Assembly (NCBI GenBank): GCA_964422035.1
Contig: CAYQZQ010000001.1
Coordinates: 441,013 to 505,012, forward strand
DNA length: 64,000 nucleotides
Direction: 5' to 3'
DNA from: an uncultured Pseudomonadales bacterium
GTDB taxonomy: Bacteria; Patescibacteriota; Microgenomatia; UBA1400; Chazhemtobacteraceae
Shown: positions 1 to 64,000 of the stretch, in pieces
Position numbering within the stretch: position 1 is the stretch's first letter
How the letters are laid out: every line of letters begins with the position of its first letter
The notes under the pieces: model-generated
What the model was told of the DNA's origin: nothing
Seen by the model: only the letters and a program-made list of their open reading frames with translations
The model's database searches: none
Position numbers and translations under genes: made by a program

Positions 1-120
1 CTTTTTTTTCAGAACTTTTCATAGCTGGGATTATAGCAAAATGGCTAGCGAAGAAGGAGATATAAAAGCTTATACTACATGTTTGAGAAGCTTTTAAAAC
101 TCTTCTTTATGTTTTTTGTA

Positions 121-565
121 TCAATTAATAGTGTTTTTGAGCCCTGTATCAAAACCTGTTTTTACTACAAATTTAAATTCTTTTTTAGCTTTCGATACAT
201 CTAATTTTCTTTGGGGTTGTCCATCAGGCTTGAATCTTTCCCAAGTTAAATTTTTTCCAAAGCCAGTTAATTTTTTGATTTTTTTCAACCAAGTTTTTAA
301 TGGAGATTTTAAAGTTTGATCCAAGCTTAACTGGTTTAGATTTATTGTATTTTTCGGTTGCAAGAATTATGCCTCTTATCGCATCCTCAACATACAAAAA
401 CTCTATGGTTGGCTTACCGGTTCCCCAAACTACCATCTCATCTTTTCCTTCTTGTTTTGCATCGATGAATTTTTTGATAAGGGCAGGATAACGTGGGATG
501 ATTTAGGATCGAAGTTGTCCCCTGGACCATAAATATTTACGGGTAAAAGAGAAGAAAAGAAATAA
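121..565 (-). pseudogene. Remnant of an NAD-dependent epimerase/dehydratase (GDP-L-fucose synthase-like) C-terminal half, 5'-truncated and frameshifted
   Basis: ORFs 224..436 and 121..363 lie in two frames on the minus strand. Together they spell the conserved C-terminal epimerase motifs: VNIYGPGDNFD..SHVIPALIKKF, then VWGTGKPTIEFLYVEDAIRGI, then (frame switch) TWERFKPDGQPQRKLDVSKAKKE. There is no N-terminal Rossmann region and no start codon upstream; an in-frame stop sits near 570. Confidence 0.55.
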
Positions 566-570
566 AGTCT

Positions 571-963
571 CTATATTTTTATGAGAATAAAATAACTGGC
601 CAGAGAAACTGAAGCCCCCAAGACCGTTCCCCAAATCATGTCCACAATTGTGACTACCAGCGGCCAATCTTTGATGGTAGCTAGATTTGTTAAATCATAA
701 GTCGCATAAGAAATGAGCCCCAGCAAAGCTCCTAGAAAAAGAGCTTGAGCCCAAGAGTTTTTCTCCAATGCCGGTAGAACTGAGAAGACTACTAAACCAA
801 CTACAAATAGTAAGTAAAATAAACCAGCTGCTGTGAAATTAACATTTGTTTTCATCAAGTAACCTAAGTACTGGGCATAGAAATTTTTGGCGATTAGGGT
901 AAGCCAAATAAAGTCGATTGCTAAAAAAACTGGCAAGGTGATTAAATAAGTTTTTAAAAACAT
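571..963 (-). CDS. Small integral membrane protein (4 predicted TM helices), function unknown
   Basis: 130-aa ORF that is hydrophobic throughout and sits directly downstream of the TspO-like gene on the same strand. Confidence 0.5.
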   Translation of the reverse strand: MFLKTYLITLPVFLAIDFIWLTLIAKNFYAQYLGYLMKTNVNFTAAGLFYLLFVVGLVVFSVLPALEKNSWAQALFLGALLGLISYATYDLTNLATIKDWPLVVTIVDMIWGTVLGASVSLASYFILIKI

Positions 964-964
964 A

Positions 965-1360
965 TTAGCGATTTAAACAAGTAATTGTTAACTGCAAAAT
1001 AGTCGCAAAACTAACCCACAACAAATATGGAATTTGAATATACGTAATCCATTTTGCATGAGGATAAATTGCAAGCATCGCCCAAATAAGTGTCCCTAAG
1101 ACAAAAATAATATCAATTGCAGCCAGGAAATTGTTTCTTAACCCAAATTGCAAAGGAGTAAAAGCAAAGTTAAAAATAAGATTAAGGATAAAAGGAAGAG
1201 CAATGATAAAGGCAATTCGTTTTTGTAAAGTTAATTGAAATACTTTAAAAAAAGAGACAGCAATAAAAACATATAGAAAAGTCCATACTGGGCCAAAAAG
1301 CCAAGATGGTGGAGACCATGATGGTCTAATTAATTGTTGGTACCATCCACTACTTTGCAT
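965..1360 (-). CDS. tspO: TspO/MBR family tryptophan-rich sensory protein
   Basis: N-terminus WYQQLIRPSWSPPSWLFGPVWTFLY is the hallmark TspO opening motif. About 5 TM helices, 131 aa. Confidence 0.8.
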   Translation of the reverse strand: MQSSGWYQQLIRPSWSPPSWLFGPVWTFLYVFIAVSFFKVFQLTLQKRIAFIIALPFILNLIFNFAFTPLQFGLRNNFLAAIDIIFVLGTLIWAMLAIYPHAKWITYIQIPYLLWVSFATILQLTITCLNR

Positions 1361-1521
1361 AGGTTATGTTTATTGTAACAAATGGGGAAATACCACGACT
1401 ACTGAATCTTCTTTGGTGAGGCCTACTGTCCCAAATCTCGAACACCTTTTTAACAACATCTTTCAAGTTTACAAGCAACTGAAAAAACTTAGTTTTAACC
1501 AATGCAAGTATTAATTGTTTT

Positions 1522-2190
1522 TTATTCGCGTATAGCAGAAGTACTCAAATGGCTCACTAACATGTGTATTACGTCTTCTTTGCCTTCTTTATAGTAAAAG
1601 AATGGTGTTCTAAAAGAAGCCATTTTGTTTCCACTGTCATCAACTACAACTACTAAATCATGTTGGGAATAATCAAAATCTTTCCATAAGACTAGCTCCA
1701 AGTCGCTGGTTTTATTAGCTGTCCCTACGTCTTTGGCTGAGATAAATTTAAAATTAGGATACTTTTTAGAAGCTGTTTCTACAGGTAAATTAGTAGTAAT
1801 AACTTGTGAAGTTAAGTCATTGGATGTCACTATTTGATAGTGGCTGGCAGCTAAAGTAGTGGCTGTTGAATCTGCTTGAAGTTTTTGAGTACTATTCTGA
1901 ATTTCCTGTGGACGAGCTTTGCGGCCAATAATGGCTGTATCTACTTTATTAAGTCTCAACAACTGCAATGCTTCTTGAGCAGATCCTACTAAGTTAAATT
2001 TAACCTCTTTTGTTGAATTTAACTTATCCACTATTGGCTGCATAGTGGGACAGTAGGCAACTTGAACTTGTGATTCGGCTGCAGTTTGATGAACAGTTGT
2101 TGGAGGCTGAACTGGTTTCTGACTAATAATTGTTGCAGACAAGCCAACAACGACTAGAACTATTAAGATGACGGTTAATCTGCTTTTCAT
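1522..2190 (-). CDS. Exported hypothetical protein with an N-terminal signal anchor (periplasmic binding-protein-like region)
   Basis: 222-aa ORF with an N-terminal hydrophobic signal/anchor. The single Cys lies in CPTMQP. No confident family assignment. Confidence 0.4.
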   Translation of the reverse strand: MKSRLTVILIVLVVVGLSATIISQKPVQPPTTVHQTAAESQVQVAYCPTMQPIVDKLNSTKEVKFNLVGSAQEALQLLRLNKVDTAIIGRKARPQEIQNSTQKLQADSTATTLAASHYQIVTSNDLTSQVITTNLPVETASKKYPNFKFISAKDVGTANKTSDLELVLWKDFDYSQHDLVVVVDDSGNKMASFRTPFFYYKEGKEDVIHMLVSHLSTSAIRE

Positions 2191-2196
2191 ACAAAA

Positions 2197-2490
2197 TTAG
2201 TCTATCATGGAACCCAATAAACAGCTTTGTAAATCTTTGGGGCTGAAGCCAATTAGCTTGATTTTATGCTCATTAACAAAAGATGAGAGCTCTTTTGCTA
2301 GAGACCGAAGATCCTTGTTTTGTAAAAAGTTTTCAATATCTGTAATTGCAGTTTCTGGATGAATGAAAAAATCACCAGTAATTTGAATCGATTCAATGAC
2401 GTAATTGTCCAGTTCTACCTTGAGTCGTAGCATTTTGCCACCTGGAACTTTATAGTTAATTTTTTGCATAATTACCTCCAGTAAGTCCAC
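2197..2490 (-). CDS. Lipoate-protein ligase C-terminal (accessory) domain protein, LplB-like; copy 1
   Basis: 97 aa carrying the motifs KVPGGKMLRLKVELDNYVIESIQITGDFFIHPE and LIGFSPKDL. It is the paralog of ORF 8432..8761 (KVPNGKMLRIRYD..IKIFGDFFIHPEE). Typical of a split LplA C-terminal domain encoded just downstream of the catalytic domain. Confidence 0.75.
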   Translation of the reverse strand: MDLLEVIMQKINYKVPGGKMLRLKVELDNYVIESIQITGDFFIHPETAITDIENFLQNKDLRSLAKELSSFVNEHKIKLIGFSPKDLQSCLLGSMID

Positions 2491-3239
2491 TCTTGAGTTG
2501 TATATTTTTCATTTTTAAGTTTTTTGGCCATCTTTTTCTCATTTGCGCTAGCAGTCTCTGATTTTAAATTAGCCTTAAAAGTAGTGCAAAAACCAGCTTG
2601 AATCGCTTGTTGTAAATTCGAGAAAGTGATATCAGGTAAATGGGTTTGAATGGTGCCGACTCGATCTTCGATTTTTTTTATATTTTTATCAGAAATTTTT
2701 TCAATGGGAATCTTCAGATACTTGACCATTTTATTTACATCAAAATCCAGCAACAGAGTTCCGTGCTGGAGTACGGTTCTGTTTTTCCTGGTTTGAGCAT
2801 TACCTGAAATCTTTTTTCCTTTAAGAGTAATGTCATTGATGCCAGATATGATTGCGTTTAAACCAAGCTGTTGTAAGCCTTCTATAATGCCTTGCTGGAT
2901 GACATGATAAGAATCTTGAATATCAGCCGGGATCATGGGGTGAGATTCTTTGATAATCAAGCTGTAGTTTAACTCCCCTTTGGGATCCTTATAAACAGCG
3001 CCTCCTCCGGTCATGCGCCGGAAAATAGCTACTTTATCCTGTTGGCAGTTATCAAGGTTCACTTCCTGGGCAATAGCTTGGAAATAACCGATTGACACAG
3101 CTGGCTGGTTCCAGCGATAAAAGCGCAACGTGGGTGGAGCTTGGTCTTGGCTGACTGCCCCTAAAACTGCTTCATCCACTGCCATGTGATGGTAGTAATC
3201 ACTGACCTCGTCAGTTGGCAGTAGTCGCCAAGATTTCAT
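2472..3239 (-). CDS. lplA: Lipoate-protein ligase A catalytic domain (split LplA-N); copy 1
   Basis: LRFYRWNQPAVSIGYFQ, RRMTGGGAVYKD and KISGNAQTR are characteristic BPL/LPL catalytic-domain motifs. 255 aa. Confidence 0.85.
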   Translation of the reverse strand: MKSWRLLPTDEVSDYYHHMAVDEAVLGAVSQDQAPPTLRFYRWNQPAVSIGYFQAIAQEVNLDNCQQDKVAIFRRMTGGGAVYKDPKGELNYSLIIKESHPMIPADIQDSYHVIQQGIIEGLQQLGLNAIISGINDITLKGKKISGNAQTRKNRTVLQHGTLLLDFDVNKMVKYLKIPIEKISDKNIKKIEDRVGTIQTHLPDITFSNLQQAIQAGFCTTFKANLKSETASANEKKMAKKLKNEKYTTQEWTYWR

Positions 3240-3241
3240 GC

Positions 3242-4009
3242 TTAAGACTTTTTAACTTCCCTGACTAATAAGTCGGTTAGTGGATGGTCGGGATTAAGAT
3301 CAGACACAGGCATTTGTGTAATAGCCGGTGGATATTTTAGTTCCATTTCTTCTAGTCTAGTGAGTGACTTTTCCAGATCTGGGGGGTTAAAGCCCAACCA
3401 TAACTCATCATCTTGCGAGTTGGCAATACTGCGAGCACCTCCACAAGGGATGGTCATCCAGGGCGATTCGCCTTTAATCACAGCTGCCACAATTTCGCAG
3501 GCTGCATGGCCGTTGAAACTAGATTTAGGCTTATTGCCAGTAGCGTCAAAATAGCCCATTAAGGCTAGGTAACTTTGACAGGAATTAACTAGCAAAATTA
3601 TGGCTTCTGGTTCAAGATCTAGTCGATCAAACTCTTTAAGCGGAGCAAAAACAGCTGCTTCATACTCATTTTGAGGTAAAGCTTCGATTTGTTTTGACAA
3701 TTGCTCAAACCTTTTGGGAGTATAAGCAAAGCCTTTCACCCAGCGATCTTTTAAATCTTCCGGAGGCATAGCAAAACCCATCACATAAGTCCCAACCGTG
3801 CAGGCGTCAATGTTCTCGGTATAGACACCTCTAGTTTTTTCATAAACCGCTACTGTTTTTAATAACTGACACAAAGCACGATTGTTAGCTAAAGGCATGA
3901 TTTCTTTTTCTTTTATCATGTCTTTTGATTTAAGCAGCTTGATTCCGATCGGAGCTCCTTGTGGGCTAAGTAGTTTTTTTGATTTTTCTTGCAGTTGAGT
4001 CAAGTTCAT
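3242..4009 (-). CDS. DUF169-family protein
   Basis: 255-aa soluble protein whose composition and motifs resemble the DUF169 / COG2043 family. It is embedded between the GcvH-like and LplA genes. Confidence 0.55.
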   Translation of the reverse strand: MNLTQLQEKSKKLLSPQGAPIGIKLLKSKDMIKEKEIMPLANNRALCQLLKTVAVYEKTRGVYTENIDACTVGTYVMGFAMPPEDLKDRWVKGFAYTPKRFEQLSKQIEALPQNEYEAAVFAPLKEFDRLDLEPEAIILLVNSCQSYLALMGYFDATGNKPKSSFNGHAACEIVAAVIKGESPWMTIPCGGARSIANSQDDELWLGFNPPDLEKSLTRLEEMELKYPPAITQMPVSDLNPDHPLTDLLVREVKKS

Positions 4010-4032
4010 TTTTTTCCTTGTTAATTTTTAAT

Positions 4033-4419
4033 CTAGGCTTGTTTGCTTTTATCTTGACTCTTTAACAGCTCTTCTTTTTCATTGGGTGCGGTCAGCTCTA
4101 GCTTAGCGATCCAGCCCTTGCCATAGGGATCCTGATTAATTAGTGAAGGCTGATCAAACACTTTTTGATTAACCTCGATTACTTTACCCGAAAGCGGGCT
4201 GGCTAAATGTCCGCTCCATTTGAGTGCTTCTAATGATACATAATTATCTCCCTTTTTTAGTGACTGCCCCTCTTTAGGTAATTTCACAAAAACAAACTCT
4301 TTGACTTTGTCAGCGGCTGGTTTGATTACACCCAAGGTGGCTGTTTTTCCTTGAATATCGACCCAGGTATAATTTGAGTCGTAAAGGAATTTTTCTGGTA
4401 AATTTTCGTTGTTGGTCAT
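4033..4419 (-). CDS. Glycine-cleavage H-protein-like lipoyl carrier (orphan GcvH / LbpA-like)
   Basis: 128 aa with H-protein architecture. The candidate lipoyl-lysine sits in the SLEALKWSGHLASPLSGKVIEVN hairpin region (compare canonical ESVKAASD..SG.V). No gcvT or gcvP is present in the window. Confidence 0.8.
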   Translation of the reverse strand: MTNNENLPEKFLYDSNYTWVDIQGKTATLGVIKPAADKVKEFVFVKLPKEGQSLKKGDNYVSLEALKWSGHLASPLSGKVIEVNQKVFDQPSLINQDPYGKGWIAKLELTAPNEKEELLKSQDKSKQA

Positions 4420-4437
4420 AAGTTGTTTTCAGTAAAT

Positions 4438-5925
4438 TTAATTGTTAATTTGATTTTTTTCTTCTGATTCTTCTTGTTCGACAGTTAGATCTTGGGCTTC
4501 ATTGCCAATCTGAATACCAAATACGGGCAAAATTTTCTTGTGGATAAGGTAAACGACCCCAGTAATGCCAAAAGCTATGCCAAAAACCTTAAACATGCCA
4601 ACTACTTCATTCATTAGTTCTGGTTTTGCTAGCCAAAAATAAGCTAAGGTCAACATAATAATTCCGCCCAGTAGTTTTAAGACACGGCCTTGTTCTTCTT
4701 CAAATTTGCTGGCTTTTAAAGTTAAAAGAATCGTGCCGAAGACAAAGGCTTCGTCCAAAAAGTAAATTAACATATAGAGGGCAAAAAGGGTGGCAAATAA
4801 AACCAAACTAACATTGTTTTCAGACAAAATTGTGGTCCAGATAACTGGAAAGCCGGCAGTGCAAATTAATTCGATAAAAGTGACACCAAAAGCTAAGACA
4901 ATAGTACCAGAAATAAGACCCAGCATTGACTTTTTTTTCATTAACTGGCGAGTATTTTTAAAGATTCCAGGCTTAAAGCGATCAGGAATAGTAAAAGAGA
5001 TACCTTTTTTATACCAAAAGTAGTCTTTAATATTTACTAATCCAAAAATCAAGGCGACTGCAGCCACGGAAAGCTTAATCCATTTCATGTAGCCGATGAT
5101 AGCTAGAGCGTTAAATAAACCTAAAATAAATAGTCCATATACAAGGGTGGCGATTGTAATGAAGGTTAGACCCACAGCAAAAACTTTTTTTCTTGAGCCG
5201 GTATGCAGAACAATACCCAGTAAAAAAGTAATTACCCACAAAGAACAGGGGTTAAACCCATCAACAAAAGCTATCAAGCTGGTCATAACAATTAACGGCA
5301 TATGATCCAAATTTATCTCTCCTAACAGGGGCAATTTGATTGTATGTGCATTTTGAGTGCTTGAGTCGTTTGTTTCTTGCCCCAAAGAGGTGAAGGGAGC
5401 TTCACTTTTTATATCATTGGCTGTATCAGCGGGCTCACTGGTAATTGTCGGAGCTGTGGTTGGTTCACTACTAGCTTCTTCTTCAACTGATTGATTCTCA
5501 TCTGTAGCTACAATACCGGCTTTGACACCCGGATCAATACAGCCTTCTTGCAGACACGATACAATTTTGTTTTCCATATCATCAGCCATGTACTCAGCAA
5601 AACCAACTATTGGCTCGTAGTCGCCAATAAAGGTAGTAGGAACTCCTCTGGCTTGAATGCCGTAAGCCTCAGCCACCTGTTCAAAGACAGCCATGTTTCC
5701 CTGGTTTTGCCAAGTTTCATAGCTTTTAACCTCTAATTGAGAATACTTTTGTTCCATTTCCTCTAGAAAAGGCTTTTCAACTACGCAGTGAGGACAGCCC
5801 TCTCCCCAGAAAAAGTAGACCGTAGTTTTTTCTGCAGCTAAAGCTGGTTGGGCTAAGAATAATAGACAAATAAAGGTAATGACTGCTAGAAAAACTTTCT
5901 TCATATGTTCACTATAACTGATCAA
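4438..5925 (-). CDS. Fusion protein: N-terminal exported thioredoxin-fold domain (CPHC) plus C-terminal CcdA/DsbD-like multi-TM thiol-disulfide transporter domain
   Basis: Signal/anchor, then YFFWGEGCPHCVVEKPFL...GVPTTFIG (thioredoxin fold). An acidic S/T-rich linker follows. Then about 8 TM helices, with a Cys in the FVDGFNPCSLWV membrane segment. Confidence 0.65.
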   Translation of the reverse strand: MISYSEHMKKVFLAVITFICLLFLAQPALAAEKTTVYFFWGEGCPHCVVEKPFLEEMEQKYSQLEVKSYETWQNQGNMAVFEQVAEAYGIQARGVPTTFIGDYEPIVGFAEYMADDMENKIVSCLQEGCIDPGVKAGIVATDENQSVEEEASSEPTTAPTITSEPADTANDIKSEAPFTSLGQETNDSSTQNAHTIKLPLLGEINLDHMPLIVMTSLIAFVDGFNPCSLWVITFLLGIVLHTGSRKKVFAVGLTFITIATLVYGLFILGLFNALAIIGYMKWIKLSVAAVALIFGLVNIKDYFWYKKGISFTIPDRFKPGIFKNTRQLMKKKSMLGLISGTIVLAFGVTFIELICTAGFPVIWTTILSENNVSLVLFATLFALYMLIYFLDEAFVFGTILLTLKASKFEEEQGRVLKLLGGIIMLTLAYFWLAKPELMNEVVGMFKVFGIAFGITGVVYLIHKKILPVFGIQIGNEAQDLTVEQEESEEKNQINN

Positions 5926-5936
5926 TGTTATGGAAG

Positions 5937-5981
5937 TATTTTACCAATATTAAGGGAATGTTAAGATTTGACAAATAAGTT
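5937..5981. promoter_or_regulatory. Conserved ~45-nt motif, copy 1 (TATTTTaCCAATaTTAAGGGAaTGTTAAG..TTGAcaACAAaT), in the divergent promoter region between the thioredoxin-CcdA operon and padR
   Basis: Near-identical to 13357..13401 (about 38 of 45 nt match). Contains the direct repeat TGTTAAG-N4-TGTTAAG (first half-site degenerate in this copy: TaTTAAG). Lies 12 to 56 nt upstream of the minus-strand start at 5925 and overlaps the 5' end of padR. Confidence 0.45.
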
Positions 5982-6392
5982 TATATATGTAACGATGTTA
6001 TGTATGAAAGACAAAATAAGTTGTGAGCCCAAAGGCAGATATCCGGAAAAACGCTGGGTCCAGTTTTTAATTTTAAGAGTTCTTTATGAAAAACCCTCTT
6101 ACGGATACAAAATCGTTGAATCAATTGAAAAGTTAACTGAGGGCAGACATCAAATTAAGCTTGGTTCTATCTATACCTTACCTTATTGCGTCGCATGGAG
6201 AAGCGTGAGCTGTTAACCTCTCAGTGGAAAGAAAGTAAAAAGAATCCGGACAAGAAAATCTACCAAGTTACGAAAAAGGGAGAAGATCTTTTAAAGCAGT
6301 GGTTGGAGGTTGTGATTGAAAGAAGAAAAATGATGACCAAAATGGTCGAATTTTATAAAAAACATTTTAAGGAGGAAGCCAATGAAAATTGA
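5968..6392 (+). pseudogene. PadR-family transcriptional regulator interrupted by a frameshift near 6180 (authentic frameshift or sequencing error)
   Basis: Frame-1 ORF ends ..GYKIVESIEKLTEGRHQIKLGSIYTL then runs out of frame. The frame-3 ORF continues LRRMEKRELLTSQWKESKKNPDKKIYQVTKKGEDLL. Joined, they give the canonical PadR wHTH pattern (G.LY.LL.RLEK.GLL.S.W......R.YY.LT..G). Confidence 0.6.
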
Positions 6393-6687
6393 CAACATCT
6401 TATCTTTGCAAAATTTTTCTAAAAAAGGACCGGTTAAAACCGATATTATAAAATCTAACAAGTTTAACGTGGTGACGGTTTGTCTTGAGGAGAACCAAGC
6501 AATACCGCCCCATCCCGAGCCTTATGCAGTTTTCTTTTTGGTACTGAAAGGCAAGGGTGTATTTACTAAAGGCAAGGAAAATTTTGAACTTGAACAAGGC
6601 TCAGAACTTTTTGTTGAAAATAACGAACTAAGAGGGATTAAAGCTTTAGAAAAGTTGATTATTTTAGGGATTCAAGATGGACATTAA
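6382..6687 (+). CDS. Cupin-domain protein
   Basis: 101 aa with a two-His cupin-like core (PPHPEPYAVFFLVLKGKG...ELFVENNE). Strong SD (AAGGAGG) upstream. Confidence 0.55.
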   Translation: MKIDNILSLQNFSKKGPVKTDIIKSNKFNVVTVCLEENQAIPPHPEPYAVFFLVLKGKGVFTKGKENFELEQGSELFVENNELRGIKALEKLIILGIQDGH

Positions 6688-7624
6688 TCAACAAAACACA
6701 AAAGCGATCGAGGTAATTGAGCTTAGTAAAAAATTTAGACAACTAACAGCTGTTGACGATATTTCTTTTGAGGTCAAAAAGGGAGAGGTCTTTGGATTTT
6801 TGGGCCCTAATGGCGCCGGTAAGACAACCACTGTAAGAGTGTTAACCGGATTGACTAAGCCAACCGAAGGTCAGGCAAAAATTTTTGATCATGATATTGA
6901 AAAAACAGATATCGAAGCTAAAAAATTAATTGGTATGGTGCCTGAAACATCTAATGTATACGATGAATTATCGGCTTGGGAGAATCTGATTTTTACGGCC
7001 GATCTTTATCAGCTGAAAAAAAGTCAAGCTGAGAAAAGAGCCCAAGATTTACTCAAAACCTTTGAGCTTGTTAAGCGCCAAGATGACAAAGTTAAGGGTT
7101 TTTCCAAGGGCATGAAAAGAAGGCTAACTCTGGCCATGGGTTTGATCAATAGTCCGCAATTATTGTTTTTAGATGAGCCAACTTCGGGCTTGGATGTGGA
7201 GAGTTCGCTTATTATCAAGGAGATGATTAAAAATTTAAGCCAACAACAGATCACTATTTTTCTCACAACCCATGACATTAAAGAAGCCAGTAGAAGTTGT
7301 GATCGGGTGGCTATTATTAATCATGGCAAAATTGCTGCGATTGATACCCCGGAGAAATTAAAAACAACCATTGAGAGTGTCCAGTCGATTGAAGTAGTTT
7401 TTAATCAGACGGTCTCTTTGACTAAAATAAGTTCTTTGAAAAAACATGATTTTATCAATCAAGTTCAAAAAAAGGCAGACAAGTATAAATTATTTACTGA
7501 TAAGCCAGAAAGAGCTTTAAAAAAGCTGTGGGATTTTAGTTTAACAAACAAGTTAAAAATCACCAGTCTAAACACTCTCGGTCCTGATTTAGAAGAAGTT
7601 TTTATCAAATTAACCAAAAAATGA
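6677..7624 (+). CDS. ABC transporter ATP-binding protein (ABC-2 exporter type)
   Basis: Walker A GPNGAGKTTT, ABC signature FSKGMKRRLTLA, Walker B LLFLDEPTSGLD. Confidence 0.9.
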   Translation: MDINQQNTKAIEVIELSKKFRQLTAVDDISFEVKKGEVFGFLGPNGAGKTTTVRVLTGLTKPTEGQAKIFDHDIEKTDIEAKKLIGMVPETSNVYDELSAWENLIFTADLYQLKKSQAEKRAQDLLKTFELVKRQDDKVKGFSKGMKRRLTLAMGLINSPQLLFLDEPTSGLDVESSLIIKEMIKNLSQQQITIFLTTHDIKEASRSCDRVAIINHGKIAAIDTPEKLKTTIESVQSIEVVFNQTVSLTKISSLKKHDFINQVQKKADKYKLFTDKPERALKKLWDFSLTNKLKITSLNTLGPDLEEVFIKLTKK

Positions 7625-8367
7625 TGAATAAGAATCTCACCAACAACCTGAGAGCGGCTTGGTCAATTACCAAAAAGGATATCATGATTTACTATTTGAA
7701 ACCTGGAACCTTGATGTTTGGTGTTATGTTTCCTTTGTTTATGTTTCTTTCTTTTGCTGTTGGCAGAAATGTGCCGACCTCATCTTTAATTCCAGGTTTA
7801 ATTTCTCTGACAGTCTTATTTTCGGCTTCATCGATTGGACCAGTGGCGATTCCAGTAGAAAGAAGGGTTAAAACTTTTGAAAGGCTGATCGCTGCTCCGA
7901 TATCTTTTTATGCTGTTATTTTGGGAAAAGCTTTAGGGGGAGTTCTGTTTAGCGTAGCTATTAGCTTAATCGCTTTATTGGCAGCTTGGTTGTTTCTGGG
8001 AGTAATTTTGTTTAGTCCAGCCACCTTACTCTTTGCCTTAATTTTTGCTTCATTATGCTTTTCTTTGCTGGGAATCATGTTTGCTATGTTTCCTACGGAA
8101 AATCCAGGAAACATTATGATCATGCTTAATTTTATCCGTATGCCGCTAATGTTTATTAGTGGAATTTTTATCCCAATCAAAACGCTGCCTTTATGGGCAC
8201 AAACAATCTCTTACTTTTCACCTCTAACTTATGCTAATGATTTGTTTGGTTTTGGAATTGAAGGCAAAATTAATTTAGGTTTGTTTACCAACCTGATGGC
8301 TCTACTGCTTTTTGCCGGCGTTTTTCTTTTTGTTGGTCTTCGATTGGACAAGAAATTTAGGGAATAG
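7621..8367 (+). CDS. ABC-2 family transporter permease
   Basis: 248 aa with 6 TM helices. Translationally coupled (ATGA overlap) to the ATPase. Confidence 0.75.
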   Translation: MMNKNLTNNLRAAWSITKKDIMIYYLKPGTLMFGVMFPLFMFLSFAVGRNVPTSSLIPGLISLTVLFSASSIGPVAIPVERRVKTFERLIAAPISFYAVILGKALGGVLFSVAISLIALLAAWLFLGVILFSPATLLFALIFASLCFSLLGIMFAMFPTENPGNIMIMLNFIRMPLMFISGIFIPIKTLPLWAQTISYFSPLTYANDLFGFGIEGKINLGLFTNLMALLLFAGVFLFVGLRLDKKFRE

Positions 8368-8431
8368 TCTTTAGTCAAACATTAAAAGACAAAAAGATTA
8401 GTCAAGACACATCAAGTCATCAAGATTTACC

Positions 8432-8761
8432 TTAAATAAGTGCATTTTCTATATCAATTGGGGTAAAACCAATCAAGGTTATGTTTTTTTTATCAACAAA
8501 CTTAGTTAAGTTTTTAGCTACTTGATTGATTTTCTTGCCAATTAAAAACTGCTCTATGTCTAAAATTGACTCTTCCGGGTGTATAAAAAAATCACCGAAA
8601 ATTTTAATGTTCACGATAGTATCGTCATTAGAGTCATATCTGATTCTAAGCATCTTCCCATTTGGAACTTTATAGACTATATTTTTTTTCATAAAGCTAT
8701 TTCTAACGCCAATAATTCCATTTATCGCTTGTATATTTTTCTTTGTATAATTTTTCGGCAT
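8432..8761 (-). CDS. Lipoate-protein ligase C-terminal (accessory) domain protein; copy 2
   Basis: Paralog of 2197..2490: KVPNGKMLRIRYDSNDDTIVNIKIFGDFFIHPEE...LIGFTPIDI. Confidence 0.75.
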   Translation of the reverse strand: MPKNYTKKNIQAINGIIGVRNSFMKKNIVYKVPNGKMLRIRYDSNDDTIVNIKIFGDFFIHPEESILDIEQFLIGKKINQVAKNLTKFVDKKNITLIGFTPIDIENALI

Positions 8762-9512
8762 GCTTTAATTCTTCAAAAGTCAGTTCTTTAACTTCAGTTT
8801 TTATATTAAACTTTTTTTCAAAACCATAAATAAGCGCCTTTTCTATTTCTTTATTTGCAATGTTTTTTCCTAACTCGTTTTTTAACGAGGTTACTCGCTC
8901 TTTGGCCGTTTTTATCATTTTATCTTTAATTTTTTCGTCAGGGACATTTAGCACGGAAAACATTTTTTCAAGATCCAGATCCAAAAGTATCGTTCCGTGC
9001 TGTAAGACCACGCCTGACTGTCTGGTTTGGGCATTACCGGATATTTTTTTATTACCGACAATAATATCATTTATGGGTTTGAATTCCGCTTTTATGCCAA
9101 GAGAAAGTAGGGCTTCAACTATAGCACCGCAGATTTCTTTGTAAGATCCAACTATATCAGAAGAAACATCTTTTTCAGAAATGGTGAGAGAATAAGTTAG
9201 TTCATGTTCATGTAAAACTGCGCCTCCGCCAGTATACCTTCTAACTACGTCTATATTTTTAGACTGAGCCTTGATAAGATCTATTTCATCTTCCAGATTT
9301 TGAAAAAAACCAATTGTTACACAGGATGGTTGCCACTTAAAAAATCGCAGAGTGTTTGGAACTGTACCTTTTATGCGCGCTGTAAGAATGGCTTCATCAT
9401 TAGCCATCTGTTTTGCACCGCTGTCCGCAGTTGTTTTTATAAGTCTCCAGGTGTTCATATTTTTATTTACACATAGTGTCAGCTTGATACGAGCTCCTAA
9501 CCAAAGGTCCAA
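8703..9512 (-). CDS. lplA: Lipoate-protein ligase A catalytic domain; copy 2
   Basis: LRFFKWQPSCVTIGFFQ, RRYTGGGAVLHEHE, KISGNAQTR. Overlaps the 3' end of lipA. Confidence 0.85.
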   Translation of the reverse strand: MDLWLGARIKLTLCVNKNMNTWRLIKTTADSGAKQMANDEAILTARIKGTVPNTLRFFKWQPSCVTIGFFQNLEDEIDLIKAQSKNIDVVRRYTGGGAVLHEHELTYSLTISEKDVSSDIVGSYKEICGAIVEALLSLGIKAEFKPINDIIVGNKKISGNAQTRQSGVVLQHGTILLDLDLEKMFSVLNVPDEKIKDKMIKTAKERVTSLKNELGKNIANKEIEKALIYGFEKKFNIKTEVKELTFEELKHAEKLYKEKYTSDKWNYWR

Positions 9513-10308
9513 CTGAAATTTGTTTGATGCCTATTTTTTTGGCAATCGCCCTAATTTTTTTAAACTCTTCTGGTTTATAATATTTCTTTACCGAAAAATG
9601 TACTGAGCTTGGCTGTAAATACTGACCTATTGTGACTATATCACAACTGCTTTTTTTCAAATCCGTAAGTGTTTCAATTATTTGCTCATTTGTTTCACCT
9701 AAACCAAGCATGATGCCGGATTTGATTTTTATTCTCGGCTCAAATTCTTTTGTTTTTCTTAGAAGTTCTAGAGACAATCTGTAATCACCTCTAGGTCTTA
9801 CTAGGGTAAAAACATCTTCAACAGCCTCTAAGTTATGGTTAATCACATCAGGTCCGGATTTTATGATCTTTTGAAGCGCTGTCCAATTACCGTTTAGATC
9901 AGAGATTAACACTTCAATTGTACAACTTGGATTTATTTTTTTTATCGCCTTGATTGTTTTTATAAATTGGTCAGCGCCACTGTCTGCCAAATCATCTCTG
10001 GTAACGCAGGTTATCACCACATAATCCAACTTCATCTTTTCAGTAGCAATAGCAATCCTTTTTGGTTCTTGGGCATCAACAGTTTTTGGCCAACCTGTTT
10101 TGATATTACAGTAACGACAATTTCTGGTACAAACGTCACCTAAAATCATAAAAGTAGCTGTGCCGGCAGCAAAACATTCATAACGGTTGGGACAATTTGC
10201 TTCCAGACAAACCGTAGTTAGTTTATATTCATTTATAATATCTAAAGTCTTCAGATATGCTTTTTTATCGCATTGCTTAATTTTAATCCAATTGGGCAAG
10301 TTATCCAT
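9463..10308 (-). CDS. lipA: Lipoyl synthase (radical SAM)
   Basis: Auxiliary cluster CLEANCPNRYEC and radical-SAM cluster CTRNCRYC. 281 aa. Confidence 0.9.
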   Translation of the reverse strand: MDNLPNWIKIKQCDKKAYLKTLDIINEYKLTTVCLEANCPNRYECFAAGTATFMILGDVCTRNCRYCNIKTGWPKTVDAQEPKRIAIATEKMKLDYVVITCVTRDDLADSGADQFIKTIKAIKKINPSCTIEVLISDLNGNWTALQKIIKSGPDVINHNLEAVEDVFTLVRPRGDYRLSLELLRKTKEFEPRIKIKSGIMLGLGETNEQIIETLTDLKKSSCDIVTIGQYLQPSSVHFSVKKYYKPEEFKKIRAIAKKIGIKQISVGPLVRSSYQADTMCK

Positions 10309-10309
10309 A

Positions 10310-10585
10310 TTAAGAAAAAACAGTATTTTGCTCTATTAAAGTGATCAAATCTGCATAAGAGATAAGTTTAACACCGGCCTTATTATCAACCCCTCTTAAT
10401 TTTAGGTCTTGATCTATGACTGAAATACTTGCACCCTTTTCTTTAATTGCGCCAATAAGATTATTTTTAGGATTATGACAAACTAAAACGCCATCTTGAA
10501 TTAAAACGGTAATATCCCCCTTTTTAATAAAGCGCAATATTTGCTTGTGCCGACTGAGATCGTTTGATTTGATAATAAATAACAT
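10310..10585 (-). CDS. TusB/DsrH-family sulfur-relay protein
   Basis: 91 aa with DsrH-like topology. It is third in a tusD-tusC-tusB-like gene order. Confidence 0.6.
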   Translation of the reverse strand: MLFIIKSNDLSRHKQILRFIKKGDITVLIQDGVLVCHNPKNNLIGAIKEKGASISVIDQDLKLRGVDNKAGVKLISYADLITLIEQNTVFS

Positions 10586-10591
10586 ATGTGT

Positions 10592-10972
10592 TTAAAAATT
10601 AATTATTACACCCACTCCTCTGACGAGTTTGTTTATCTCTTTGTCAGCTAAAATTTCAACCTGTTGGATTTCCTGTATTTGAATGTTCCTCTCAGTTAAG
10701 CTGTTGGCATCGGCTGCAACTTTCAAACCAAATTCGGTAGCATTGGCAAAACCTTCTTTTAAGCTTCCCGCCCCAATTAGATCAGGATTTTGTTTTTTTA
10801 GCAGGGAAAATACACCATCATCGGAAAAAACTAAGAAAGTATCTAAATCCATTCCGGCAAAAGCAATACCGGCTCTGACAGCCTCAGCCGGGAAAACCGT
10901 GCCAAATGGCGGATTATTAACGATTATTAGTACTTTTTTTGTCATATGTTCATAGATTGATAAATTTGTCAC
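10592..10972 (-). CDS. TusC/DsrF-family sulfur-relay protein (probable true start at M of MTKKVLIIVNN, ~10945)
   Basis: DsrE/DsrF-like fold (VLIIVNNPPFG...) lacking the active-site cysteine, as in TusC/DsrF. Confidence 0.6.
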   Translation of the reverse strand: MTNLSIYEHMTKKVLIIVNNPPFGTVFPAEAVRAGIAFAGMDLDTFLVFSDDGVFSLLKKQNPDLIGAGSLKEGFANATEFGLKVAADANSLTERNIQIQEIQQVEILADKEINKLVRGVGVIINF

Positions 10973-11294
10973 ACTCCTTGACCATGTCAGCCAAACCAGG
11001 CAAACCTTCTAACTCTCCCTGAGGTAAAAGCTGGTCTTTTTTTATCCCACGGAATTGGATACAAACACCGCAAATCTTGATTTCTGCTCCCAAGTCAGCC
11101 AGTTCTGCCATTCTTTGATATAAATTTCTCTCTTTGGCTGAATTGATATCTTTATTGACGGCAATGACACTATCAACATAAAGAAATATTTTCACTTGGT
11201 GTTTTTTAGCTATCGCGGCTTTACTAAGGTAATAAAGCGTGTCAATGTCTTGATATGTGTATGGTGGCTTGGTGACTAATATGCCTAATTTCAT
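10950..11294 (-). CDS. TusD/DsrE-family sulfur-relay protein (active-site Cys present)
   Basis: 114 aa, KLGILVTKPPY N-terminus. The conserved Cys sits in an EIKICGVCIQFRGI context like TusD Cys78 / DsrE. Confidence 0.7.
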   Translation of the reverse strand: MKLGILVTKPPYTYQDIDTLYYLSKAAIAKKHQVKIFLYVDSVIAVNKDINSAKERNLYQRMAELADLGAEIKICGVCIQFRGIKKDQLLPQGELEGLPGLADMVKECDKFINL

Positions 11295-11312
11295 ATTTTA
11301 TTTGTGAATTTA

Positions 11313-12356
11313 TTAATTGTTTTTTATAAACATAAAATAAGCTAATGTCCAACCACCTGAAATGATGAATATACCCGCAAGAATACTGGAGATTGCTAAT
11401 TGAGGCACGCCGCTGAGAATATGTCCTATGTTACAGCCCCCGGCTATTATCGCACCAAAACCCATTAAGGATCCTCCGGCCAGAGATTGTAATCCAACTT
11501 TAGCTTTTGGCAAACGAATTTTAAATTCATTACCCAATTTAGAGCCAATGAATGAACCTGCAACTAGACCAATAACTTGGAATGATTCCCATGTTAAAAA
11601 GTTCTTTCTTTGTAAAATTGATTTAAGAATTGTTTCAAAGCCTGTGGTTATTCCCAAGGGATAATTACGCCCGGATAGGGATGAAAAAATAAATGCCAAT
11701 ATACCAATAAAGCCAATTGCAAGTCCGGTTAGTTTCCACGACCAACCCATGTTAAAAAGTTTTCCAGTCCAGTTTATCTTGTTACCCTGCTTCAGCTTAT
11801 TGTCCTGGATGCTAATTCCGCTATCTTTTTTCTTAAGGCCGCAAAATAACAACACAAAAATTATGCCGGCGAAAATTAAAACAAAAAACTCAGCAGGAAT
11901 TCCTGATATCGAACTGAGCGTTAAAGGACCCTTATTTAAAGTTTGAACTCGGGTGACAAAATCGGATAAAAATCCATCTTTGGCTAGATATGCGGCCATA
12001 ATAAATCCAAACAAAGCTATTAAAGAACTGATCATGCCCTCACCAACGCGGTAAGCTGTTCCGCTGGCACATCCTCCTGTTAAGACCATCCCGGCTCCGA
12101 ACATATAGCTACCTAAAGGTATGGCAAGTAGATAAAGAGGCTTGGGATTAAGCTCCACAATGCCAAGAGTGCTTATAATATAAAAACCAAGTAACTGAAC
12201 TACAATCGCTAGTCCTACTGCTTTAAGTAAAGTGAAATCCTTGAATAGGAGTGGATCACGAAAAGCCGAGTTCATGCAAAATCTCCCCCTTTGCAATGCA
12301 AGGCCGAAAAGAAGCCCCACTAATAATCCGCTAATTATGGAGAAGACACTAAGCAT
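11313..12356 (-). CDS. YeeE/YedE-family sulfur-compound (thiosulfate-type) transporter
   Basis: Two-repeat membrane protein with the conserved Cys motifs GRFCMNSA, GGCASGTAY and AGGCNIGHILSG. Confidence 0.8.
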   Translation of the reverse strand: MLSVFSIISGLLVGLLFGLALQRGRFCMNSAFRDPLLFKDFTLLKAVGLAIVVQLLGFYIISTLGIVELNPKPLYLLAIPLGSYMFGAGMVLTGGCASGTAYRVGEGMISSLIALFGFIMAAYLAKDGFLSDFVTRVQTLNKGPLTLSSISGIPAEFFVLIFAGIIFVLLFCGLKKKDSGISIQDNKLKQGNKINWTGKLFNMGWSWKLTGLAIGFIGILAFIFSSLSGRNYPLGITTGFETILKSILQRKNFLTWESFQVIGLVAGSFIGSKLGNEFKIRLPKAKVGLQSLAGGSLMGFGAIIAGGCNIGHILSGVPQLAISSILAGIFIISGGWTLAYFMFIKNN

Positions 12357-12377
12357 ATTTAGATTATTTGATTAGAT

Positions 12378-12953
12378 TTATAGTTTTGATGCCGGATTAA
12401 GGCAGTTGTTCTCCACGCAATAAATGATTTTACTTTCCATGTCGTCGGCCATGGATTCGGCAAAACCGACAATTGGTTCATAATTACCGATGAAAGTAGT
12501 GGGAACTCCTCTGGCTTGAATGCCATAAGCTTGAGCCACCTGCTGAAACAGTTCTAAGTTTTCTTTGTTTTTCCATGTCTCATACATCTTTACCTCTAAC
12601 TCAGGATACTTCTGTTCCATTTCCTCTAAAAAAGGCTTTTCAACTGCACAATGAGGGCAGCCATCTCCCCAAAAAAAGTAGATTACTACAGACTTTTCTG
12701 ACACTTCTTCGCTGTCTTCTATATTTGTATTGCCTTCTTCGTTTTCAACCACTGCTTCCCCTTTTACCGATTGCTTTTCTTCCTCTATTTGAGTGGTAGT
12801 ATTTTCTTCTTCCTGATTTTCAGTGACTGTGTTTTCGAGCGAAGAAATTTCATTGTTAGTGTTTTTATTACTACCGATTGTTTGAGTAAAAAGAAATAGC
12901 CCTAAGCCCAGTGTTAGTACTATTGTCAATATTGATATTTGTTTTTTATTCAT
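12378..12953 (-). CDS. Secreted thioredoxin-fold protein (CPHC); paralog of the N-terminal domain of 4438..5925
   Basis: Signal peptide, an N/E/T-rich low-complexity linker, then IYFFWGDGCPHCAVEKPFLEEMEQKY...GVPTTFIG. About 85% nucleotide identity to 5600..5850 over ~230 nt. Confidence 0.7.
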   Translation of the reverse strand: MNKKQISILTIVLTLGLGLFLFTQTIGSNKNTNNEISSLENTVTENQEEENTTTQIEEEKQSVKGEAVVENEEGNTNIEDSEEVSEKSVVIYFFWGDGCPHCAVEKPFLEEMEQKYPELEVKMYETWKNKENLELFQQVAQAYGIQARGVPTTFIGNYEPIVGFAESMADDMESKIIYCVENNCLNPASKL

Positions 12954-13021
12954 AATTTTACTTTTATTTAGTTTAATTTAATAATAAATGCAGTTGGATG
13001 CGTTGATAGTTAATATTCTAA

Positions 13022-13276
13022 CTACTTAACTTGAATTAGAAGCCGGTGGTCAGGACCGGACTCTATTTTCTCTACTTTAAGCATTTTATGTCCTTCTTTT
13101 TCACAGTTACGCGGGATTCTCTCTAAAGATAAAGGATAATCAGTTAAAACCTCCAATATCTCTCCTGAGCTCATTTTTTTAATTTTTTTTCTTGTTCTTA
13201 TGTCCGGATAAGGACAAATCTCACCTCTGACATCAATGCTCTCTGTTGCCCGAATCTTTTTGTTTTCTTCTGTCAT
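13022..13276 (-). CDS. tusA: TusA-like sulfurtransferase (SirA/YedF/YeeD family)
   Basis: Conserved CPxP motif (IDVRGEICPYPDIRTRKKI). 84 aa. Confidence 0.8.
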   Translation of the reverse strand: MTEENKKIRATESIDVRGEICPYPDIRTRKKIKKMSSGEILEVLTDYPLSLERIPRNCEKEGHKMLKVEKIESGPDHRLLIQVK

Positions 13277-13356
13277 ATAAACTTTCTTTTAGAATTATTT
13301 TGGAAATGTAAAGGTTAATTATGTATCCATATTATAATCAATCAATGTTGTGAGAC

Positions 13357-13401
13357 TATTTTGCCAATGTTAAGGGAGTGTTAAGTTGAGGACAAGTTAA
13401 G
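13357..13401. promoter_or_regulatory. Conserved ~45-nt motif, copy 2, upstream of the tusA-trx-yeeE-tusDCB-lipA-lplAB operon
   Basis: TATTTTgCCAATgTTAAGGGAgTGTTAAGtTGAggACAAgTTAAG. Matches 5937..5981 and lies 80 to 125 nt upstream of the tusA start. Confidence 0.45.
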
Positions 13402-13431
13402 CTGAAATCATGTCAAGCGCTGGTTTATTTT

Positions 13432-14583
13432 TCATTTCAAAGGCAGCCTAACTTTAAAAGTAGTGCCTTTTCCCAACTCACTTTTGACTTGAATTTCTCC
13501 TTTGTGAGCTTTAATAATTTTTTGAACAATGGTTAAACCAATTCCAATTCCCTCATGGCTGCGCGATTTATCGACTTGAAAAAATCTTTCAAAGATTAGA
13601 GGCAGATCTTCTTGTTTAATGCCCATCCCTTCATCGATAACTTTAAAGCACAACTCTTGCTGATCGGATTGATAGGTTTTGAGAGTGATGGTGCTGCCTG
13701 CAGATGAGTACTTAATAGCATTATCTAAAAGATTAGAGATCACCTGCTGTATCTTTTGCTCATCTAATTTAATCTTTGGCAAGTTGGCTTCCAGTTCGAG
13801 CTTTAACTCAATATTTTTATTTTCTAGTTTTTTTTGAAATGATTGGGCTGCTGTCTTGATTAAATCATTAATGTTTGCGTAAGTTTGATTAAGTTTTGGA
13901 TCCTCACTTTCCAGAATAGCTAATTTTTTCAAGTCTTTAATTAGCTGAACAACTCGCTTAGTTTCTTCTTTAATTAATTTAATGGTTTCTCGTTGTTTAT
14001 CTGGCTCACTGATCACGCCGTCTGAGAGTGCTTCTAGATAGCCATATATGTTAGTCAGAGGGGTTGAAAGCTCGTGAGACATGTTGGCAACTAGTTCTTT
14101 ACGCAGAGTTTCAGTTTTTTCTAAGCTTTGATACATCTCATTGAGTGCTTTAATCAACTCGTCTGTTTCATCGTAAGTTTTGGTCTTGATTCGCACTTGA
14201 TAGTTGCCGGTACTAGCCCGTTTGGCTGAAGCGATAATTTTTTGAAAAGGTTTTAAGAAATTGTGGCTAAAAAGATAACCTAACAACAAGGCAATTAATA
14301 AACCAAAAAGGCTAGCAATTAAAAGAGATTGATTAATTGATTGGAGAAACCGCTGCCCGTTTTGGCTGCGCATACACTCAGGTAAGCCGTTTGTTGAAAG
14401 TTCGCAAAACTGCTGAAAGTGTTGGTTAACAGCAAACTTAGTGACTAAAGTCACAAAACCTACCGTAATCACTAAATTGATTACAAAAAGCAAAATAAGC
14501 TTCCATTTTAATCCTAATTTTATTTTCATAAGAACAGATGAGTTAGTCGACCAATTTATAACCAACCCCTTTGATTGTAGCAA
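13432..14583 (-). CDS. Sensor histidine kinase (2 TM, HAMP, HisKA, HATPase_c)
   Basis: H-box MSHELSTPL, N-box LLDNAIKYS, G-boxes DEGMGI and GIGLTIV. Confidence 0.85.
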   Translation of the reverse strand: MLQSKGLVINWSTNSSVLMKIKLGLKWKLILLFVINLVITVGFVTLVTKFAVNQHFQQFCELSTNGLPECMRSQNGQRFLQSINQSLLIASLFGLLIALLLGYLFSHNFLKPFQKIIASAKRASTGNYQVRIKTKTYDETDELIKALNEMYQSLEKTETLRKELVANMSHELSTPLTNIYGYLEALSDGVISEPDKQRETIKLIKEETKRVVQLIKDLKKLAILESEDPKLNQTYANINDLIKTAAQSFQKKLENKNIELKLELEANLPKIKLDEQKIQQVISNLLDNAIKYSSAGSTITLKTYQSDQQELCFKVIDEGMGIKQEDLPLIFERFFQVDKSRSHEGIGIGLTIVQKIIKAHKGEIQVKSELGKGTTFKVRLPLK

Positions 14584-15220
14584 TTAACTCTTGGCTGTGA
14601 TCTTTTAACTTTTTTCTTAAATTTGAAATATGAACATCAATGGTGCGATCATAAACTTCTGCAGCTTCATTGGCATAGACTATATCTAAGAGTTCAGTTC
14701 GTGAATACACTACTCCCGGACGCTTGATCAAGGCTAGTAGCAGATCAAATTCTCTGAGAGTGAGATTAATTTCCTGCCCATCTTGCTTAACTTCAAAGCG
14801 CTGGGGATCAACTTTAAGACTTTTTACTTGGTAAATTTGTGAGTCAATGTCACTTTCTTGGAAACGCCTTAGGACTGTTTTAACTCTAGCCACTAGCTCT
14901 TGGGGGCTAAAGGGTTTAGTCACATAATCATCAGCTCCTAACTCCAAGCCAATGATTTTGTCTGTTTCTTCATCTTTTGAAGATAAGATGATGATAGGAG
15001 TTTTATTGTTTTGACGGATTTTTTTTAAAACAGAGATGCCGTCCTTTTCAGGTATCATTAAATCCAAAATAACAAGGTCTGGCTTTTTGTTTTGAAAAAT
15101 TTCCAACCCACGCAATCCGTCCTGAGCTGTAAAAATTGTAAAGTTTTCTTTTTCAAGATAAAGCTCCAATAGACGAATAATTTTAGACTCATCTTCGATA
15201 ATAAGAATACGTTTATTCAC
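14543..15220 (-). CDS. OmpR-family response regulator
   Basis: Receiver domain (ILIIEDE..DLVILDLMIP) plus a winged-helix trans_reg_C domain (YSRTELLD..VDVHISNLRKKL). Confidence 0.9.
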   Translation of the reverse strand: MNKRILIIEDESKIIRLLELYLEKENFTIFTAQDGLRGLEIFQNKKPDLVILDLMIPEKDGISVLKKIRQNNKTPIIILSSKDEETDKIIGLELGADDYVTKPFSPQELVARVKTVLRRFQESDIDSQIYQVKSLKVDPQRFEVKQDGQEINLTLREFDLLLALIKRPGVVYSRTELLDIVYANEAAEVYDRTIDVHISNLRKKLKDHSQELIATIKGVGYKLVD

Positions 15221-15417
15221 GGTTAATATATTTTACAAATTTAGAATGAATTTAATTAAAAATTACAAATAGAAAAATTTAAAAAGAATAAAAGCGACCA
15301 CTACAGTTAATAAGACAATTGAAGATAAATATTTTTTTACTCATTGTTTTGTTATGCTCGCCTTATTTAATAGTTATTGACTAATGTTTTCTAAATATAA
15401 ATTTTCGTAAATTAGAC

Positions 15418-16581
15418 TTATACTACTCCGTAAATTAAACCGGCTAAAGTAGTTAAAACTATAATGGTTAAGGCGTAAACTAAAGTTTTCTTAGTACCAA
15501 TTAGTTTACGAATAATCAACAGCCCTTGTAATGATAACACCGGATCAGACAATAAATAAGCCATCAGCGGCCCCTTGTTCATACCAAGCTTCATAAAGTT
15601 TTCAGCAATAGGCACTTCAACCAAAGCTGGGAAATAAGCAATAGCACCAAATAAGACGGCTACAAAATTGGTCAGCAAATTGTTGTTGCTAGTTAAATTT
15701 CTAAATTGTGCTTCTGGGATGAGGAATGTGATAACGCTAGCAGCAAAAACACCTATCAAAAGGGTGGGTACAATCTCATTAATAAACTTGACTGTTTCGT
15801 CCCACCACAATTTACGTTGATCTTTTTTAATCCACAAAAGGCTAAAGATAAAAACCATAATAACTAAAAAGATTATTGAAATATACTTAAATTGGTTACC
15901 AATTGGGGCGGTGCCTATAATTAAAATGGTAAATAAAATTATCCAAAAGATTTTACTTTGCTTGCTGTTTTTAAAGGCTTTAGTCTTCTCGATTAAAGTT
16001 AATTTCCCTGTTTCCCCCACTGCTTCATGCTTAAAAACTAGTTCCATCACTAAACCAACCACAATAGCAAAAACTACCGATAGAATAAATCGAATAATCC
16101 CAAAATTCCACCCCAGACGCTGACCGGTTAATAAGAGCGAAACAATGTTAACAGCCGGTCCAGCATAAAGAAAAGTAGCAGCAATACCAAGACCCGCGCC
16201 CTTTTTCCAGATACCAGCAAATAAAGGCAAAATGGTGCAAGAGCAAACTTGAATAAAAAACCCACCCAATGAGGCAATAAGGTAAGCCAACCATTTTTTA
16301 GTCTTACCACTTAAATATTTTAAAACTTGATGTGAATCCAGCAAACTGTTGAGTGCTCCAGCAATAAAAAAAGCGGGAATTAGACACAGCAAAACATGGG
16401 CTGATAAATAATCAACTAAGCCCAACCAGCCTTCATAAACGGCTGAACCAATTAAAACTTGAATGTTTTCTGCACTTAAAAAGTTGGTAATTGGAACCTG
16501 CCACAAGAAAATTATCAGGTAAGTTAAAAACAAACCGATTAAAACTATGTTTTTTTTAATAAGATCCACAATTTTCGACAT
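15418..16581 (-). CDS. DUF318/COG0701-family permease
   Basis: 387 aa with about 10 TM helices and a CSCTILP motif. Sits in the classical arrangement with ArsR and a small redox-active thioredoxin-like protein. Confidence 0.7.
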   Translation of the reverse strand: MSKIVDLIKKNIVLIGLFLTYLIIFLWQVPITNFLSAENIQVLIGSAVYEGWLGLVDYLSAHVLLCLIPAFFIAGALNSLLDSHQVLKYLSGKTKKWLAYLIASLGGFFIQVCSCTILPLFAGIWKKGAGLGIAATFLYAGPAVNIVSLLLTGQRLGWNFGIIRFILSVVFAIVVGLVMELVFKHEAVGETGKLTLIEKTKAFKNSKQSKIFWIILFTILIIGTAPIGNQFKYISIIFLVIMVFIFSLLWIKKDQRKLWWDETVKFINEIVPTLLIGVFAASVITFLIPEAQFRNLTSNNNLLTNFVAVLFGAIAYFPALVEVPIAENFMKLGMNKGPLMAYLLSDPVLSLQGLLIIRKLIGTKKTLVYALTIIVLTTLAGLIYGVV

Positions 16582-16593
16582 ATTATTCTTTTC

Positions 16594-16854
16594 TTATCCC
16601 TCTTTAATTTTAGAAATGATTTCTTCCTTACTAGGCATACCAGTAGCCGCAACTTCATCATTAATCACCAAAACCGGGCTACTCATCACTCCCATTTCCA
16701 TAATTTTCTGAATTCCTTGTGTACCTGACAAATACTCAATTTCAATATCGTCAGAATTAACCCCAGAAATTGTTCCTTCGCTTACAATTTTTTTAACTAA
16801 ATTGTGTAACTCTTGACAGGTGTGGCAGCCCGAACCTAAAATTTGAACCTTCAT
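16594..16854 (-). CDS. Thioredoxin-family redox-active disulfide protein (small CxxC protein)
   Basis: 86 aa. The CxxC motif GCHTC is near the N-terminus. Lies between the arsR-like and permease genes. Confidence 0.75.
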   Translation of the reverse strand: MKVQILGSGCHTCQELHNLVKKIVSEGTISGVNSDDIEIEYLSGTQGIQKIMEMGVMSSPVLVINDEVAATGMPSKEEIISKIKEG

Positions 16855-16880
16855 AATATTTTTCTAATTTGTAATAGTAA

Positions 16881-17195
16881 CTAGTTGACTAGAGCTAAAA
16901 TGTGACTTGTAACTTTCTGTCCTTTTTTAGTTAATGAGTAGTAAGCTCGTCGACCCTCTTTTCGTTTGTTCACTAATTTAGCTTTTTTTAAATCGGCTAA
17001 GTGATGAGAAATCAAACTTTGCGACATAGCAAAATTTTTTGGAACCTCACAAATGCAATGCTCGCCACTATTAAGCAAACATAATAATTTTAAGCGATTT
17101 TTTTCACCAATTAATTTGAGAAAATTTGATAGCGAGGTAAGTTTTTCAAAATCTTCTGAATTTATCTTACAACATTTATATGAACTCATATTCAT
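16881..17195 (-). CDS. ArsR/SmtB-family transcriptional regulator
   Basis: wHTH with a metal/redox Cys pair, HCICEV...SQSLISHHLADLKKAKLV...RAYYSLT. Confidence 0.8.
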   Translation of the reverse strand: MNMSSYKCCKINSEDFEKLTSLSNFLKLIGEKNRLKLLCLLNSGEHCICEVPKNFAMSQSLISHHLADLKKAKLVNKRKEGRRAYYSLTKKGQKVTSHILALVN

Positions 17196-17349
17196 ATATA
17201 TTATTAGGCGTAAAAGGAAAAGTCAATGGGAGGTTCTTCTGTAAAATTGGATCTAGTAAATTTTTATTATAATTTGATTTTTTTATTGTGAGCCATGTGG
17301 GTTTGGAACTTAGCTGTCCTTATAAATAACCTCTGTTAGATCTGATTTG

Positions 17350-18396
17350 TTAACCAACTTCAATTACACTAATCACAGTTCCAACTATGAGTACTGTACT
17401 AGCTCTGGTCAAAGTTGTGACTCGAGGACCAGTCTTAACAAAGCCTTCAATGATTCTTAAGATTAAAGTGTGCGAAAGATAGATAATATAAGAGTATTGA
17501 CCAACTTTAGATAATATTTTTGATAAAAAAAGTTTTTTGCTAAATAGAGACTTTCCATAAATAATGATGATGCTGGTAAAGCTAATCGAATACAAAAAGA
17601 CAGGGATTCTAATAAAACTAGTGGCAAAGACTATATCACCAGTTCGGGCTAATAGCAGATGGCTATCGTAGATTGACCAAAATAAACTTGCAATGCAGGC
17701 TGCGATTAAAATGAGACTTGCTTTAGGATTTGTTTTCAGTGGTTTGAGATTGGTTTGAGCGAGAAAAACTCCGAAGAAGAAGTAAAAGATCCAGTTAATT
17801 ATTAAACGATATTGAATTTGATCGCTGATTAGATATCGACCAATTGGAATTTGTTTAACAATAAGATAGCGTAACAATAAAAACCAACCAAATTGGATAA
17901 TAGCACTGAGGCCAATCAAACGTTTTAGAAGCGGGCTACTCGCAGTTTTCGACCCAAATATGGAGAATAGAAAATAAAATTGAAAAATTAAAAAAATAAA
18001 ATAAAAATGATAGTCGGCTTGGCCGAGAATTAAACTTTGGATAAACCCAGCTTCAATACCTGATGACCAGGTTCTGCTTAAATTTAATAGGACAAATAAT
18101 AGCAAGGACCACAAGAAATAAAGCGGTAATATTTTTTTTGCTCTTGCTAGGATAAACTTTTTCTTAGCTAAAGTTTTATGTTGATACTTTTTGGCTAGTC
18201 CAAAGCCGGATAAGGATAAGAAGAGTGGAACGCTGAATCGTAGGGATTGATTGAGAGAAATAGATAAATGCTTATAAGGAAAATTAAAGTAAATTGAATC
18301 GTCGAAAAGAGAAAGGGTGTGTAGTATAACTACGGCTATGATAGCCAGAGCTTTGGCAATGAACACTATTTGTTTTTCAGGCAACCATCTTTTCAT
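17350..18396 (-). CDS. Acyltransferase family 3-like integral membrane protein
   Basis: 348 aa with about 10 TM helices. The N-terminal VFIAKALAIIAVVILHT resembles the acyltransferase_3 opening motif. Confidence 0.5.
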   Translation of the reverse strand: MKRWLPEKQIVFIAKALAIIAVVILHTLSLFDDSIYFNFPYKHLSISLNQSLRFSVPLFLSLSGFGLAKKYQHKTLAKKKFILARAKKILPLYFLWSLLLFVLLNLSRTWSSGIEAGFIQSLILGQADYHFYFIFLIFQFYFLFSIFGSKTASSPLLKRLIGLSAIIQFGWFLLLRYLIVKQIPIGRYLISDQIQYRLIINWIFYFFFGVFLAQTNLKPLKTNPKASLILIAACIASLFWSIYDSHLLLARTGDIVFATSFIRIPVFLYSISFTSIIIIYGKSLFSKKLFLSKILSKVGQYSYIIYLSHTLILRIIEGFVKTGPRVTTLTRASTVLIVGTVISVIEVG

Positions 18397-18450
18397 TAAT
18401 TATAAGGATATCAAATTTTATTTTTATTATAAATATATAAATTATGGTTA

Positions 18451-18472
18451 GATTGTGACCCACGGGGAATTC
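18451..18472. repeat. Partial duplicate of the tRNA-Glu 3' end (gattgtgacccacggggaattc)
   Basis: Shares the exact 9-mer attgtgacc and a similar continuation with the tRNA 3' end at 18632..18655. An 8-bp palindrome GCATTACTcAGTAATGC follows it. Confidence 0.35.
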
Positions 18473-18600
18473 ATTGCTCGCATTACTCAGTAATGCTCCC
18501 AGTACTTCTCAGGTTCACATGCATTGATAAGTTCTGAATGTATGTTCACTTGAAGGTCGGAACAAGGGTCTTCCTCCAACCATGAGGTGATAATAATAAG

Positions 18601-18627
18601 AAAAGCCAGCTCTTTGAGCTGGCTTTT
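18601..18627 (-). terminator. Rho-independent terminator (bidirectional hairpin) downstream of tRNA-Glu
   Basis: AAAAGCCAGCTC-TTTG-AGCTGGCTTTT: a perfect 9-bp GC-rich stem flanked by A and T runs on both sides. Confidence 0.65.
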
Positions 18628-18635
18628 AATTATTG

Positions 18636-18710
18636 TGACCCCACCGGGATTCGAACCCGGGTTACCAGGATGAGAACCTGGCGTCCTAGACCAGACTAGA
18701 CGATGGGGCC
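18636..18710 (-). tRNA. tRNA-Glu (anticodon CTC)
   Basis: Reverse complement is GGCCCCATCGTCTAGTCTGGTCTAGGACGCCAGGTTCTCATCCTGGTAACCCGGGTTCGAATCCCGGTGGGGTCA. Acceptor GGCCCCA pairs with TGGGGTC. Anticodon stem CCAGG/CCTGG with loop TTCTCAT. T-arm CCGGG-TTCGAAT-CCCGG. Confidence 0.85.
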
Positions 18711-18759
18711 AAGACCACTTAATTATAGCATTTGAGGCTGTTGTGATAGAATCTATATC

Positions 18760-19611
18760 ATGAGTTTGTTGGGATACATCATTTTATTTTCTATACTAGG
18801 CGGCGTTCTTTCACTGGCTGGCGGTATTGCCATGCTGATCTGGCAGGATAAATTGATGAGCCAGGTGTGTGGTTTGACCAGCTTTGCAGCAGGAGTTTTG
18901 ATTGCAGTTTCAGTGTTGGATTTATTGCCAGAAGCATTTGCATTGGGAGACAGTCAGTTGGTGGGCTTTTCTGTATTGGCGGGTATATTGTTTTTGTATG
19001 TTTTGGAGAAAAGCAGTGTCTGGTGGCACCATCACCATGAGACAGATATTCAACCGGAAATCGTGGGAGTGTTTTTGGGAGATAGTCTTCATAATCTGGT
19101 TGACGGCTTGGCAATTGGAGCGGCTTTTTTGATCAGTGTGCCGGCAGGAATTGCAACAGCAGTAGCGGTAGGAATGCATGAATTGCCTCAGGAGATTGCT
19201 GATTTCTCTTTGTATATTAAGGCAGGCTTTAAAAAAACAACCACCCTTTCACTTAACTTAGTTTCTTCTTTGATGACTTTGGCTGGCTCTCTATTAGTAT
19301 ACTTTTTACGAGATAGCATCCAGGGAGCAGAGGTTTACATGCTGGCTTTAACAGCAGGAATGTTTTTATATATTGCTTTGGCTGACTTACTACCAGAACT
19401 ACATGAACACGAACATGAAAAAAGAACCGGCAAGGAGTTGTTGATCTTTGTTCTGGGAATGGCGCTGGTGTTTGTAAGCATGAGAGCTTTAGGAGAACAA
19501 GCACACAGCCATGGTGAAAGTCATGAACACGAACATGAGGAAGAAGTGTATCAACAAGAAGACCACCACGAAGAGGTGCATCAGGAAGACCACCACGAAG
19601 AGATACATTAA
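18760..19611 (+). CDS. zupT: ZIP-family divalent metal (zinc) transporter with a His-rich C-terminal extension
   Basis: HNLVDGLAIGAAF and GMHELPQEIADF ZIP signatures. The C-terminal tail is HEHEHEK...HSHGESHEHEHEE..HHEEVHQEDHHEEIH. Confidence 0.85.
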   Translation: MSLLGYIILFSILGGVLSLAGGIAMLIWQDKLMSQVCGLTSFAAGVLIAVSVLDLLPEAFALGDSQLVGFSVLAGILFLYVLEKSSVWWHHHHETDIQPEIVGVFLGDSLHNLVDGLAIGAAFLISVPAGIATAVAVGMHELPQEIADFSLYIKAGFKKTTTLSLNLVSSLMTLAGSLLVYFLRDSIQGAEVYMLALTAGMFLYIALADLLPELHEHEHEKRTGKELLIFVLGMALVFVSMRALGEQAHSHGESHEHEHEEEVYQQEDHHEEVHQEDHHEEIH

Positions 19612-19630
19612 GAACTGGAAAGATAAAGGA

Positions 19631-20218
19631 TTAATCGTAGTAAGAGAGAGCCTGATGATAGCCGACTTGAGCAACTTGATTGAAGTCGATACTTTCCTGT
19701 AGTTGTGGATTAGTTTCGATTAAGACAGCAAATAAAAATGCCTGAATGTCTTTCATCTGGAAGGTGTTGGGTCTAACTTGATGATTCTTTTCAATAGGAG
19801 TTGTGTAGTCAAAATCACCGTTGTGGAGCCCGTTGTGATGAGGACAGCACAAAGTAATTGAGTTTTTGGGGCTTTTGATGAAAGAACGAAGATCTTTTTT
19901 TACTTTTTTGGAGAGTCTTTTATCTATTTGTTGGATTTGTTTATATGTCTCCTGCCAGGTTAATTTTAAAATGTCAACGTAAAGACTGGAGCCGGGCTGG
20001 TAGTGATCTTTGCCGTTGGCTATGCTTTCAGGAATGATGTGGTGGGCAACCATATTGGTGTCTTGACAACCTTCAAGCTGGCAAGTTTTATCTCTAATAA
20101 TCGTTTTGTTGCGAACAGATGAGGAGAAAGAAGACTGGGAAAGCTCATAAGCGGCGAAAGTGGCAAGAGCAGGAAGAGCCCATCGAGAAATTTTCTTGGG
20201 CAGTTCTGATCGGCTCAT
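19631..20218 (-). CDS. HNH endonuclease-domain protein with an N-terminal signal/anchor
   Basis: HNH core: MVAHHIIPESIANG...N...LCCPHHNGLHNG, with a Cys pair CQLEGC upstream. The N-terminal hydrophobic segment is ALPALATFAAY. Confidence 0.6.
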   Translation of the reverse strand: MSRSELPKKISRWALPALATFAAYELSQSSFSSSVRNKTIIRDKTCQLEGCQDTNMVAHHIIPESIANGKDHYQPGSSLYVDILKLTWQETYKQIQQIDKRLSKKVKKDLRSFIKSPKNSITLCCPHHNGLHNGDFDYTTPIEKNHQVRPNTFQMKDIQAFLFAVLIETNPQLQESIDFNQVAQVGYHQALSYYD

Positions 20219-20320
20219 AAATATAGTTTTTACAGTTTTTAAAACTAAAAATCAATCCTATAAATTAAGATTAGGAATGGTTATAATAATAGATTGTTAA
20301 TTGATTGATATACTAACTTT

Positions 20321-21577
20321 ATGAGCAAATATAGAAAAATCGGCCAAAAGATGAGTCAGATGAGAGCACTGCCCCAAAAACAGGCTCCCTCTGATGCAGA
20401 CACTATCAATCACAAGCTTTTAGTACAAGCGGGGTTTGTAAGACAGTTGATGGCAGGGGTATATAGCTACTTACCACTGGGACTGCGGGTTTTGAATAAG
20501 ATTGATGACGTTGTTCGCGAAGAGATGGATAAGATAGGCGGCCAAGAGCTTTTGATGCCTATTTTGCATCCGGCTCGTATTTGGAAACAGACCGGTGGTT
20601 GGGACAGTATTGATGTTTTATTTAAGGTGAAATCACGTACTGATAAAGAGTACGCTTTAGGTCAGAGCCAAGAAGAGGTGGTGACTCCCCTTTTGGGTGA
20701 GTTTATTCAAAGTTATCGAGACTTGCCGGTAGCGGTTTATCACATTCAATGGAAATTTAGAGATGAGCTTAGAGCCAAGTCAGGGATACTGCGCGGTCGG
20801 GAGTTTGAGATGAAAGACATGTATAGCTTCCATGAAACTCAAGAAGACTTTGAGGAGTTCTATGAGATTGTAAAAAAGGCATACTTGAAAGTTTTTAAGA
20901 AGTTTGGACTAGTGGCAAAAGCAACCGAAGCAGCTGGTGGCAACTTTACTGACAAGATTAGTTATGAGTTTATGGTGCTTACAGACGCAGGAGAAGATGA
21001 CATTTTGTACTGCCCTGTCTGTGAGTTTTGCGTAAACCAGGAGATTGCAGATGTTAAAGAAGGCGCTTCTTGCCCTAACTGTGAAGAAGGGTATTTAGAT
21101 CAAGCAGTAGCTAGTGAGGTAGGGAATGTATTTGATATCGGCAGTAAATACAGCAAAGACTTTAATATCACCTTTACTGATAAAAACGGTGAGAAAAAAC
21201 ACCCGGTGATGGGATGCTATGGCATTGGAACCAGTAGAACAATGGGAGTGGTGGTAGAGAAGTTTAATGACAAGAAAGGTATTGTCTGGCCTGAATTGAT
21301 AGCTCCTTTTAAGGTTCATTTGATTGACATCGACCAAAACAAGGAAGCAGAAAATCTTTATGACCTTTTAGTTGAAGAAGAAATTGAGGTCTTGTGGGAT
21401 GACAGAGATGAAAGTGTGGGTGCCAAGTTTGCTGATGCGGAGCTGATTGGAAACCCATGGCGAGTGGTGATTAGTGAGAAAAGCTTAAAAAAGGGAGGAG
21501 TGGAGTTGAAACGACGCGGAGAGGAAGAGGTTAAGATAATTAACGAAGGCGAGTTAATAGAGAGAATGCATGATTAA
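20321..21577 (+). CDS. proS: Prolyl-tRNA synthetase (compact form)
   Basis: Class II motif 2 FRDELRAKSGILRGREFEMKDMYSF. A Zn-ribbon insert CPVCEFC...CPNCEEG. The C-terminal anticodon-binding domain is present. Confidence 0.85.
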   Translation: MSKYRKIGQKMSQMRALPQKQAPSDADTINHKLLVQAGFVRQLMAGVYSYLPLGLRVLNKIDDVVREEMDKIGGQELLMPILHPARIWKQTGGWDSIDVLFKVKSRTDKEYALGQSQEEVVTPLLGEFIQSYRDLPVAVYHIQWKFRDELRAKSGILRGREFEMKDMYSFHETQEDFEEFYEIVKKAYLKVFKKFGLVAKATEAAGGNFTDKISYEFMVLTDAGEDDILYCPVCEFCVNQEIADVKEGASCPNCEEGYLDQAVASEVGNVFDIGSKYSKDFNITFTDKNGEKKHPVMGCYGIGTSRTMGVVVEKFNDKKGIVWPELIAPFKVHLIDIDQNKEAENLYDLLVEEEIEVLWDDRDESVGAKFADAELIGNPWRVVISEKSLKKGGVELKRRGEEEVKIINEGELIERMHD

Positions 21578-22316
21578 CCTGTGGGGAGTTAAATTTAAAC
21601 TGTACGGAGTTTTGATTGGTGTAGGGATATGGCTGGCGTGGGAGATGAGTTTGTGGGCAGGTAAGAAGCTTAATATAAGTGAAAAAATAATGGATGAGGC
21701 TTTGTGGTGGGTTTTGATACCGGGCATCATTGGCGCCAGAGCGTATCACGTTTCTTATTTGTGGAGTTTTTATAGTCAGGAGCCAATGAGAATTTTTAAG
21801 ATCTGGCAGGGGGGAGTAGGAATATGGGGAGCAGTGGCAGGAGGATTGGTTGGACTGATTTTATACTGGAAGTTAAAAGTTAAGGGAGAGGTTAAAATTT
21901 TGAATCTTTTAGATGCTAGTGTGGTGGGAGTGCCGTTGGCCCAATCAATTGGGCGGTGGGGAAACCTGGCTAACAATGAACTGTGGGGAAGAGTGACTGA
22001 TTTGCCTTGGGGTGTAGTAAGAGAAGGAGTAAAAGTCCACCCTCTGTTTTTATATGAATCAATACTTAGCTTAGCTCTATTTGGCGGCCTGGTTTATTTG
22101 ATTAAAAATAAAACCGGACAACTTAAAAAAGGAAGCTTGACAGGAGTTTATCTGCTTGGATATGGGGTGATCAGGTTTCTGTTGGAGCCATTACGACCAG
22201 ATCATTTGATTTGGAGAATAGGTAGTTTACCACTAGCTCAAGTTTGGGCGATGGGAGCTGTTGTTTTGGGAAGTTTGTTACTTGTCTTTAATGGCAAGAT
22301 CGATGACCTGGTCTAG
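21570..22316 (+). CDS. lgt: Prolipoprotein diacylglyceryl transferase
   Basis: Lgt signature GRWGNLANNELWG. 248 aa, polytopic. Confidence 0.85.
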   Translation: MINLWGVKFKLYGVLIGVGIWLAWEMSLWAGKKLNISEKIMDEALWWVLIPGIIGARAYHVSYLWSFYSQEPMRIFKIWQGGVGIWGAVAGGLVGLILYWKLKVKGEVKILNLLDASVVGVPLAQSIGRWGNLANNELWGRVTDLPWGVVREGVKVHPLFLYESILSLALFGGLVYLIKNKTGQLKKGSLTGVYLLGYGVIRFLLEPLRPDHLIWRIGSLPLAQVWAMGAVVLGSLLLVFNGKIDDLV

Positions 22317-24695
22317 ATTTTCCGCAAAGTGGAACTTAAGGTCTTTTTTGACTCTGTCTGGAACTTCTTCCAGATCTTTTTTGTTTTCGGCAGGCATAAT
22401 AATGTGCTTTAGTCCAGCGCGATGACCAGCGATGACTTTTTCTTTGACACCACCGATTTGCATGACACGACCTCTTAGAGAAATCTCTCCGGTCATACCA
22501 ATAAGACGATCGGCTTTTTTATCAGTTAACGATGATACCAAAGCGGCTGTGATGGCAACACCAGCTGAAGGACCGTCTTTGGGAGTGGCTCCTTCGGGAA
22601 CGTGAACGTGAATATCAAGTTCTTTGAATCTGTCTGGGTTAATATCAAAATCTTTGGCGTTGGAGCGTACGTATGAGACAGCTGCTTGAGCCGATTCTTT
22701 CATGACATCTCCTAGCTGGCCGGTTAGTTTTAGTTTTCCTTTTCCTTCCATGAGAGCTACTTCGACGAAGATGATTTCTCCTCCAGTTTGGGTGTAAGCA
22801 AGACCGGTTACGGTACCGACTCTATCCTCTTCTTCAGCTAGAGTGTGGGTATGCTTGCGAGGACCTAGATAGTCGGAAAGATTGCGAGCGGTGGCTTTGA
22901 CTGGTTTATCAACATTATCGTTTTGAGCTATTTTTTTGGCTACTTTTCTAAAGACTTTGGCGATTTGTCTTTCTAAATTTCTAACACCGGCTTCGCGGGT
23001 GTAGTTTTTGATGATGCGCTTTAGGGCAGCATCGGTGATGGCGACGTCTTTTTTGGTTAGAGCATTGGCCTTAACCTGTTTGTCAATTAAATGATTTTTG
23101 GCTATTTTGGCTTTTTCGTGATGAGTGTAACCTGAAAAACGGATGATTTCCAACCTGTCTTTTAGAGCAGGAGGAATAGTGTCTAAGACGTTGGCGGTGG
23201 TAATAAAAACGATGTTTGACAGATCAACGGGGGTGTCCATATAGTGATCCATGAAAGCAGAGTTTTGCTCAGGATCTAGAACTTCAAGTAAGGCGGATGA
23301 GGGGTCTCCTCTGTAGTCAGCACCGACTTTGTCTATCTCGTCAAGCATAATGATGGGATTGTTGGTACCAGTGTCGATAACCGACTGAACAATTCGGCCC
23401 GGCATAGCACCAACGTAAGTGCGGCGGTGGCCGCGAATGGAAGCTTCATCTCTGATGCCTCCCAAACTCATCTTGGCGAACTTACGACCGGTAGCTCTAG
23501 CGATGGAGCGACCAACAGAGGTTTTACCCACACCGGGAGGACCAACAAAACAAAGAATAGTGGGAACTGCATCGGAGCTGGTTTTTTTAGATTCTTTATT
23601 GCTTTTCTTTTTGTCCTTATCTTTGTCTTCATCTTGATTGGAGCGGTCTTTTTTTAGTTTTAGAACGGCCATGTATTCTAAGATTCTTTCTTTGACTTCT
23701 TTAAGTCCGTAGTGGTCTTGATCTAGAACTTTGGCGGCGTTATCTATTGAAACTATTGTGTCTGAAGACTCTGACCAGGGGAACTCCAACATTGTTTCTA
23801 TCCAGCTTCTGATGTAGCCATATTCAGGGTGATGTGGATTTAGTTTTGAAAGGCGGTCAAGTTCTTTAAGAGCTTTTTCCTCTGCCTTTCCGGGCATGTT
23901 TACCTCTTCAATTTTTTCTTTGAATTTTTCGATTTGATCATCTTCTGAGCCACGCTCGCCCAGTTCCTGCTGGATCATTTTCATCCGTTCACGCAGAACT
24001 CTTTCTTTCATGGTGTCGTCAAATTTCTTTTGGGTCTTGGAAGCGATTTTTTGTTCTAGTTTTAAAACTTCAATTTCTTCACTGAGGTGTTTTAAGACTA
24101 TTTGAAGCCTGTCTTTTAAGCTGGTTTCTTCCAGGATCTGCTGTTTTTCTTTGTTGTCTATATCTAAAATTGAGGCAACCTGATCAACTGTGGCGGGGTC
24201 TGAGGAGGTGTTAATGATGCGCATGAAGGTAGGGATCTCTAGATTGGTTTTACCTAAATTAACAGCTTTTTTAACCTGATTAATAAGATGTTTGATCATG
24301 GCTTTGAATTCATCGTCCTGTTTGCCTTTTTGCTCCAGTTCGTTGATGGTGGCAGTTAGGGTTTCTTCTTCTTTATTGACATCAAGGATCTTTACTCTAG
24401 TGATGCCGCGGACAATGGCATGGAGTTCACCGTTGACAGGGATAGTTTTTTGAATACGACAAAAAGTACCTACTCGATAAAGATCTTTGTCTTTTGGATC
24501 ATCTATGTCAGGTGACTTTTGAGATATAACCACCAGGAAACCCTCATCTTTGGCGGCCTTTTTAACTGATTGAATTGAGAAGTCGCGACCGAAAGAAAGA
24601 ATAGCTTCTGTGTGGGGGAAAACCACGCCTTCACGCAAGGTGACGGCGGGAACTGTTTGTGGTGATTTACCTTTTGGATTTAATAGTTTTGCCAT
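22278..24695 (-). CDS. lon: ATP-dependent Lon protease
   Basis: Lon N-domain, AAA+ domain (GPPGVGKTS, Walker B IIMLDEIDK), and protease Ser-Lys dyad (DGPSAGVAI). Carries a K/D-rich low-complexity insert. Confidence 0.95.
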   Translation of the reverse strand: MAKLLNPKGKSPQTVPAVTLREGVVFPHTEAILSFGRDFSIQSVKKAAKDEGFLVVISQKSPDIDDPKDKDLYRVGTFCRIQKTIPVNGELHAIVRGITRVKILDVNKEEETLTATINELEQKGKQDDEFKAMIKHLINQVKKAVNLGKTNLEIPTFMRIINTSSDPATVDQVASILDIDNKEKQQILEETSLKDRLQIVLKHLSEEIEVLKLEQKIASKTQKKFDDTMKERVLRERMKMIQQELGERGSEDDQIEKFKEKIEEVNMPGKAEEKALKELDRLSKLNPHHPEYGYIRSWIETMLEFPWSESSDTIVSIDNAAKVLDQDHYGLKEVKERILEYMAVLKLKKDRSNQDEDKDKDKKKSNKESKKTSSDAVPTILCFVGPPGVGKTSVGRSIARATGRKFAKMSLGGIRDEASIRGHRRTYVGAMPGRIVQSVIDTGTNNPIIMLDEIDKVGADYRGDPSSALLEVLDPEQNSAFMDHYMDTPVDLSNIVFITTANVLDTIPPALKDRLEIIRFSGYTHHEKAKIAKNHLIDKQVKANALTKKDVAITDAALKRIIKNYTREAGVRNLERQIAKVFRKVAKKIAQNDNVDKPVKATARNLSDYLGPRKHTHTLAEEEDRVGTVTGLAYTQTGGEIIFVEVALMEGKGKLKLTGQLGDVMKESAQAAVSYVRSNAKDFDINPDRFKELDIHVHVPEGATPKDGPSAGVAITAALVSSLTDKKADRLIGMTGEISLRGRVMQIGGVKEKVIAGHRAGLKHIIMPAENKKDLEEVPDRVKKDLKFHFAENLDQVIDLAIKDK

Positions 24696-24839
24696 AGAAC
24701 AGTTACTAATTATAACGGCTTTTTAGCAGAATGCAACTGACAGTGCTAAATATTACGGAGGATATAAAAACCTAACAAAACCACAGCAGCAACGGTGAGT
24801 GAGAGTAAAAGAAAGAAGAGACTGGGAGAAAAGCGTTTT

Positions 24840-25286
24840 TTATTCATTTATGTTTAGTGATTTTTGGGCTGTCCAATAATGGGCGTTGCCAAGTTTGGCG
24901 TATGCTCTGTAGTAGATGATATCAGTTTGACTGGAGAGATCGATATTGACTGAAAAACTGTCAGGTAGAAAGTACTGACCTGATTGGTAGTCTGGGGTGA
25001 AGTTGTTGTAGCCGATGGCTTGTGGTGAAGCACTGGTAGGTAAAGCGGAAGGGGTGGAAACCAAGCTCCAGTAAATACCAGTTTTGGAGGTGGTGCGGGG
25101 AACAGATGTGTTAAGCTGCCAGCTAACAGAGAGGGTGTCATCTGAGTAGCTTTGATCAGTTATCTGGATTGAGAGAGGATCTTGATCGGACTGGCCCAGT
25201 AAGGTGCGGCGCAGATCAAAAAAATGATAAAGACTAAGGACAAGAAAGAAAGCTGTGAAAGTGAAGATTGTGTATTTGTTTTTCAT
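24840..25286 (-). CDS. Secreted hypothetical protein (signal peptide, S/T-rich)
   Basis: 148 aa with an N-terminal signal sequence. No recognisable domain. Confidence 0.4.
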   Translation of the reverse strand: MKNKYTIFTFTAFFLVLSLYHFFDLRRTLLGQSDQDPLSIQITDQSYSDDTLSVSWQLNTSVPRTTSKTGIYWSLVSTPSALPTSASPQAIGYNNFTPDYQSGQYFLPDSFSVNIDLSSQTDIIYYRAYAKLGNAHYWTAQKSLNINE

Positions 25287-25727
25287 TTATAGATCTTTAC
25301 TGTCTAGAATAACGGTGACGGGACCATCATTGACTAGCTCAACGTCCATGTAGGCACCAAAAACACCGGTTTTGGTGGGAACATTCTTTTTACAGACCTC
25401 AACGAAGTGGTCGTAAAGTATTTGGGCCTTGTCAGACGAAGCGGCGGGCAAAAAGCTGGGCCTGTTGCCTTGACTGGTATCAGCATAGAGAGTGAACTGG
25501 GAGACAACAAGAAGCTCGCCTTCAACGTCTGAAAGAGAAAGATTCATCTTTTTTTGGGAGTCTGACATTAGACGAAGTTTGATGATCTTTTCAGCTAGTT
25601 TTTGGGCTGATTTTTCTGAATCATCCTTGCCTACTCCAAGTAAGATAAGATAACCAGGACCGATTTGAGATGATTGATCTGGACTGGTAACACTGGCTTT
25701 TTGAACTCTTTGGACAACGGCAATCAT
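25287..25727 (-). CDS. dtd: D-aminoacyl-tRNA deacylase
   Basis: MIAVVQRVQKASV N-terminus and the SQFTL motif. 146 aa. Confidence 0.9.
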   Translation of the reverse strand: MIAVVQRVQKASVTSPDQSSQIGPGYLILLGVGKDDSEKSAQKLAEKIIKLRLMSDSQKKMNLSLSDVEGELLVVSQFTLYADTSQGNRPSFLPAASSDKAQILYDHFVEVCKKNVPTKTGVFGAYMDVELVNDGPVTVILDSKDL

Positions 25728-25744
25728 ACAAGTAGTATAAAGGA

Positions 25745-25945
25745 TTAATCGATGAAATAGTCAGGGATGGTAAGAACTAGAAAGATGGTGTAGAAACCTA
25801 AAACAAGCCAGACTTCATAGGCCCAGAGACGGCGGGCCAGAATATCCTGACGGGAAGTTTGTAGAAAGCGCAAAGCAGCATAAGAAATACCAGAGATATA
25901 GATGCTGTGAAACAAGGTTAAAACAATTCTTTTTTTTCTTTCCAT
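25745..25945 (-). CDS. Small 2-TM membrane protein, hypothetical
   Basis: 66 aa, hydrophobic. Confidence 0.3.
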   Translation of the reverse strand: MERKKRIVLTLFHSIYISGISYAALRFLQTSRQDILARRLWAYEVWLVLGFYTIFLVLTIPDYFID

Positions 25946-25954
25946 AAAGATATT

Positions 25955-26509
25955 TTAAAGATTTGAAGGGATAAATCCAATAAGGTTTTCAACGAAGTAA
26001 CCTAAAAAGTAAGCGGTGGTAGCAGCCAGAGAGCCGATGAGCAACATTTGAAAGCCATTAAACCACCAGTGGCCTTTTATAAAAGTAGTGCGTAAACTAC
26101 CAATTATAAACATAGTGGTGGCAGTAGCAATAACTGAGATGAGAAAAGGACTGGTAATGGTTATTCCAACAAAGGAAGCTGTAAAAGGAAGCAGCGGCAG
26201 AGAGCCAGCTAAAACGAAACTTGTAAAAGTAACTAGTCCTGTCTGCCAGACAGGACTTAAGCCAGCTGTTGAGCGTTTGTTGGTTTGTTTAAGCTGCCTT
26301 TGGGACTGTTCGCCTAAGAAATCACTAGCCCCCATGGAAAGGCCATCAGCTACAAGATTGGAAATGCCCAGTATTAAAACAACTGCAGCTGGCAGTTTGG
26401 CTCCGGTGGAGCCAGCAACAACTGCAAAAGTGGTGATGATACCATCACTGGCACCGTATACGGCTGCACGCAAGTTTCTACTGAGGTTTTTAAAATCGTT
26501 TTGATTCAT
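25955..26509 (-). CDS. VIT1/CCC1-family iron/manganese transporter (short form)
   Basis: AAVYGASDGIITTFAVVAGSTGA motif plus C-terminal TM helices. Confidence 0.65.
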   Translation of the reverse strand: MNQNDFKNLSRNLRAAVYGASDGIITTFAVVAGSTGAKLPAAVVLILGISNLVADGLSMGASDFLGEQSQRQLKQTNKRSTAGLSPVWQTGLVTFTSFVLAGSLPLLPFTASFVGITITSPFLISVIATATTMFIIGSLRTTFIKGHWWFNGFQMLLIGSLAATTAYFLGYFVENLIGFIPSNL

Positions 26510-26991
26510 CTTTGGATATCAAAAGATATATAAAGATACCAAGCGCCTAAAAGCAACATATAGATGTTGGCTATCCACAAAAGCAGTAGGGCATTGGAAT
26601 AGAAAACTTGAGGAATAAGAGCTAGGGAGTAGGTTAAGGCCAGAACCGGCAACCAGGCCAGAATCGCAGCAGTTTGCAGCTGACAGGAGTTGATTTTATT
26701 TGGCTTGACAATAAAAAACGTTTGCCAGAAGGCAAAAATAATGAAGCCTATCCCCAAAAGCAACCAGAAAGAATAAGGAAGTTGAAAATAAGGAGTGAAG
26801 AAGGAAAAAAATAAATTAGGCCTGGCAAGAAAAAAAACGCCTAAAAACCAGTTTAAGAAAGAATCATAACGAATTATTTTATGGGTTAGATCTTTTTTAT
26901 TTGTTTTGGTCATTGTCTTTATAATACTGGCTGCCTTTAATTTTGTCAGGTAAGAGATCGGATTTGTCGTATTTTTTGTATCCTTTTCCAT
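26506..26991 (-). CDS. Hypothetical integral membrane protein (true start probably internal, downstream of the rarA stop)
   Basis: 161-aa ORF that overlaps the 3' end of rarA by ~95 nt. The C-terminal part is hydrophobic. Confidence 0.35.
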   Translation of the reverse strand: MEKDTKNTTNPISYLTKLKAASIIKTMTKTNKKDLTHKIIRYDSFLNWFLGVFFLARPNLFFSFFTPYFQLPYSFWLLLGIGFIIFAFWQTFFIVKPNKINSCQLQTAAILAWLPVLALTYSLALIPQVFYSNALLLLWIANIYMLLLGAWYLYISFDIQR

Positions 26992-28069
26992 AGCCCTGAT
27001 TTTTCATAAATTCGGTGGGGGCGTTGCGAAGTTTTTTAGGAATAGGCAGATTGCCATGTTTTTTGACGTCTTTTTGGGCGGCACGCAGACCATCGTAAGA
27101 GGCGCGGTTTTTGGGTGCTTGAGAAAGATAAACTACTCCATGCGCTAAGTTAATGGCACACTCGGGGTAACCGATGGTTTCTACTGCGCGGAAAACCTCG
27201 TTGGCAACAACCAAAGCGGTAGGCTGGGCCTGACCGATGTCTTCAGAAGCGAAGATAACCATGCGACGGGCAATGAATTTGGGATCTTCACCGGCCTCAA
27301 TCATGCGAGCTAGATAATACAAAGCTGCATCAGGATTGGAAGCTCTCATGGATTTGATGAAGGCTGAGATGGTGTTGTAGTGCTCTTCGCCTTTTTTATC
27401 AAAACGAAGGTGTTGATTTTGAAAAGCTTCTTTTAAGGTTTTTAGAGTGATTTTTTTGTAGAGTTGATAAGTGTTGTCCAGAACAGTTAGGGCTTGGCGA
27501 GCATCACCGTTGGCCATTGAGATTAACCAGTCTTTGGCGTTTTGGTCTGCTTTTTGATCAAGAAAATCTAGGCCTTGATCAATGATGGATTTCATCTCCG
27601 ATTCTGACAAGGGATTTAAAGTAAAGACACGACAACGGGAAAGCAGTGGAGAGATGACTTCAAAACTGGGATTTTCTGTTGTGGCCCCTATTAAAGTTAG
27701 GGTGCCATCTTCTACATAAGGAAGTAAAAAGTCTTGCTGAGCTTTATTAAAACGATGTATTTCATCTAGAAACACAACGGTTGGCTTGTCGCTAAAGTTG
27801 GCGGTTTTGACTACTTGGCGAATATCATCTTTACCGGCGGATACAGCAGAAAGGGAGATAAAGTTGGCATTTAGGGCGTTGGCGTATATACGAGCCAGAG
27901 TGGTTTTGCCGGTGCCGGGAGGTCCCCAGAAAAGAATGGAGAAAAGATGTTCATTTTCGATGGCAACTTTTAAAGGCTTGTCTTCACCTACCAGATGCTT
28001 TTGACCAACAAATTGATCTAGTGAATCGGGTCTTAGTTTATCAGCTAGTGGTTGGTTGTTTGTTGCCAT
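26897..28069 (-). CDS. rarA: Replication-associated recombination protein A (AAA+ ATPase)
   Basis: LRPDSLDQFVGQKHL, Walker A GPPGTGKTTLA, Walker B VFLDEIHRFNK, and a MgsA C-terminal domain. Confidence 0.9.
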   Translation of the reverse strand: MATNNQPLADKLRPDSLDQFVGQKHLVGEDKPLKVAIENEHLFSILFWGPPGTGKTTLARIYANALNANFISLSAVSAGKDDIRQVVKTANFSDKPTVVFLDEIHRFNKAQQDFLLPYVEDGTLTLIGATTENPSFEVISPLLSRCRVFTLNPLSESEMKSIIDQGLDFLDQKADQNAKDWLISMANGDARQALTVLDNTYQLYKKITLKTLKEAFQNQHLRFDKKGEEHYNTISAFIKSMRASNPDAALYYLARMIEAGEDPKFIARRMVIFASEDIGQAQPTALVVANEVFRAVETIGYPECAINLAHGVVYLSQAPKNRASYDGLRAAQKDVKKHGNLPIPKKLRNAPTEFMKNQGYGKGYKKYDKSDLLPDKIKGSQYYKDNDQNK

Positions 28070-28150
28070 TTCGGTATTTATTAGGGTATATTTTGAGGAT
28101 AAAACTTAGAGAGGACAAAGTCAAGTATAAAGATGATAAAGTAAGCTTGC

Positions 28151-28681
28151 ATGAATCAAGATATCCCTAGATACTTTATAGGCATAGGTCTACCCTCACC
28201 TTGGCAGGAGAACCTTAATAAGATTAAGCGCAGCTACCACCCACAACACAGGATGACCAGCCCGGCTCATATTACCCTCAAACCCCCTTTTTGGTATCCA
28301 GATAATAATACCCAGAGTCTAACAGCCCAGTTGGCCAAGTGGAGTGCCCGCAGAAGACTTTTTGAGGTTAAACTTGAGTATGTGGGTAGCTTTGAAAAGC
28401 GAGACTATGGAGTGGTATTTGTGCACCCCAGGAAAGGGGGTAAATTGAAGAGGCTAGACTACACCCTTGATGAAGAAGTTAGATTTCTACCTGAAAACAA
28501 GCAGTTTGTGCCTCATTTGACCTTGGCTCAAAGAGTGAGAAAAGCTAAACTGGGAGAGGTAAAAAGGGAGATCAGGAAGTTGAACTTAAAACTTGAGTTT
28601 GAAGTGAATAAAATCACCCTTTATATCCTCAAAAAAGGAGAAAGTTGGAAGGAATTCAAGGAATTTGCACTAGAGGGATGA
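28151..28681 (+). CDS. 2H phosphoesterase family protein (LigT/ThpR-like RNA 2',3'-cyclic phosphodiesterase / 2'-5' RNA ligase)
   Basis: Two H-x-T-x motifs, HITLKPPF and HLTLAQRV. 176 aa. Confidence 0.75.
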   Translation: MNQDIPRYFIGIGLPSPWQENLNKIKRSYHPQHRMTSPAHITLKPPFWYPDNNTQSLTAQLAKWSARRRLFEVKLEYVGSFEKRDYGVVFVHPRKGGKLKRLDYTLDEEVRFLPENKQFVPHLTLAQRVRKAKLGEVKREIRKLNLKLEFEVNKITLYILKKGESWKEFKEFALEG

Positions 28682-28693
28682 TATACTTGTCTT

Positions 28694-29194
28694 ATGGAAA
28701 AAGCTAGACACGCATGCCAAAGAGTAGGAGTTTTTGTAGATGTTTCAAACATGTACTTTTCGGCAAAAAATCTATTTGAGAAGAAAACTAATTTTGACAA
28801 CATCTTAAAAGAAGCGGTGGGAAAGAGGAAATTAGTTAGAGCCTTTGCTTATGTTGTTGAAGGTGACAGCAACAAAGAGCAGGACTTTTTTAAAGCTTTA
28901 AGTGATCAAGGATATGAGGTAAGAAGCAAGCCTTTGCAGGTTTTCCGCGGCGGGGCCAAAAAAGGAGACTGGGATGTAGGGCTGACTATTGATGTAGTGA
29001 GAAGTTTACCCCTTTTGGATGTAGTAGTGGTAGTTTCCGGAGACGGCGACTATATTGATTTACTTGACTATGTAAGAGGACATGGCAGAAGAACCGAGGT
29101 AATGGCTTTTGAACAATCTGCCAGCGGCGGCTTGATTGAAGAGGCAGATGAGTTTATTGATCTGTCTGAGAACAAGAAAAAGTTTTTGATTTAA
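28694..29194 (+). CDS. NYN-domain (LabA-like) putative ribonuclease
   Basis: VGVFVDVSNMYFSA ... VVVVSGDGDYIDLLDYVRGHGRR matches the NYN/PIN-like acidic-residue layout. Confidence 0.75.
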   Translation: MEKARHACQRVGVFVDVSNMYFSAKNLFEKKTNFDNILKEAVGKRKLVRAFAYVVEGDSNKEQDFFKALSDQGYEVRSKPLQVFRGGAKKGDWDVGLTIDVVRSLPLLDVVVVVSGDGDYIDLLDYVRGHGRRTEVMAFEQSASGGLIEEADEFIDLSENKKKFLI

Positions 29195-29697
29195 GAGGTA
29201 AGAGATTTTAAGATAGCTTGATGTGAGTGCCAACCGATTGGAGGAAGGCTGCCTAGTGAGTGCCAAGCAATATCACTATTTTCGTTTTCATCAGTTGAGA
29301 TAGAACCGGAGGATATTTTTGTCTTAAATGATAAAAATAGATGACCTGGTTCACGGGGGTCATCGTTAACCTGGAATAATTTGAAAAACTTGATATCTTT
29401 GACCTGAAGCCCGGTTTCTTCTTCAACTTCACGCTCCAGAGCAACGTGTGGGTGTTCACCGTATTCAATAAAACCGGCGGGGAGCTGCCAGTAACCTTTG
29501 TACGGCTCTATGTCGCGCTTGACTAATAAAACTTGGTTATCTTTTTGAATAATAGCACCGACAGAAGTAGCTATATGTGGGTAGTAAGTCCAGTCGCAAC
29601 TGGTGCAGTATAATCTTTCTTTTTCATAAGTGGAACGAAGGGTGAGCTCTCTACCACAGAAAGGGCAGTATTGATAGTCAGGTATTTGATTATCCAC
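29191..29697 (-). CDS. NUDIX hydrolase with an N-terminal zinc ribbon
   Basis: Zn ribbon CPFCG...CTSC, Nudix box GFIEYGEHPHVALEREVEEETGL. Confidence 0.8.
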   Translation of the reverse strand: MDNQIPDYQYCPFCGRELTLRSTYEKERLYCTSCDWTYYPHIATSVGAIIQKDNQVLLVKRDIEPYKGYWQLPAGFIEYGEHPHVALEREVEEETGLQVKDIKFFKLFQVNDDPREPGHLFLSFKTKISSGSISTDENENSDIAWHSLGSLPPIGWHSHQAILKSLTS

Positions 29698-30178
29698 TAA
29701 GAAGATCTTTAAATTCTGATAAAACTTTTTTGGTGTTCCGCCATTGATTGGAGAAATTCAAGTATTGGGATAATTTTGCTTGAGGTACCCATTTTATCTT
29801 TTTTAGCTCTTCTTCTTGCAGGCTGAGATTATTTTTATCACCGGTAAACTTGACCAAGAATTGAGATTGAACTTGGCCGCGAAAGTATTTACCTTTTTGC
29901 TGGTATTTCTTTTCGATTACTTTTTGGGGCCAGTTGTATTGTTTTTTATATTTACTTTTTGTAAGAATTTTAAAAGAGTCGCTTCCCAACTCTTCTTTTA
30001 GTTCTCTTTTTAGGGCATCTTTGTCTGTTTCACCATCCTCTACTCCTCCACCGGGAAACTTCCAGTGATCTTTCGAGTAGCCGTTTTTTTGAACGAGGAG
30101 AAAGTTTTTTTGATCATCGAAGACAATACCTATTGTGCTTTGGCGAAAAGGGAGTTTGTCTAAATCAGGAATTGACAT
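29690..30178 (-). CDS. NUDIX hydrolase
   Basis: Nudix box GGGVEDGETDKDALKRELKEELG. Overlaps the downstream Nudix gene by 8 nt. Confidence 0.8.
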   Translation of the reverse strand: MSIPDLDKLPFRQSTIGIVFDDQKNFLLVQKNGYSKDHWKFPGGGVEDGETDKDALKRELKEELGSDSFKILTKSKYKKQYNWPQKVIEKKYQQKGKYFRGQVQSQFLVKFTGDKNNLSLQEEELKKIKWVPQAKLSQYLNFSNQWRNTKKVLSEFKDLLSG

Positions 30179-30206
30179 CAGTAGTATTTTATCAGTTTGA
30201 AACTGA

Positions 30207-30413
30207 TTATTTGCGGCCAGCTCGTAAATCTGGGGAAGCAGAAGGAGTGGTGGAGGCAGTTTCTCCAGAAGGCTGAAGTACTTTTCCTCCGCTGGCGAGT
30301 TGTTGTCTCATTAATTTCCACTCTCTTTGGCGCTCTTTTAATTTTTGAAGAGCAGCTTGTCTTTCCGATAAGGATACAGATGGTTGACCACGACCGATTA
30401 TTTCTTTGGACAT
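30207..30413 (-). CDS. Small basic hypothetical protein
   Basis: 68-aa ORF of uncertain coding status; the opposite strand also carries an ORF here. Confidence 0.25.
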   Translation of the reverse strand: MSKEIIGRGQPSVSLSERQAALQKLKERQREWKLMRQQLASGGKVLQPSGETASTTPSASPDLRAGRK

Positions 30414-30470
30414 TAAGTCTATTTAATCATATTGAATAATTACTCTGAAGTAATATCTAAATAAAAAAAT

Positions 30471-31064
30471 TCATATCTCTTTCCAGACGAAATACGTTGT
30501 TTTATCGGGTTGAATCTCTTTATATCCATCAGGGCTAAATAAAGGGCGAGGTAGTTGAAGATAATAAAAATAACCGTCATAGTGAGTAAGTAGACCAGGA
30601 TAGCTCATGGATTCTCGCTTAATTTTTCGTTGATCGATTTTTTGAGGATTTATTAGTTTGAGGTCATGTTCTGACCAAAGACGGCCGATTTCTTCTTTGA
30701 TTGCTCTGACAACTGCTTGATTTGGTTCCTCGTGAAGATGGATTTTTTCCTTAACAGCACCTTTAAACTCAGAACGGTGGCGAGTACGCTGATTGAGCTT
30801 GCCCTCATTGAATACTTGTCGATCTTCTACTAGTCTTAATTTTTTATCCATCATTTCAACTTCTACATTAACTTGTATAAATTTAAGTTTTCTAATTAAT
30901 CTGCCGTTTTCTTGAATAAGCTGGCTGTCTTGGCGTTTGATCTCTCTATATAGGTGCTTAACTGTTTTGGCCTTATCTTGCCCCCAGGTATCGATGGGAA
31001 TATCGTGAGCTGAAAGAAATGACTCAAGGTGAGTCGGGGGCAAGGTAAAAAGTTTTTCTTTCAT
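30471..31064 (-). CDS. Hypothetical protein (possible degenerate Nudix-like fold)
   Basis: 197 aa. EPNQAVVRAIKEEIG weakly resembles a Nudix box. Adjacent to the two Nudix genes. Confidence 0.4.
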   Translation of the reverse strand: MKEKLFTLPPTHLESFLSAHDIPIDTWGQDKAKTVKHLYREIKRQDSQLIQENGRLIRKLKFIQVNVEVEMMDKKLRLVEDRQVFNEGKLNQRTRHRSEFKGAVKEKIHLHEEPNQAVVRAIKEEIGRLWSEHDLKLINPQKIDQRKIKRESMSYPGLLTHYDGYFYYLQLPRPLFSPDGYKEIQPDKTTYFVWKEI

Positions 31065-31066
31065 AG

Positions 31067-31327
31067 TTATCCAACAAGATTTGATTTTTGAGGAGGAAGC
31101 ACAGAAGGATTATTGTTTTCTTCTTTGTCTTTTCTTTTTTGCTCAATTAGTTTTTCAAGTGTTTTTTGCTGTTGTTTTTGATATTCTTCTTTGTCTACTT
31201 CTTGGAAGTTTTCTTTACCAGCAATATCTTTGAATTGCTCTGGATTGTAGACAGGAATAACGACACCGTGAGAGTTTTTGAAGTAGGAAACTTTGAAGTG
31301 GTTTGGTTGCTCTTTTTTTAAGGTCAT
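31067..31327 (-). CDS. Hypothetical protein
   Basis: 86-aa charged ORF with a coupled stop/start to the upstream gene. Confidence 0.35.
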   Translation of the reverse strand: MTLKKEQPNHFKVSYFKNSHGVVIPVYNPEQFKDIAGKENFQEVDKEEYQKQQQKTLEKLIEQKRKDKEENNNPSVLPPQKSNLVG

Positions 31328-31645
31328 AAATTAAGGGCGGATGTGCATAATTTATTTGACAAGCACTTGATCATCACTCATTGCATACACTTTATACATG
31401 AACCGATAGATGGCAGTCAAGACAACTAGATTGCTTAGGAAAGCATTTCTTTTCTATCAATCTTCATCGAAGAAAATCTATTTTTGTTCGGTTTAAGTTG
31501 GTAAAAATCCATATCACCTGTTTTATTATTAGAATTAATCAAAACTACCTCTCTAAAAGGGAACTTATGATTATTTAACCAATCTACTACTTCTCTTAGT
31601 TGAATTTTTATAAAAGGCCTTGTTGCTGGTCATTTCTGGACGACG

Positions 31646-31690
31646 AGGTTAAGGTTCCAATGTTTTTGGGGAAATCAAGAGTTTTGTAGG
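31646..31690. repeat. Copy of the tRNA-Gln downstream flank (aggttaaggttccaatgtttttggggaaatcaagagttttgtagg)
   Basis: About 85% identical to 43907..43958, which lies immediately downstream of tRNA-Gln. Confidence 0.55.
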
Positions 31691-31700
31691 GTGTATGTTC

Positions 31701-31760
31701 TGGTTGAGCAGGCAGGTCTCGAACCTAATCGTTCCATAAAATGAGACAAATGGGACAGTA
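31701..31760 (-). repeat. tRNA 3'-half-like pseudo-fragment A (T-arm, acceptor 3' strand and CCA; no 5' half)
   Basis: Reverse complement reads ...GATTAGGTTCGAGACCTGCCTGCTCAACCA, i.e. a GGTTCGAGACC T-loop and a CTGCTCA-A-CCA 3' end. No complementary 5' acceptor strand is nearby. Confidence 0.5.
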
Positions 31761-31784
31761 TAAAAAAAGGGTAATCTGCATACT

Positions 31785-33683
31785 TTGTTTGGCTTTTTTG
31801 AAATTTGTTCTGTTGGAACTTTATTAACTCAATATATAAGCTATAATTCAACTAAGGAAATAACTATGGCGGAAAAGTCCCCTCCCCAATCATCACATGC
31901 GAAAGATATAGAGCACTTAGACAATCTCGTTCAAAGAGCCAGTACAAAAAAAGAGAATGAACCCAAACGCAAAAAGAGTGTTGTAGTTGTGGGTTCTACC
32001 TACTTTCCCAACTTTGGAGATAAAAATGAAAATATCCCTGACAATATAAGGGGCAATCTAGTATTAGAAAGTTTAAAGAAACTAAACAATGAAGGTATCG
32101 ACGTGTGTGTAGTCGATGGTAGTAGCTCCGAAGCTTTTGTGGAAAAAGTAAAAGAAATAAATCCAAAACGTTTTAGCGAAGGAGGTGTGAGTAGAGAACC
32201 TGCTGATATACATGATTTTATCAACACTCTAGAGGTTTCTGAAGAGGCAAGTAAAAAGGGGGAAGACATCCCTGGAATCATATGGTTTGTTGAACAACAG
32301 GAAGAGGGCTATAGCCAAGCAAGGGTTGAGGTAATAAAAAGCGTTACGGATGTTGTAACAGGCTCTGTAGATCACGAAGCCATTTTTCAAATGGAGTTAG
32401 AGAAAACTCCTTTGGTCGGCGAGATAGAAAAAACAATCAAACCGATTGTAGAGGGACGGGCAGATATAGTTATCCCAGATCGTGGCATAAGGGTTAAGGA
32501 TTTAGGAGATGATCGGGACGATTTCCGTAATTATCCAAGATTTCAAGCCGTTTCTGAGAGAAAAGCAAATCTCCTCATACACCAGATGCTTGTAGAAGCA
32601 GGACTAAGGGGGGCTGAAGACTCTGTGCTAGATCTATTCGGGGGGACTAGGGCAATCAAAGATAAGCCAGACCTTAGAAGATTATTTGGCGAAACCTTTA
32701 AAATACCAGAAGATAGTTCCTTTTGGGGAAAAATTAAACCAGAAGCTTATTCTAACGCCGTATACTTTCCTGTCTATATTGCTCTTGCACTGGGCCGAAA
32801 GGTAGATTCTGTACCAATTGATTTCTCCTATCCAAAGAGTCAAACAGCACTAGAGGCACAGGATGAAAGTTATAAAGAGAAAAGACAAGAGCAATTCAAT
32901 GATATCGTAGGAGGCTCAAAATTATTAATAGACTTCTTGGGTAAAAAATTGAAAAAAGTGAAACTCGCAGAAAAAGTTCTTGATACAAAAAGGGTCCTAA
33001 ATTATCTTAGAAAAAACTCTGTGATTGAACTTGAGGAATTGCAATGGGAAGAAAAAAACCAATTTAGTGAAGAATTACATTACGACAAAGCAGATTTACT
33101 TTCCATACTTGAAAAGATAGGGCAAGGCGAAAAGATTGTTGAGCAACTTGACGATGCACTTGCTTCCTATCTTTCTAATTTCGACGCTGGTCACTCTTTT
33201 TTGAATTGGGATGAGTTTAAACAAGTACGAAAAAGGATGAATCTTTTGAAAAAGGGAGTTAATCTCTTTGGAAAAGAAAAAGAGGCTGAAAAAATTTATG
33301 AAAAATATAGAGATCAAATACTCAACAATCTATATAATACAACGCTTATTTTTTATTTATTGAGAAACTCTGGTGCATCTAGAAATTTAGACATTGCCTC
33401 TTTCTTTGCTGAATTTGTCGAGGTTTCAAAAACGGACTACTCCATAGCGGTGCTTTTTGGCACTTCAGACGACGCAAAGCTAGACGAGCTAAATAGTTTG
33501 ACAAAAAAATTTAACTTAACTGCAGGGGAAAAAAGACAAATAATAGTAGGGCTATCAAGACAGGTAATAATAAAGAAGCCGGAAACAGATAAGAAAGAAC
33601 TTATTGATGATTTAGGAGAGATTTTTGAAATTCCTCCTGAGGAGTTATCAGTAATTAGTAAAAGAGTGTTAGAAATAAGCTAA
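31785..33683 (+). CDS. Large hypothetical protein (possible N-terminal GT-A-like nucleotide-sugar transferase fold; likely start at MAEKSPP, 31866)
   Basis: 632-aa ORF. VVVVGSTYFPNF...LESLKKLNNEGIDVCVVDGSSSE resembles the GT-A N-terminal pattern. The rest is unrecognised. Flanked by fragments A and B. Confidence 0.45.
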   Translation: MFGFFEICSVGTLLTQYISYNSTKEITMAEKSPPQSSHAKDIEHLDNLVQRASTKKENEPKRKKSVVVVGSTYFPNFGDKNENIPDNIRGNLVLESLKKLNNEGIDVCVVDGSSSEAFVEKVKEINPKRFSEGGVSREPADIHDFINTLEVSEEASKKGEDIPGIIWFVEQQEEGYSQARVEVIKSVTDVVTGSVDHEAIFQMELEKTPLVGEIEKTIKPIVEGRADIVIPDRGIRVKDLGDDRDDFRNYPRFQAVSERKANLLIHQMLVEAGLRGAEDSVLDLFGGTRAIKDKPDLRRLFGETFKIPEDSSFWGKIKPEAYSNAVYFPVYIALALGRKVDSVPIDFSYPKSQTALEAQDESYKEKRQEQFNDIVGGSKLLIDFLGKKLKKVKLAEKVLDTKRVLNYLRKNSVIELEELQWEEKNQFSEELHYDKADLLSILEKIGQGEKIVEQLDDALASYLSNFDAGHSFLNWDEFKQVRKRMNLLKKGVNLFGKEKEAEKIYEKYRDQILNNLYNTTLIFYLLRNSGASRNLDIASFFAEFVEVSKTDYSIAVLFGTSDDAKLDELNSLTKKFNLTAGEKRQIIVGLSRQVIIKKPETDKKELIDDLGEIFEIPPEELSVISKRVLEIS

Positions 33684-33686
33684 AAC

Positions 33687-33736
33687 GTCTGAGCAGGTAG
33701 GTCTCGAACCTACTAATCCCATAACTGGACAGTGTA
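33687..33736 (-). repeat. tRNA 3'-half-like pseudo-fragment B (direct repeat of fragment A)
   Basis: Reverse complement is ...GATTAGTAGGTTCGAGACCTACCTGCTCAGAC, with a perfect T-arm GTAGG-TTCGAGA-CCTAC. It shares gagcaggNaggtctcgaacct plus the aatc..ccataa..ggacagt tail with fragment A. Starts 4 nt after the stop of the 632-aa gene. Confidence 0.5.
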
Positions 33737-33881
33737 TTTGAAGTTTGAAATTTCAAACATAATGAGCTTATGAGCCTCAAGCCCAGGCTCTATAAATGTT
33801 GTAATAATAAATCAATTGTTCACCTTAGTAAATTTTGTATATGATTATTTTAATGGACAAAGAAAATAAATATTAACTTTT

Positions 33882-34439
33882 ATGGTTGATATTACACTTA
33901 TTACAAGAAACGCCAAAAAGGTGCAATCAGCACAAGTTGCCATGAGCAGTCATGGTATAAAAGTTTTGCAAGAGAAGCTTGATACTCCTGAAATTCAGGA
34001 CAAAAATATTGATAAAGTTGCAGAATTTTCGGCGAAATTTGCCGCCGATGAATTAGGAAAGGCAGTTATAAAAGTTGATGTCGGTTTTGAAATAGAAGCC
34101 CTGAGCGGCTTCCCAGGACCTTTCTCTAAATTTATCAATGAGTGGCTACCTCCTGAAAAAGTATTGAGGCTTCTTGAGGGTGAGGAAAACAGAAATGCAA
34201 AATTTATTGATGTTGTTGCATTTAGCGAACCAGGAAAAGACCCTGTAAGTTTTAGATCAGAGACAATCGGTAAAATCTCATATCAATCGTCAGGTAATAA
34301 TGGTTGGGGCATTGACAAAATATTTATCCCAAAAGGATACAAGTGCACACTGGCAAGCCTAGAAAACGATAAGCGGGTAAAAGTTTGGAATACTGATCAT
34401 TGGAAGAAGCTTGCCCATTTTATTAAAAAAGAGAGATAA
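33882..34439 (+). CDS. Ham1/ITPase-family non-canonical purine NTP pyrophosphatase
   Basis: ITLITRNAKKVQSAQ and DVGFEIEALSGFPGPFSKF match the RdgB/HAM1 motifs. Confidence 0.75.
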   Translation: MVDITLITRNAKKVQSAQVAMSSHGIKVLQEKLDTPEIQDKNIDKVAEFSAKFAADELGKAVIKVDVGFEIEALSGFPGPFSKFINEWLPPEKVLRLLEGEENRNAKFIDVVAFSEPGKDPVSFRSETIGKISYQSSGNNGWGIDKIFIPKGYKCTLASLENDKRVKVWNTDHWKKLAHFIKKER

Positions 34440-34626
34440 CATAGCAAGAATATATTTGGTGGCCTTTACTGGTTGCGAAGATGAGAGTCTGACTGAAGCC
34501 TTGGCGCCCAGGACATGGTCAATTTAACCAAATTAAACGAATTGATGTATAGAAGCGAATTTACAAAGATCTAAAGTTGTGACCAAAACAAGGTTAAATC
34601 AAGTGATGAGTGAAACCTGTGGAATA

Positions 34627-35763
34627 CTAGGAGGCTTCCCAAGTGGAGTTTTCTATCAAATCTAAAGTATTTTTTGCATTTTGTTTAGCTTTTTTAGCAC
34701 CAGTTTTTAATATACCCGATACATAGTCTGGATCTTGAGTGATTTTTTGGCGCTTTTCTTGAAATTCATGAAGGAAATTTTTAGTTATCTTGGTTAATAT
34801 TTGTTTAAAATCACCCATAACTTTCTCACCCGACATATGTTTCTGAACTATTTGATCTATCATGTTTTTATCTTCTTCTGTTCTGGCAAGCTCTTGAGCC
34901 AAGAGAATATGACTTTTAAGTGTTTCGTTCATCTTCCCAGCAAAAGCTGTCTGTGCGCGTTTAATCTTATCTGCTGCTTCTTCAGGACTATCGGTCAGGA
35001 ATATTGCCCCTTTCGGGTTGGTTTTGCTCATCTTACCGTCACCTCTCAGTGACTGTAGCCTTAACGGAGCCTCAACTTCTAAAACTTTAGGTGTGGGCAA
35101 AATTTCTCCATATTGATTGTTGAATCTTCTAATCAACTTCCTGGTTACTTCCATGTGAGCTAGTTGGTCTTCACCTACAGGCACCTTGTGAGCTCTTTGA
35201 AGAATAATGTCTGATGCCATCATTACAGGATAAAGTAAAAGTAGGGCATTTGCAGTTTCAGGTCTTGAGTTTTTTTTGAGCTTATCTTTTAAAGTCGGAA
35301 CTCTTAGTAATTCAGAGGCACTAATGTGCCTAGATAGCCACGTCATTAAGGTAGTAACTTCTGGAGTAATCTCAGATTGAACAAATATATCAGTCCTTTC
35401 GGGATCAAGCCCCAGGGCAAGATAATCCGCTACTACTTCATTTGTGAATTTGCGAGCCTGATGAGGCTCATGATCTGTTAAGGCGTGTAGGTCCGCAACA
35501 AAAACCATGATCTCTTTCTCCTCATCCTGGAGTTCTACTATGGGCTTTACCGCACCTAAATAATTAGCAACGGTTAAATCGCCCGTTGGGCGAATACCCG
35601 TGAATATATCAACCATATAATCTTTTCTTTCCTTTTTTTCAGGACTATTTAGCATATCTTGATTCTTTAGTGTTTCAGACTTGTTTATAGTATCTTTTTC
35701 AGATTCTCTCATAGTTTGAGTAATTAAATCAAATCTGAGTACAAATGTCAATTTAGATTTCAT
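34627..35763 (-). CDS. trpS: Tryptophanyl-tRNA synthetase (full-length, with a ~60-aa N-terminal extension)
   Basis: TGIRPTGDLTVANYLGA (HIGH region), VFVADLHALT, and the KMSKS-type motif GDGKMSKTNPKG. Followed by the anticodon-binding helical domain. Confidence 0.85.
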   Translation of the reverse strand: MKSKLTFVLRFDLITQTMRESEKDTINKSETLKNQDMLNSPEKKERKDYMVDIFTGIRPTGDLTVANYLGAVKPIVELQDEEKEIMVFVADLHALTDHEPHQARKFTNEVVADYLALGLDPERTDIFVQSEITPEVTTLMTWLSRHISASELLRVPTLKDKLKKNSRPETANALLLLYPVMMASDIILQRAHKVPVGEDQLAHMEVTRKLIRRFNNQYGEILPTPKVLEVEAPLRLQSLRGDGKMSKTNPKGAIFLTDSPEEAADKIKRAQTAFAGKMNETLKSHILLAQELARTEEDKNMIDQIVQKHMSGEKVMGDFKQILTKITKNFLHEFQEKRQKITQDPDYVSGILKTGAKKAKQNAKNTLDLIENSTWEAS

Positions 35764-35803
35764 TATTAGAGGATAATCTGCATCAATGATATAATTTAAA
35801 AAA

Positions 35804-36856
35804 ATGGATAGACAAAAACAAGAAAAGATATCATCTGCAATTAAGCAAGTAATCGCTGGGAAAGATTTGGATAAAAAGAATTTGAAGGAAGTTTTTAAGA
35901 TTATATTGGAGCATGGGCTAGGAGATGCAAACGATGTTTCTTTTGGGGCTTTATTTGCAGCCCTACAGACTAAAGGTCCGACAGATAATGAGTTACTTGG
36001 CTTAATTGAGATTGTATTGAATTATGACAGAGAAAAAATTCCATACTCAGGGAATTCAAGCAATCTTTGTGGGGTAGTAGGAAGTGGTAAGGATGATATA
36101 AAAACTTTCAACATCAGCACTTGTGCGGCTTTTGTGGCCTCAGCAGCTGGAGTAAAAATGGTCAAAAATGGATCTCGCAGTGAATCTAGTATCGCTGGAA
36201 CCACGGACGTGCTTGAAGAACTAGGAGTAAAAATAAATCTTGAACCGGAAGAAGTTATTGAGGCTTTAGAAAAATATGGTATTACTTTTTGTGATGCAGG
36301 ACCTTATTTTCCCAGGATGAGTAGAGAATACGTTGGAAAATTTCTGTTTCCTCATCCACTGAGTTACACCTTATCCATAGCAAGTGGTTTAAGTTTTGAG
36401 AGGGTATTGTTTGGTGTTTCCTTTCCCGAAACTGAAAGGGTTGCTCATATTTTAAGAGAGCTTGGGTATCATGATTTCATGGTAGTTTCGGGTGAAGATG
36501 AAAAAGGTAGACGCTTCGATGAAATTTCAAATATCGGACCAACAAAGATCAGTGAGTATAAAAAGAATAAATTAAAAACTTATACTGCCAGTCCAGAAGA
36601 TTTTGGCATTAAATCCTCTGAGCATAAATACATTAAGGAAGGGGAGTCCGTAAAAGAGAACGCTAAAAAAATGCTAGATATTCTTAAAAATCAGACTGTC
36701 GCTCCAACGAGAGATGTTGTCTTGATAAACGCAGGAGCCCTCATTTATATAGCTGATAAAGCAGAAAGTATAAGAGAGGGCGTAAAAATGGCAAAAGAGG
36801 CCATAGAAAGCGGTGGGGCATTTGAGAAGTTCAAAAACTTGAGAGACTACAAATGA
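35804..36856 (+). CDS. TrpD-like protein (anthranilate phosphoribosyltransferase / glycosyl transferase family 3)
   Basis: CGVVGSGKDDIKTFNISTCAAFVASAAGVKMVKNGSRSESSIAGTTDVLEELGVK aligns with TrpD ..GTGGDG.NT.NISTAAAFV.AA.G..V.KHGNRS.SS..GSAD.LEA.G. The PRPP loop is altered (GSGKD instead of GTGGD). Confidence 0.75.
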   Translation: MDRQKQEKISSAIKQVIAGKDLDKKNLKEVFKIILEHGLGDANDVSFGALFAALQTKGPTDNELLGLIEIVLNYDREKIPYSGNSSNLCGVVGSGKDDIKTFNISTCAAFVASAAGVKMVKNGSRSESSIAGTTDVLEELGVKINLEPEEVIEALEKYGITFCDAGPYFPRMSREYVGKFLFPHPLSYTLSIASGLSFERVLFGVSFPETERVAHILRELGYHDFMVVSGEDEKGRRFDEISNIGPTKISEYKKNKLKTYTASPEDFGIKSSEHKYIKEGESVKENAKKMLDILKNQTVAPTRDVVLINAGALIYIADKAESIREGVKMAKEAIESGGAFEKFKNLRDYK

Positions 36857-38169
36857 ATAAAACAGTGAATCAAGGCTCCAAGTATACCGATTCTAAAATT
36901 GATTATATGGAGAGGGGTGAGTTGGAAAAATTACAATTAAAAAGGATAAAAGAAACGCTAAGGTGGGCATCTGAAAATTCTAGATTTTATCGTGAGTTGT
37001 ATAAAGAAATTTCAATAAAGACAATAAATAGTTTCTCAGATTTTAGAAAGCTACCTTTTACAACCAAAAAAGACTTGGTGAATAACTATCCTTTCGGAAA
37101 TCTGTGTGTGCCTCAAAAAGAAGTGGTTGAAGTTCATTTTTCTTCAGGTACAACAAATAGACCAGTTCCCACTTACATGACTCAAGAGGATTTATTATTG
37201 AGTAATGAGGCATTAGCGAGAACTTGGTATATGCAGGGGGTATGTTCGAATACCGTTTTTGGTATGCTTGCTTCTTATGGTCTATTTTCAGCTGGATTGC
37301 TGAATCATTATGCCATACAAAAGTTAGGGGCGTTTGTAATTCCTATTAGCTCATCTTCTACCGATAAGACAATAGGTTTGCTAAAAGACTATAGCATTAA
37401 TGCCACAGCAGCTGTAACTAGTTATTACTTATACCTTGTTAATAGGATAAGAGAATTAGGTTACTCTAAGGACAATTTTAATTTAGAGATTGCAATAGCA
37501 GGCGGAGAACCTTTTACTGAAAATCAACGAGACTATATTGAAAAGAATTTGGGGACTGAGTTGCTTGATCAATATGGTATTTCTGAGATTAATACCGGGT
37601 TGGCGGGAGAGTGTAAGCTCAAAAATGGATTACATATTTTAGCAGATTATGCATATCCAGAGATTGTTGATACTGAAACTGGGGAAGTCTGCGAGGAGGG
37701 GAAGTCTGGAGAATTAGTATTGACGACTCTTGCTAAAAGAGCTTCACCTCTTATTCGCTATAAGACAGGTGATATGGCGAGCATTACTTACAAGAAGTGT
37801 GGATGTGGAAGAACCTTACCTCGTATCTCAAAAATCATGAGAAGAAAAGGTGGTACATTGTTTTATAAAGGTAGGAAAATAGAGCGAGAATTTGTAATTA
37901 GTTTTATGGAAGATCAAGATGATTATCTGGATCCATACATTTGGAAGCTAATTTTGTCTGGCAATATGGGTAATCAGAAAATGTTTTTTAGGGTTTTGGT
38001 AAAAGGAGATAATAACCAAAAGGATTGCCTGAGAAAGCTTGAGATGGAATTTAAAAAGAAGGCAGGGATAAATGTTAAAGCTAAATTATTTTCTGAATCT
38101 GAATTAAAAAGCTTGGAAGAAGATAAGTTAAAACATTTTGTTGACAGACGCAAGGAGGTTGGTAAATAA
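36853..38169 (+). CDS. Adenylate-forming ligase of the PaaK / F390-synthetase / CapK family
   Basis: HFSSGTTNRPVPTYMTQEDL (the AMP-binding SSGTTG.P motif in PaaK-like spacing). 438 aa with the ANL two-domain layout. Confidence 0.75.
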   Translation: MNKTVNQGSKYTDSKIDYMERGELEKLQLKRIKETLRWASENSRFYRELYKEISIKTINSFSDFRKLPFTTKKDLVNNYPFGNLCVPQKEVVEVHFSSGTTNRPVPTYMTQEDLLLSNEALARTWYMQGVCSNTVFGMLASYGLFSAGLLNHYAIQKLGAFVIPISSSSTDKTIGLLKDYSINATAAVTSYYLYLVNRIRELGYSKDNFNLEIAIAGGEPFTENQRDYIEKNLGTELLDQYGISEINTGLAGECKLKNGLHILADYAYPEIVDTETGEVCEEGKSGELVLTTLAKRASPLIRYKTGDMASITYKKCGCGRTLPRISKIMRRKGGTLFYKGRKIEREFVISFMEDQDDYLDPYIWKLILSGNMGNQKMFFRVLVKGDNNQKDCLRKLEMEFKKKAGINVKAKLFSESELKSLEEDKLKHFVDRRKEVGK

Positions 38170-38170
38170 A

Positions 38171-39511
38171 ATGAGAAAGATATACACAATATTAGACGGA
38201 GAGAAATTGGCCGGGGATAGAGAGAAAGCAGTGATAAGCCCTTACTCTCTTAATCAGGTGGCCAATATTAATTATGCAAAATTAGAGAAAATTGAAAGAA
38301 AAAGAGCAAAAAAACATGATATGGCTTATCTGCGAAGAATACTACAAGATTTTGCAGATTATCTATCATCAGAATCCATTAAGTTAGCCAGAGTTGCCGC
38401 AGAAGAAACAGGGAGTCCAATAAAATATCACAAAAAAGACATTGAAGCTGTAATTGAATATATTGAGCATTTATGTGATGGTTTTGTATTTCAAGAAAGC
38501 CCATATGTTCATGAGTCTAAGGGAAAAGTCTTAATTCTGTTGTCGGCTAACGAGCCAGTTGTTTTAGGCACTATTCCATTATTAACGGCATTGATGACTG
38601 GGAACACTGTTTATCTTAAGCCATCTTCAAGGTCTCCATCTTATGCTTATTTAATCGTCAATAAGTTGCATAAATTAGGACTAGAAAGTGATCTTCTGCA
38701 TTTATTGCTTCCAGAAAAACAGGATATAGAGACCATCATTCAGAGACAAACTGTTGATTGTGTATTATCTTTTGGACATCACAAAACAAATAGAATATTA
38801 GGAGCTATTGCAGCTAAAGCAGGGGTCGAATTTATTCCAGAAAATGACGGAAACTGTTGGGCTTATGTTGATGAAGATTTTCCTTTTTGTAATAAGAAAT
38901 TGATATCAACAATAAAAAGGTCCGTGGTTAAGCACAATGGCCAGATGTGTGATTCATTACGCGGTTTATTAATTCACAATGAAGTTTTCGATGATATTTC
39001 CAAGGGAATAATAGAAAATATCAAAGATGTTAATATGGGTAATCCGTTAGATGTTTCGAGTGATGTAGGAGCTTTGCTAGTTGGTACAGCATCTAAGATC
39101 CCTGATCTTATAGAAGAAAGTAGTGGAAAGACCTATAAATACCATGTGGAAAACAATGTGGTGTCTCCTACTGTTGTTTTAGGTCCTCGTGCTGAATCGA
39201 CGTTAGTTGAAGATAGTGTTTTTGCGCCCGTTTTATGGATAAAGTCTGTTTCTGGACCACAAGAGGTAATTGAGTTATATAAGAGACATAATCACCATGG
39301 GTTATGCTTTTCAATATTCTCTAATGATGAATCCAGCATAGAGAAGTTAAGTAGAAACATCTCTGTGGGAAGGATAAATGTGAATTGCTCCCCGGTAGAA
39401 ATAGATGTTATGAGTCCGTGGGGAGGACTTAAAACGAGTGGTTATGGTGGGCCTACAAGTTGGTTTGACAGATTTACCAATAGAAAGGTAATAAACCATG
39501 GACAATTTTGA
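38171..39511 (+). CDS. Aldehyde dehydrogenase-superfamily protein (ProA / acylating ALDH-like); the ORF track gives 38138
   Basis: SFGHHKTNRILGAIAAKAGVEFIPENDGNCWAYVDED aligns with the ALDH FTGS..VG..I..AA...LELGGK motif. NGQMCDSLRGLLIH matches the catalytic-Cys region (compare ProA CNA.E.LLVH). An AAGGAGG SD precedes the ATG at 38171. Confidence 0.6.
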   Translation: MRKIYTILDGEKLAGDREKAVISPYSLNQVANINYAKLEKIERKRAKKHDMAYLRRILQDFADYLSSESIKLARVAAEETGSPIKYHKKDIEAVIEYIEHLCDGFVFQESPYVHESKGKVLILLSANEPVVLGTIPLLTALMTGNTVYLKPSSRSPSYAYLIVNKLHKLGLESDLLHLLLPEKQDIETIIQRQTVDCVLSFGHHKTNRILGAIAAKAGVEFIPENDGNCWAYVDEDFPFCNKKLISTIKRSVVKHNGQMCDSLRGLLIHNEVFDDISKGIIENIKDVNMGNPLDVSSDVGALLVGTASKIPDLIEESSGKTYKYHVENNVVSPTVVLGPRAESTLVEDSVFAPVLWIKSVSGPQEVIELYKRHNHHGLCFSIFSNDESSIEKLSRNISVGRINVNCSPVEIDVMSPWGGLKTSGYGGPTSWFDRFTNRKVINHGQF

Positions 39512-40154
39512 AATCGTAATAATAACTGGAGTTTCGGCAGATGGTAAGGTTACTCTTGGAGAAGGAGTAAGTAGCAAGAAGTTTGCGGCTTTGTTGTCTC
39601 CTGAGATGTCAGAACCGCTTCTAGAATTGAGACGGTGGGCGGATGTAATTTTAGTTGGGAGAAAAACAGTGAAGATAGACAACCCCTCTTTAAAATCCAA
39701 TGAAAATTCAGGACTAATTAGGGCAGTTATAGATAGAGAGATGCGCTTATCTTTAGACAAGAATATATTTGATGGGTCTGCGAGGACTCTAATTATTACA
39801 ACAAGCACAAACAAAGAGAAGGAGAGGCAGCTTAGACAAAAAGGTGTAGAAATTATAAGGATTTCACAAGAAGATTTTTTACCAGAATTAAAAAATGAGT
39901 TTGAGGAGCGTGGACTTTACAAGATAATGGTTGAAGGTGGAGGTAATTTGAATTATTTTATGTTAAAAAATCATTTTGTTGATAAAATCATCATCGCAAC
40001 TTTTCCTTTTATTGTAGGAGGAAAAGATACCCCAACTATAGTAGACGGAGAAAGCATAGCAACTATGAAAGAGGCAATAAAATTGAAATTAATTAGATCG
40101 TACTTGGTTGATAAAAATATGGTAGTAAATGAATTTGGGGTAGAAAATGACTAA
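39498..40154 (+). CDS. RibD C-terminal-type (dihydrofolate-reductase-like) reductase domain protein
   Basis: IVIITGVSADGKVTL...ADVILVGRKTV...KIMVEGGGNL matches the RibD_C / ArfC-like reductase layout. Confidence 0.65.
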   Translation: MDNFEIVIITGVSADGKVTLGEGVSSKKFAALLSPEMSEPLLELRRWADVILVGRKTVKIDNPSLKSNENSGLIRAVIDREMRLSLDKNIFDGSARTLIITTSTNKEKERQLRQKGVEIIRISQEDFLPELKNEFEERGLYKIMVEGGGNLNYFMLKNHFVDKIIIATFPFIVGGKDTPTIVDGESIATMKEAIKLKLIRSYLVDKNMVVNEFGVEND

Positions 40155-41040
40155 ACTTAAGAAAATTAAGCTGAAAAAATATTCTTCTTTAGATGATAAA
40201 TATTTTGCAAAAAGGCAATTATTATCAAAATCCTTAAATTTATCAAAAAAAGAACTTGGAGAGGTTTTTTCTGGTAAGGAAAAATACAAAATTGTTACAG
40301 GTTTTGGTCTAACAGGTTATTTTCATCTAGGAAGTAAATTGCTTCTAAACGAGGTAAAATTTTTTGCTGATCTTGGATTAGAAGCACAAATATTGTTGAG
40401 TGGATATGATACTAGAGTAAGAGGAACCACTAATTCCAAAAGCCCAGTACATATACAAAAAAGTATGTTGCAAATTATAGACAAACTAGACAAAAATGAA
40501 AAGATTAAAGTAGAGGAAAGATCCCCTGGAGTAGATTCCGAGATTTTCCAATCGATTAATGATTTAGTGAACAAAGATGATTTTGTTGAGTTTTATGGAC
40601 AAGAAATGGGTAAGAGTGGTAGAGATGCTTTGGTAGATATGGCAGCATCAATTATTGAAATTGATAATCAAAAGAAGATAGTTATATTGCTAGGGGTTGA
40701 TGAACTGGGTGAAGCTCTTTTCATCAGTCATGTTTATAAAAAGCTTGAGATGTCACCACCAGGTTTTTTATTCAATCATGTTGTACTCGGATATGACTCC
40801 AACAAAATGGGCAAGTCGCGTCCGGAATTTAGTTTAGTTATTTCATCGTCTGCAGAGGAAGAGATTAAGAAGGTTGAAAAATATCTTCGAAAAGATGGAG
40901 ATCACCGGAAATGTCCTTGTTATTATATAAATTTGTTCTCAAAGTATGGAGATCCCGAAATATCTACATGTAAGCGCGTGCATAAAAAATTACCTACGAT
41001 TATTAAAAAAGAATGTAAGGAGTTCGTGTCAAGCGACTAA
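40147..41040 (+). CDS. Truncated class-I aminoacyl-tRNA-synthetase-like paralog (TrpRS/TyrRS catalytic domain only, with a Cys-rich C-terminal tail)
   Basis: HIGH-like VTGFGLTGYFHLGS, KMSKS-like NKMGKSRPEF. No anticodon-binding domain. C-terminus HRKCPCYY..STCKRVH. 297 aa. Confidence 0.6.
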   Translation: MTKLKKIKLKKYSSLDDKYFAKRQLLSKSLNLSKKELGEVFSGKEKYKIVTGFGLTGYFHLGSKLLLNEVKFFADLGLEAQILLSGYDTRVRGTTNSKSPVHIQKSMLQIIDKLDKNEKIKVEERSPGVDSEIFQSINDLVNKDDFVEFYGQEMGKSGRDALVDMAASIIEIDNQKKIVILLGVDELGEALFISHVYKKLEMSPPGFLFNHVVLGYDSNKMGKSRPEFSLVISSSAEEEIKKVEKYLRKDGDHRKCPCYYINLFSKYGDPEISTCKRVHKKLPTIIKKECKEFVSSD

Positions 41041-41043
41041 AAT

Positions 41044-41748
41044 ATGAAGACATTAAAGCAAGCCTATAACGATTTTTTTGATCAGAAGTTTAACGTAGAT
41101 GTGGAGCCAGTTTATGACAATAAGGTTCAAAGTATATTAAAGTATGTTGATCATAATAAGCAGGTGCTAGACGTAGGGTGTTTGACAGGTTACTTGGGGT
41201 ATTTTTGTTTAAAAAAGAAAAACAGTACTAAGGTGGTGGGAATTGATTTTGTCGAAAACGCTTTAAAGCATGCTCGTAAGCTAGGTATTGATGCACGCTA
41301 TGGTAACGTCGAAAATGGCAGTTTGCCAATTCAGGATTCTGAGCGCTTTGACGTAATAATAGTTTCTGAGATAATTGAGCATTTGGTTGATCCTCTTGTT
41401 GTGTTGGAAAAACTCAAAAAGGTGCTCAAGAAAAACGGAAAGATAATAATTTCTACACCAAATATGGCTTATTTTCAATATAGATTTGAACTGCTAATGG
41501 GAAAGTTGCCAGATTTTTGTGAGTTTCGTGGTAAATATCCAGAAAGACCCTACAATTTTCAACACAAAACTTTATTTACTAAAAAAGTACTGGTCGAGAC
41601 ATTGGAAATGGCAGAATTAAAGCTTAAGAAACTTGATAGTCATAGCACATATAAGAGTAAGTTGGAGAAGTTTTTTGATCCTTTTGAAAAACTATTTCCA
41701 GGTGTGTTTGTTAAGAATATGATTGCAGTTGTTACTAAAAAGGATTAA
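41044..41748 (+). CDS. Class I SAM-dependent methyltransferase
   Basis: Motif I VLDVGCLTGYLG, motif post-I VGIDF, and DVIIVSEIIEHL. Confidence 0.8.
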   Translation: MKTLKQAYNDFFDQKFNVDVEPVYDNKVQSILKYVDHNKQVLDVGCLTGYLGYFCLKKKNSTKVVGIDFVENALKHARKLGIDARYGNVENGSLPIQDSERFDVIIVSEIIEHLVDPLVVLEKLKKVLKKNGKIIISTPNMAYFQYRFELLMGKLPDFCEFRGKYPERPYNFQHKTLFTKKVLVETLEMAELKLKKLDSHSTYKSKLEKFFDPFEKLFPGVFVKNMIAVVTKKD

Positions 41749-41754
41749 TGTTCA

Positions 41755-42633
41755 ATGAAGGCAGATAACAAGAAAATTCGAGAGTATGTACACAGAATAA
41801 AAGGTGATAAATCGAAGGTAAAAAGACTTCCAACAGAAAGAGAAAGTTATGTTTACTCGATTGAAGATCGTTTGATCTATAAAATTATGCCTGAGTCTCT
41901 TAACAGAAGTACTTATCAGGAGATTAACAGACTGCTTGAAGACAGCGGGGTGCCTTTTCCTAATTTAATTGATGAATGGAAAGAGGGAGGATTTCATCAC
42001 TTAATCCAGGAGAAGAAGTCTGGGAAAAAGTTGTCGGCAATGAATAACAAAGAAAAGGTAAAATATTATCCCGAAGTCGCAAGCATATTATATAAAATAC
42101 ATATGATTAAAATTAATTCAGTAGGGCCTATTGAAGAAGCTGGTGGTAAATTTTCAAATTGGGCAAGTTATATACGAAATTTTAAAAAATTTTCAGAGAA
42201 CCATGGGGATGTGGTTCCAGAATATGTTACAAAAGATGATTACGAAATAATATTAAGGGCTGTAGAAGATTTGGCACGGAGAAAAAATAATCCATGTTTG
42301 GTTCACGGTGATTTTATGGAAAAAAATATTTTAGTCGAGGGAGGGAAAGTAACTGCCATACTGGATTGGGATGTTGCAATAGCTGGTGATCGGATCATGG
42401 ATTTTGCTACTTTTCGTCTTTGGGATGGAATATTTATTAACAACTCACTAATTGAAGAATATTACCCTGAGAAAAAACTATTTGAACAAGACAAATTTGA
42501 GTTCTATTGTAATCGTTATCAGCTGTATTCAGGATTTATTACACTTGACTTTTTAATTAGTAACGAAGAGCAAGACTTGTTTAATTTACCAGAAAAAATT
42601 AACAGAATCTGCTCTAAAATACAAAAAAGGTGA
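41755..42633 (+). CDS. Aminoglycoside-phosphotransferase (APH)-family small-molecule kinase
   Basis: Catalytic loop LVHGDFMEKNILV and the ILDWDVAIAGDRIMDFA motif. Confidence 0.7.
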   Translation: MKADNKKIREYVHRIKGDKSKVKRLPTERESYVYSIEDRLIYKIMPESLNRSTYQEINRLLEDSGVPFPNLIDEWKEGGFHHLIQEKKSGKKLSAMNNKEKVKYYPEVASILYKIHMIKINSVGPIEEAGGKFSNWASYIRNFKKFSENHGDVVPEYVTKDDYEIILRAVEDLARRKNNPCLVHGDFMEKNILVEGGKVTAILDWDVAIAGDRIMDFATFRLWDGIFINNSLIEEYYPEKKLFEQDKFEFYCNRYQLYSGFITLDFLISNEEQDLFNLPEKINRICSKIQKR

Positions 42634-43871
42634 AGATACTATTCGTTCCTTTAAGCGAAACAGCGCTTGCTCATATTGTCAGGTGCTTAGTCATTGCGCT
42701 CGAAGCTAAAAAAGAGGGCCATGAGGTGCTTTTTACAAGCATAAGGGGGAGAACTGACTTGATTGATGGATTTGATATTCCTGTGTATAAAAATGGGATT
42801 AAACTTCTAAAAAATACAGAGGGTGAGATCGACAAAATATCACAAATCAGGAGATACGAGATTGAAGCAGCTAGATATTTTCATCCGGATGTGATTATAA
42901 ATGATCCAGTAATAGCCGGTTCATTTGCTGCAAGAAAGTTAAACTTACCATTGGTCTTAGTAACAAACTCGACACTTTTGCCGAATTATTCTGGATATTA
43001 TGGATATTCCAAGGTAGGAAAGGATTTGACTAGTAATTTCGGATACTTTGGTAATTATTACCCACGCAAGGTTATGTTTCCAAAAATTTTGAAAGTTTTT
43101 GACAGGCTTGATATCAAAAATATACCAAGACATTATAATAAATTATTTGATAGAAATTTAAAGATAATACCAAGCATCCCCCTACTTGATCCTCTAGATA
43201 ATCCAGACAGCCTAACACATTATGTAGGGCCCCTTTTGCTTGAAAACCACTGGAAACCTGATAGTGAGTTGGTTAATTTTGTAAATAAGGTAAGGGGTCC
43301 TCTGGTTGCAGTAAATTTTGGAGGGTCAGTATTTTTAGAAAATACTTATCATAGAACAATTGAAGTATTACTTTCTTGTGGCTATAAAATTGTAGTCGGA
43401 ATTGGCCCGAATTTTGATATTGAAAAATTCCAGAATAAATATGGAAAGGATAATAATTTGCTTATTAGACAATATACCCCAAATGAATATTTGGCAGAAA
43501 GAGCAAAATTTTTCATAATTTCCGGTGGACACGGAACACTAACTCAGACTTTATTGAATGGTTGTCCTGTTTTATGCATACCTCATAACGTGGACCAGAG
43601 CACATTTGCTCAGAGGGTTGAAGAATTAGGTTGTGGAATTAATGTGATGAGGATTGATAAACCGATGAAGGATCTTGATTATTGGAGGAAAAAAGCGAGC
43701 AATCTATCTAAAAATAAGTTATTCGATGCGATTAAGAAACTAGAGGTAAACGTTGAGAATTTTAGAACTAATTGTCGTCAAGTCGGTGATCAACTGTCTA
43801 AACATTCGAATCCTGCGAAAAAAATTTTGGATCTCACCGAAGAGTTTGTCGACCAAAAGCAACGCTTGTAA
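42630..43871 (+). CDS. GT1-family UDP-glycosyltransferase (MGT / UGT-like)
   Basis: C-terminal donor-binding signature FIISGGHGTLTQTLLNGCPVLCIPHNVDQSTFAQRVEELGCGI. Confidence 0.75.
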   Translation: MKILFVPLSETALAHIVRCLVIALEAKKEGHEVLFTSIRGRTDLIDGFDIPVYKNGIKLLKNTEGEIDKISQIRRYEIEAARYFHPDVIINDPVIAGSFAARKLNLPLVLVTNSTLLPNYSGYYGYSKVGKDLTSNFGYFGNYYPRKVMFPKILKVFDRLDIKNIPRHYNKLFDRNLKIIPSIPLLDPLDNPDSLTHYVGPLLLENHWKPDSELVNFVNKVRGPLVAVNFGGSVFLENTYHRTIEVLLSCGYKIVVGIGPNFDIEKFQNKYGKDNNLLIRQYTPNEYLAERAKFFIISGGHGTLTQTLLNGCPVLCIPHNVDQSTFAQRVEELGCGINVMRIDKPMKDLDYWRKKASNLSKNKLFDAIKKLEVNVENFRTNCRQVGDQLSKHSNPAKKILDLTEEFVDQKQRL

Positions 43872-43906
43872 TTATTGGAAGTGATAAATTTTTTAAGTGT
43901 TTTTTT

Positions 43907-43958
43907 AAGGTTAAAATCTCGTTCCAATGTTTTGAAGGAAAATCAAAGGTTTTGCAGG
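43907..43958. repeat. tRNA-Gln downstream flank (homolog of 31646..31690)
   Basis: aaggttaaaatctcgttccaatgttttgaaggaaaatcaaaggttttgcagg. Confidence 0.55.
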
Positions 43959-44005
43959 ATATAAAGGCATAAAACAGGTAGTAAGGTCGGAGGGGGTGCC
44001 CGTAC

Positions 44006-44079
44006 TGGTTGCCAGGCTAGGATTCGAACCTAGATTGACGGTGTCAGAGACCGCAGTCCTACCATTAGACGACCTGGCA
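44006..44079 (-). tRNA. tRNA-Gln (anticodon CTG)
   Basis: Reverse complement is TGCCAGGTCGTCTAATGGTAGGACTGCGGTCTCTGACACCGTCAATCTAGGTTCGAATCCTAGCCTGGCAACCA. Acceptor TGCCAGG/CCTGGCA. Anticodon stem GCGGT/ACCGT with loop CTCTGAC. T-arm CTAGG-TTCGAAT-CCTAG. CCA is encoded. Confidence 0.85.
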
Positions 44080-44121
44080 AAGTTTGTTTTAACCTATCTA
44101 ACCGTCTTATATTTTACCAAA

Positions 44122-46035
44122 TTAACCTGCTCCACCGCCACCTCCACCACCCCCTCCTCCGCCTCCGCCGGAGACAGATCCCGAGGATCCCGCGCCTGAG
44201 GCGCCATAAGAACTGGAAACTGCAGTAGATAGAGAAGAGACAGCGCTGTTGACTGAAGAGATTGATGAAGCTATGGAAGCAGAGGCTGCAGAAGGTGAGG
44301 CGGCCCAGGTGTTAGCCATGACTTTTTGATCTGAGCCAGAGAATCTAACAGGTAGTTGGGAAAGGGTCTTGCTGGAGACTCCCAGAACTGTACCGTAGAC
44401 TAAGTATTTTTCCCAGATGATGACAGAGTCGATAGGATCGTCTTTGGTGCGACGATATTCTTGAATATGGTTTTTGAAAGCCTGCCAGGAAGCAGCTTCT
44501 TTGGCTCCTTTTTTGGTGCGCTTTAGGCCTAAGTATTTGAAGATAAACAGAGTGATTAAAAACAGCAGAGGAAGGACCCAGCCAGCTGTGGCAATAAGAG
44601 CAGGGGTTATATTTTCAGTGTCAAAAAGAGGGGTGAGTTGAATAAAGATGAAAAAGTTGACAGCGATGATAAGCAGGAAGGGTACAATTTCTTTGTATTC
44701 CTTTGAGTACTTAAGAGAGTCTTTATCAAAAAAACCTTGCTTGACGTTTTGAGACAGGGCTTTGTCTTTTAGACTGTCGAAGAATTTTTTGGAGCTGGTT
44801 TTGTGGCGCTTGGTGTAGGAAATTAAGTCATCAAACCAAAGCTGATCTTTATTGGGGGCTGCGGTCTTAAAAAGAAAGTCGTAAACCGCTTTTTGTAATG
44901 AACTGAGATTGTCAATATTGTCCAAGTTATCTTTTTTTAAGGCATACTTGTAATCTCGACTGAAGACTCCATGCTTTTTATCTGAGCGGGTGATTTTTAA
45001 AACTTTATGTTGAACCAGAGATAGGACAGTGGCAGTAAAAGACTTGGGAGATAGATTTTTATTACCTGACACAAGCTGCTCGACCTGGGCTGGATCGATG
45101 TCAGATGGGGGTTCCCAAAGAGAATCGGCTAGATTAATCTGAGGTAGAGGTTCGTCTTTGCCTAGTTTTTGGAATCTCTTGTAGGCTCTGATGAAAAACC
45201 CTAAAGATACTAAAGCCATTAAAACAGAAAGGAAAGATTTGCCCCAGGTTATCAATGACTTTCTTCTGGTTTGGGCAATAAACTTTTGTTCTTGTTGGCG
45301 AATCTGATCTTTTGTTAGATCGCCAGTGGCACCTTGATCAATTGTTAATTTGGGAAAGATTATTCTGGCTTCAAAAAAAGTATTTGGCGACACTTTAGGG
45401 GATGAGAGAACAACGGTGTTTGAGTTGGGAATAGAGACTGTACCATTTAAGGGGCCGTGGGCCCAGGCTTGGATCTGGTCGTCTGGAATGCCCTCTGGTA
45501 AATGAATGGTGATGTTAACATTTTGATGAGCGATGTCCCAGTCACTACCTAAAAACTGCCAGTATAGCTCGGCTGTATCCTGCTGGAGAGTGACGGCGTT
45601 GGGGACGGTATAGGAGATGATAAAAGTTTTCTGAGTATCATTAGCTGAGTAGAACCACTTTAAGAAGAGTTTGTTTTTTTGCTCAACTGTATAGAAAGAG
45701 CCGGATTCAAGTGGTTCAGATGAGGTGTTGAAACTTTTTCTAGGAGGAGAGACTTTTTGATAGCAAGCCTGTTTATCACAGACTTTAAAGTCAGTTAGTT
45801 GATAGTTTTGCTCTCTACCGGAGTTTTGTCCAGGAGTTTTGTCATAGTAGATATAAGCATAAGAAAAAGAGCCCTCAAAGTCATAGTGGTGCTGACTTTC
45901 AACCTCCATGGAGCCGTCTTTTTTAATGGTAGCTTTAGTTGACAAACTATCTATGGAGTATTCCTTGGCATGGACAGGGGCAGCAAGGAAAAGAAAGGTA
46001 AAGATAGATATCAAAAAGATTATTTTTTTATTCAC
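44122..46035 (-). CDS. DUF2207-like membrane protein with a poly-Gly/Ser C-terminal tail
   Basis: Signal peptide, large extracytoplasmic domain, central TM helices, and a C-terminus ...SGSVSGGGGGGGGGGGGGAG. Confidence 0.55.
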   Translation of the reverse strand: MNKKIIFLISIFTFLFLAAPVHAKEYSIDSLSTKATIKKDGSMEVESQHHYDFEGSFSYAYIYYDKTPGQNSGREQNYQLTDFKVCDKQACYQKVSPPRKSFNTSSEPLESGSFYTVEQKNKLFLKWFYSANDTQKTFIISYTVPNAVTLQQDTAELYWQFLGSDWDIAHQNVNITIHLPEGIPDDQIQAWAHGPLNGTVSIPNSNTVVLSSPKVSPNTFFEARIIFPKLTIDQGATGDLTKDQIRQQEQKFIAQTRRKSLITWGKSFLSVLMALVSLGFFIRAYKRFQKLGKDEPLPQINLADSLWEPPSDIDPAQVEQLVSGNKNLSPKSFTATVLSLVQHKVLKITRSDKKHGVFSRDYKYALKKDNLDNIDNLSSLQKAVYDFLFKTAAPNKDQLWFDDLISYTKRHKTSSKKFFDSLKDKALSQNVKQGFFDKDSLKYSKEYKEIVPFLLIIAVNFFIFIQLTPLFDTENITPALIATAGWVLPLLFLITLFIFKYLGLKRTKKGAKEAASWQAFKNHIQEYRRTKDDPIDSVIIWEKYLVYGTVLGVSSKTLSQLPVRFSGSDQKVMANTWAASPSAASASIASSISSVNSAVSSLSTAVSSSYGASGAGSSGSVSGGGGGGGGGGGGGAG

Positions 46036-46393
46036 CCTTGATGTCTTTTAAGATTAGTTTCTCGATTCTAGCAAATTCTTGTTTGATTTGACTCTCGATC
46101 TCATCATCGATGTGCTCTTTTAAGTAGTCGATTAATTGAGGGTCGTAAGGGCTGTGCTCAAGTCTGGAAAGGAAAGTTTTGTGTTTTTTGGATGGTAGCT
46201 TGTCGAGAATGAAATGCATTAATTTTGAGTGGAGAATGTCATCAACCATTTGTTTGAGCTTGCTTTTTTTCTCGTCAGGAGCATCTACCTGGTCAATGTG
46301 GATATGAATTTCGTTCCTGTTGAAAAGATGGTCGTAAAAGAGAATGGCCATATTATTATTGTTGCAGATTAATTGGTTGATCAACAGGACCAA
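46028..46393 (-). CDS. Hypothetical acidic protein
   Basis: 121-aa ORF, coupled to DUF2207. Confidence 0.35.
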   Translation of the reverse strand: MVLLINQLICNNNNMAILFYDHLFNRNEIHIHIDQVDAPDEKKSKLKQMVDDILHSKLMHFILDKLPSKKHKTFLSRLEHSPYDPQLIDYLKEHIDDEIESQIKQEFARIEKLILKDIKGE

Positions 46394-47243
46394 GAGGAAT
46401 TTGATCTTGGGGATCTTCTATAAAGAGGAAGACCACCAAGCCTTTGCGAGGGCCTTTGTGCAGATCAAGTGCTTTCATTGATTCTGGAGAGCCACCGAAT
46501 TGTTTACCTGTCCATTTGGCCGGACCGGCGTCAGCAATGGCGGTGATCACAGCCTGGCCGTTTTGTGGATTGACGATTAAGACTTTGCGGTATTTGTACC
46601 ATTCCCGCAGATGTCTGAAGTCTGAGTTCCAGTTAGGAAGATAGAGGGTTTGGGCAACTGAATAGTATTTTTCGCGCAGGTAGTCTTGGGTTGTAAACTG
46701 TTGTTGAGAGGGAGCAAAGTAGCCCCAAGCCCCAAGACCGGGAGCTATACCGGCAACTGATTCTTCATCGTGAAGCTCTATGTGATCAGAAGGGAAGCGT
46801 TTTAAGTGCTGTTCGTAACCGATGTAACCGATTTGGTGATTGAGTTTTTGACCCTCAAGCTGAGCTTTGACAGGGATACCGGTTGATTCTTTGATGGCTT
46901 GCTCAATTTTGCCGGCAGTGTCGTCATCAAGACTGGTGGGATAGTGGGGAACGATATCTTTGAGTTTATTTTGCAAAAGTTGCTCGAGGGATTTTTCCTG
47001 ATTGGCTTGAACGGGTTTGGGAGGAGGTTTTTGCACGGCAGGATTGGGTGAGAAAATCAAAGCTCCTGTCAAGCCGGCGGTAGCAAGTAATCGACGAGAT
47101 TTTTCTCTTAATTGATTGGCGACGAGGATATTTCTCTCTAGGTATTTTTTGGCTTGGTTACTGACACGCTTGAGGTCGTATTGGTATCGCTTTTGTCTTT
47201 TTTGAAGATTGTTTTCTATGGTATCAATAGAGGGCAGGTCCAT
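46356..47243 (-). CDS. Hypothetical exported protein with a possible C-terminal 3D / DPBB (RlpA-like) domain
   Basis: KVLIVNPQNGQAVITAIADAGP...GKQFGGSPESMKALDL resembles the RlpA/3D-domain core (V.V.N..NGRSV.V.V.DRGP...IDLS). Confidence 0.4.
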   Translation of the reverse strand: MDLPSIDTIENNLQKRQKRYQYDLKRVSNQAKKYLERNILVANQLREKSRRLLATAGLTGALIFSPNPAVQKPPPKPVQANQEKSLEQLLQNKLKDIVPHYPTSLDDDTAGKIEQAIKESTGIPVKAQLEGQKLNHQIGYIGYEQHLKRFPSDHIELHDEESVAGIAPGLGAWGYFAPSQQQFTTQDYLREKYYSVAQTLYLPNWNSDFRHLREWYKYRKVLIVNPQNGQAVITAIADAGPAKWTGKQFGGSPESMKALDLHKGPRKGLVVFLFIEDPQDQIPLGPVDQPINLQQ

Positions 47244-47246
47244 ATT

Positions 47247-48554
47247 TTATTTTAGTTTTTGTAATGCTGTGTCCAATCGATTAACAACCTCATCTTGGCC
47301 AATAATTTGAAGAGTCTCAAACAAAGGAGGAGTGGCCTTGCGGCCGGTGCTGGCAAGTCGAATGGTCATAAAAGCCTGACGGGGGCCCCAACCAGAGTCT
47401 GATTGGTACTCTCGCAGGGTTTTCTCGATTGACTTTTTGTTCCATTTTTTAATATCTTTAAGTTCTTTTTTAACAACAGTCAAAAACTGATGAGTGGTTT
47501 TAGAGCCAGTCTCGGATTGTTCCAAGAGGTCCTCTTTTGAATATTCTGGCAGCTCAAAGAAGATCAAACTTCTGTCCTGGACGTCTTTTAAGGTAACCAG
47601 GCGTTGTTTTATTAAAGGAGTGATCTGGCGTATTTTATCTTTTGGCCAGTTTTGGGGGACAAAATCCATAATGCGGTCTGTTAAGTCAGAGTCGTCAAGT
47701 TTTCTAATCCAGGCGCCATTGAAGTAATTGAGTTTTTCAATATCAAAAATGGCGTTTTGTTTTTGCAGTTTGTCGATGGAGAAGATTTTAATCATTTCTT
47801 TCATACTTAAAATGGAAGAGTTGTCTTGATATGAAAAACCTAGGAAAAAGAGGAAGTTATTGATAGCTTCAGGAAGGTAACCCTCGTCTTTATACTGCAA
47901 AACGGACTTGGCACCGTGACGCTTTGACAATTTGCTTTTATCAGGTCCCAAAAGTAGTGGCACGTGCATCAGTTTGGGCATATCCCAACCCAGAGCATCA
48001 TAGATGCGGATGTGAACTGGGGTTGATGAAATCCATTCTACGCCGCGGATAATGTGGGTGATGTTCATTAGATGATCGTCGACCATGGCGGCTAAGTGAT
48101 AGGTGGGGATACCGTTTGACTTGACTAGAACTTTGTCGTCAACTTGCTCGTTGGGTATTTTTATTTCGCCTTGGATAAGATCCTCAAAAACAGTCTCCCC
48201 TTCTTGGGGCATTTTGATGCGGAGAGCACCTTCGTCTTTATAGGCGGCGTCTTTATCGATCAATTGTTGGGCTACTTTTTGGTAGTGTTCAAGGCGCTTG
48301 GTTTGAACATAGGGACTGTTGGGACCACCTTGTTGAGGACCTTGATCGGGAGTTAACCTTAGAAAATCCAGACTTTGGTATATAGCCGGCAGAGAACCTT
48401 CCACATAGCGTTTTTTATCGGTGTCTTCGATACGTAAGATGAAGTCTCCGTTGTTTTTTTTGGCCAGTAGATAATCAAAAAGGGCTGTTCTTATAGTGCC
48501 GATATGGGGTATGCCGGTAGGAGATGGAGCCAGACGTGTTCTTACTTTACTCAT
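47247..48554 (-). CDS. gltX: Glutamyl-tRNA synthetase
   Basis: RLAPSPTGIPHIGTIRTALF (HIGH) and KLSKRHGA (KMSKS). Confidence 0.9.
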   Translation of the reverse strand: MSKVRTRLAPSPTGIPHIGTIRTALFDYLLAKKNNGDFILRIEDTDKKRYVEGSLPAIYQSLDFLRLTPDQGPQQGGPNSPYVQTKRLEHYQKVAQQLIDKDAAYKDEGALRIKMPQEGETVFEDLIQGEIKIPNEQVDDKVLVKSNGIPTYHLAAMVDDHLMNITHIIRGVEWISSTPVHIRIYDALGWDMPKLMHVPLLLGPDKSKLSKRHGAKSVLQYKDEGYLPEAINNFLFFLGFSYQDNSSILSMKEMIKIFSIDKLQKQNAIFDIEKLNYFNGAWIRKLDDSDLTDRIMDFVPQNWPKDKIRQITPLIKQRLVTLKDVQDRSLIFFELPEYSKEDLLEQSETGSKTTHQFLTVVKKELKDIKKWNKKSIEKTLREYQSDSGWGPRQAFMTIRLASTGRKATPPLFETLQIIGQDEVVNRLDTALQKLK

Positions 48555-48626
48555 GCATATATTATAACTGTAATTAGGGTCAGGCTAAAAGTAGAGACAG
48601 ATTTAAGCTATACTTAAGTTAAAGAT

Positions 48627-49691
48627 ATGCCTAATTTAACAGAAACAGCTCATAAAGCCAGACAGGTAGTTAAGTTTGGCGGTTTTGGTTTTGCGGGTTT
48701 ACTATTTATCTGGTTGGTGGGAAGTAACGCCATTAGAATATGGCGGATAATTAACCCTGCTCCACCTCCTCCACCATCGGAAAACTTTGGAAGACTGGAG
48801 CCGATTAATTTTCCGGAATCAAAGGAACTTAGATATGACTTGCAGACTCCGACCGGAGAGATTGAAGAATTTACGACTCAGATAAAGGTATTTTATTCTC
48901 CTGCTTTAAGAAGCAGATTTTTAGATGTTGAGAGGGCAATAGAGCTGGCAAGAATGTTAGGATTTCTCTTTGAACCGGAGCACCCTACTGAAGGAACTTT
49001 CCGTTGGCAGAAAGACAGCCCTGTGCCGATGACTCTGGAAGTTGAGCTAGCAACTACTAATTTCAGTTTGAATAAGCAGTGGCAAGCGGAGCCAAAACTT
49101 TTACAAAAAAAACGATTTATTTCTGACCAGCAATCAATCATTGACGCCCAGTCGTTTTTGAGAGCGGCAGGAGTGATGAAGAATGACTTATCGGGCAATG
49201 AGAAGGTAAGCTACTATAAAGCCAGCAACAAACAACTAACCAACGCTTTGTCCTTAAGTGAAGCAGATTTTGTAAGAGTGGATTTTTTCAGGCAGACATA
49301 CCAGGAGTTGGATGAAAATGATGAAGTAATAGTCGAGCATGAGTTTTACTCGATTACACCGGATCAGGGTTTGGTCTGGGTGATGTTGTCAGGAAGCCGT
49401 GAGACTGATCTTAAGGTAATAAAGACTGAGTATGACTACCGCCCGGTTGAGTATAGTGAGAGCGGAACATATGGCCTTAAGAGCGCTCAACAGGCCTGGG
49501 AGGATCTGCAGAGCGGTGAGGGATATGTAGCTAGATACAACGGGGTAGGGACCGCTGTAGTGAGGAGAGTGAAACTGGGATACCTAGAACCGTTGGAGGG
49601 ATCTGAATACGTAAAACCTGTTTATGTCTTTACTGGAGACGAGGGATTGATTGCTTATGTTTCAGCTTTGGAAGAGGAAGAGGAAGAGTAG
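48627..49691 (+). CDS. Hypothetical membrane-anchored protein with a poly-Glu C-terminus
   Basis: N-terminal TM segment (FGGFGFAGLLFIWLV). Ends with ALEEEEEE. Confidence 0.4.
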   Translation: MPNLTETAHKARQVVKFGGFGFAGLLFIWLVGSNAIRIWRIINPAPPPPPSENFGRLEPINFPESKELRYDLQTPTGEIEEFTTQIKVFYSPALRSRFLDVERAIELARMLGFLFEPEHPTEGTFRWQKDSPVPMTLEVELATTNFSLNKQWQAEPKLLQKKRFISDQQSIIDAQSFLRAAGVMKNDLSGNEKVSYYKASNKQLTNALSLSEADFVRVDFFRQTYQELDENDEVIVEHEFYSITPDQGLVWVMLSGSRETDLKVIKTEYDYRPVEYSESGTYGLKSAQQAWEDLQSGEGYVARYNGVGTAVVRRVKLGYLEPLEGSEYVKPVYVFTGDEGLIAYVSALEEEEEE

Positions 49692-50690
49692 TTAATCTTT
49701 TTTCCATTGATGATTGTCTAGAGCCCAGTTGATGAGAAGTTTTGATTCGCCGAAGCGATCTTGTGAGTCTAAAACTACGGTAATTAAGTGATGGTCACTA
49801 TCTATGAAGGTAACCAGACACTCGCCAGCTTTCTGAGTCCAACCAGTTTTGACTCCTTTTAGTCCGGGAATTTGACCTAGTAGTTGATTGGTGGTGGATA
49901 GATAATAACTTTTATCATTGGAGACATCAGAGATGGTGATATTTTCTGTGGAGACAATCTTGGAGAAAAGAGCATTGTGCAGAGCGTGCTTGGTTAGAAT
50001 GGCCAGATCATGGACAGTGCTGTAGTGATCGATTGACTCGATACCGGAGACATTACTGTAGTTAGTATTGGTCATCCCCAGCTGACGTGCTTTCTGATTC
50101 ATCTTGAAGACAAAGCCAGAGTAACCTTGGGGATGATTTTCAGCTAGGGTGAGGGCCACGTCATTACCGGAGGAAACCAGCAGGGCATAAAGTAGATCGT
50201 GGAGGGTAAACTGGGCATCGACGGGAAGCATAAGAGAGTTGCCTATAGCTTGGGGACCATCTGTAATGGTAATAACATCGGACAAGGAGTAAGTGTCCAT
50301 GGCTACCAGCGCCGTCATTATCTTGGTGGTTGAGGCCGGCATAAGACGAGTATTGGCTTTTTTCTCAAACAAAACAGTACCGGAATCAGGATCGAAAACA
50401 TAAGCAGCACGGGCAGAGAGATCAGGAGCGGAAGCACCAACCAAAATAGGAATTGGGTGCTCTTGTATGGAAACGTGAGTAGCTTTGACTTTGGGAGGCT
50501 GGGGATTAAAAACTTTTGTTTGGTAGTAATTTTGACCGGGGTATGCCAGAAAGATAAACAAGAGACTGACAACACCTATCTTGGGATATAGGGGAAGTTG
50601 TTTGATTTCTTTTTGAAATCTTAAAAGATGAAAGTAGGTTTTTTTATATGTCCAGGAAAGTTTATTTACAAAGTTAAATGAGCTAGTCAT
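49692..50690 (-). CDS. D-alanyl-D-alanine carboxypeptidase (PBP5/6-type, serine peptidase S11)
   Basis: SxxK motif ASTTKIMT, SxN motif SSGND, and KTG motif KGVKTGWT. Confidence 0.8.
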   Translation of the reverse strand: MTSSFNFVNKLSWTYKKTYFHLLRFQKEIKQLPLYPKIGVVSLLFIFLAYPGQNYYQTKVFNPQPPKVKATHVSIQEHPIPILVGASAPDLSARAAYVFDPDSGTVLFEKKANTRLMPASTTKIMTALVAMDTYSLSDVITITDGPQAIGNSLMLPVDAQFTLHDLLYALLVSSGNDVALTLAENHPQGYSGFVFKMNQKARQLGMTNTNYSNVSGIESIDHYSTVHDLAILTKHALHNALFSKIVSTENITISDVSNDKSYYLSTTNQLLGQIPGLKGVKTGWTQKAGECLVTFIDSDHHLITVVLDSQDRFGESKLLINWALDNHQWKKD

Positions 50691-52089
50691 TTTTCTCTTC
50701 GACTACTTTGAGGCTTAGTTCTTTGAGTTGTTTTTGACTAGCGGGGGAAGGTGCGTCCATGACGGCAGTGTTGCCGGTGCCGGTTGTGGGGAAGGCCATG
50801 GTCTCACGAACTGAGGGCTCACCTAACAGAGCCATTAGGAATCTGTCCAGACCAGGGGCTATACCACCGTGAGGGGGAACGCCGTACTGGAAGGCTTTGA
50901 GAAGATGTTCAAATTCTTGGCGTTGCTTTTGTTTAAGACCAATTAATTCAAAGATTTTTTCTTGTAGATCGGGTTGATGAATTCTGATGGAACCACCACC
51001 GACTTCTAGTCCATTTAGAACCATGTCGTGTTGAAGGCCGCGTACTTTTAGTGGTGAGGAGTCTAGAAGCTCAATATCCTGTGGGTGTGGAGCGGTAAAC
51101 ATATGGTGTGAGGGGGCCAGCTTGGCTTCTCCTAAACCGTAGAAGTAGTCATCTTTGGTTTGCTGGGCAAATAAAGGAAAGTCAATTATCCAGGCGAAGG
51201 CCAATTGGTTGGGATCGTCTTTATCTTCTCTTAAGTCTGGCTTGTCTGAACCATATTTTTCGATAGCTTCTTGATGAGAAATGCGGGGCCAGGGGGACTG
51301 TTGAATCTTTTTGTGAGGGAAAACTTCCTTAACCAGTTGAGTGAATAGTTGTTCAGTAATTTGAAGTATGTCTTCCTGATCAACGAAACTTAGCTCCATA
51401 TCAAGCTGAGTAAACTCACCGTAGGCCCGATCCGCGCGGGGGTCTTCATCTCTGAAGCAACGGGCAAACTGAAAATAGCGCTCAAAACCAGCTACCATTA
51501 AAAGTTGTTTGTACTGTTGAGGACTTTGAGGTAAAGCGTAGAAGTTACCGGGCTGAAGGCGAGAGGGAACCAGAAAGTCTCGAGCCCCTTCGGGGGTAGT
51601 TTTGGTCAGAATCGGGGTGTCTATCTCGACAAAATCTTTATCTACCAGCCAGTTTCTGATGTAGGTAGTAACCTGGGATCTGAGGCGCATGTTTTGAGTC
51701 AAGCGAGGGCGGCGTAGATCCAGATAACGATGTTTTAGTCTGACGTCTTCGTTAATGTCGTAGCCGGAGGAAGAGATTGGTAAAGGTAGCTCCTGAGAAG
51801 CAGAAAGAAGTTTAACGTCTTTTAAATCAAGCTCGACTGCGCCGGTGTCTATGTCAGGATTAACTAGGTTTTCAGGTCGTTTTTTTACTTTGCCAGTAAC
51901 TTCAATTACTGACTCAATACGTAAAGAAGAAAGCTTATCACCCTGGCCTACTACCTGAATGATGCCGGTGCGATCTTTTAGATCAATAAAAGTTATTTTT
52001 CCGTGATCGCGTCGGGAATGAACCCAGCCTTTTAGAGTAACTTTGTTTCCTACTTTATCTGGGGTTTTTTTAATTAGTGTTCGGGGCAT
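50683..52089 (-). CDS. aspS: Aspartyl-tRNA synthetase (compact form lacking the GAD insertion domain)
   Basis: N-terminal OB-fold. Motif 2 FRDEDPRADRAYGEFTQLDMELSF. Motif 3 GGIAPGLDRFLMALLG. Confidence 0.9.
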   Translation of the reverse strand: MPRTLIKKTPDKVGNKVTLKGWVHSRRDHGKITFIDLKDRTGIIQVVGQGDKLSSLRIESVIEVTGKVKKRPENLVNPDIDTGAVELDLKDVKLLSASQELPLPISSSGYDINEDVRLKHRYLDLRRPRLTQNMRLRSQVTTYIRNWLVDKDFVEIDTPILTKTTPEGARDFLVPSRLQPGNFYALPQSPQQYKQLLMVAGFERYFQFARCFRDEDPRADRAYGEFTQLDMELSFVDQEDILQITEQLFTQLVKEVFPHKKIQQSPWPRISHQEAIEKYGSDKPDLREDKDDPNQLAFAWIIDFPLFAQQTKDDYFYGLGEAKLAPSHHMFTAPHPQDIELLDSSPLKVRGLQHDMVLNGLEVGGGSIRIHQPDLQEKIFELIGLKQKQRQEFEHLLKAFQYGVPPHGGIAPGLDRFLMALLGEPSVRETMAFPTTGTGNTAVMDAPSPASQKQLKELSLKVVEEKND

Positions 52090-52126
52090 AACGATATTGT
52101 AATAAATATATCAGAAAAAGATAGGT

Positions 52127-53599
52127 CTATTTAATGTTGAGACGCTTTTTAATCATCTTGCGAGCACGCCTGGTTTTAACAAACTGCAACCAGTCACGAG
52201 CTGGTTCTCTTATCTGCTTTGTTTTGATTATTTCGATCATGTCGCCTGATTTTAGAGGATGGTCTAGAGAAACCATCTTGCCGTTTACTTTTGCACCCTG
52301 GATATGATTAATCAATTGAGTGTGAACGGCGTAAGCAAAGTCAACCGGAGTGGCCTGGGCAGGCAAGTCATAGACGTCACCTAAAGGTGAGAAGACATAG
52401 ATGCGCTCTGTAAGAGCGTCGAGTTTTAGGTCGGTGACAAATTCCTCGGAGTCTTGGACTTCTTTTTGCCAAGTGGCCAGTTCTTTCACCCAAGACATTT
52501 TGCCTGACAGAGAAAAGACCTCCCCTTTTTGAAGTTTTTTGTCAGAAGCTCCACCAGACTTGGCTTCAGCATAGGCAAAGTGAGCGGCGGCACCAAATTC
52601 AGCATGATGATGCATTTTCTCGGTTCTGATCTGGATCTCGATGATACGACCGTTGTGGTCAAAAATTTTTGTATGAATCGATTGGTAGCCGTTTGGTTTG
52701 GGTTGGGCGATAAAATCAGAAACTCCCAGATGCGGAGCGGGCTTCCAGTAGTCATGAATTATTCCCAGTGATGCATAGCAATCGGCTTTGTTTTCTGTAA
52801 TGACACGCAAAGCAACCAGGTCGTGTATCTTTTCGATGTCTTTATTGATTTCTGGTCTTAAAAGTTTTTTGTATAAAGAATATTTATGTTTGGCTCGACC
52901 GTGAACGATGGCTTGAACTTGGTTTTTTTGTAGTTGTTTTTTAAGTTGTTTAATGGCTTTATCTGTTAGTTTTTGAGTGTGTTTTAAGTGAGGGTCAGCT
53001 AGTTTTGTAAGCCAGTCGTGCTCTTGGGGTAAAACGTAAGGGAAAGCCAGATCTTCAAGTTCTCCTTTGATCTGGCCCATGCCTAAACGTTCAGCCAAGG
53101 GAGCGTAAACCTCCAGAGTTTCTTGGGCTATGCGCTCTTGCTTGAGCAGGGGAACTGCATCAAGGGTGCGCATATTGTGAAGACGGTCGGCTAGACGAAT
53201 TATGATTACGCGGATATCTTTGGCCATGGCTACAAACATCTTGCGCAGATTTTCAACAAAGTCTTTATCTGTCTTATTGCGTAGTTTTACCTGACCTACT
53301 TTGGTAACTCCGTCTACTAAGAAAGCTACTTCTTTACCGAATTCTTTTTCGATTTCAGCTAAGGTAACGTGGGTGTCCTCAATGGTATCGTGTAGTAGGG
53401 CAGCCTCCATGATGGTCTGGTCAAGATGCCAGGAAGAGAGGATGCTAGCCACTTTTAAGGGATGGATTATGTAGTCTTCTCCAGTGTAGCGCTTTTGATG
53501 ACGATGAGCATAGTCAGCAAAGTCATAGGCTTTTTTAAGGCGCTTTAGATCTAAGTTGGAATCGGCAGGGATGGAGTCGCGAAAATCTTGCCAGGTCAT
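52127..53599 (-). CDS. rel: RelA/SpoT-family (p)ppGpp synthetase/hydrolase (HD, synthetase and TGS domains; no ACT domain)
   Basis: HD domain HPLKVASIL...HDTIEDT. Synthetase region RAKHKYSLYKKL. C-terminal TGS region IYVFSPLGDVYDLPAQATPVDFAYAVH. Confidence 0.9.
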   Translation of the reverse strand: MTWQDFRDSIPADSNLDLKRLKKAYDFADYAHRHQKRYTGEDYIIHPLKVASILSSWHLDQTIMEAALLHDTIEDTHVTLAEIEKEFGKEVAFLVDGVTKVGQVKLRNKTDKDFVENLRKMFVAMAKDIRVIIIRLADRLHNMRTLDAVPLLKQERIAQETLEVYAPLAERLGMGQIKGELEDLAFPYVLPQEHDWLTKLADPHLKHTQKLTDKAIKQLKKQLQKNQVQAIVHGRAKHKYSLYKKLLRPEINKDIEKIHDLVALRVITENKADCYASLGIIHDYWKPAPHLGVSDFIAQPKPNGYQSIHTKIFDHNGRIIEIQIRTEKMHHHAEFGAAAHFAYAEAKSGGASDKKLQKGEVFSLSGKMSWVKELATWQKEVQDSEEFVTDLKLDALTERIYVFSPLGDVYDLPAQATPVDFAYAVHTQLINHIQGAKVNGKMVSLDHPLKSGDMIEIIKTKQIREPARDWLQFVKTRRARKMIKKRLNIK

Positions 53600-53678
53600 A
53601 ATTTATTATATCGCGGTCAAGATTATAAACTTACCAGAAATTAAGCTGCTGAAAATTGAAAGGTGAGAAGAAAAAGAG

Positions 53679-54182
53679 TTAGACATTGGGATGGAGGGGA
53701 GGACTTTGGGGAAGCTGACCCTTTTTCATTCTCTCTTGATCCTCTGGAGTCCAGGCCTCTTGAGGTACTCCACCTCCTTTGGGGCCTGAAGATTGCTTAA
53801 GGGCGGAAGCTGCTTTTCTTAAGGGGAGATTGGGGAATTCCTCATAGGTGTGACCAGCTGGAGGTTGGTTGTGCTCTATCTGAACGGCAATCTGGCGGGA
53901 CCGAGCTTGAAAAGCTTGGAAGGGATGGGTAAGAGAGAAAAGGAGATTATCTAGATCAGCTTTAGACTCTTTTGGCTGGACAGAATCAGGTTGAGAATAA
54001 ATTTCGGAGGCTGAAACCTGGTCAAGTTGCTTAATTAAACGACGAGCTTTAGGATGGCCACCTATAGCAATGCGGGAAAGTTTATCACCGGCAGCTTGGT
54101 CACCGGAGAGGGCTCTTTCTAATAATTCTTGCACTTGAGACTGAGCAGAAGCCTCATGTTTACCAGACTCAAATCTTTCCAT
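53679..54182 (-). CDS. Hypothetical protein
   Basis: 167-aa ORF with no recognised domain. Confidence 0.35.
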   Translation of the reverse strand: MERFESGKHEASAQSQVQELLERALSGDQAAGDKLSRIAIGGHPKARRLIKQLDQVSASEIYSQPDSVQPKESKADLDNLLFSLTHPFQAFQARSRQIAVQIEHNQPPAGHTYEEFPNLPLRKAASALKQSSGPKGGGVPQEAWTPEDQERMKKGQLPQSPPLHPNV

Positions 54183-54226
54183 GATGCGGTGATTGTATCA
54201 TAAGCTGGCTTTATAAGTCTAACTAC

Positions 54227-55876
54227 TCAAGCTTTAGCCTTGACATCCTTGAGATTTAGCTGCAGGCTGGTGCGTCCTTGAAAGGTGTTTTTTTGTAAAA
54301 CATAAGCCAGGTGAGGCTCGTCAATGGATTTTAGGAGATCTTTTTTGTCGGCCTGGTAGAAACCGATGGCATCTAGATCGTGATAAGGACGTTTAAGAGA
54401 AATTTTAAGATGATTTTTGTCTGAGCCAACTAGACGGAAGTTAGCAACAGGAAGCTGGCTGGCAAAAACAGGCCGAGGGTTGCCGATACCAAAGGGAGAG
54501 AGAGCTTCAATCATTTTTAGAGTGTCAAAGGTTAAATCATCCGGGGAGAGCTGGACTTCAATGGATAGAGCTTTTTTGAAAAGCTGGGGATCAATTTTTT
54601 GGGCAGACTCAAGAAGTGCTTCTTTGACGGAAGGAAGTTGATCAACAGTGGTTGAAAGGCCGGCTGCTTGGGAGTGCCCCCCAAAAGAGGTTAAAAATTG
54701 CTCGGCTGAGGAGATCAGTTGGGTGATGTTAACTCCTGAAATAGAGCGGGCAGAACCTTTGGCTTGTCCGTCTTGTAAAGAAACAACCAAGGAAGGACGA
54801 TGAAAGCGTTCAGTCAGTTTGGCGGCAATCAGGCCAATGATACCCTCATGAAACTGAGAGCTGGCTGCCAGAAGAATAGGAGGAAGCTGAGGTAGTTTGG
54901 TAAATTGAGAGATGGTCTGACGAGTATGAGTGGTGGTTAGGTCTTGTCTTTGCTTGTTTAGCTGATCAAGTTCTTGAGCGATCTTTTTGGCACGGGTGGG
55001 ATTAGTGGTAGTTAGTAGGCGCAGAGCCTTAAGGCCATGATCCAGTCGACCAGAGGCATTAATGCGAGGACCTAAGACAAAGCCCAAGTGATAGGTTTGT
55101 ATTGTTTGAGGATCAACAGCTGATACCCGGCATAAGGCCTTTAAACCTGAGTTGTCGGTATGGCGTAGCTTTTTTAGACCGGCCTTTACTATCATTCTGT
55201 TGACACCGATTAAAGGTAGTACATCACAGACTGTCCCCAGAGCGGCCAGATCCAAGTGATCAGTTTTTTGAGAGAGGCTTGAGGCAAGCAACCAAGCAAT
55301 AGCAGATCCAGAAGTGTGAGTTGAGTGGACGATGCTTTGGGCGAGGGGAAATTTTTGGGGCGGCTGGTGATGGTCAGTGATAATCAGATCAGCGGGAGAG
55401 TCTTTGATATCTCGGGCAATTTTTTGACTACTGATGCCGTTGTCGACGGTGATGATTAAGGGATCATCTTGATCAAAAAGCTTTAAAGCGTCATCAAGAC
55501 CAGATTGGTTTAAGCCATAGCCGTGTTTTTCTCGATGAGGTATGAATGGCAAGGCTTTACCACCTAGATGGTAGATTGTCTGCCAAAGAATGGCGGTGGC
55601 GGCGATACCATCAGCGTCATAGTCGCCGTAGATGATGATTACTCGCTTTTTTTTAATGGCCTGTTTTATGTGTTTAACGGCTTTCTTAAGCTGGTCTTGA
55701 TCAAGATCTGGCAGATGTTTTACCACTGTCTTGGGTGTCGGTTGAGGAGGATTGAGAAAAAATTCTTTGTCAGAGTCGGATTTTAGGCCACGATTGGCCA
55801 AAAGCAAATCCTCAAGCTCATCAAGGCGAGCTTTGGGGTCATCTTTGGTTAGTTTATGTTTAAGTTTCCAACGCAT
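54227..55876 (-). CDS. recJ: Single-stranded-DNA-specific exonuclease RecJ
   Basis: DHH motifs IIYGDYDADGIAATAIL, ITVDNG and IITDHH, plus a DHHA1 domain. Confidence 0.85.
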   Translation of the reverse strand: MRWKLKHKLTKDDPKARLDELEDLLLANRGLKSDSDKEFFLNPPQPTPKTVVKHLPDLDQDQLKKAVKHIKQAIKKKRVIIIYGDYDADGIAATAILWQTIYHLGGKALPFIPHREKHGYGLNQSGLDDALKLFDQDDPLIITVDNGISSQKIARDIKDSPADLIITDHHQPPQKFPLAQSIVHSTHTSGSAIAWLLASSLSQKTDHLDLAALGTVCDVLPLIGVNRMIVKAGLKKLRHTDNSGLKALCRVSAVDPQTIQTYHLGFVLGPRINASGRLDHGLKALRLLTTTNPTRAKKIAQELDQLNKQRQDLTTTHTRQTISQFTKLPQLPPILLAASSQFHEGIIGLIAAKLTERFHRPSLVVSLQDGQAKGSARSISGVNITQLISSAEQFLTSFGGHSQAAGLSTTVDQLPSVKEALLESAQKIDPQLFKKALSIEVQLSPDDLTFDTLKMIEALSPFGIGNPRPVFASQLPVANFRLVGSDKNHLKISLKRPYHDLDAIGFYQADKKDLLKSIDEPHLAYVLQKNTFQGRTSLQLNLKDVKAKA

Positions 55877-55915
55877 GGTATTCTCAGTATACCCGCGGTG
55901 GTTTAAAATTAAAGT

Positions 55916-57430
55916 ATGACAGAAAGAAGACTAACACCAGATGAGATTGCTCTTTTGCCTGAGCCAACTCAGGAAGTGTTTTCATTGTTTAAAAACAAAG
56001 GTCATGAGATTTACTTAGTGGGGGCGGGGGTAAGAAATGTGTTGATGGGCAAGCGACCAGTTGATTGCGACTTTACTACTGATGCAGACCCAGACAGAAT
56101 TTTGGAGATTATGGATAAATGGGAGCCTTTTTATGATAATCCGTACGGAACCGTCGGCATCCCTGTGGAAGTGGAGGGGGAAAAAGAGGTGTATGAGATT
56201 ACCCCATTTAGAAGTGAGGAAGGGTATTCTGATAATAGAAGGCCTGATGAGGTCAATTGGGGAGTAAGTTTGAAGGAAGATGTGAAGAGACGAGACTTTA
56301 CCATGAATGCGGTTGTTTTGGGACCCAAAGAGACCGGTGAGAAAACAGAGATGAAGCTGGTTTTAATTGATCATTTGAGTGGATTGGAAGACTTTGAAGA
56401 AGGACTTATCAGAGCGGTAGGAGATGCTGATGAGAGATTTTCAGAAGATGCCTTGCGGATGATGAGGGCAATCAGATTTGCAGCTCAACTGTCTTTTGAG
56501 ATTGAGAAAGACACTTTAAAGGCTATTGAGAAAAATTCAAAACTTTTGTCAGAGATTAGTCGGGAAAGAGTGCGAGAAGAGATATTTAAGATTTTAAAGA
56601 GCAACCACCCGGCAGATGGAATGCATCTTCTGACCACCACGGGACTGATGGAGCAGACAATTCCGGAGGTTTTGGAAGCTATTGATGTGCCACAGACCGG
56701 TCATCACACCTTGGATGTATACAACCACATGCTGGAAAGTTTGCGCCACTGCCCCAGCAGCGACCCGGTAATCCGCTTGGCAGCTTTCTTGCATGATGTT
56801 GGTAAACCCAGATCACGCAAGCTGCGCTGTATTGAGTGCGGCTGGGTAATGAAGGATAAGGATCTTAAGGAGGAAGGAGAGACAGCCAAGATGACCCAGT
56901 ACCAGTGCCCAAGGTGTAGTAAGATACAGAACGAACATCAGGCGGGTAGTTTTTGGGGGCACGAAGTGATCGGAGCCAGAATGGTTGAAGAGATTGCAGA
57001 GAGACTGCGACTATCTAACAAGCAAAAAGAGAAGTTGGTAACTTTAGTGCGCTGGCACATGTTTGCATATGACCCCAAGATGACTGATGCGGCGATTAGG
57101 CGCTTTATAAGAAGAGTGGGTAAAGAAAACATTAATGACATGATGCTGCTGCGGGTAGGAGACAGAAAGGGTGGAGGCAGTAAAGCCACCAGTTGGAGAT
57201 TAAGAGAACTGCAAGAGAGAATAGGAGAGCAGCTCTATGAACCAATGGAGATTAGAGATATGGAAGTTGATGGTAAAGACGTGATGAAAATTTTAGATAT
57301 AGAACCAGGACCTAAAATTGGCCAGGTATTGGAAAAACTATTTGAAGAAGTAATTGAAGAGACAGATAAGAACAAAAGAGAGTACCTGCTTAAAAGAATT
57401 GAGGAGATTGGAGAGGAGATAAAAGACTAG
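55916..57430 (+). CDS. cca: CCA-adding enzyme / tRNA nucleotidyltransferase (PolyA_pol head plus HD domain, with an inserted Zn-ribbon)
   Basis: IYLVGAGVRNVLMG..VDCDFTT (G[SG]xxRD...DxD). HD domain HHTLDVYNHM ... FLHDVGKP. Insert CIECGW...CPRCS. Confidence 0.85.
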   Translation: MTERRLTPDEIALLPEPTQEVFSLFKNKGHEIYLVGAGVRNVLMGKRPVDCDFTTDADPDRILEIMDKWEPFYDNPYGTVGIPVEVEGEKEVYEITPFRSEEGYSDNRRPDEVNWGVSLKEDVKRRDFTMNAVVLGPKETGEKTEMKLVLIDHLSGLEDFEEGLIRAVGDADERFSEDALRMMRAIRFAAQLSFEIEKDTLKAIEKNSKLLSEISRERVREEIFKILKSNHPADGMHLLTTTGLMEQTIPEVLEAIDVPQTGHHTLDVYNHMLESLRHCPSSDPVIRLAAFLHDVGKPRSRKLRCIECGWVMKDKDLKEEGETAKMTQYQCPRCSKIQNEHQAGSFWGHEVIGARMVEEIAERLRLSNKQKEKLVTLVRWHMFAYDPKMTDAAIRRFIRRVGKENINDMMLLRVGDRKGGGSKATSWRLRELQERIGEQLYEPMEIRDMEVDGKDVMKILDIEPGPKIGQVLEKLFEEVIEETDKNKREYLLKRIEEIGEEIKD

Positions 57431-57921
57431 TCTTTGGAGAAAAGTAGTTTCTGCAGAGCTTTATTATTTGAGCCGCTGACTGAGGTGGCTTCCAGTTTGT
57501 AGCCGGGCTGTTCGGGGCTTAGGCGAGCAAAGAGAATCTTTAGATTGCGCATCTGCTTGGTGTTGTTGGCAATATTAAGTCGATTGCCAGGCAGCAGTTC
57601 CATGTATTTTTTGGGAGAAGTACTGACCCAGATGCTCTTATCTTTGGTAGGGTTTTCTATAACTAAGTTTCTATCTTGTGGAGACAAAACTACCTGGCTA
57701 CGGGAGATTTTTTTGTCTTTAAAAAGATAGGCATAGACGTTTTTTTGGCCTTCTTTGGCTTTGAAGCATTCGTCTGTGTACTTGATGGGGGCACGTCCGA
57801 AGATAATTTTGGGAGTTTTGTCTTGGTTGTAGAAATAACTGAATTTGATTTCATTACCCGGCTCTATGTGAGGCGCCCCTTCTTTGAGCGAAGGACGCTC
57901 TGATTGGCCTTGATCTGGCAT
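57427..57921 (-). CDS. Hypothetical protein
   Basis: 164-aa ORF, no domain recognised. Confidence 0.35.
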   Translation of the reverse strand: MPDQGQSERPSLKEGAPHIEPGNEIKFSYFYNQDKTPKIIFGRAPIKYTDECFKAKEGQKNVYAYLFKDKKISRSQVVLSPQDRNLVIENPTKDKSIWVSTSPKKYMELLPGNRLNIANNTKQMRNLKILFARLSPEQPGYKLEATSVSGSNNKALQKLLFSKD

Positions 57922-57931
57922 GATTTATTTT

Positions 57932-58375
57932 TTATTTATATTCAGACTCGATCTGGAAGATGAAGTAGATACCGATAGCTAGACTCAGGACAGGACCTAA
58001 AGATAGATTGACCATCAAGGAACCGATTGAGCTTAAGACTGAGCTCCAGAAAAGGATATCGATGGCAGCCTGTTTTTTTTCTTTTAATGGTTTGACTGCA
58101 GAAAGCATCATGAAGCCGGTGATGATGGAGATGACGGCCATGATATATAAAGCGGTTGACTTGCCAATCATTAAGGTAGGAAGAATTAAAGTACCAATGC
58201 CAAACATGGGTAGAGCACCCAAGAGGCTGAAAATACCACCGATAAGGGTAAGGATAGGAGCAACTTTGACGATAAAGTCAACCCAGGATGAAGGAAGGTC
58301 CGGTAATGATTTGTACAAGTCCTTGACTTGCTTTTTCATCTTGGAAAAGGGGGATTTTGATAAAAAGTTAAACAT
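57932..58375 (-). CDS. Hypothetical 4-TM membrane protein
   Basis: 147 aa, hydrophobic. Confidence 0.4.
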   Translation of the reverse strand: MFNFLSKSPFSKMKKQVKDLYKSLPDLPSSWVDFIVKVAPILTLIGGIFSLLGALPMFGIGTLILPTLMIGKSTALYIMAVISIITGFMMLSAVKPLKEKKQAAIDILFWSSVLSSIGSLMVNLSLGPVLSLAIGIYFIFQIESEYK

Positions 58376-58500
58376 GGATATTGATAATTATTAGTAAATT
58401 CATGATAGCACAAAAAGGAGAAAGACAAGTTTTAGACAAAAAAATAAGACTGGATATTTTACGTCACCCGGTAATGGGTCCAGTCACGACGGCTAGGAGC

Positions 58501-58689
58501 TTAGATTATGTTGTTATTAGTTAATGTGAAAAACAGAAGTCCGAGGAGAGCTACAATCATACTGAGTTTGAAGAAAATAGTTCTTTTGATAAAACCCAGA
58601 AGGTTGAGAACAACAAAGATAAGGGATATCTCTAAACCCGAAATTAAGAGGATTATCCCCAGCTGATGTAAGTCCAAATTAGCTAACAC
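58501..58689 (-). CDS. Small 2-TM membrane peptide (GTG start with SD AAGGAGG)
   Basis: 62 aa. Strong RBS aaggagg 7 nt upstream of the GTG. Confidence 0.45.
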   Translation of the reverse strand: MLANLDLHQLGIILLISGLEISLIFVVLNLLGFIKRTIFFKLSMIVALLGLLFFTLTNNNII

Positions 58690-58699
58690 AATTACCTCC

Positions 58700-58912
58700 T
58701 TATTGAACGGATAGGGCTATTAGAATAAAGCTGACAATTATCATTACAAAACCAATAACAACCATCGTGTCGAGTAGAAATGATCTATGAGTGGTTCCAG
58801 TAATGGCAGAAAATATCTTGATAAAGTTACCTACCCACCCAAAGAGTATTAACCCGAAGCCGATGATAAGAGTCTGTGAGGGGTCGCTGAATAGTTTGAC
58901 AATTATGTTCAT
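58700..58912 (-). CDS. Small 2-TM membrane peptide
   Basis: 70 aa. RBS aaaggaggcacc-ATG. Confidence 0.45.
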   Translation of the reverse strand: MNIIVKLFSDPSQTLIIGFGLILFGWVGNFIKIFSAITGTTHRSFLLDTMVVIGFVMIIVSFILIALSVQ

Positions 58913-59019
58913 GGTGCCTCCTTTGAGTTTTGGTTAAAAAGAGTAAGGGGAGTCGTTGAGGATGCGGGCACTGACTTTGAAAACTAGATTGACAGCTGGT
59001 TTAACCATTGCGAACCAGA

Positions 59020-59094
59020 TTAGGTTGATGTCAGCAGTATAAGGACTATCAATATCAAAGTCAGCAAGAGAACAATGAAGAGAAGTTTAGTCAT
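59020..59094 (-). CDS. Tiny hydrophobic peptide (24 aa, MTKLLFIVLLLTLILIVLILLTST); not in the supplied ORF track
   Basis: ATG preceded by GAAGGAGG, giving a single TM helix. Co-directional with the two small membrane peptides downstream of secF. Confidence 0.35.
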   Translation of the reverse strand: MTKLLFIVLLLTLILIVLILLTST

Positions 59095-59213
59095 ATAGCC
59101 TCCTTCAAGGCAATTAGGCACAAATTGTGTCCAAAAATATTAAGGTACTAAGCTCAACTAACAGGTATACAGAATAGCAGTTTGAGGAAGATTTGTCAAT
59201 ATTATGGGACATT

Positions 59214-60056
59214 CTATCGGTTTTCTATCTTATCCCAGGTGACCAATAAAGGGACAGCCGTAAAGGTAGAAGAGTAAGTACCGGTTGTGGCTCCGATCAG
59301 TAAGGCCAGTGCAAACCAATGGATACTCTCCCCTCCCAGCAAAAAGAGGGCTAAAAGCATGAAGATAATAGTTAGGGAGTTGTTGACTGAACGGACAATG
59401 GTATCGGTAATAGCTTGGTTGGCGGTATTTTTAAGATCAGCAGTACCTAGTTGTCTGATGCGGTCAAAGACCACTATAGTGTCGTGGACGGAAAATGAAA
59501 GAGTGGTCAGAAGAGCAGTGACAAACAGTAAATCTGTTTTTATATTAAAGAAATGCCCCAGAAGAGAGAAAGAGCCCATTAAGATAAGGCTGTCATGAAG
59601 CATGGCTAAGACAGCGCTGACTCCAAACTTAAGACTCTTGAAGGAGTAAGCTGTGAAGATAAGAATACCAATGGCCACCAGAACAGCTGCAGTGATTGTT
59701 CTTTTAAGCATCTGACTACCCAGAGAGGGACCGACTGTCTCAAAGCCTTGCAGTTGAAGTTCTTGGTACTGATTTTCAAGTTTTTCAGTTAATTGGTCAA
59801 CCGCTTGTTGGTCTATAGGTTTAAGGCTCAGTTTAAGGATTGAGTCTTCCAGATTGAGCTTGGCGGAGGGATACTCTTGATGAACGATGTCTTGGACAGG
59901 CTGAATATTATTAGGTTGAATTTGGTATTGAAGTTTGGAACCACCGGTAAATTCAATGGAAGGATTGAAACCAAAGATAAGTAAAGAGATAATACCGGGA
60001 ATGAGGAAGAGTAGAGAGATGGAAAAGTATAGTGGTTTGTATTTCATCCAGTTCAT
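59214..60056 (-). CDS. secF: Protein translocase subunit SecF
   Basis: 280 aa with 6 TM helices and a SecF periplasmic-loop pattern. Immediately downstream of secD. Confidence 0.9.
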   Translation of the reverse strand: MNWMKYKPLYFSISLLFLIPGIISLLIFGFNPSIEFTGGSKLQYQIQPNNIQPVQDIVHQEYPSAKLNLEDSILKLSLKPIDQQAVDQLTEKLENQYQELQLQGFETVGPSLGSQMLKRTITAAVLVAIGILIFTAYSFKSLKFGVSAVLAMLHDSLILMGSFSLLGHFFNIKTDLLFVTALLTTLSFSVHDTIVVFDRIRQLGTADLKNTANQAITDTIVRSVNNSLTIIFMLLALFLLGGESIHWFALALLIGATTGTYSSTFTAVPLLVTWDKIENR

Positions 60057-60062
60057 ATTAGG

Positions 60063-61427
60063 TTAGTTATGATTATTTTTAGGACCATGATAGAAAAGTC
60101 TGATTAAAGTGCGAGTGACAAAAACTCCGGTAAAAAGAGAGGTAAAGACTCCGATGGATAAAGTCAGGGCAAAACCTCTAACCGGACCGGAGGTAATTAG
60201 AAACGACCAGTTGAGAGGATTGAAAAGAATAAAGGCAGTTAGAAGAGTAGCTAGATTGGCGTCTTTGATGGCATCCATGGCTTTACCAAAGGCAAGCTCT
60301 ATAGCTACAGACCAACGGCGGTCTTTAAGGTCTTGGCGGTAGCGCTCGAAGATCAAGATGTTACTGTCAACGGCCATGCCGACGGAGAGAATAAAACCAG
60401 CTATGCCGGGCAGGGTTAAAGTGATGGGGATAAGTTTATACAAAGCCAAGGTGAGCAAGCCATAGATGATTAAGCTGATGTCAGCCAAAAGACCCAGGTA
60501 ACCGTAAAAGGCAATCATAAAAAGCATTACCAAGGCTAAGCCGATGGCACCGGCGATTAGGCTTTGTTGGATTGATACTTGCCCCAAAGTGGGGGGGACA
60601 CTTGTCTGGGAGACGATTTGGATGGGGACTGGAAGAGCACCGGCATTGAGTTGAATACTTAAATTCTTGGCTTGCTGAGTGGTAAACTGGCCGGAGATTA
60701 CAGCCTCTCCATTTTCAATAACTGATTGAACCACGGGAGCTGTAAGCAAGCGACCATCTAGATAAATTGCTAAGGGTTGATTTATATTTTCTCTAGTTAG
60801 TTGAGCAAATTTCTCTGCACCCTGTTGATTGAAAACTAGCTGCACGGCAGGATTAGCATCTTGTGTTTGAAAAGTGACGGCTGTTTTTTGTAGGTATTGT
60901 CCGGTCAAATCAGTTTTTTCAAAACCGGCAAGCTGGGGTTGAGCGGAAGGCGATGAGGGCGGGCTGAAAACAGGAGTGCGGAATTCAAGTTGGGCTGTGG
61001 TACCAATTAGCCGGGCAGCTCTGCTGGTGTCAGTTAAGCCAGGCAGCTCGGTGATGATTTGATAAGTTTGATTGGATTTTTGGGTATAGATGTTGGGCTC
61101 GGAAACACCAAAAAGATCTACCCTATCGGAGATGATTTGCCGGGTGGATGAGAGAGCATCAGGACGATTTTCTGGTGAGACCTGGCTCATGTCGGCTTGA
61201 AGGGTAAGGCGAGTACCTCCGGCCAGATCAAGACCCAGATTGGTTTTAAAATCACGCTTAAGTTGAAAATTACCTAGTTTGATATTTAAAGAAGGGCGAT
61301 TGAAGGAAAACTTGATTTTTTGGCCTAGTACTTTCTGGTCAACTTTTATCTGAGGAGGTAGATTAATAAAGATGGCAAAAGCAGTCAGCAAAACAATCAA
61401 CCAGAAACTTTTTTTAGTAGTAGGCAT
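60063..61427 (-). CDS. secD: Protein translocase subunit SecD
   Basis: 454 aa with an N-terminal TM helix, a large periplasmic domain, a C-terminal 5-TM bundle and an RND-like motif. Confidence 0.9.
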   Translation of the reverse strand: MPTTKKSFWLIVLLTAFAIFINLPPQIKVDQKVLGQKIKFSFNRPSLNIKLGNFQLKRDFKTNLGLDLAGGTRLTLQADMSQVSPENRPDALSSTRQIISDRVDLFGVSEPNIYTQKSNQTYQIITELPGLTDTSRAARLIGTTAQLEFRTPVFSPPSSPSAQPQLAGFEKTDLTGQYLQKTAVTFQTQDANPAVQLVFNQQGAEKFAQLTRENINQPLAIYLDGRLLTAPVVQSVIENGEAVISGQFTTQQAKNLSIQLNAGALPVPIQIVSQTSVPPTLGQVSIQQSLIAGAIGLALVMLFMIAFYGYLGLLADISLIIYGLLTLALYKLIPITLTLPGIAGFILSVGMAVDSNILIFERYRQDLKDRRWSVAIELAFGKAMDAIKDANLATLLTAFILFNPLNWSFLITSGPVRGFALTLSIGVFTSLFTGVFVTRTLIRLFYHGPKNNHN

Positions 61428-61571
61428 TAGGATTATTATAGATTAAGAAACGAAAGAACCTTCAGAATTTTATAAGCCAGGATGGCTAATCCGGGGGGCT
61501 AGATATAAACTGCTTTGTTATTCCTTTTCCTCTGTATCGAGCTATACAGTTGAAGACAACTATTCAATGAG

Positions 61572-61751
61572 CTAAGCAGTATCGGACAGAGTCAGCTGGC
61601 GAACACCGGAGAAAGTGTAGACTATCTTGCCTTCTTCCAGTTTAGGCTTTACCTCGACTTGATCACCAGGTTTTATACCCACAGCTTTTACAAACTGGCT
61701 GGGAATGGTGACAGCCAAAGAGTTGCCGGATTGGATTACTTTTTGCTTCAT
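61572..61751 (-). CDS. AbrB/MazE/SpoVT-fold small DNA-binding protein (59 aa); not in the supplied ORF track
   Basis: Translation is MKQKVIQSGNSLAVTIPSQFVKAVGIKPGDQVEVKPKLEEGKIVYTFSGVRQLTLSDTA (swapped-hairpin SpoVT_AbrB pattern GNS.AV.IP...G...GD.V). Its ATG overlaps the stop of the upstream gene (ATGA). Confidence 0.55.
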   Translation of the reverse strand: MKQKVIQSGNSLAVTIPSQFVKAVGIKPGDQVEVKPKLEEGKIVYTFSGVRQLTLSDTA

Positions 61752-62332
61752 TGGCTTACTAATTGATGTTCATCGCCTATTATCATGACGCGGGATTCCT
61801 GCAGAATGGACAGGATAAAAGGATCTCGGCGTTGTTTGCGATAGTTGAATTCGTCTTGGGTCATGACGGTGTAGTTGATGTCAACGCCTTGTTGGGCTTC
61901 GTGTTTTTGGACGATGACCTGAAGCTGGGGCATGATGACCTCACCTACTATGAGCATGTCAACATCTTGAGGATCTTTTTGCTTGCCTCTGATAAAACGG
62001 CCTGAGAGCATGACGAATTTAAGCTTGCCCAGTTTGTTTTGGTTCTTTCTAATGTCAGCACCTAGACCTGAGGTTTTGGCAACAAGAGAAAGCAGCTCTT
62101 GATAGAAGGGGTAGGAGGGTTTGAAGTGGTAGTAAAGACGATTGCCGCGCTTTTCAGATTTGACCATGCCGTTTTGGGACATGCGTTCCAGCTCGCGGCG
62201 GACAGCGTTAATCTCCTCATCGGTCTTGCGGGTTAGCTGGCGGACATAATACATTTCACCAGGGTTTGATAAAAATTGCTTTAGAAGCTTGACTCTGACC
62301 CGAGAGATCATGAAGTCTTGTAGTGATGCCAT
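61748..62332 (-). CDS. Winged-HTH regulator fused to a putative minimal nucleotidyltransferase-like domain
   Basis: N-terminal wHTH (YYVRQLTRKTDEEINAVRRELERMSQNGMV...RLYYHF). C-terminal LSGRFIRGKQKDPQDVDMLIVG resembles the GS.xRG...D.D NTase motif. Confidence 0.45.
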   Translation of the reverse strand: MASLQDFMISRVRVKLLKQFLSNPGEMYYVRQLTRKTDEEINAVRRELERMSQNGMVKSEKRGNRLYYHFKPSYPFYQELLSLVAKTSGLGADIRKNQNKLGKLKFVMLSGRFIRGKQKDPQDVDMLIVGEVIMPQLQVIVQKHEAQQGVDINYTVMTQDEFNYRKQRRDPFILSILQESRVMIIGDEHQLVSQ

Positions 62333-62417
62333 AGAAAGAGTTTAATGAACAGTATTTGTGCGCAGTGTAACTCTATTGTGGATAAAAATCAAGAGCCAGA
62401 TTAGAGGATAGGCAGCT

Positions 62418-63608
62418 TTAGTAATCGATGGCGTTAACATCGGGGACGATTTCTATCCAGATTTTGCCGCGGGCGAAGTCTACTTCTTCACCATCTTGAT
62501 TATAGAAGGTGGTGCGGCTGGTCTGCGATGATTTTTCCCAGGTACCTTCTATAACGCGGCCGTCCTGGAAGATGAGGGCATCATTTTCACCAATGACTTG
62601 GTAGTACATGTGTTTGTGAATATCTTGCAGGCTTTGCTCGTCGGCAAACTGGATGACGATGTTTTTGGCTCTGATTGGCTGACCGGTCTCAAGATCGGTG
62701 TGGGGCTGTCCACCTTGATAGCGAGTGTATAAAAGTGAGTTTTGGTCAAACTGCCAGCGGACATCAAAGTCAGGGGTGCCGTCCCAGAAACTGAAGGCGA
62801 TTTCTGTGACATCACCGGGCAGATCAGCTGGATCTTTAAACTGCCAGGAGGTAAAATTTTCTATCCAGGTGGTACCATCTTCCATGTTCTGGGTGTAGCC
62901 GCGCTCTTTGGCTTGCGCCCAGAGATCAGGCAGGGAGCCGACCATGGTGTGCTCTAAAGCTAAACGTTTGTCGTTACCTAGTCTATTTAGATCACGGGTT
63001 AATTCAGGAACACCGGCATCTAGTATGGTGTCGATGTCATTGCCGCCTGGTTTTCTCCAACCTAAGTCTTGAAGTTCTTCAAGAGCTTGAGCTTTGGGAT
63101 GAGAGGTGCATTGACCAGAAGCTTTGTCCATGCTGCAGTTACCTCCACCAACGTGGACAAATACAGGAGTTGAGTACTCAGCAGCGATGTCAACAAAATA
63201 CATACGAGCACTACGGACAGGTGCGATTTTTTCTATGCCGGCCATGGCGTCACAGTAGAAAACACCCATGAAACGAGTAATACCACCCTCAGCGACGGCT
63301 TCGTAAACCACATCAGCAAAAGAAAGTCCTGACTGAGGACGAGACTGAAGATGATTTTCAATCATAGCAACAATGGGTCGGCGCTGTTCCCAGGCTTGGC
63401 GCTCGGCTTTGGTAAACATAGCTCCGTTGATGGGACAAACTTGATCTTTGGGAGCTTCTGGATCGACGGAAAGTAGAGGTGAAATGTTAGACTCTCCCAT
63501 GGGAGAGTTGAGATTGGATGAAGGTTGAGTGTAAGAGAGAATGCCGTAGGTGCCGCCAGAGATTAATAGATAGACAAAAAATAAGATTAAGTAAAAACGT
63601 TGTTTCAT
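62418..63608 (-). CDS. DUF3048-family exported protein (YerB-like)
   Basis: Signal peptide. RPIVAMIENHLQSRPQSGLSFADVVYEAVAEGGITRFMGVF matches the DUF3048 N-domain. Confidence 0.55.
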   Translation of the reverse strand: MKQRFYLILFFVYLLISGGTYGILSYTQPSSNLNSPMGESNISPLLSVDPEAPKDQVCPINGAMFTKAERQAWEQRRPIVAMIENHLQSRPQSGLSFADVVYEAVAEGGITRFMGVFYCDAMAGIEKIAPVRSARMYFVDIAAEYSTPVFVHVGGGNCSMDKASGQCTSHPKAQALEELQDLGWRKPGGNDIDTILDAGVPELTRDLNRLGNDKRLALEHTMVGSLPDLWAQAKERGYTQNMEDGTTWIENFTSWQFKDPADLPGDVTEIAFSFWDGTPDFDVRWQFDQNSLLYTRYQGGQPHTDLETGQPIRAKNIVIQFADEQSLQDIHKHMYYQVIGENDALIFQDGRVIEGTWEKSSQTSRTTFYNQDGEEVDFARGKIWIEIVPDVNAIDY

Positions 63609-63919
63609 TGTTGTTGTGCTTGTTTGATAACTTTTTGTTCCTCGTCGGAGAGAACTTGATCGGGAGATTTACCTTTTTCTATGCGCTTGGAATAGATGCG
63701 AGTGGATTCCCGACTATGTAATGAGCTTATCACAAAACCATCATCATTTTCATCAAGTAAACAGAGAACGAAACTTTGATTGCCGCCAGTACTGGTGAAA
63801 GGATTGAAACGAATAAAACCGAGTTTTTTGAAGTTAAGTCTGTTTTTTTCAATTAAGTTTTTGAGTTCTTCCTTTAGATCCTCAATCCCCTGCTTGTTGT
63901 CACGGGTTTGTTTTAGCAA
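63605..63919 (-). CDS. DUF4446-like small protein
   Basis: GFIRFNPFTSTGGNQSFVLCLLDENDDGFVISSL...YSKRIEKGKSPDQVLSDEE matches the DUF4446 pattern. Confidence 0.45.
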   Translation of the reverse strand: MLKQTRDNKQGIEDLKEELKNLIEKNRLNFKKLGFIRFNPFTSTGGNQSFVLCLLDENDDGFVISSLHSRESTRIYSKRIEKGKSPDQVLSDEEQKVIKQAQQQ

Positions 63920-64000
63920 TTGATTTAAAGAAGAGATGAGATCCTTTCTCTTGGTATCTTTGGTGAAAGACTGATAATGAAGAAGGAGGCGGACCCAGAG

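What the first reader, a model, noticed from the sequence alone, without database searches (positions are those of the whole stretch)
40147..41040. Anticodon-domain-less TrpRS/TyrRS-like paralog with HIGH and KMSKS motifs retained and a Cys-rich tail, next to a full-length TrpRS
Seen in sequence: the 297-aa protein carries HLGS (a HIGH-type motif) and KMGKS but ends about 75 aa later in a C-x-C...C segment, with no helical anticodon-binding domain. A complete TrpRS (HIGH-type TVAN, KMSKT, with an N-terminal extension) lies 5 kb upstream on the opposite strand.

Established knowledge: truncated aaRS paralogs act as amino-acid ligases in natural-product pathways, and duplicated TrpRS genes serve as self-resistance in producers of TrpRS inhibitors (indolmycin, chuangxinmycin).

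Inference: the mini enzyme activates Trp or an aryl amino acid for transfer to a non-tRNA acceptor. The nearby TrpRS could be a resistant copy.
Basis: partly seen in the sequence, partly recalled or inferred. Interest (0 to 1): 0.7.

Follow-up and report, generated by a model that had tools for sequence, protein, structure and literature searches.

The report
Shortened TrpRS paralog in conserved pathway cluster
A small, intact relative of the enzyme that loads tryptophan onto tRNA sits in a horizontally acquired, cross-domain conserved gene cluster that always carries a full tryptophan-tRNA ligase, which points to an undescribed small-molecule pathway tied to tryptophan charging.

Summary
The 297-aa ORF is real. 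It belongs to a rare family of about 11 representative sequences among 1.8 billion proteins. The family derives from archaeal-type TrpRS: profile E 1e-44 and VIA Z 25.4 against A. pernix TrpRS. The ATP motifs are invariant (H60/G62 of HLGS, KMGK 220-223). The side-chain-specifying Asp is replaced by Ser168. The C-terminal helical domain is about 40 residues shorter than in true archaeal TrpRS, so it is shortened rather than absent. The Cys tail is a degenerate copy of the archaeal TrpRS Cys motif.

The gene is fifth in a tight eight-gene operon: TrpD-like phosphoribosyltransferase, PaaK-like ligase, ALDH, RibD_C reductase, mini-aaRS, methyltransferase, APH kinase, glycosyltransferase. A full bacterial TrpRS is transcribed divergently. 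The core of this cluster recurs in other CPR bacteria, in a MAG labelled Gammaproteobacteria and in an archaeon, each time beside a TrpRS. In one genome RibD_C and the mini-aaRS are fused.

The host genome has a separate housekeeping trpS. None of 60 relatives has the mini gene. The genome lacks Trp and riboflavin pathway genes.

Best reading: an ATP-dependent ligase that acts after RibD_C in an unknown pathway, with the TrpRS as immunity or supply enzyme. The product and the amino-acid substrate are not shown. I found no published description of this cluster.

The parts
40147..41040 (+). Mini class-Ic aaRS paralog (297 aa), derived from archaeal-type TrpRS. HLGS at 60-63, G-x-DE at 183-186, KMGKS at 220-224, Cys at 256/258/275/290.
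39498..40154 (+). RibD_C-type reductase (218 aa), archaeal-type ribosylamino-pyrimidine reductase relative scoring below the equivalog cut-off. Overlaps the mini gene by 8 nt. Fused to the mini-aaRS in P0005.
35804..36856 (+). TrpD-like phosphoribosyltransferase (350 aa), a distinct subfamily with changed acceptor-site signatures that are invariant across cluster copies.
36853..38169 (+). PaaK-like aryl-acid adenylating ligase (438 aa).
38138..39511 (+). Aldehyde dehydrogenase family protein (457 aa; TTG start is uncertain). Catalytic Cys and Glu are present.
41044..41748 (+). SAM-dependent methyltransferase (234 aa).
   Evidence: conserved in L007 and L014
41755..42633 (+). APH-family small-molecule kinase (292 aa).
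   Evidence: conserved in L007 and L014
42630..43871 (+). MGT/EryCIII-like glycosyltransferase (413 aa).
   Evidence: conserved in L007 and L014
34627..35763 (-). Second, full-length bacterial (CPR-type) TrpRS, probably starting at Met18 (35712). Co-conserved with the cluster.
44006..44079 (-). tRNA-Gln(CTG) at the right edge of the low-GC island.
31697..31739 (.). tRNA-3'-half-like fragment. A second copy lies at 33687-33724. These are possible left borders of tandem insertions.

Best explanation
The ORF encodes a functional, neofunctionalised paralog of archaeal-type TrpRS. It keeps the adenylate-forming active site but has a remodelled substrate pocket and lacks the distal part of the tRNA anticodon-binding domain.

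It works as an ATP-dependent ligase inside a horizontally acquired pathway. It acts directly after, or together with, the RibD_C reductase. The inferred order is as follows. The TrpD-like enzyme couples PRPP to an amine. RibD_C reduces the N-ribosyl to an N-ribityl phosphate. The mini-aaRS adenylates an amino-acid-like carboxylate and transfers it to this non-tRNA acceptor. ALDH and the PaaK-like ligase supply or attach an aryl acid. The methyltransferase, kinase and glycosyltransferase tailor or mask the product.

The co-conserved full TrpRS is most simply the enzyme that must stay functional in the presence of the product (immunity). This implies that the product interferes with tryptophan charging, as an aminoacyl-adenylate-like mimic would.

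Shown here: homology, motif conservation, pocket changes, cluster conservation, the fusion, the accessory status of the island, and the second trpS.

Inferred only: the order of reactions, the substrates, the product and the immunity role.
For: Homology and fold:
- The family profile hits A. pernix TrpRS at E 1.4e-44.
- Foldseek and VIA place archaeal and eukaryotic TrpRS on top (Z 22-25), with MjTyrRS at Z 21.5.

ATP site kept:
- H60, G62, D185, K220, M221, G222 and K223 are invariant in 11 sequences that are only 28-52% identical.

Pocket changed:
- Ser168 replaces the Asp of the QAAD/MAAD segment. The Asp is kept in the more distant paralogs P0014 and P0017-22, in one of the two presumed true archaeal TrpRS (the other has His), and in both bacterial TrpRS.
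- Met165 stands where the Gln does. The acidic residue that binds the amino group is kept as Asp88.

Tail: 69-77 aa against 110-115 aa in true archaeal TrpRS.

Cluster conservation:
- L005/L006.
- L007, which has all eight operon genes.
- L012.
- L014 in a MAG labelled Gammaproteobacteria.
- L018 in a Saccharibacteria MAG.
- Archaeal L024, with RibD_C, TrpD-like, ALDH, a paralog and TrpRS.

Other points:
- P0005 is a RibD_C-mini fusion.
- The genes overlap tightly in the window.
- The island is accessory: low GC, next to a tRNA, 0 of 60 relatives carry the mini gene, and nearly all relatives have a single trpS.
- No IGPS, TrpE or lumazine synthase is found in a 96%-complete genome, so the TrpD-like and RibD_C genes are not part of the Trp or riboflavin pathways.
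- The cluster contains a bacterial-type TrpRS in bacteria and an archaeal-type TrpRS in the archaeon. What is conserved is TrpRS function, not one gene lineage.
- Precedent: AcmD/AcmF and SbzA (PMC12945691).
Against: - No biochemical data exist. The substrate, acceptor and product are unknown.
- In G001 the cluster TrpRS is the only trpS found. This fits immunity only if the sensitive copy was lost. It fits a supply or co-regulation role equally well.
- The cluster TrpRS belongs to the common CPR TrpRS clade and shows no obvious resistance signature.
- One locus carries a tRNA-Trp gene inside the cluster, which hints at tRNA involvement.
- The model still superposes end to end on a 306-aa functional TyrRS, so tRNA binding cannot be excluded.
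- The archaeal version lacks the PaaK-like ligase, methyltransferase, kinase and glycosyltransferase. The 'antibiotic-like' tailoring genes are therefore not core.
Confidence: 0.45

Rival explanations
1. Aminoacyl-tRNA-dependent transferase, like AcmF in the ascamycin cluster. The neighbouring TrpRS makes Trp-tRNA(Trp). The mini paralog moves the tryptophanyl group from the tRNA to the pathway intermediate.
For: A full TrpRS is next to the paralog in every sufficiently long locus. A bacterial-identity tRNA-Trp (G73) gene lies between the TrpRS and RibD_C-mini genes in L018. AcmD/AcmF and SbzA work this way (PMC12945691).
Against: AcmF and cyclodipeptide synthases have lost the ATP and activation residues. 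Here HIGH and KMSKS, including the second Lys, are invariant. The mini protein is archaeal-type, whereas the tRNA and TrpRS beside it are bacterial-type. No tRNA gene is found in the other loci.
Confidence: 0.15
2. A genuine but non-canonical tRNA synthetase, of the TrpRS-A or TrpRS-A-like kind described in CPR bacteria and DPANN archaea. It would charge tRNA-Trp under tryptophan limitation or with an analogue.
For: Mukai et al. 2017 (PMC5370408) found archaeal-type TrpRS homologs in Microgenomates next to bacterial-type TrpRS genes. The host here is Microgenomates-like. The fold is complete enough to align with a 306-aa TyrRS. Cluster proteins are Trp-poor.
Against: NCBIfam TrpRS equivalog score is 41 bits against a cut-off of 451. 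The specificity Asp is lost and the tail is about 40 aa short. The only tRNA-Trp in the genome has G73 and lies far away. The fusion to a reductase and the constant company of TrpD-like and ALDH enzymes are not expected for a translation enzyme.
Confidence: 0.12
3. Part of a tryptophan-linked primary or salvage pathway, such as a cofactor or metabolite made from an aromatic amine. The TrpRS would sit there for co-regulation by tryptophan supply, not for immunity.
For: The core cluster exists in an archaeon without the tailoring genes. In G001 the cluster TrpRS is the sole trpS found. Cluster proteins are Trp-poor, as expected for genes expressed when charged tRNA-Trp is scarce. Mukai et al. 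favoured a role in tryptophan metabolism for related paralogs.
Against: The family is very rare (42 hits among 1.8 billion representatives). It is not found in 60 of 60 relatives and lies on a low-GC island by a tRNA. No other Trp pathway genes are in the genome. The bacterial versions add kinase, glycosyltransferase and methyltransferase genes typical of secondary metabolism or drug modification.
Confidence: 0.2
4. A decaying pseudo-enzyme left over from a transferred archaeal TrpRS gene.
For: It is short, highly divergent from any curated TrpRS model, and has an incomplete Cys motif.
Against: The frame is intact. The family is conserved across three lineages with invariant catalytic motifs. 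The fold is confident. Operon position is conserved and one genome carries a fusion.
Confidence: 0.02

Closest known systems
Archaeal-type TrpRS (A. pernix 3a04, P. horikoshii 3jxe)
   Same: Same fold over nearly the whole length (Z 25.4, 292 residues). Shares the N-terminal segment, HIGH, the G-x-D motif, KMSKS, and the position of the Cys motif.
   Different: About 16% identity. The fourth HIGH residue is Ser, Asn or Thr. Ser168 stands where A. pernix TrpRS has the Asp of its QAAD segment, and Met165 where it has the Gln. V50 and L83 stand where P. horikoshii TrpRS has its indole-binding Tyr77 and Gln111. The third Cys is lost. About 40 C-terminal residues are missing. It sits in an enzyme operon in a bacterium.
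[quoted passage not shown] 2017, PMC5370408)
   Same: Archaeal-type TrpRS homologs with insertions and deletions. They are rare, occur in addition to a canonical TrpRS, are found in Microgenomates and archaea, and sit next to a bacterial-type TrpRS gene. Function is unknown.
   Different: Those were described with a tRNA-Trp(A73) gene and an 'ORF1'. No TrpD-like, ALDH or RibD_C neighbours are mentioned. Here no A73 tRNA-Trp is present. I could not compare sequences directly, so identity with 'TrpRS-A-like' remains open.
AcmD/AcmF of the ascamycin cluster, and SbzA (PMC12945691)
   Same: An extra full-length aaRS plus a truncated paralog of the same aaRS type in one cluster. The product is an aminoacyl-adenylate mimic and the extra aaRS is the resistant copy.
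   Different: Those are class II AlaRS or class I IleRS. AcmF lost its ATP and activation residues and uses aminoacyl-tRNA. Here the ATP motifs are invariant and the two proteins come from different domain types (archaeal-type mini, bacterial-type TrpRS).
MshC (Cys:GlcN-Ins ligase), a CysRS paralog (from my own knowledge, not tested here)
   Same: A class I aaRS paralog that keeps the adenylation motifs, lacks anticodon recognition, and transfers the activated amino acid to a small-molecule acceptor.
   Different: Different aaRS subclass, pathway and acceptor. No sequence relation was tested.
Cyclodipeptide synthases
   Same: Small class-Ic-like Rossmann-fold enzymes of about 240-300 aa that act in secondary metabolism.
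   Different: They lack HIGH and KMSKS and use two aminoacyl-tRNAs. The mini protein keeps both motifs and matches TrpRS at the sequence level. No cyclodipeptide synthase appeared in the 50 best rows of either structural list.
Resistant second TrpRS of indolmycin or chuangxinmycin producers (from my own knowledge)
   Same: A second trpS encoded beside biosynthetic genes in a genome that also has a housekeeping trpS.
   Different: No relation to those clusters was found. Resistance is untested. The cluster copy belongs to the ordinary CPR TrpRS clade.

Membership tests
Class Ic aaRS catalytic domain (PF00579) | Pfam model above the gathering score | tested here: met
   31.1 bits against 21.1. 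All family members scanned also hit PF00579.
Class Ic aaRS catalytic domain (PF00579) | HIGH and KMSKS ATP-binding signatures | tested here: met
   HLGS at 60-63 and KMGKS at 220-224. H60, G62, K220, M221 and K223 are invariant.
Class Ic aaRS catalytic domain (PF00579) | Rossmann fold superposable on TrpRS/TyrRS | tested here: met
   Model pLDDT 89.6. Z 25.4 to 3a04 and 21.5 to MjTyrRS.
Canonical tryptophan-tRNA ligase | Curated equivalog model above its cut-off | tested here: not met
   Best NCBIfam TrpRS model scores 41 bits against a cut-off of 451.
Canonical tryptophan-tRNA ligase | Side-chain-reading Asp (QAAD/MAAD) or the Tyr/Gln pair | tested here: not met
   Ser168, Val50 and Leu83 stand at those positions.
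Canonical tryptophan-tRNA ligase | Full C-terminal anticodon-binding domain | tested here: not met
   73-aa tail against 110-115 aa. The profile alignment stops at residue 339 of 372 in 3a04.
Canonical tryptophan-tRNA ligase | Aminoacylation of tRNA-Trp | not testable with these tools
   Needs an enzyme assay.
[4Fe-4S] TrpRS (C-x22-C-x6-C-x2-C) | Four cysteines in the motif spacing | tested here: not met
   C256, C275 and C290 match Cys1, 2 and 4. Cys3 is replaced. Only C256 is near-invariant in the family.
Cyclodipeptide synthase | Loss of the ATP-binding motifs, with aminoacyl-tRNA as substrate | tested here: not met
   The motifs are retained and invariant.
Cyclodipeptide synthase | Closest structural neighbours are cyclodipeptide synthases | tested here: inconclusive
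   None appeared in the 50 rows shown by Foldseek or VIA. Lower ranks were not seen.
AcmF-type aaRS-like transferase with a resistant aaRS partner | Truncated aaRS paralog co-located with a full extra aaRS of the same specificity class | tested here: met
   The mini gene plus a TrpRS occur in the window and in L005, L012, L014, L018 and L024.
AcmF-type aaRS-like transferase with a resistant aaRS partner | Paralog has lost the activation residues | tested here: not met
   HIGH and KMSKS are invariant.
Self-resistance TrpRS | A separate housekeeping trpS in the same genome | tested here: met
   In G000: C2:29022-30002 at 305.6 bits, plus the window copy. Not met in G001, where only the cluster copy was found.
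Self-resistance TrpRS | Lower sensitivity to the cluster product | not testable with these tools
   The product is unknown. Needs an assay.
TrpRS-A-like (Mukai 2017) | Archaeal-type TrpRS homolog with indels, present in addition to a canonical TrpRS in CPR bacteria or archaea | tested here: met
TrpRS-A-like (Mukai 2017) | Linked tRNA-Trp with A73 | tested here: not met
   The host's single tRNA-Trp has G73 and lies far away. The tRNA-Trp in L018 also has G73.
TrpRS-A-like (Mukai 2017) | Linked 'ORF1' protein | not tested
   No ORF1 sequence was available to compare.
Anthranilate phosphoribosyltransferase (neighbour gene) | Equivalog model above its cut-off | tested here: met
   TIGR01245 scores 243.1 bits against 199.05.
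Anthranilate phosphoribosyltransferase (neighbour gene) | Canonical GTGGD and KHGN signatures, and the rest of the Trp pathway | tested here: not met
   The cluster copies invariantly read G-S-G-K-D and K-N-G-S, and a different segment replaces the R-T-x-F-N region. No IGPS or TrpE is found in the genome.

The most novel reading that the evidence does not exclude
The cluster is a mobile pathway shared between archaea, CPR bacteria and other bacteria. It would build a tryptophanyl-adenylate-like inhibitor on a 'pseudo-nucleotide' scaffold: an amine phosphoribosylated by the TrpD-like enzyme and reduced by RibD_C. A TrpRS-derived, tRNA-independent ligase would add the aminoacyl part, and the linked TrpRS would act as the immunity gene. 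That would be the first aaRS-targeting antimetabolite pathway known from ultra-small episymbiotic microbes, and a new enzymatic use of the TrpRS scaffold.
Probability: 0.25. Interest if true: 0.85.

Novelty: new variant of a known kind. Interest (0 to 1): 0.68.

Why it matters
aaRS paralogs recruited for small-molecule chemistry are few: MshC, AcmF, SbzA and the cyclodipeptide synthases. Each of these opened a new enzymology.

This one differs in three ways. It comes from TrpRS. It keeps its ATP site. It is tied by operon position, and in one genome by fusion, to a phosphoribosyltransferase/reductase pair that is orphaned from the Trp and riboflavin pathways.

The constant presence of a working TrpRS, bacterial-type in bacteria and archaeal-type in the archaeon, links the pathway to tryptophan charging. 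It also offers a handle for resistance-guided discovery.

The cluster would be a rare case of specialised metabolism in CPR bacteria, whose genomes of under 1 Mb are thought to lack it almost entirely. It may also explain the enigmatic extra TrpRS homologs reported in CPR bacteria and DPANN archaea in 2017.

Tried and rejected
- First AlphaFold run with two sequences gave pLDDT 45.8 and was unusable. It was replaced by a 37-sequence run.
- First scan of genome contigs found nothing.
- hhalign of the family against the bacterial TrpRS gave 8% probability and a one-residue register shift in the MAAS segment. I did not use it.
- Complex prediction of RibD_C with the mini-aaRS gave no verdict.
- The look-up of sequencing runs listed no RNA holder. 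The only holder is a microbial-mat metagenome, which may be the source sample.
- The promoter and terminator scan gave counts no higher than shuffled sequence and was uninformative.
- The genome of the archaeal locus L024 is not held, so its trpS count could not be taken.
- The listing of cluster members returned no names.
- Literature searches for this gene combination found no description.
- A dedicated-tRNA (code-expansion cassette) idea was dropped. No tRNA gene is conserved with the cluster, and the tRNA-Gln beside it is an ordinary CTG isoacceptor.
- The Trp-biosynthesis and riboflavin-biosynthesis readings of TrpD-like and RibD_C were rejected, because the remaining pathway genes were not found.
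- No cyclodipeptide synthase appeared among the top 50 structural rows.
Full report
**What is at the coordinates**

The ORF at 40147-41040 (+) has an ATG start and encodes 297 aa. HLGS lies at residues 60-63 and KMGKS at 220-224. 73 residues follow, with Cys at 256, 258, 275 and 290. Pfam assigns only PF00579 (31.1 bits, cut-off 21.1). NCBIfam gives a weak match to an archaeal-type TrpRS model (41 bits, cut-off 451).

It scores 257.5 bits on TIGR00233 against a cut-off of 176.75, and TVAN and KMSKT are visible. Its likely start is Met18, which gives 361 aa and a 91-bp divergent intergenic region.

**The host**

The window lies in an 813-kb genome that is 96% complete. The closest named relatives of its GluRS are Microgenomates-group CPR bacteria, at about 59% identity. 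The only sequencing run that holds the stretch is a microbial-mat metagenome.

**A rare family, not a one-off**

A word-indexed search of 5.8 billion proteins found one relative, at 52% identity. An exhaustive profile search of 1.84 billion representatives found 42 hits. These fall into three groups:
- about 11 'core' proteins of roughly 300 aa at 28-52% identity;
- a more distant set of 310-360 aa;
- ordinary archaeal TrpRS- and TyrRS-like proteins.

In the core family the following are invariant: T51-G-F-G, T56, G57, H60, G62, S85, D88, M165, G183, D185, E186, K220-M-G-K223. C256 is nearly invariant.

**Fold and origin**

With 37 aligned sequences AlphaFold gives pLDDT 89.6. Foldseek ranks A. 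pernix TrpRS (3a04) first, at E 1e-14 and TMq 0.75. VIA-align gives Z 25.4 with 292 of 297 residues aligned to 3a04 residues 23-358. Eukaryotic and archaeal TrpRS follow at Z 22-25, and the 306-aa M. jannaschii TyrRS variants at Z 21.5. The family profile matches 3a04 at E 1.4e-44 and P. horikoshii TrpRS at 3e-19. The protein therefore derives from archaeal-type TrpRS, although it sits in a bacterium whose own two TrpRS are bacterial-type.

**The C-terminus**

Three helices follow KMGKS, and they overlay the proximal part of the TrpRS C-terminal domain.

The Cys segment aligns with the Cys motif of A. pernix and P. horikoshii TrpRS. This is the motif type that binds a [4Fe-4S] cluster in T. 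maritima TrpRS, according to the abstract of PMC2954223. C256, C275 and C290 match Cys1, 2 and 4, and Cys3 is replaced. Only C256 is conserved across the family.

The protein ends about 7 residues after the last Cys, where 3a04 continues for 33 more. Tails after KMSKS measure 69-77 aa in the core family, 57-104 aa in the distant set (where the motif could be located), and 110-115 aa in the two presumed true archaeal TrpRS. About 40 distal residues of the tRNA-binding domain are therefore gone.

**The active site**

The ATP-side residues are kept. These are the first His and the Gly of HIGH, the Asp that binds the ribose 2'-OH in the AIDQ/GEDQ motif (D185), and both lysines of KMSKS.

The amino-acid side is remodelled. 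The residue roles come from PMC2831299 and the mapping from the alignments:
- The Tyr and Gln that read the indole N in P. horikoshii TrpRS correspond to V50 and L83.
- The Glu that salt-bridges the amino group is kept as the invariant D88.
- The Gln of the QAAD segment is the invariant M165.
- The Asp of QAAD/MAAD is the residue that reads the indole N in bacterial TrpRS. It is kept in A. pernix TrpRS, in one of the two presumed true archaeal TrpRS (the other has His), in both bacterial TrpRS of this genome and in all the distant paralogs. In 9 of 11 core members it is Ser168.

This pattern indicates an enzyme that still forms an adenylate from something with an ammonium group. It also means the substrate cannot be assumed to be tryptophan.

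**The surroundings**

The gene is fifth in a tightly packed, same-strand run, with overlaps or gaps of a few bases:
- TrpD-like phosphoribosyltransferase, 35804-36856
- PaaK-like ligase, 36853-38169
- ALDH, 38138-39511
- RibD_C reductase, 39498-40154
- mini-aaRS, 40147-41040
- methyltransferase, 41044-41748
- APH kinase, 41755-42633
- MGT-like glycosyltransferase, 42630-43871

GC is 0.33-0.37 between 30 and 44 kb, against 0.42-0.45 to the right. A tRNA-Gln gene lies at the right edge.

**Conservation of the cluster**

| Locus | Source | Genes |
|---|---|---|
| L005/L006 | mini protein 52% identical | methyltransferase nearby, TrpRS (divergent), TrpD-like, ligase, ALDH, RibD_C, mini |
| L007 | not named | all eight operon genes in the same order, with RibD_C and mini fused into one 526-aa protein |
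| L012 | not named | TrpRS as the first gene of the same-strand operon |
| L014 | MAG labelled Gammaproteobacteria | glycosyltransferase-kinase-methyltransferase on one strand; TrpRS-TrpD-ligase-ALDH-RibD_C-mini on the other |
| L018 | Saccharibacteria MAG | TrpRS, a tRNA-Trp gene, RibD_C, mini |
| L024 | archaeal (neighbours include eIF2-gamma and TruD) | RibD_C fused to a xylose-isomerase-like barrel, TrpD-like, ALDH and the paralog P0014 on one strand; an archaeal TrpRS and a further TrpRS paralog on the other |

The core is therefore TrpD-like, ALDH, RibD_C and the TrpRS paralog, next to a real TrpRS. The PaaK-like ligase, methyltransferase, kinase and glycosyltransferase are bacterial additions.

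The TrpD-like proteins of all these loci share invariant departures from canonical TrpD. They read G-S-G-K-D for GTGGD and K-N-G-S for KHGN, and a different segment stands where canonical enzymes have R-T-x-F-N-x-L-G-P-L. This marks a separate subfamily, with probably a different acceptor.

**The two TrpRS**

The host genome has a canonical trpS elsewhere (C2, 336 aa, 305.6 bits) and a TyrRS. The window copy is 34% identical to that canonical trpS.

Among 60 relatives of the same family or order, 55 have one trpS, two have two, and three incomplete genomes (80-88% complete) show none. None of the 60 has the mini gene. The island and its TrpRS are therefore accessory here.

The cluster TrpRS belongs to the widespread CPR-type TrpRS clade, at 58-65% identity to Parcubacteria- and Paceibacteria-group proteins. 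In a quick tree the cluster-linked copies lie inside that clade without forming one exclusive group.

In the MAG behind L014 the cluster copy is the only trpS found. The TrpRS next to the cluster is bacterial-type in bacteria and archaeal-type in the archaeon. It is thus the TrpRS function that travels with the pathway.

**What the pathway is not**

No IGPS, chorismate-binding (TrpE) or lumazine synthase gene is found in the 96%-complete genome. The TrpD-like and RibD_C genes therefore do not serve Trp or riboflavin synthesis.

No tRNA gene is conserved with the cluster. The host's single tRNA-Trp has G73 and lies far away.

**Mechanism proposed**

The only enzymatically coherent pair is TrpD-like followed by RibD_C. 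The first forms an N-(5-phosphoribosyl)amine from PRPP. The second, whose relatives reduce an N-ribosylamine to an N-ribitylamine, reduces it. This is inference from family chemistry.

The fusion and the 8-nt overlap place the mini-aaRS at the next or the same step. With an intact adenylation site and a shortened tRNA-binding domain, the simplest reading is a tRNA-independent ligase. It would activate an amino-acid-like acid and pass it to the ribityl- or ribosyl-phosphate intermediate, which itself resembles a nucleotide.

ALDH resembles ordinary aldehyde-oxidising enzymes most closely. PaaK resembles phenylacetate-CoA ligases (231 bits). Together they would make and activate an aryl-acetic-type acid.

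The ascamycin cluster shows that an extra full aaRS plus a truncated paralog can together make an aminoacyl-adenylate mimic, with the extra aaRS being both supplier and resistant copy (PMC12945691). By analogy the linked TrpRS is best read as immunity, possibly also as supplier.

I put 0.45 on this overall picture. My confidence is much higher, about 0.85, that the protein is a functional, neofunctionalised TrpRS paralog working in this conserved pathway. It is much lower for any specific product.

**Rivals**

- An AcmF-like Trp-tRNA-dependent transferase fits the constant TrpRS neighbour and the tRNA-Trp gene in L018. It conflicts with the invariant ATP motifs.
[quoted passage not shown] It conflicts with the lost specificity Asp, the short tail, the lack of an A73 tRNA-Trp and the fusion to a reductase.
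- A tryptophan-linked primary or salvage pathway fits the archaeal core cluster and the Trp-poor proteins. It conflicts with the extreme rarity and the island context.
- Pseudo-enzyme decay is contradicted by conservation.

**Relation to the literature**

I found no paper describing this gene combination. The nearest published objects are the TrpRS-A-like proteins of Mukai et al. 2017, whose function is stated to be unclear. I could not compare sequences with them, so the mini family may be the same as, or a sister of, that group. The link to TrpD-like, ALDH and RibD_C and the fusion are not mentioned there.

**Verdict**

The object is a new variant of a known kind: an aaRS paralog recruited to small-molecule metabolism, with a linked full aaRS.

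Noticed in passing
window 31654-31739, 33687-33724, 43921-44079: Two tRNA-3'-half-like fragments, 86% alike, bracket an unannotatable 632-aa ORF (31785-33683). The first fragment is preceded by a 32-nt stretch that is 75% like the stretch beside the intact tRNA-Gln at 44006-44079. This looks like tandem insertions at a tRNA gene. No integrase was seen.
   Followed up: partly
window 34627-43871; L005, L007, L012, L014, L024: Cluster proteins are tryptophan-poor. In the window there are 16 W in 3060 aa (0.52%), against 1.35-1.54% in the genome's ORFs of every GC class. The mini-aaRS, TrpD-like enzyme and methyltransferase have none. Other loci show 0.34-0.63%, against 0.70-1.10% in their flanks. 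This echoes the Trp-free TrpRS-A1 and ORF1 proteins noted in PMC5370408.
   Followed up: partly
L024 2073-4156 and 8001-8972; L026 1506-4804: Archaeal contigs carry three TrpRS paralogs side by side. In L024 the 336-aa paralog appears to have lost both HIGH and KMSKS in my alignment. L026/L027 have 386-, 360- and 348-aa paralogs in tandem, followed by an alcohol dehydrogenase.
   Followed up: partly
L018 899-970: A bacterial-identity tRNA-Trp(CCA) gene (A1-U72, G73, no encoded CCA) lies between the cluster TrpRS and RibD_C-mini in a Saccharibacteria MAG. Whether it is that genome's only tRNA-Trp is unknown.
   Followed up: partly
L007 3850-5430 (P0005); L024 4319-5686: There are two different fusions of the RibD_C reductase. 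One is to the mini-aaRS (526 aa). The other is to an AP_endonuc_2 / xylose-isomerase-like barrel (455 aa), which could be a sugar isomerase step.
   Followed up: no
window 35804-36856 and orthologs (A5): The cluster TrpD-like proteins pass the trpD equivalog cut-off but share invariant non-canonical signatures in the PRPP and acceptor loops. Automatic annotation as anthranilate phosphoribosyltransferase is therefore probably wrong in detail.
   Followed up: partly
G002 and G026 (relatives): Two of 60 relatives also carry two trpS genes but no mini-aaRS. Their second copies were not examined.
   Followed up: no
window 1-18000 and 18635-18710: A second low-GC stretch (0.34-0.38) ends near a tRNA-Glu(CTC) gene and may be another island.
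   Followed up: no
window 28151-30178: A run of RNA- and nucleotide-repair-type genes lies just left of the island: a 2'-5' RNA ligase-like gene, an NYN nuclease and two NUDIX hydrolases. A Ham1-type NTP pyrophosphatase (33882-34439) sits next to the cluster TrpRS.
   Followed up: no

Follow-up and report, generated by a model that had tools for sequence, protein, structure and literature searches.

The window, that is, the whole stretch of 64,000 nucleotides analysed here, comes from a small bacterium whose genome is reduced and harbours an operon of eight genes, all encoded on the forward strand, in the order TrpD-like, PaaK-like, aldehyde dehydrogenase, RibD_C, class Ic, methyltransferase, kinase and glycosyltransferase. 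The first gene (35804..36856) encodes a TrpD-like anthranilate phosphoribosyltransferase of 350 aa (PRT; TIGR01245, 243 bits over cut-off). It is followed by the genes for a PaaK/F390-synthetase-like ANL CoA ligase of 438 aa (36853..38169; PF00501), whose best NCBIfam matches, paak_haloarch and PA_CoA_ligase, both lie below cut-off, for an aldehyde dehydrogenase (ALDH) of 457 aa with similarity to the acyl-CoA reductase LuxC (38138..39511; PF00171, 182 bits; PF05893, 27.7 bits) and for a RibD_C-family reductase of 218 aa (39498..40154; PF01872, 115 bits; TIGR01508 best). Downstream of the class Ic gene (40147..41040) lie those for a SAM-dependent methyltransferase of 234 aa (41044..41748; Methyltransf_31 among its matches), an APH-family small-molecule kinase of 292 aa (41755..42633; PF01636 and the NCBIfam model APH_3p) and a macrolide-type glycosyltransferase of 413 aa (42630..43871; GT1, EryCIII-like; TIGR01426, MGT). 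The methyltransferase gene starts 3 nt past the class Ic stop codon, and a 534-aa open frame reading through both genes, which we weighed as a programmed read-through fusion, is an artefact, as the class Ic frame is closed by the TAA at 41038-41040 and translation of the methyltransferase can start at a separate in-frame ATG. On the reverse strand, divergent from the operon, lies the gene for an extra full-length bacterial-type tryptophanyl-tRNA synthetase of 378 aa, hereafter TrpRS2 (34627..35763; TIGR00233, 257.5 bits). By the ORF coordinates, 40 bp separate it from the trpD-like gene (35764..35803), and this intergenic region would hold any promoter region common to the two, if there is one. 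A scan for promoters and terminators returned counts at chance level, this region included, while an Rfam scan of the 30-48 kb portion of the window detected one tRNA and no riboswitch or T-box.

The protein encoded by the fifth gene, a 297-aa class Ic enzyme, carries a HIGH-type motif and KMGKS in its translation, as the original prediction had stated for 40147-41040 (+). It matches the Pfam family tRNA-synt_1b with 31.1 bits (cut-off 21.1), and its top NCBIfam match is PRK12285.1-2. The HIGH-like motif corresponds to F59-H60-L61-G62 within 'TGFGLTGYFHLGSK' and is part of G57-x-x-H60-L-G62-S63 (40315..40335, +), in which Ser takes the place of the second His and H60, G57 and G62 are invariant in the 14 members of the family. 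Likewise, K223 of KMGKS (residues 220-224; 40804..40818, +) is invariant in the 14 members, and so are G183, D185 and E186 of the GIDE motif (residues 183-186; 40693..40704, +) in the family. The invariance of His60 and Lys223 in this family of 14 supports a retained chemistry. A degraded pseudo-enzyme, envisaged earlier in case the ATP-binding residues were missing and the genome had a single trpS, is at odds with the conservation of the ATP-motif residues in all 14 members and with the presence of a second TrpRS. The substrate pocket, on the other hand, appears to be altered. Specifically, the profile alignment shows the Gln of GxDQ replaced by the invariant Glu E186, and profile alignment to 3a04 and A1 would align Ser168 (40648..40650, +) with the Asp of the specificity helix, the residue by which TrpRS recognises the indole N of Trp. 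As both Trp-recognising residues are replaced, Trp may not be the substrate of the class Ic enzyme, and the earlier suggestion that it activates Trp or an aryl amino acid finds no support so far. In other words, the alignments indicate an enzyme that keeps its catalytic ATP-binding motifs and has a modified pocket.

The C-terminal tail, the 73 residues that follow KMGKS, contains C-P-C ... C ... C, and the C-x-C...C segment expected near the C-terminus was found as C256/C258 ... C275 ... C290, which with H279 form a Cys cluster (40912..41016, +) conserved in P0002 and across the family. We rejected the idea that this tail is a novel feature, since a homologous C-terminal Cys motif occurs at the equivalent place in canonical archaeal-type TrpRSs (P0028, 'DKCP...CRSG...CGEC', P0027 and P0019), and the comparison indicates that the cluster was inherited from archaeal TrpRS.

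Structure prediction agrees with this ancestry. The AF2 model of the class Ic protein (pLDDT 84.6) has its best Foldseek match in the TrpRS of A. pernix (E 7e-14), to which it aligns up to residue 358 of 367 with a VIA Z of 25.0, and residues 12-297 of the model align to residues 1-306 of the M. jannaschii TyrRS (MjTyrRS), anticodon domain included (VIA Z ~21.5). Three helices are predicted in the C-terminal 73 residues (236-244, 259-264 and 275-291). The claim that the protein has no helical anticodon-binding domain is overstated and not borne out by the predicted structure, in which a compact three-helix C-terminal domain aligns with that of MjTyrRS. Given the full-length alignment to archaeal enzymes, the protein matches a minimal archaeal-type class Ic enzyme in both length and architecture, and judging from the model it is missing only the longer C-terminal domain that bacterial TrpRS/TyrRS have. 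Moreover, as the compact domain is kept, the protein may still bind tRNA. A phylogenetic tree places it within the archaeal-type TrpRS-like radiation, in a clade with 100/100 support. The class Ic Rossmann fold, the HIGH/KMSKS motifs, the archaeal-type C-terminal domain and the Cys motif that mark the archaeal/eukaryal-type TrpRS/TyrRS superfamily are all present, and the protein is best described as a distinct, well-supported clade of the archaeal/eukaryal-type TrpRS radiation. It had previously been called a TrpRS/TyrRS-like paralog. It is not a paralog of the neighbouring TrpRS: the two proteins share no BLAST similarity, and the class Ic protein is not a trimmed version of the adjacent bacterial TrpRS.

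The operon core and the extra TrpRS are found again in further genomes and in contigs from metagenomes. In particular, the order trpD-like, PaaK-like, ALDH, RibD_C and class Ic is kept in L005/L006, L007, L012 and L014/L015, whose core genes are 52-68% identical to those of the window, and the order of the metabolic genes around the class Ic gene is conserved in five lineages. In L007 the arrangement equals that of the window through to the glycosyltransferase (55% identity for the methyltransferase ortholog, 30% for the kinase and 44% for the glycosyltransferase). In addition, RibD_C reductase and class Ic domain form a single fused protein in the relative P0003. The natural-product setting suggested for the small enzyme is reinforced by this fusion and by the conservation of an operon that is natural-product-like and not translation machinery. 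As for the TrpD-like gene, it is the only PF00591 match and the only GT3 of the genome, and profile searches of the genome found no Chorismate_bind, IGPS or Trp_syntA, the domains of trpE, trpC and trpA, respectively. In the absence of a trp pathway, this gene would not serve Trp biosynthesis. No homologs of the class Ic protein were detected in named GTDB genomes at a tblastn E<=1e-3, and a search of 30 genomes of the same order gave one match, weak and partial. A search of sequencing runs returned a single DNA match, a microbial-mat metagenome of 2018 from which the DNA probably derives, with no RNA runs among the matches listed.

The complete TrpRS foreseen on the opposite strand is indeed present, with TVAN at 64, KMSKT at 244 and a conserved N-terminal extension of ~50 aa, its start codon lying 4.4 kb from the class Ic ORF. 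The recommended check for a housekeeping trpS elsewhere in the genome proved positive: a housekeeping-type TrpRS of 336 aa with KMSKS is encoded at C2:29007-30017, and a bacterial-type TyrRS at C2:52405-53616. TrpRS2 is 34% identical to the housekeeping C2 TrpRS and 58-64% identical to CPR TrpRSs. All 30 relatives analysed from the genome's own order carry the C2-type TrpRS and none of them a TrpRS2 ortholog. Rather, TrpRS2 belongs to a CPR-type clade whose members adjoin the operon in other genomes: the TrpRS beside the module in module-bearing contigs is of the TrpRS2 type (45-55% identity), and all contigs with the module that extend far enough, namely L005, L012, L014 and L028, keep such a copy beside it. 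Like the window genome, the module-bearing G032 and G035 encode a separate housekeeping TrpRS as well.

Producers of indolmycin and chuangxinmycin use an extra TrpRS for self-resistance, and the window resembles them in that a second TrpRS is encoded with the biosynthetic cluster, besides the housekeeping one. To our knowledge, the indolmycin and chuangxinmycin clusters contain no TrpRS-like transferase and no PRT or RibD_C. A further difference is that nothing in the sequence of TrpRS2 points to resistance at the known Trp/indolmycin contact residues. These residues are H43, M129, D132 and Q147 in the Bs enzyme (bioRxiv 10.64898/2026.03.23.713518), and sequence comparison finds the equivalents of all four retained in TrpRS2. 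Consequently, any resistance would need another source.

Closer to the class Ic enzyme are two systems in which a synthetase-derived protein acts on a small molecule. The ascamycin cluster of Streptomyces sp. 80H647 encodes AcmF, a truncated AlaRS-like aminoacyl transferase, and AcmD, an extra resistant AlaRS, and the pathway yields an aminoacyl-nucleoside-type compound (PMC12945691). Shared with the window are the aaRS-derived enzyme within the cluster and the extra cognate full-length aaRS, which there provides immunity and is able to provide aminoacyl-tRNA. However, AcmF is a class II, AlaRS-like protein that has lost its ATP-binding residues and is therefore tRNA-dependent, whereas the window enzyme belongs to class Ic, resembles archaeal TrpRS and has retained HIGH/KMSKS. 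Furthermore, the window operon adds phosphoribosyltransferase, RibD_C, CoA-ligase, ALDH and tailoring genes, and its host is a reduced-genome bacterium. In SB-203208 biosynthesis, the in-cluster IleRS copy SbzA confers immunity and also transfers the isoleucyl group to altemicidin (PMC12945691). Here, too, a class I aaRS homolog is tied to an aminoacylated small molecule and a dedicated aaRS copy lies in the cluster, but one full IleRS (class Ia) performs both jobs, while in the window the roles may be split between TrpRS2 and the class Ic enzyme. Comparably with these systems, the window holds an aaRS-derived protein within a conserved operon of PRT, CoA ligase, ALDH, RibD_C and tailoring genes, and an extra canonical TrpRS of a clade that adjoins the module where a housekeeping TrpRS also exists. 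In the literature searched, no direct precedent turned up for a cluster that combines a TrpRS paralog with PRT/RibD. The earlier view of the nearby TrpRS as a duplicate copy holds, as TrpRS2 is extra to the C2 TrpRS, travels with the operon and fits the duplicated-target pattern (PMC12945691).

On these grounds, we tentatively favour, at a little less than an even chance, a model in which the protein is a divergent class Ic aminoacyl or acyl transferase of a dedicated small-molecule pathway, with TrpRS2 acting as an immunity copy and possibly as supplier of Trp-tRNA. The chemical steps that we infer are as follows. The TrpD-like enzyme would couple an aromatic amine, probably anthranilate, with PRPP, giving an N-phosphoribosyl-arylamine as a nucleotide-like scaffold, and the RibD_C-type reductase would convert its N-ribosyl into an N-ribityl group, the reduction that RibD performs in riboflavin synthesis. 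Subsequently, the class Ic enzyme would form an acyl-adenylate from ATP by means of the HIGH His60 and the KMGKS Lys223 or, alternatively, take the aminoacyl group from the Trp-tRNA that TrpRS2 produces, and in either case would pass the group to a hydroxyl or amine of the scaffold and not to A76 of a tRNA. The PaaK-like CoA ligase and the ALDH/acyl-CoA reductase could yield an aryl-acyl or aldehyde partner, and methyltransferase, kinase and glycosyltransferase might tailor the product in some lineages. TrpRS2, moving with the module, would be the dedicated TrpRS of the producer. If it is an immunity copy, the product would be expected to mimic Trp-AMP or the 3' end of an aminoacyl-tRNA and to hit TrpRS or translation. 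A more specific version, which we consider unlikely, is a transferable, antibiotic-like module of ultra-small CPR (Patescibacteria) bacteria in which the transferase derived from archaeal TrpRS builds an aminoacyl-ribityl/ribosyl-arylamine that, by mimicking Trp-AMP or an aminoacyl-tRNA 3' end, inhibits TrpRS or translation in competitors, while TrpRS2 protects the producer.

If the favoured model is true, a class Ic branch derived from archaeal-type TrpRS would join AcmF (class II) and SbzA (class Ia) among the biosynthetic transferases of aaRS origin, and streamlined Patescibacteria-like genomes would be found to encode a small-molecule pathway with a built-in immunity gene of the target-duplication kind. 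The product could represent a new natural class of TrpRS or translation inhibitor and, on the antibiotic-like version, a weapon in an organism believed to be devoid of secondary metabolism. Streamlined Patescibacteria genomes, believed to be without secondary metabolism, seldom contain biosynthetic clusters (PMC12455944), and this rarity lowers the prior probability of a natural-product reading. These claims are directly testable, as the pair of genes for TrpRS2 and the class Ic enzyme, and likewise the fusion of RibD_C with the class Ic domain, offer ready targets for expression and assays.

A different pathway for the same enzymes is somewhat unlikely, albeit the best placed of the alternatives. 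Namely, the operon might serve a cofactor-like or catabolic route to an N-ribityl-arylamine metabolite, comparable to the precursors of riboflavin, F420 or methanopterin, with the class Ic protein as an ATP-dependent ligase that amidates or acylates the N-ribityl-arylamine and TrpRS2 as a hitchhiker, with no role in immunity, transferred from a CPR donor to which its TrpRS clade is native. The pairing of TrpD-like and RibD_C enzymes recalls ribityl-amine chemistry, and the GC content of the module genes, below the genome average, is consistent with transfer. Moreover, TrpRSs of the TrpRS2 clade occur in several CPR genomes with no module nearby, and G034 has the TrpRS2 type only, so that the linkage could partly mirror the place of origin of the module and not selection for immunity. 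Against a mere hitchhiker, TrpRS2 is kept beside the module in L005, L012, L014 and L028, even where a housekeeping TrpRS is present, and the methyltransferase, APH kinase and macrolide-type glycosyltransferase resemble secondary metabolism.

It is distinctly unlikely that the class Ic protein is instead a bona fide auxiliary archaeal-type synthetase, similar to TrpRS-A, which loads Trp or a noncanonical aromatic amino acid onto tRNA and has unrelated neighbours. Its nearest structures are indeed archaeal TrpRS/TyrRS over the full length, compact C-terminal domain included, and the HIGH/KMSKS motifs are retained. Archaeal-type TrpRS homologs (TrpRS-A as well as TrpRS-A-like) are known from CPR bacteria and DPANN archaea, in CPR bacteria beside a tRNA-Trp(A73), and for some members (TrpRS-A2) Cys-mediated binding of a metal cluster has been proposed (Mukai et al. 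2017, PMC5370408). The window protein is likewise an archaeal-type TrpRS homolog encoded near a canonical bacterial TrpRS, as such homologs are in CPR bacteria. However, compared by description, TrpRS-A is accompanied by tRNA-Trp(A73) and ORF1, whereas the partners of the window protein are metabolic and the genome has no A73 tRNA-Trp, its sole tRNA-Trp being of the bacterial G73 type. No tRNA genes were found within the module loci, and the altered substrate-recognising residues, the fusion in P0003 and the order shared with metabolic enzymes in five lineages speak against such a role as well.

That the protein is a non-catalytic partner, either pseudo-enzyme or regulatory subunit, forming a heterodimer with TrpRS2 is very improbable: class Ic enzymes form dimers, the two genes lie close to each other and ORF1/TrpRS-A heterodimers have been proposed (Mukai et al., PMC5370408), but the invariance of His60 and Lys223 in a family that spans many lineages argues for retained chemistry, and the domain is fused to RibD_C. 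Equally remote is an enzyme of the cyclodipeptide synthase (CDPS, AlbC family) type making cyclodipeptides from aminoacyl-tRNAs, for, although CDPSs are class Ic-like Rossmann enzymes of natural-product biosynthesis that lack an anticodon domain, and the extra TrpRS could feed them Trp-tRNA, they have no KMSKS, use no ATP and rely on a catalytic Ser; we rejected it because KMGKS with Lys223 is kept throughout the family, the C-terminal domain aligns with MjTyrRS in the predicted structure and no CDPS was present among the best-ranked PDB structures, the PDB sequences matched by profile or the Pfam matches at E<=10.

Finally, and in line with the favoured model, a second and different module occurs in CPR bacteria, in which a divergent class Ic paralog is combined with a TrpRS of the TrpRS2 clade, a methyltransferase and a GT3 enzyme.

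The 297-aa ORF at 40147-41040 (+), hereafter the class Ic enzyme, belongs to Pfam tRNA-synt_1b and possesses the HIGH-type motif (FHLG, with His60), the KMGKS motif (220-224) and the Cys-rich tail (four C-terminal cysteines: 256, 258, 275 and 290) described in the original prediction, in addition to a GIDE motif at 183-186. Its sole close homolog is a metagenome protein with 52% identity, and a HMMER search against 1.8 billion representatives outlines a family of about 12 proteins (26-41% identity). In 14 aligned family members G52, G57, H60, G62, G183, D185, E186, G215, M221 and K223 are invariant; the Cys cluster, located where canonical archaeal TrpRS carry their own Cys motif, is conserved. 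This invariance of the catalytic residues weakens the hypothesis that the protein is a pseudo-enzyme partner of TrpRS2, the full-length TrpRS encoded nearby, to which it shows zero BLAST similarity. Instead, PRK12285, which models archaeal TrpRS, is the top NCBIfam match, PDB sequences searched by profile yield Aeropyrum pernix TrpRS (E 3e-31), and in the ML tree the family forms a 100/100 clade within the archaeal/eukaryal-type TrpRS-like radiation.

The AF2 model of the class Ic enzyme is confident (pLDDT 84.6, pTM 0.86), and its closest structures come from TrpRS of archaea and eukaryotes, with A. pernix TrpRS first (Foldseek E 7e-14; VIA Z 25.0 over 293 residues). In other words, structure, profiles and tree all indicate an archaeal/eukaryal-type enzyme and not, as had been supposed, a paralog trimmed from a bacterial TrpRS. 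Nor does the supposed lack of a helical anticodon-binding domain hold: in the model and its structural alignment the last 73 residues fold into a helical domain that is compact and matches that of archaeal TyrRS in size, and M. jannaschii TyrRS-type enzymes match over the whole length (Z about 21.5). Concerning the pocket, the Gln of the TrpRS/TyrRS GxDQ motif is replaced by the invariant E186, and Ser168 aligns with the specificity-helix Asp, which in Bs TrpRS recognises the indole N of Trp (bioRxiv 10.64898/2026.03.23.713518). Given these two departures, the substrate is probably altered relative to TrpRS/TyrRS.

The enzyme is encoded in an operon of the window (C1:441013-505012) with the order trpD-like PRT (starting at 35804; trpD equivalog, 243 bits; the sole GT3 in the genome), PaaK-like ANL CoA ligase (36853), ALDH/LuxC (38138), RibD_C reductase (39498), class Ic enzyme, methyltransferase (41044), APH kinase (41755) and macrolide-type GT1 (42630-43871). 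Neighbouring genes abut or overlap, which implies a single transcript. The methyltransferase ORF begins, in frame, 3 nt past the class Ic TAA (41038-41048), and an apparent 534-aa fusion of the two, read through this TAA, is an artefact. The GC content of the module genes (0.32-0.38) lies below the genome mean of 0.41. A tRNA-Gln(ctg) gene lies directly downstream of the GT1 end, at 44006-44079 (-); as tRNA genes are common integration sites, this position is consistent with a module gained by transfer. Upstream of ham1, a 632-aa ORF at 31785-33683 (+) has zero Pfam matches.

The host genome (812,908 bp, 3 contigs, 96% complete, GC about 40-41%), likely derived from a 2018 microbial-mat metagenome, belongs to an order in which 30/30 relatives have genomes of 0.7-1.3 Mb. 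As TrpE, TrpC and TrpA were each searched for in this genome and none was found, the organism is a Trp auxotroph, and its trpD-like gene therefore works for the module rather than in Trp synthesis. Two TrpRS are nevertheless encoded. TrpRS2 (34627-35763, -; 378 aa; TIGR00233, 257 bits) has no ortholog among the 30 same-order relatives, all of which possess the housekeeping type, and this second trpS, whose existence the original prediction had proposed to check, was found on another contig (C2:29007-30017). TrpRS2 is therefore an extra copy. Its nearest homologs are from Patescibacteria, and its clade includes many CPR MAGs. Together with the small genomes of the order, these homologs suggest that the host is a CPR bacterium. 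A Lys-rich N-terminal extension of about 50 aa is conserved in the ortholog of the JGI contig L005 and present in other CPR sequences of the clade. One archaeal MAG contig (JALUTL010000460, Heimdallarchaeota) carries a CPR-type TrpRS2 (64% identity), probably misbinned CPR DNA.

Core module genes recur in other genomes and contigs with 52-68% identity to those of the window. In particular, TrpRS2 or a TrpRS2-like gene accompanies trpD, paaK, aldh, ribD and the class Ic gene in L005/L006 (JGI) and L012; in L014/L015 the genes are rearranged (TrpRS2-like, ribD, class Ic, GT2, aldh, paaK, trpD), and L028, a GTDB Saccharibacteria MAG, retains TrpRS2-like, ribD and class Ic. A few kb away from the L014/L015 module there is also a gene for a 369-aa class Ic protein resembling archaeal-type TyrRS. 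The module-bearing genomes G032 and G035 likewise encode a housekeeping TrpRS besides the module-linked copy. Locus L007 keeps the complete window order, from trpD through GT1, with RibD_C and class Ic domains fused in one 526-aa protein. This fusion argues that the product of the reductase would be the substrate of the class Ic enzyme; together with the absence of an A73 tRNA-Trp from the host genome, it also weakens the alternative of an auxiliary tRNA synthetase resembling TrpRS-A (PMC5370408). A CDPS identity is rejected, as KMGKS is kept and structure, profile and Pfam searches gave zero CDPS matches.

Both the operon and the pattern of an extra TrpRS hold up, being seen in the window and in other genomes, and to this extent the original interpretation stands; the chemistry is a series of steps that, we infer, could take place. 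A scaffold of the phosphoribosyl/ribityl-arylamine type would come from the TrpD-like PRT and the RibD_C reductase. To this scaffold the class Ic enzyme would attach an acyl group, obtained either by ATP-dependent activation of a carboxylate, for which His60 and Lys223 are retained, or from Trp-tRNA. Completion of the molecule would fall to the CoA ligase/ALDH pair and the tailoring enzymes, with TrpRS2 as a putative immune or dedicated TrpRS. In ascamycin biosynthesis the extra AlaRS AcmD provides immunity and Ala-tRNA, and the truncated AlaRS-like AcmF aminoacylates the nucleoside, while for SB-203208 the extra IleRS SbzA puts Ile onto altemicidin (review PMC12945691). Like AcmD/AcmF, the window pairs an aaRS-like enzyme with an extra canonical aaRS and, as with SbzA, the extra copy, here TrpRS2, resides in the cluster. 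The system would thus extend the known theme of an aaRS-like transferase plus an immunity aaRS to an unexpected host lineage. Against this pathway, none of the canonical residues that contact Trp/indolmycin (listed in bioRxiv 10.64898/2026.03.23.713518) is changed in TrpRS2, TrpRSs of its clade are also found without the module, and Patescibacteria seldom carry biosynthetic clusters (PMC12455944).

A second, unrelated CPR module (L042/L043/L021) also unites a TrpRS2-clade TrpRS with a GT3 enzyme (457 aa), a distinct class Ic paralog (about 375 aa, without the HIGH His) and a methyltransferase, together with a 325-aa membrane protein and an NAD epimerase. It is near-identical across MAGs labelled Parcubacteria, Saccharibacteria and Thermotogota, which suggests either a very recent transfer or misbinning.
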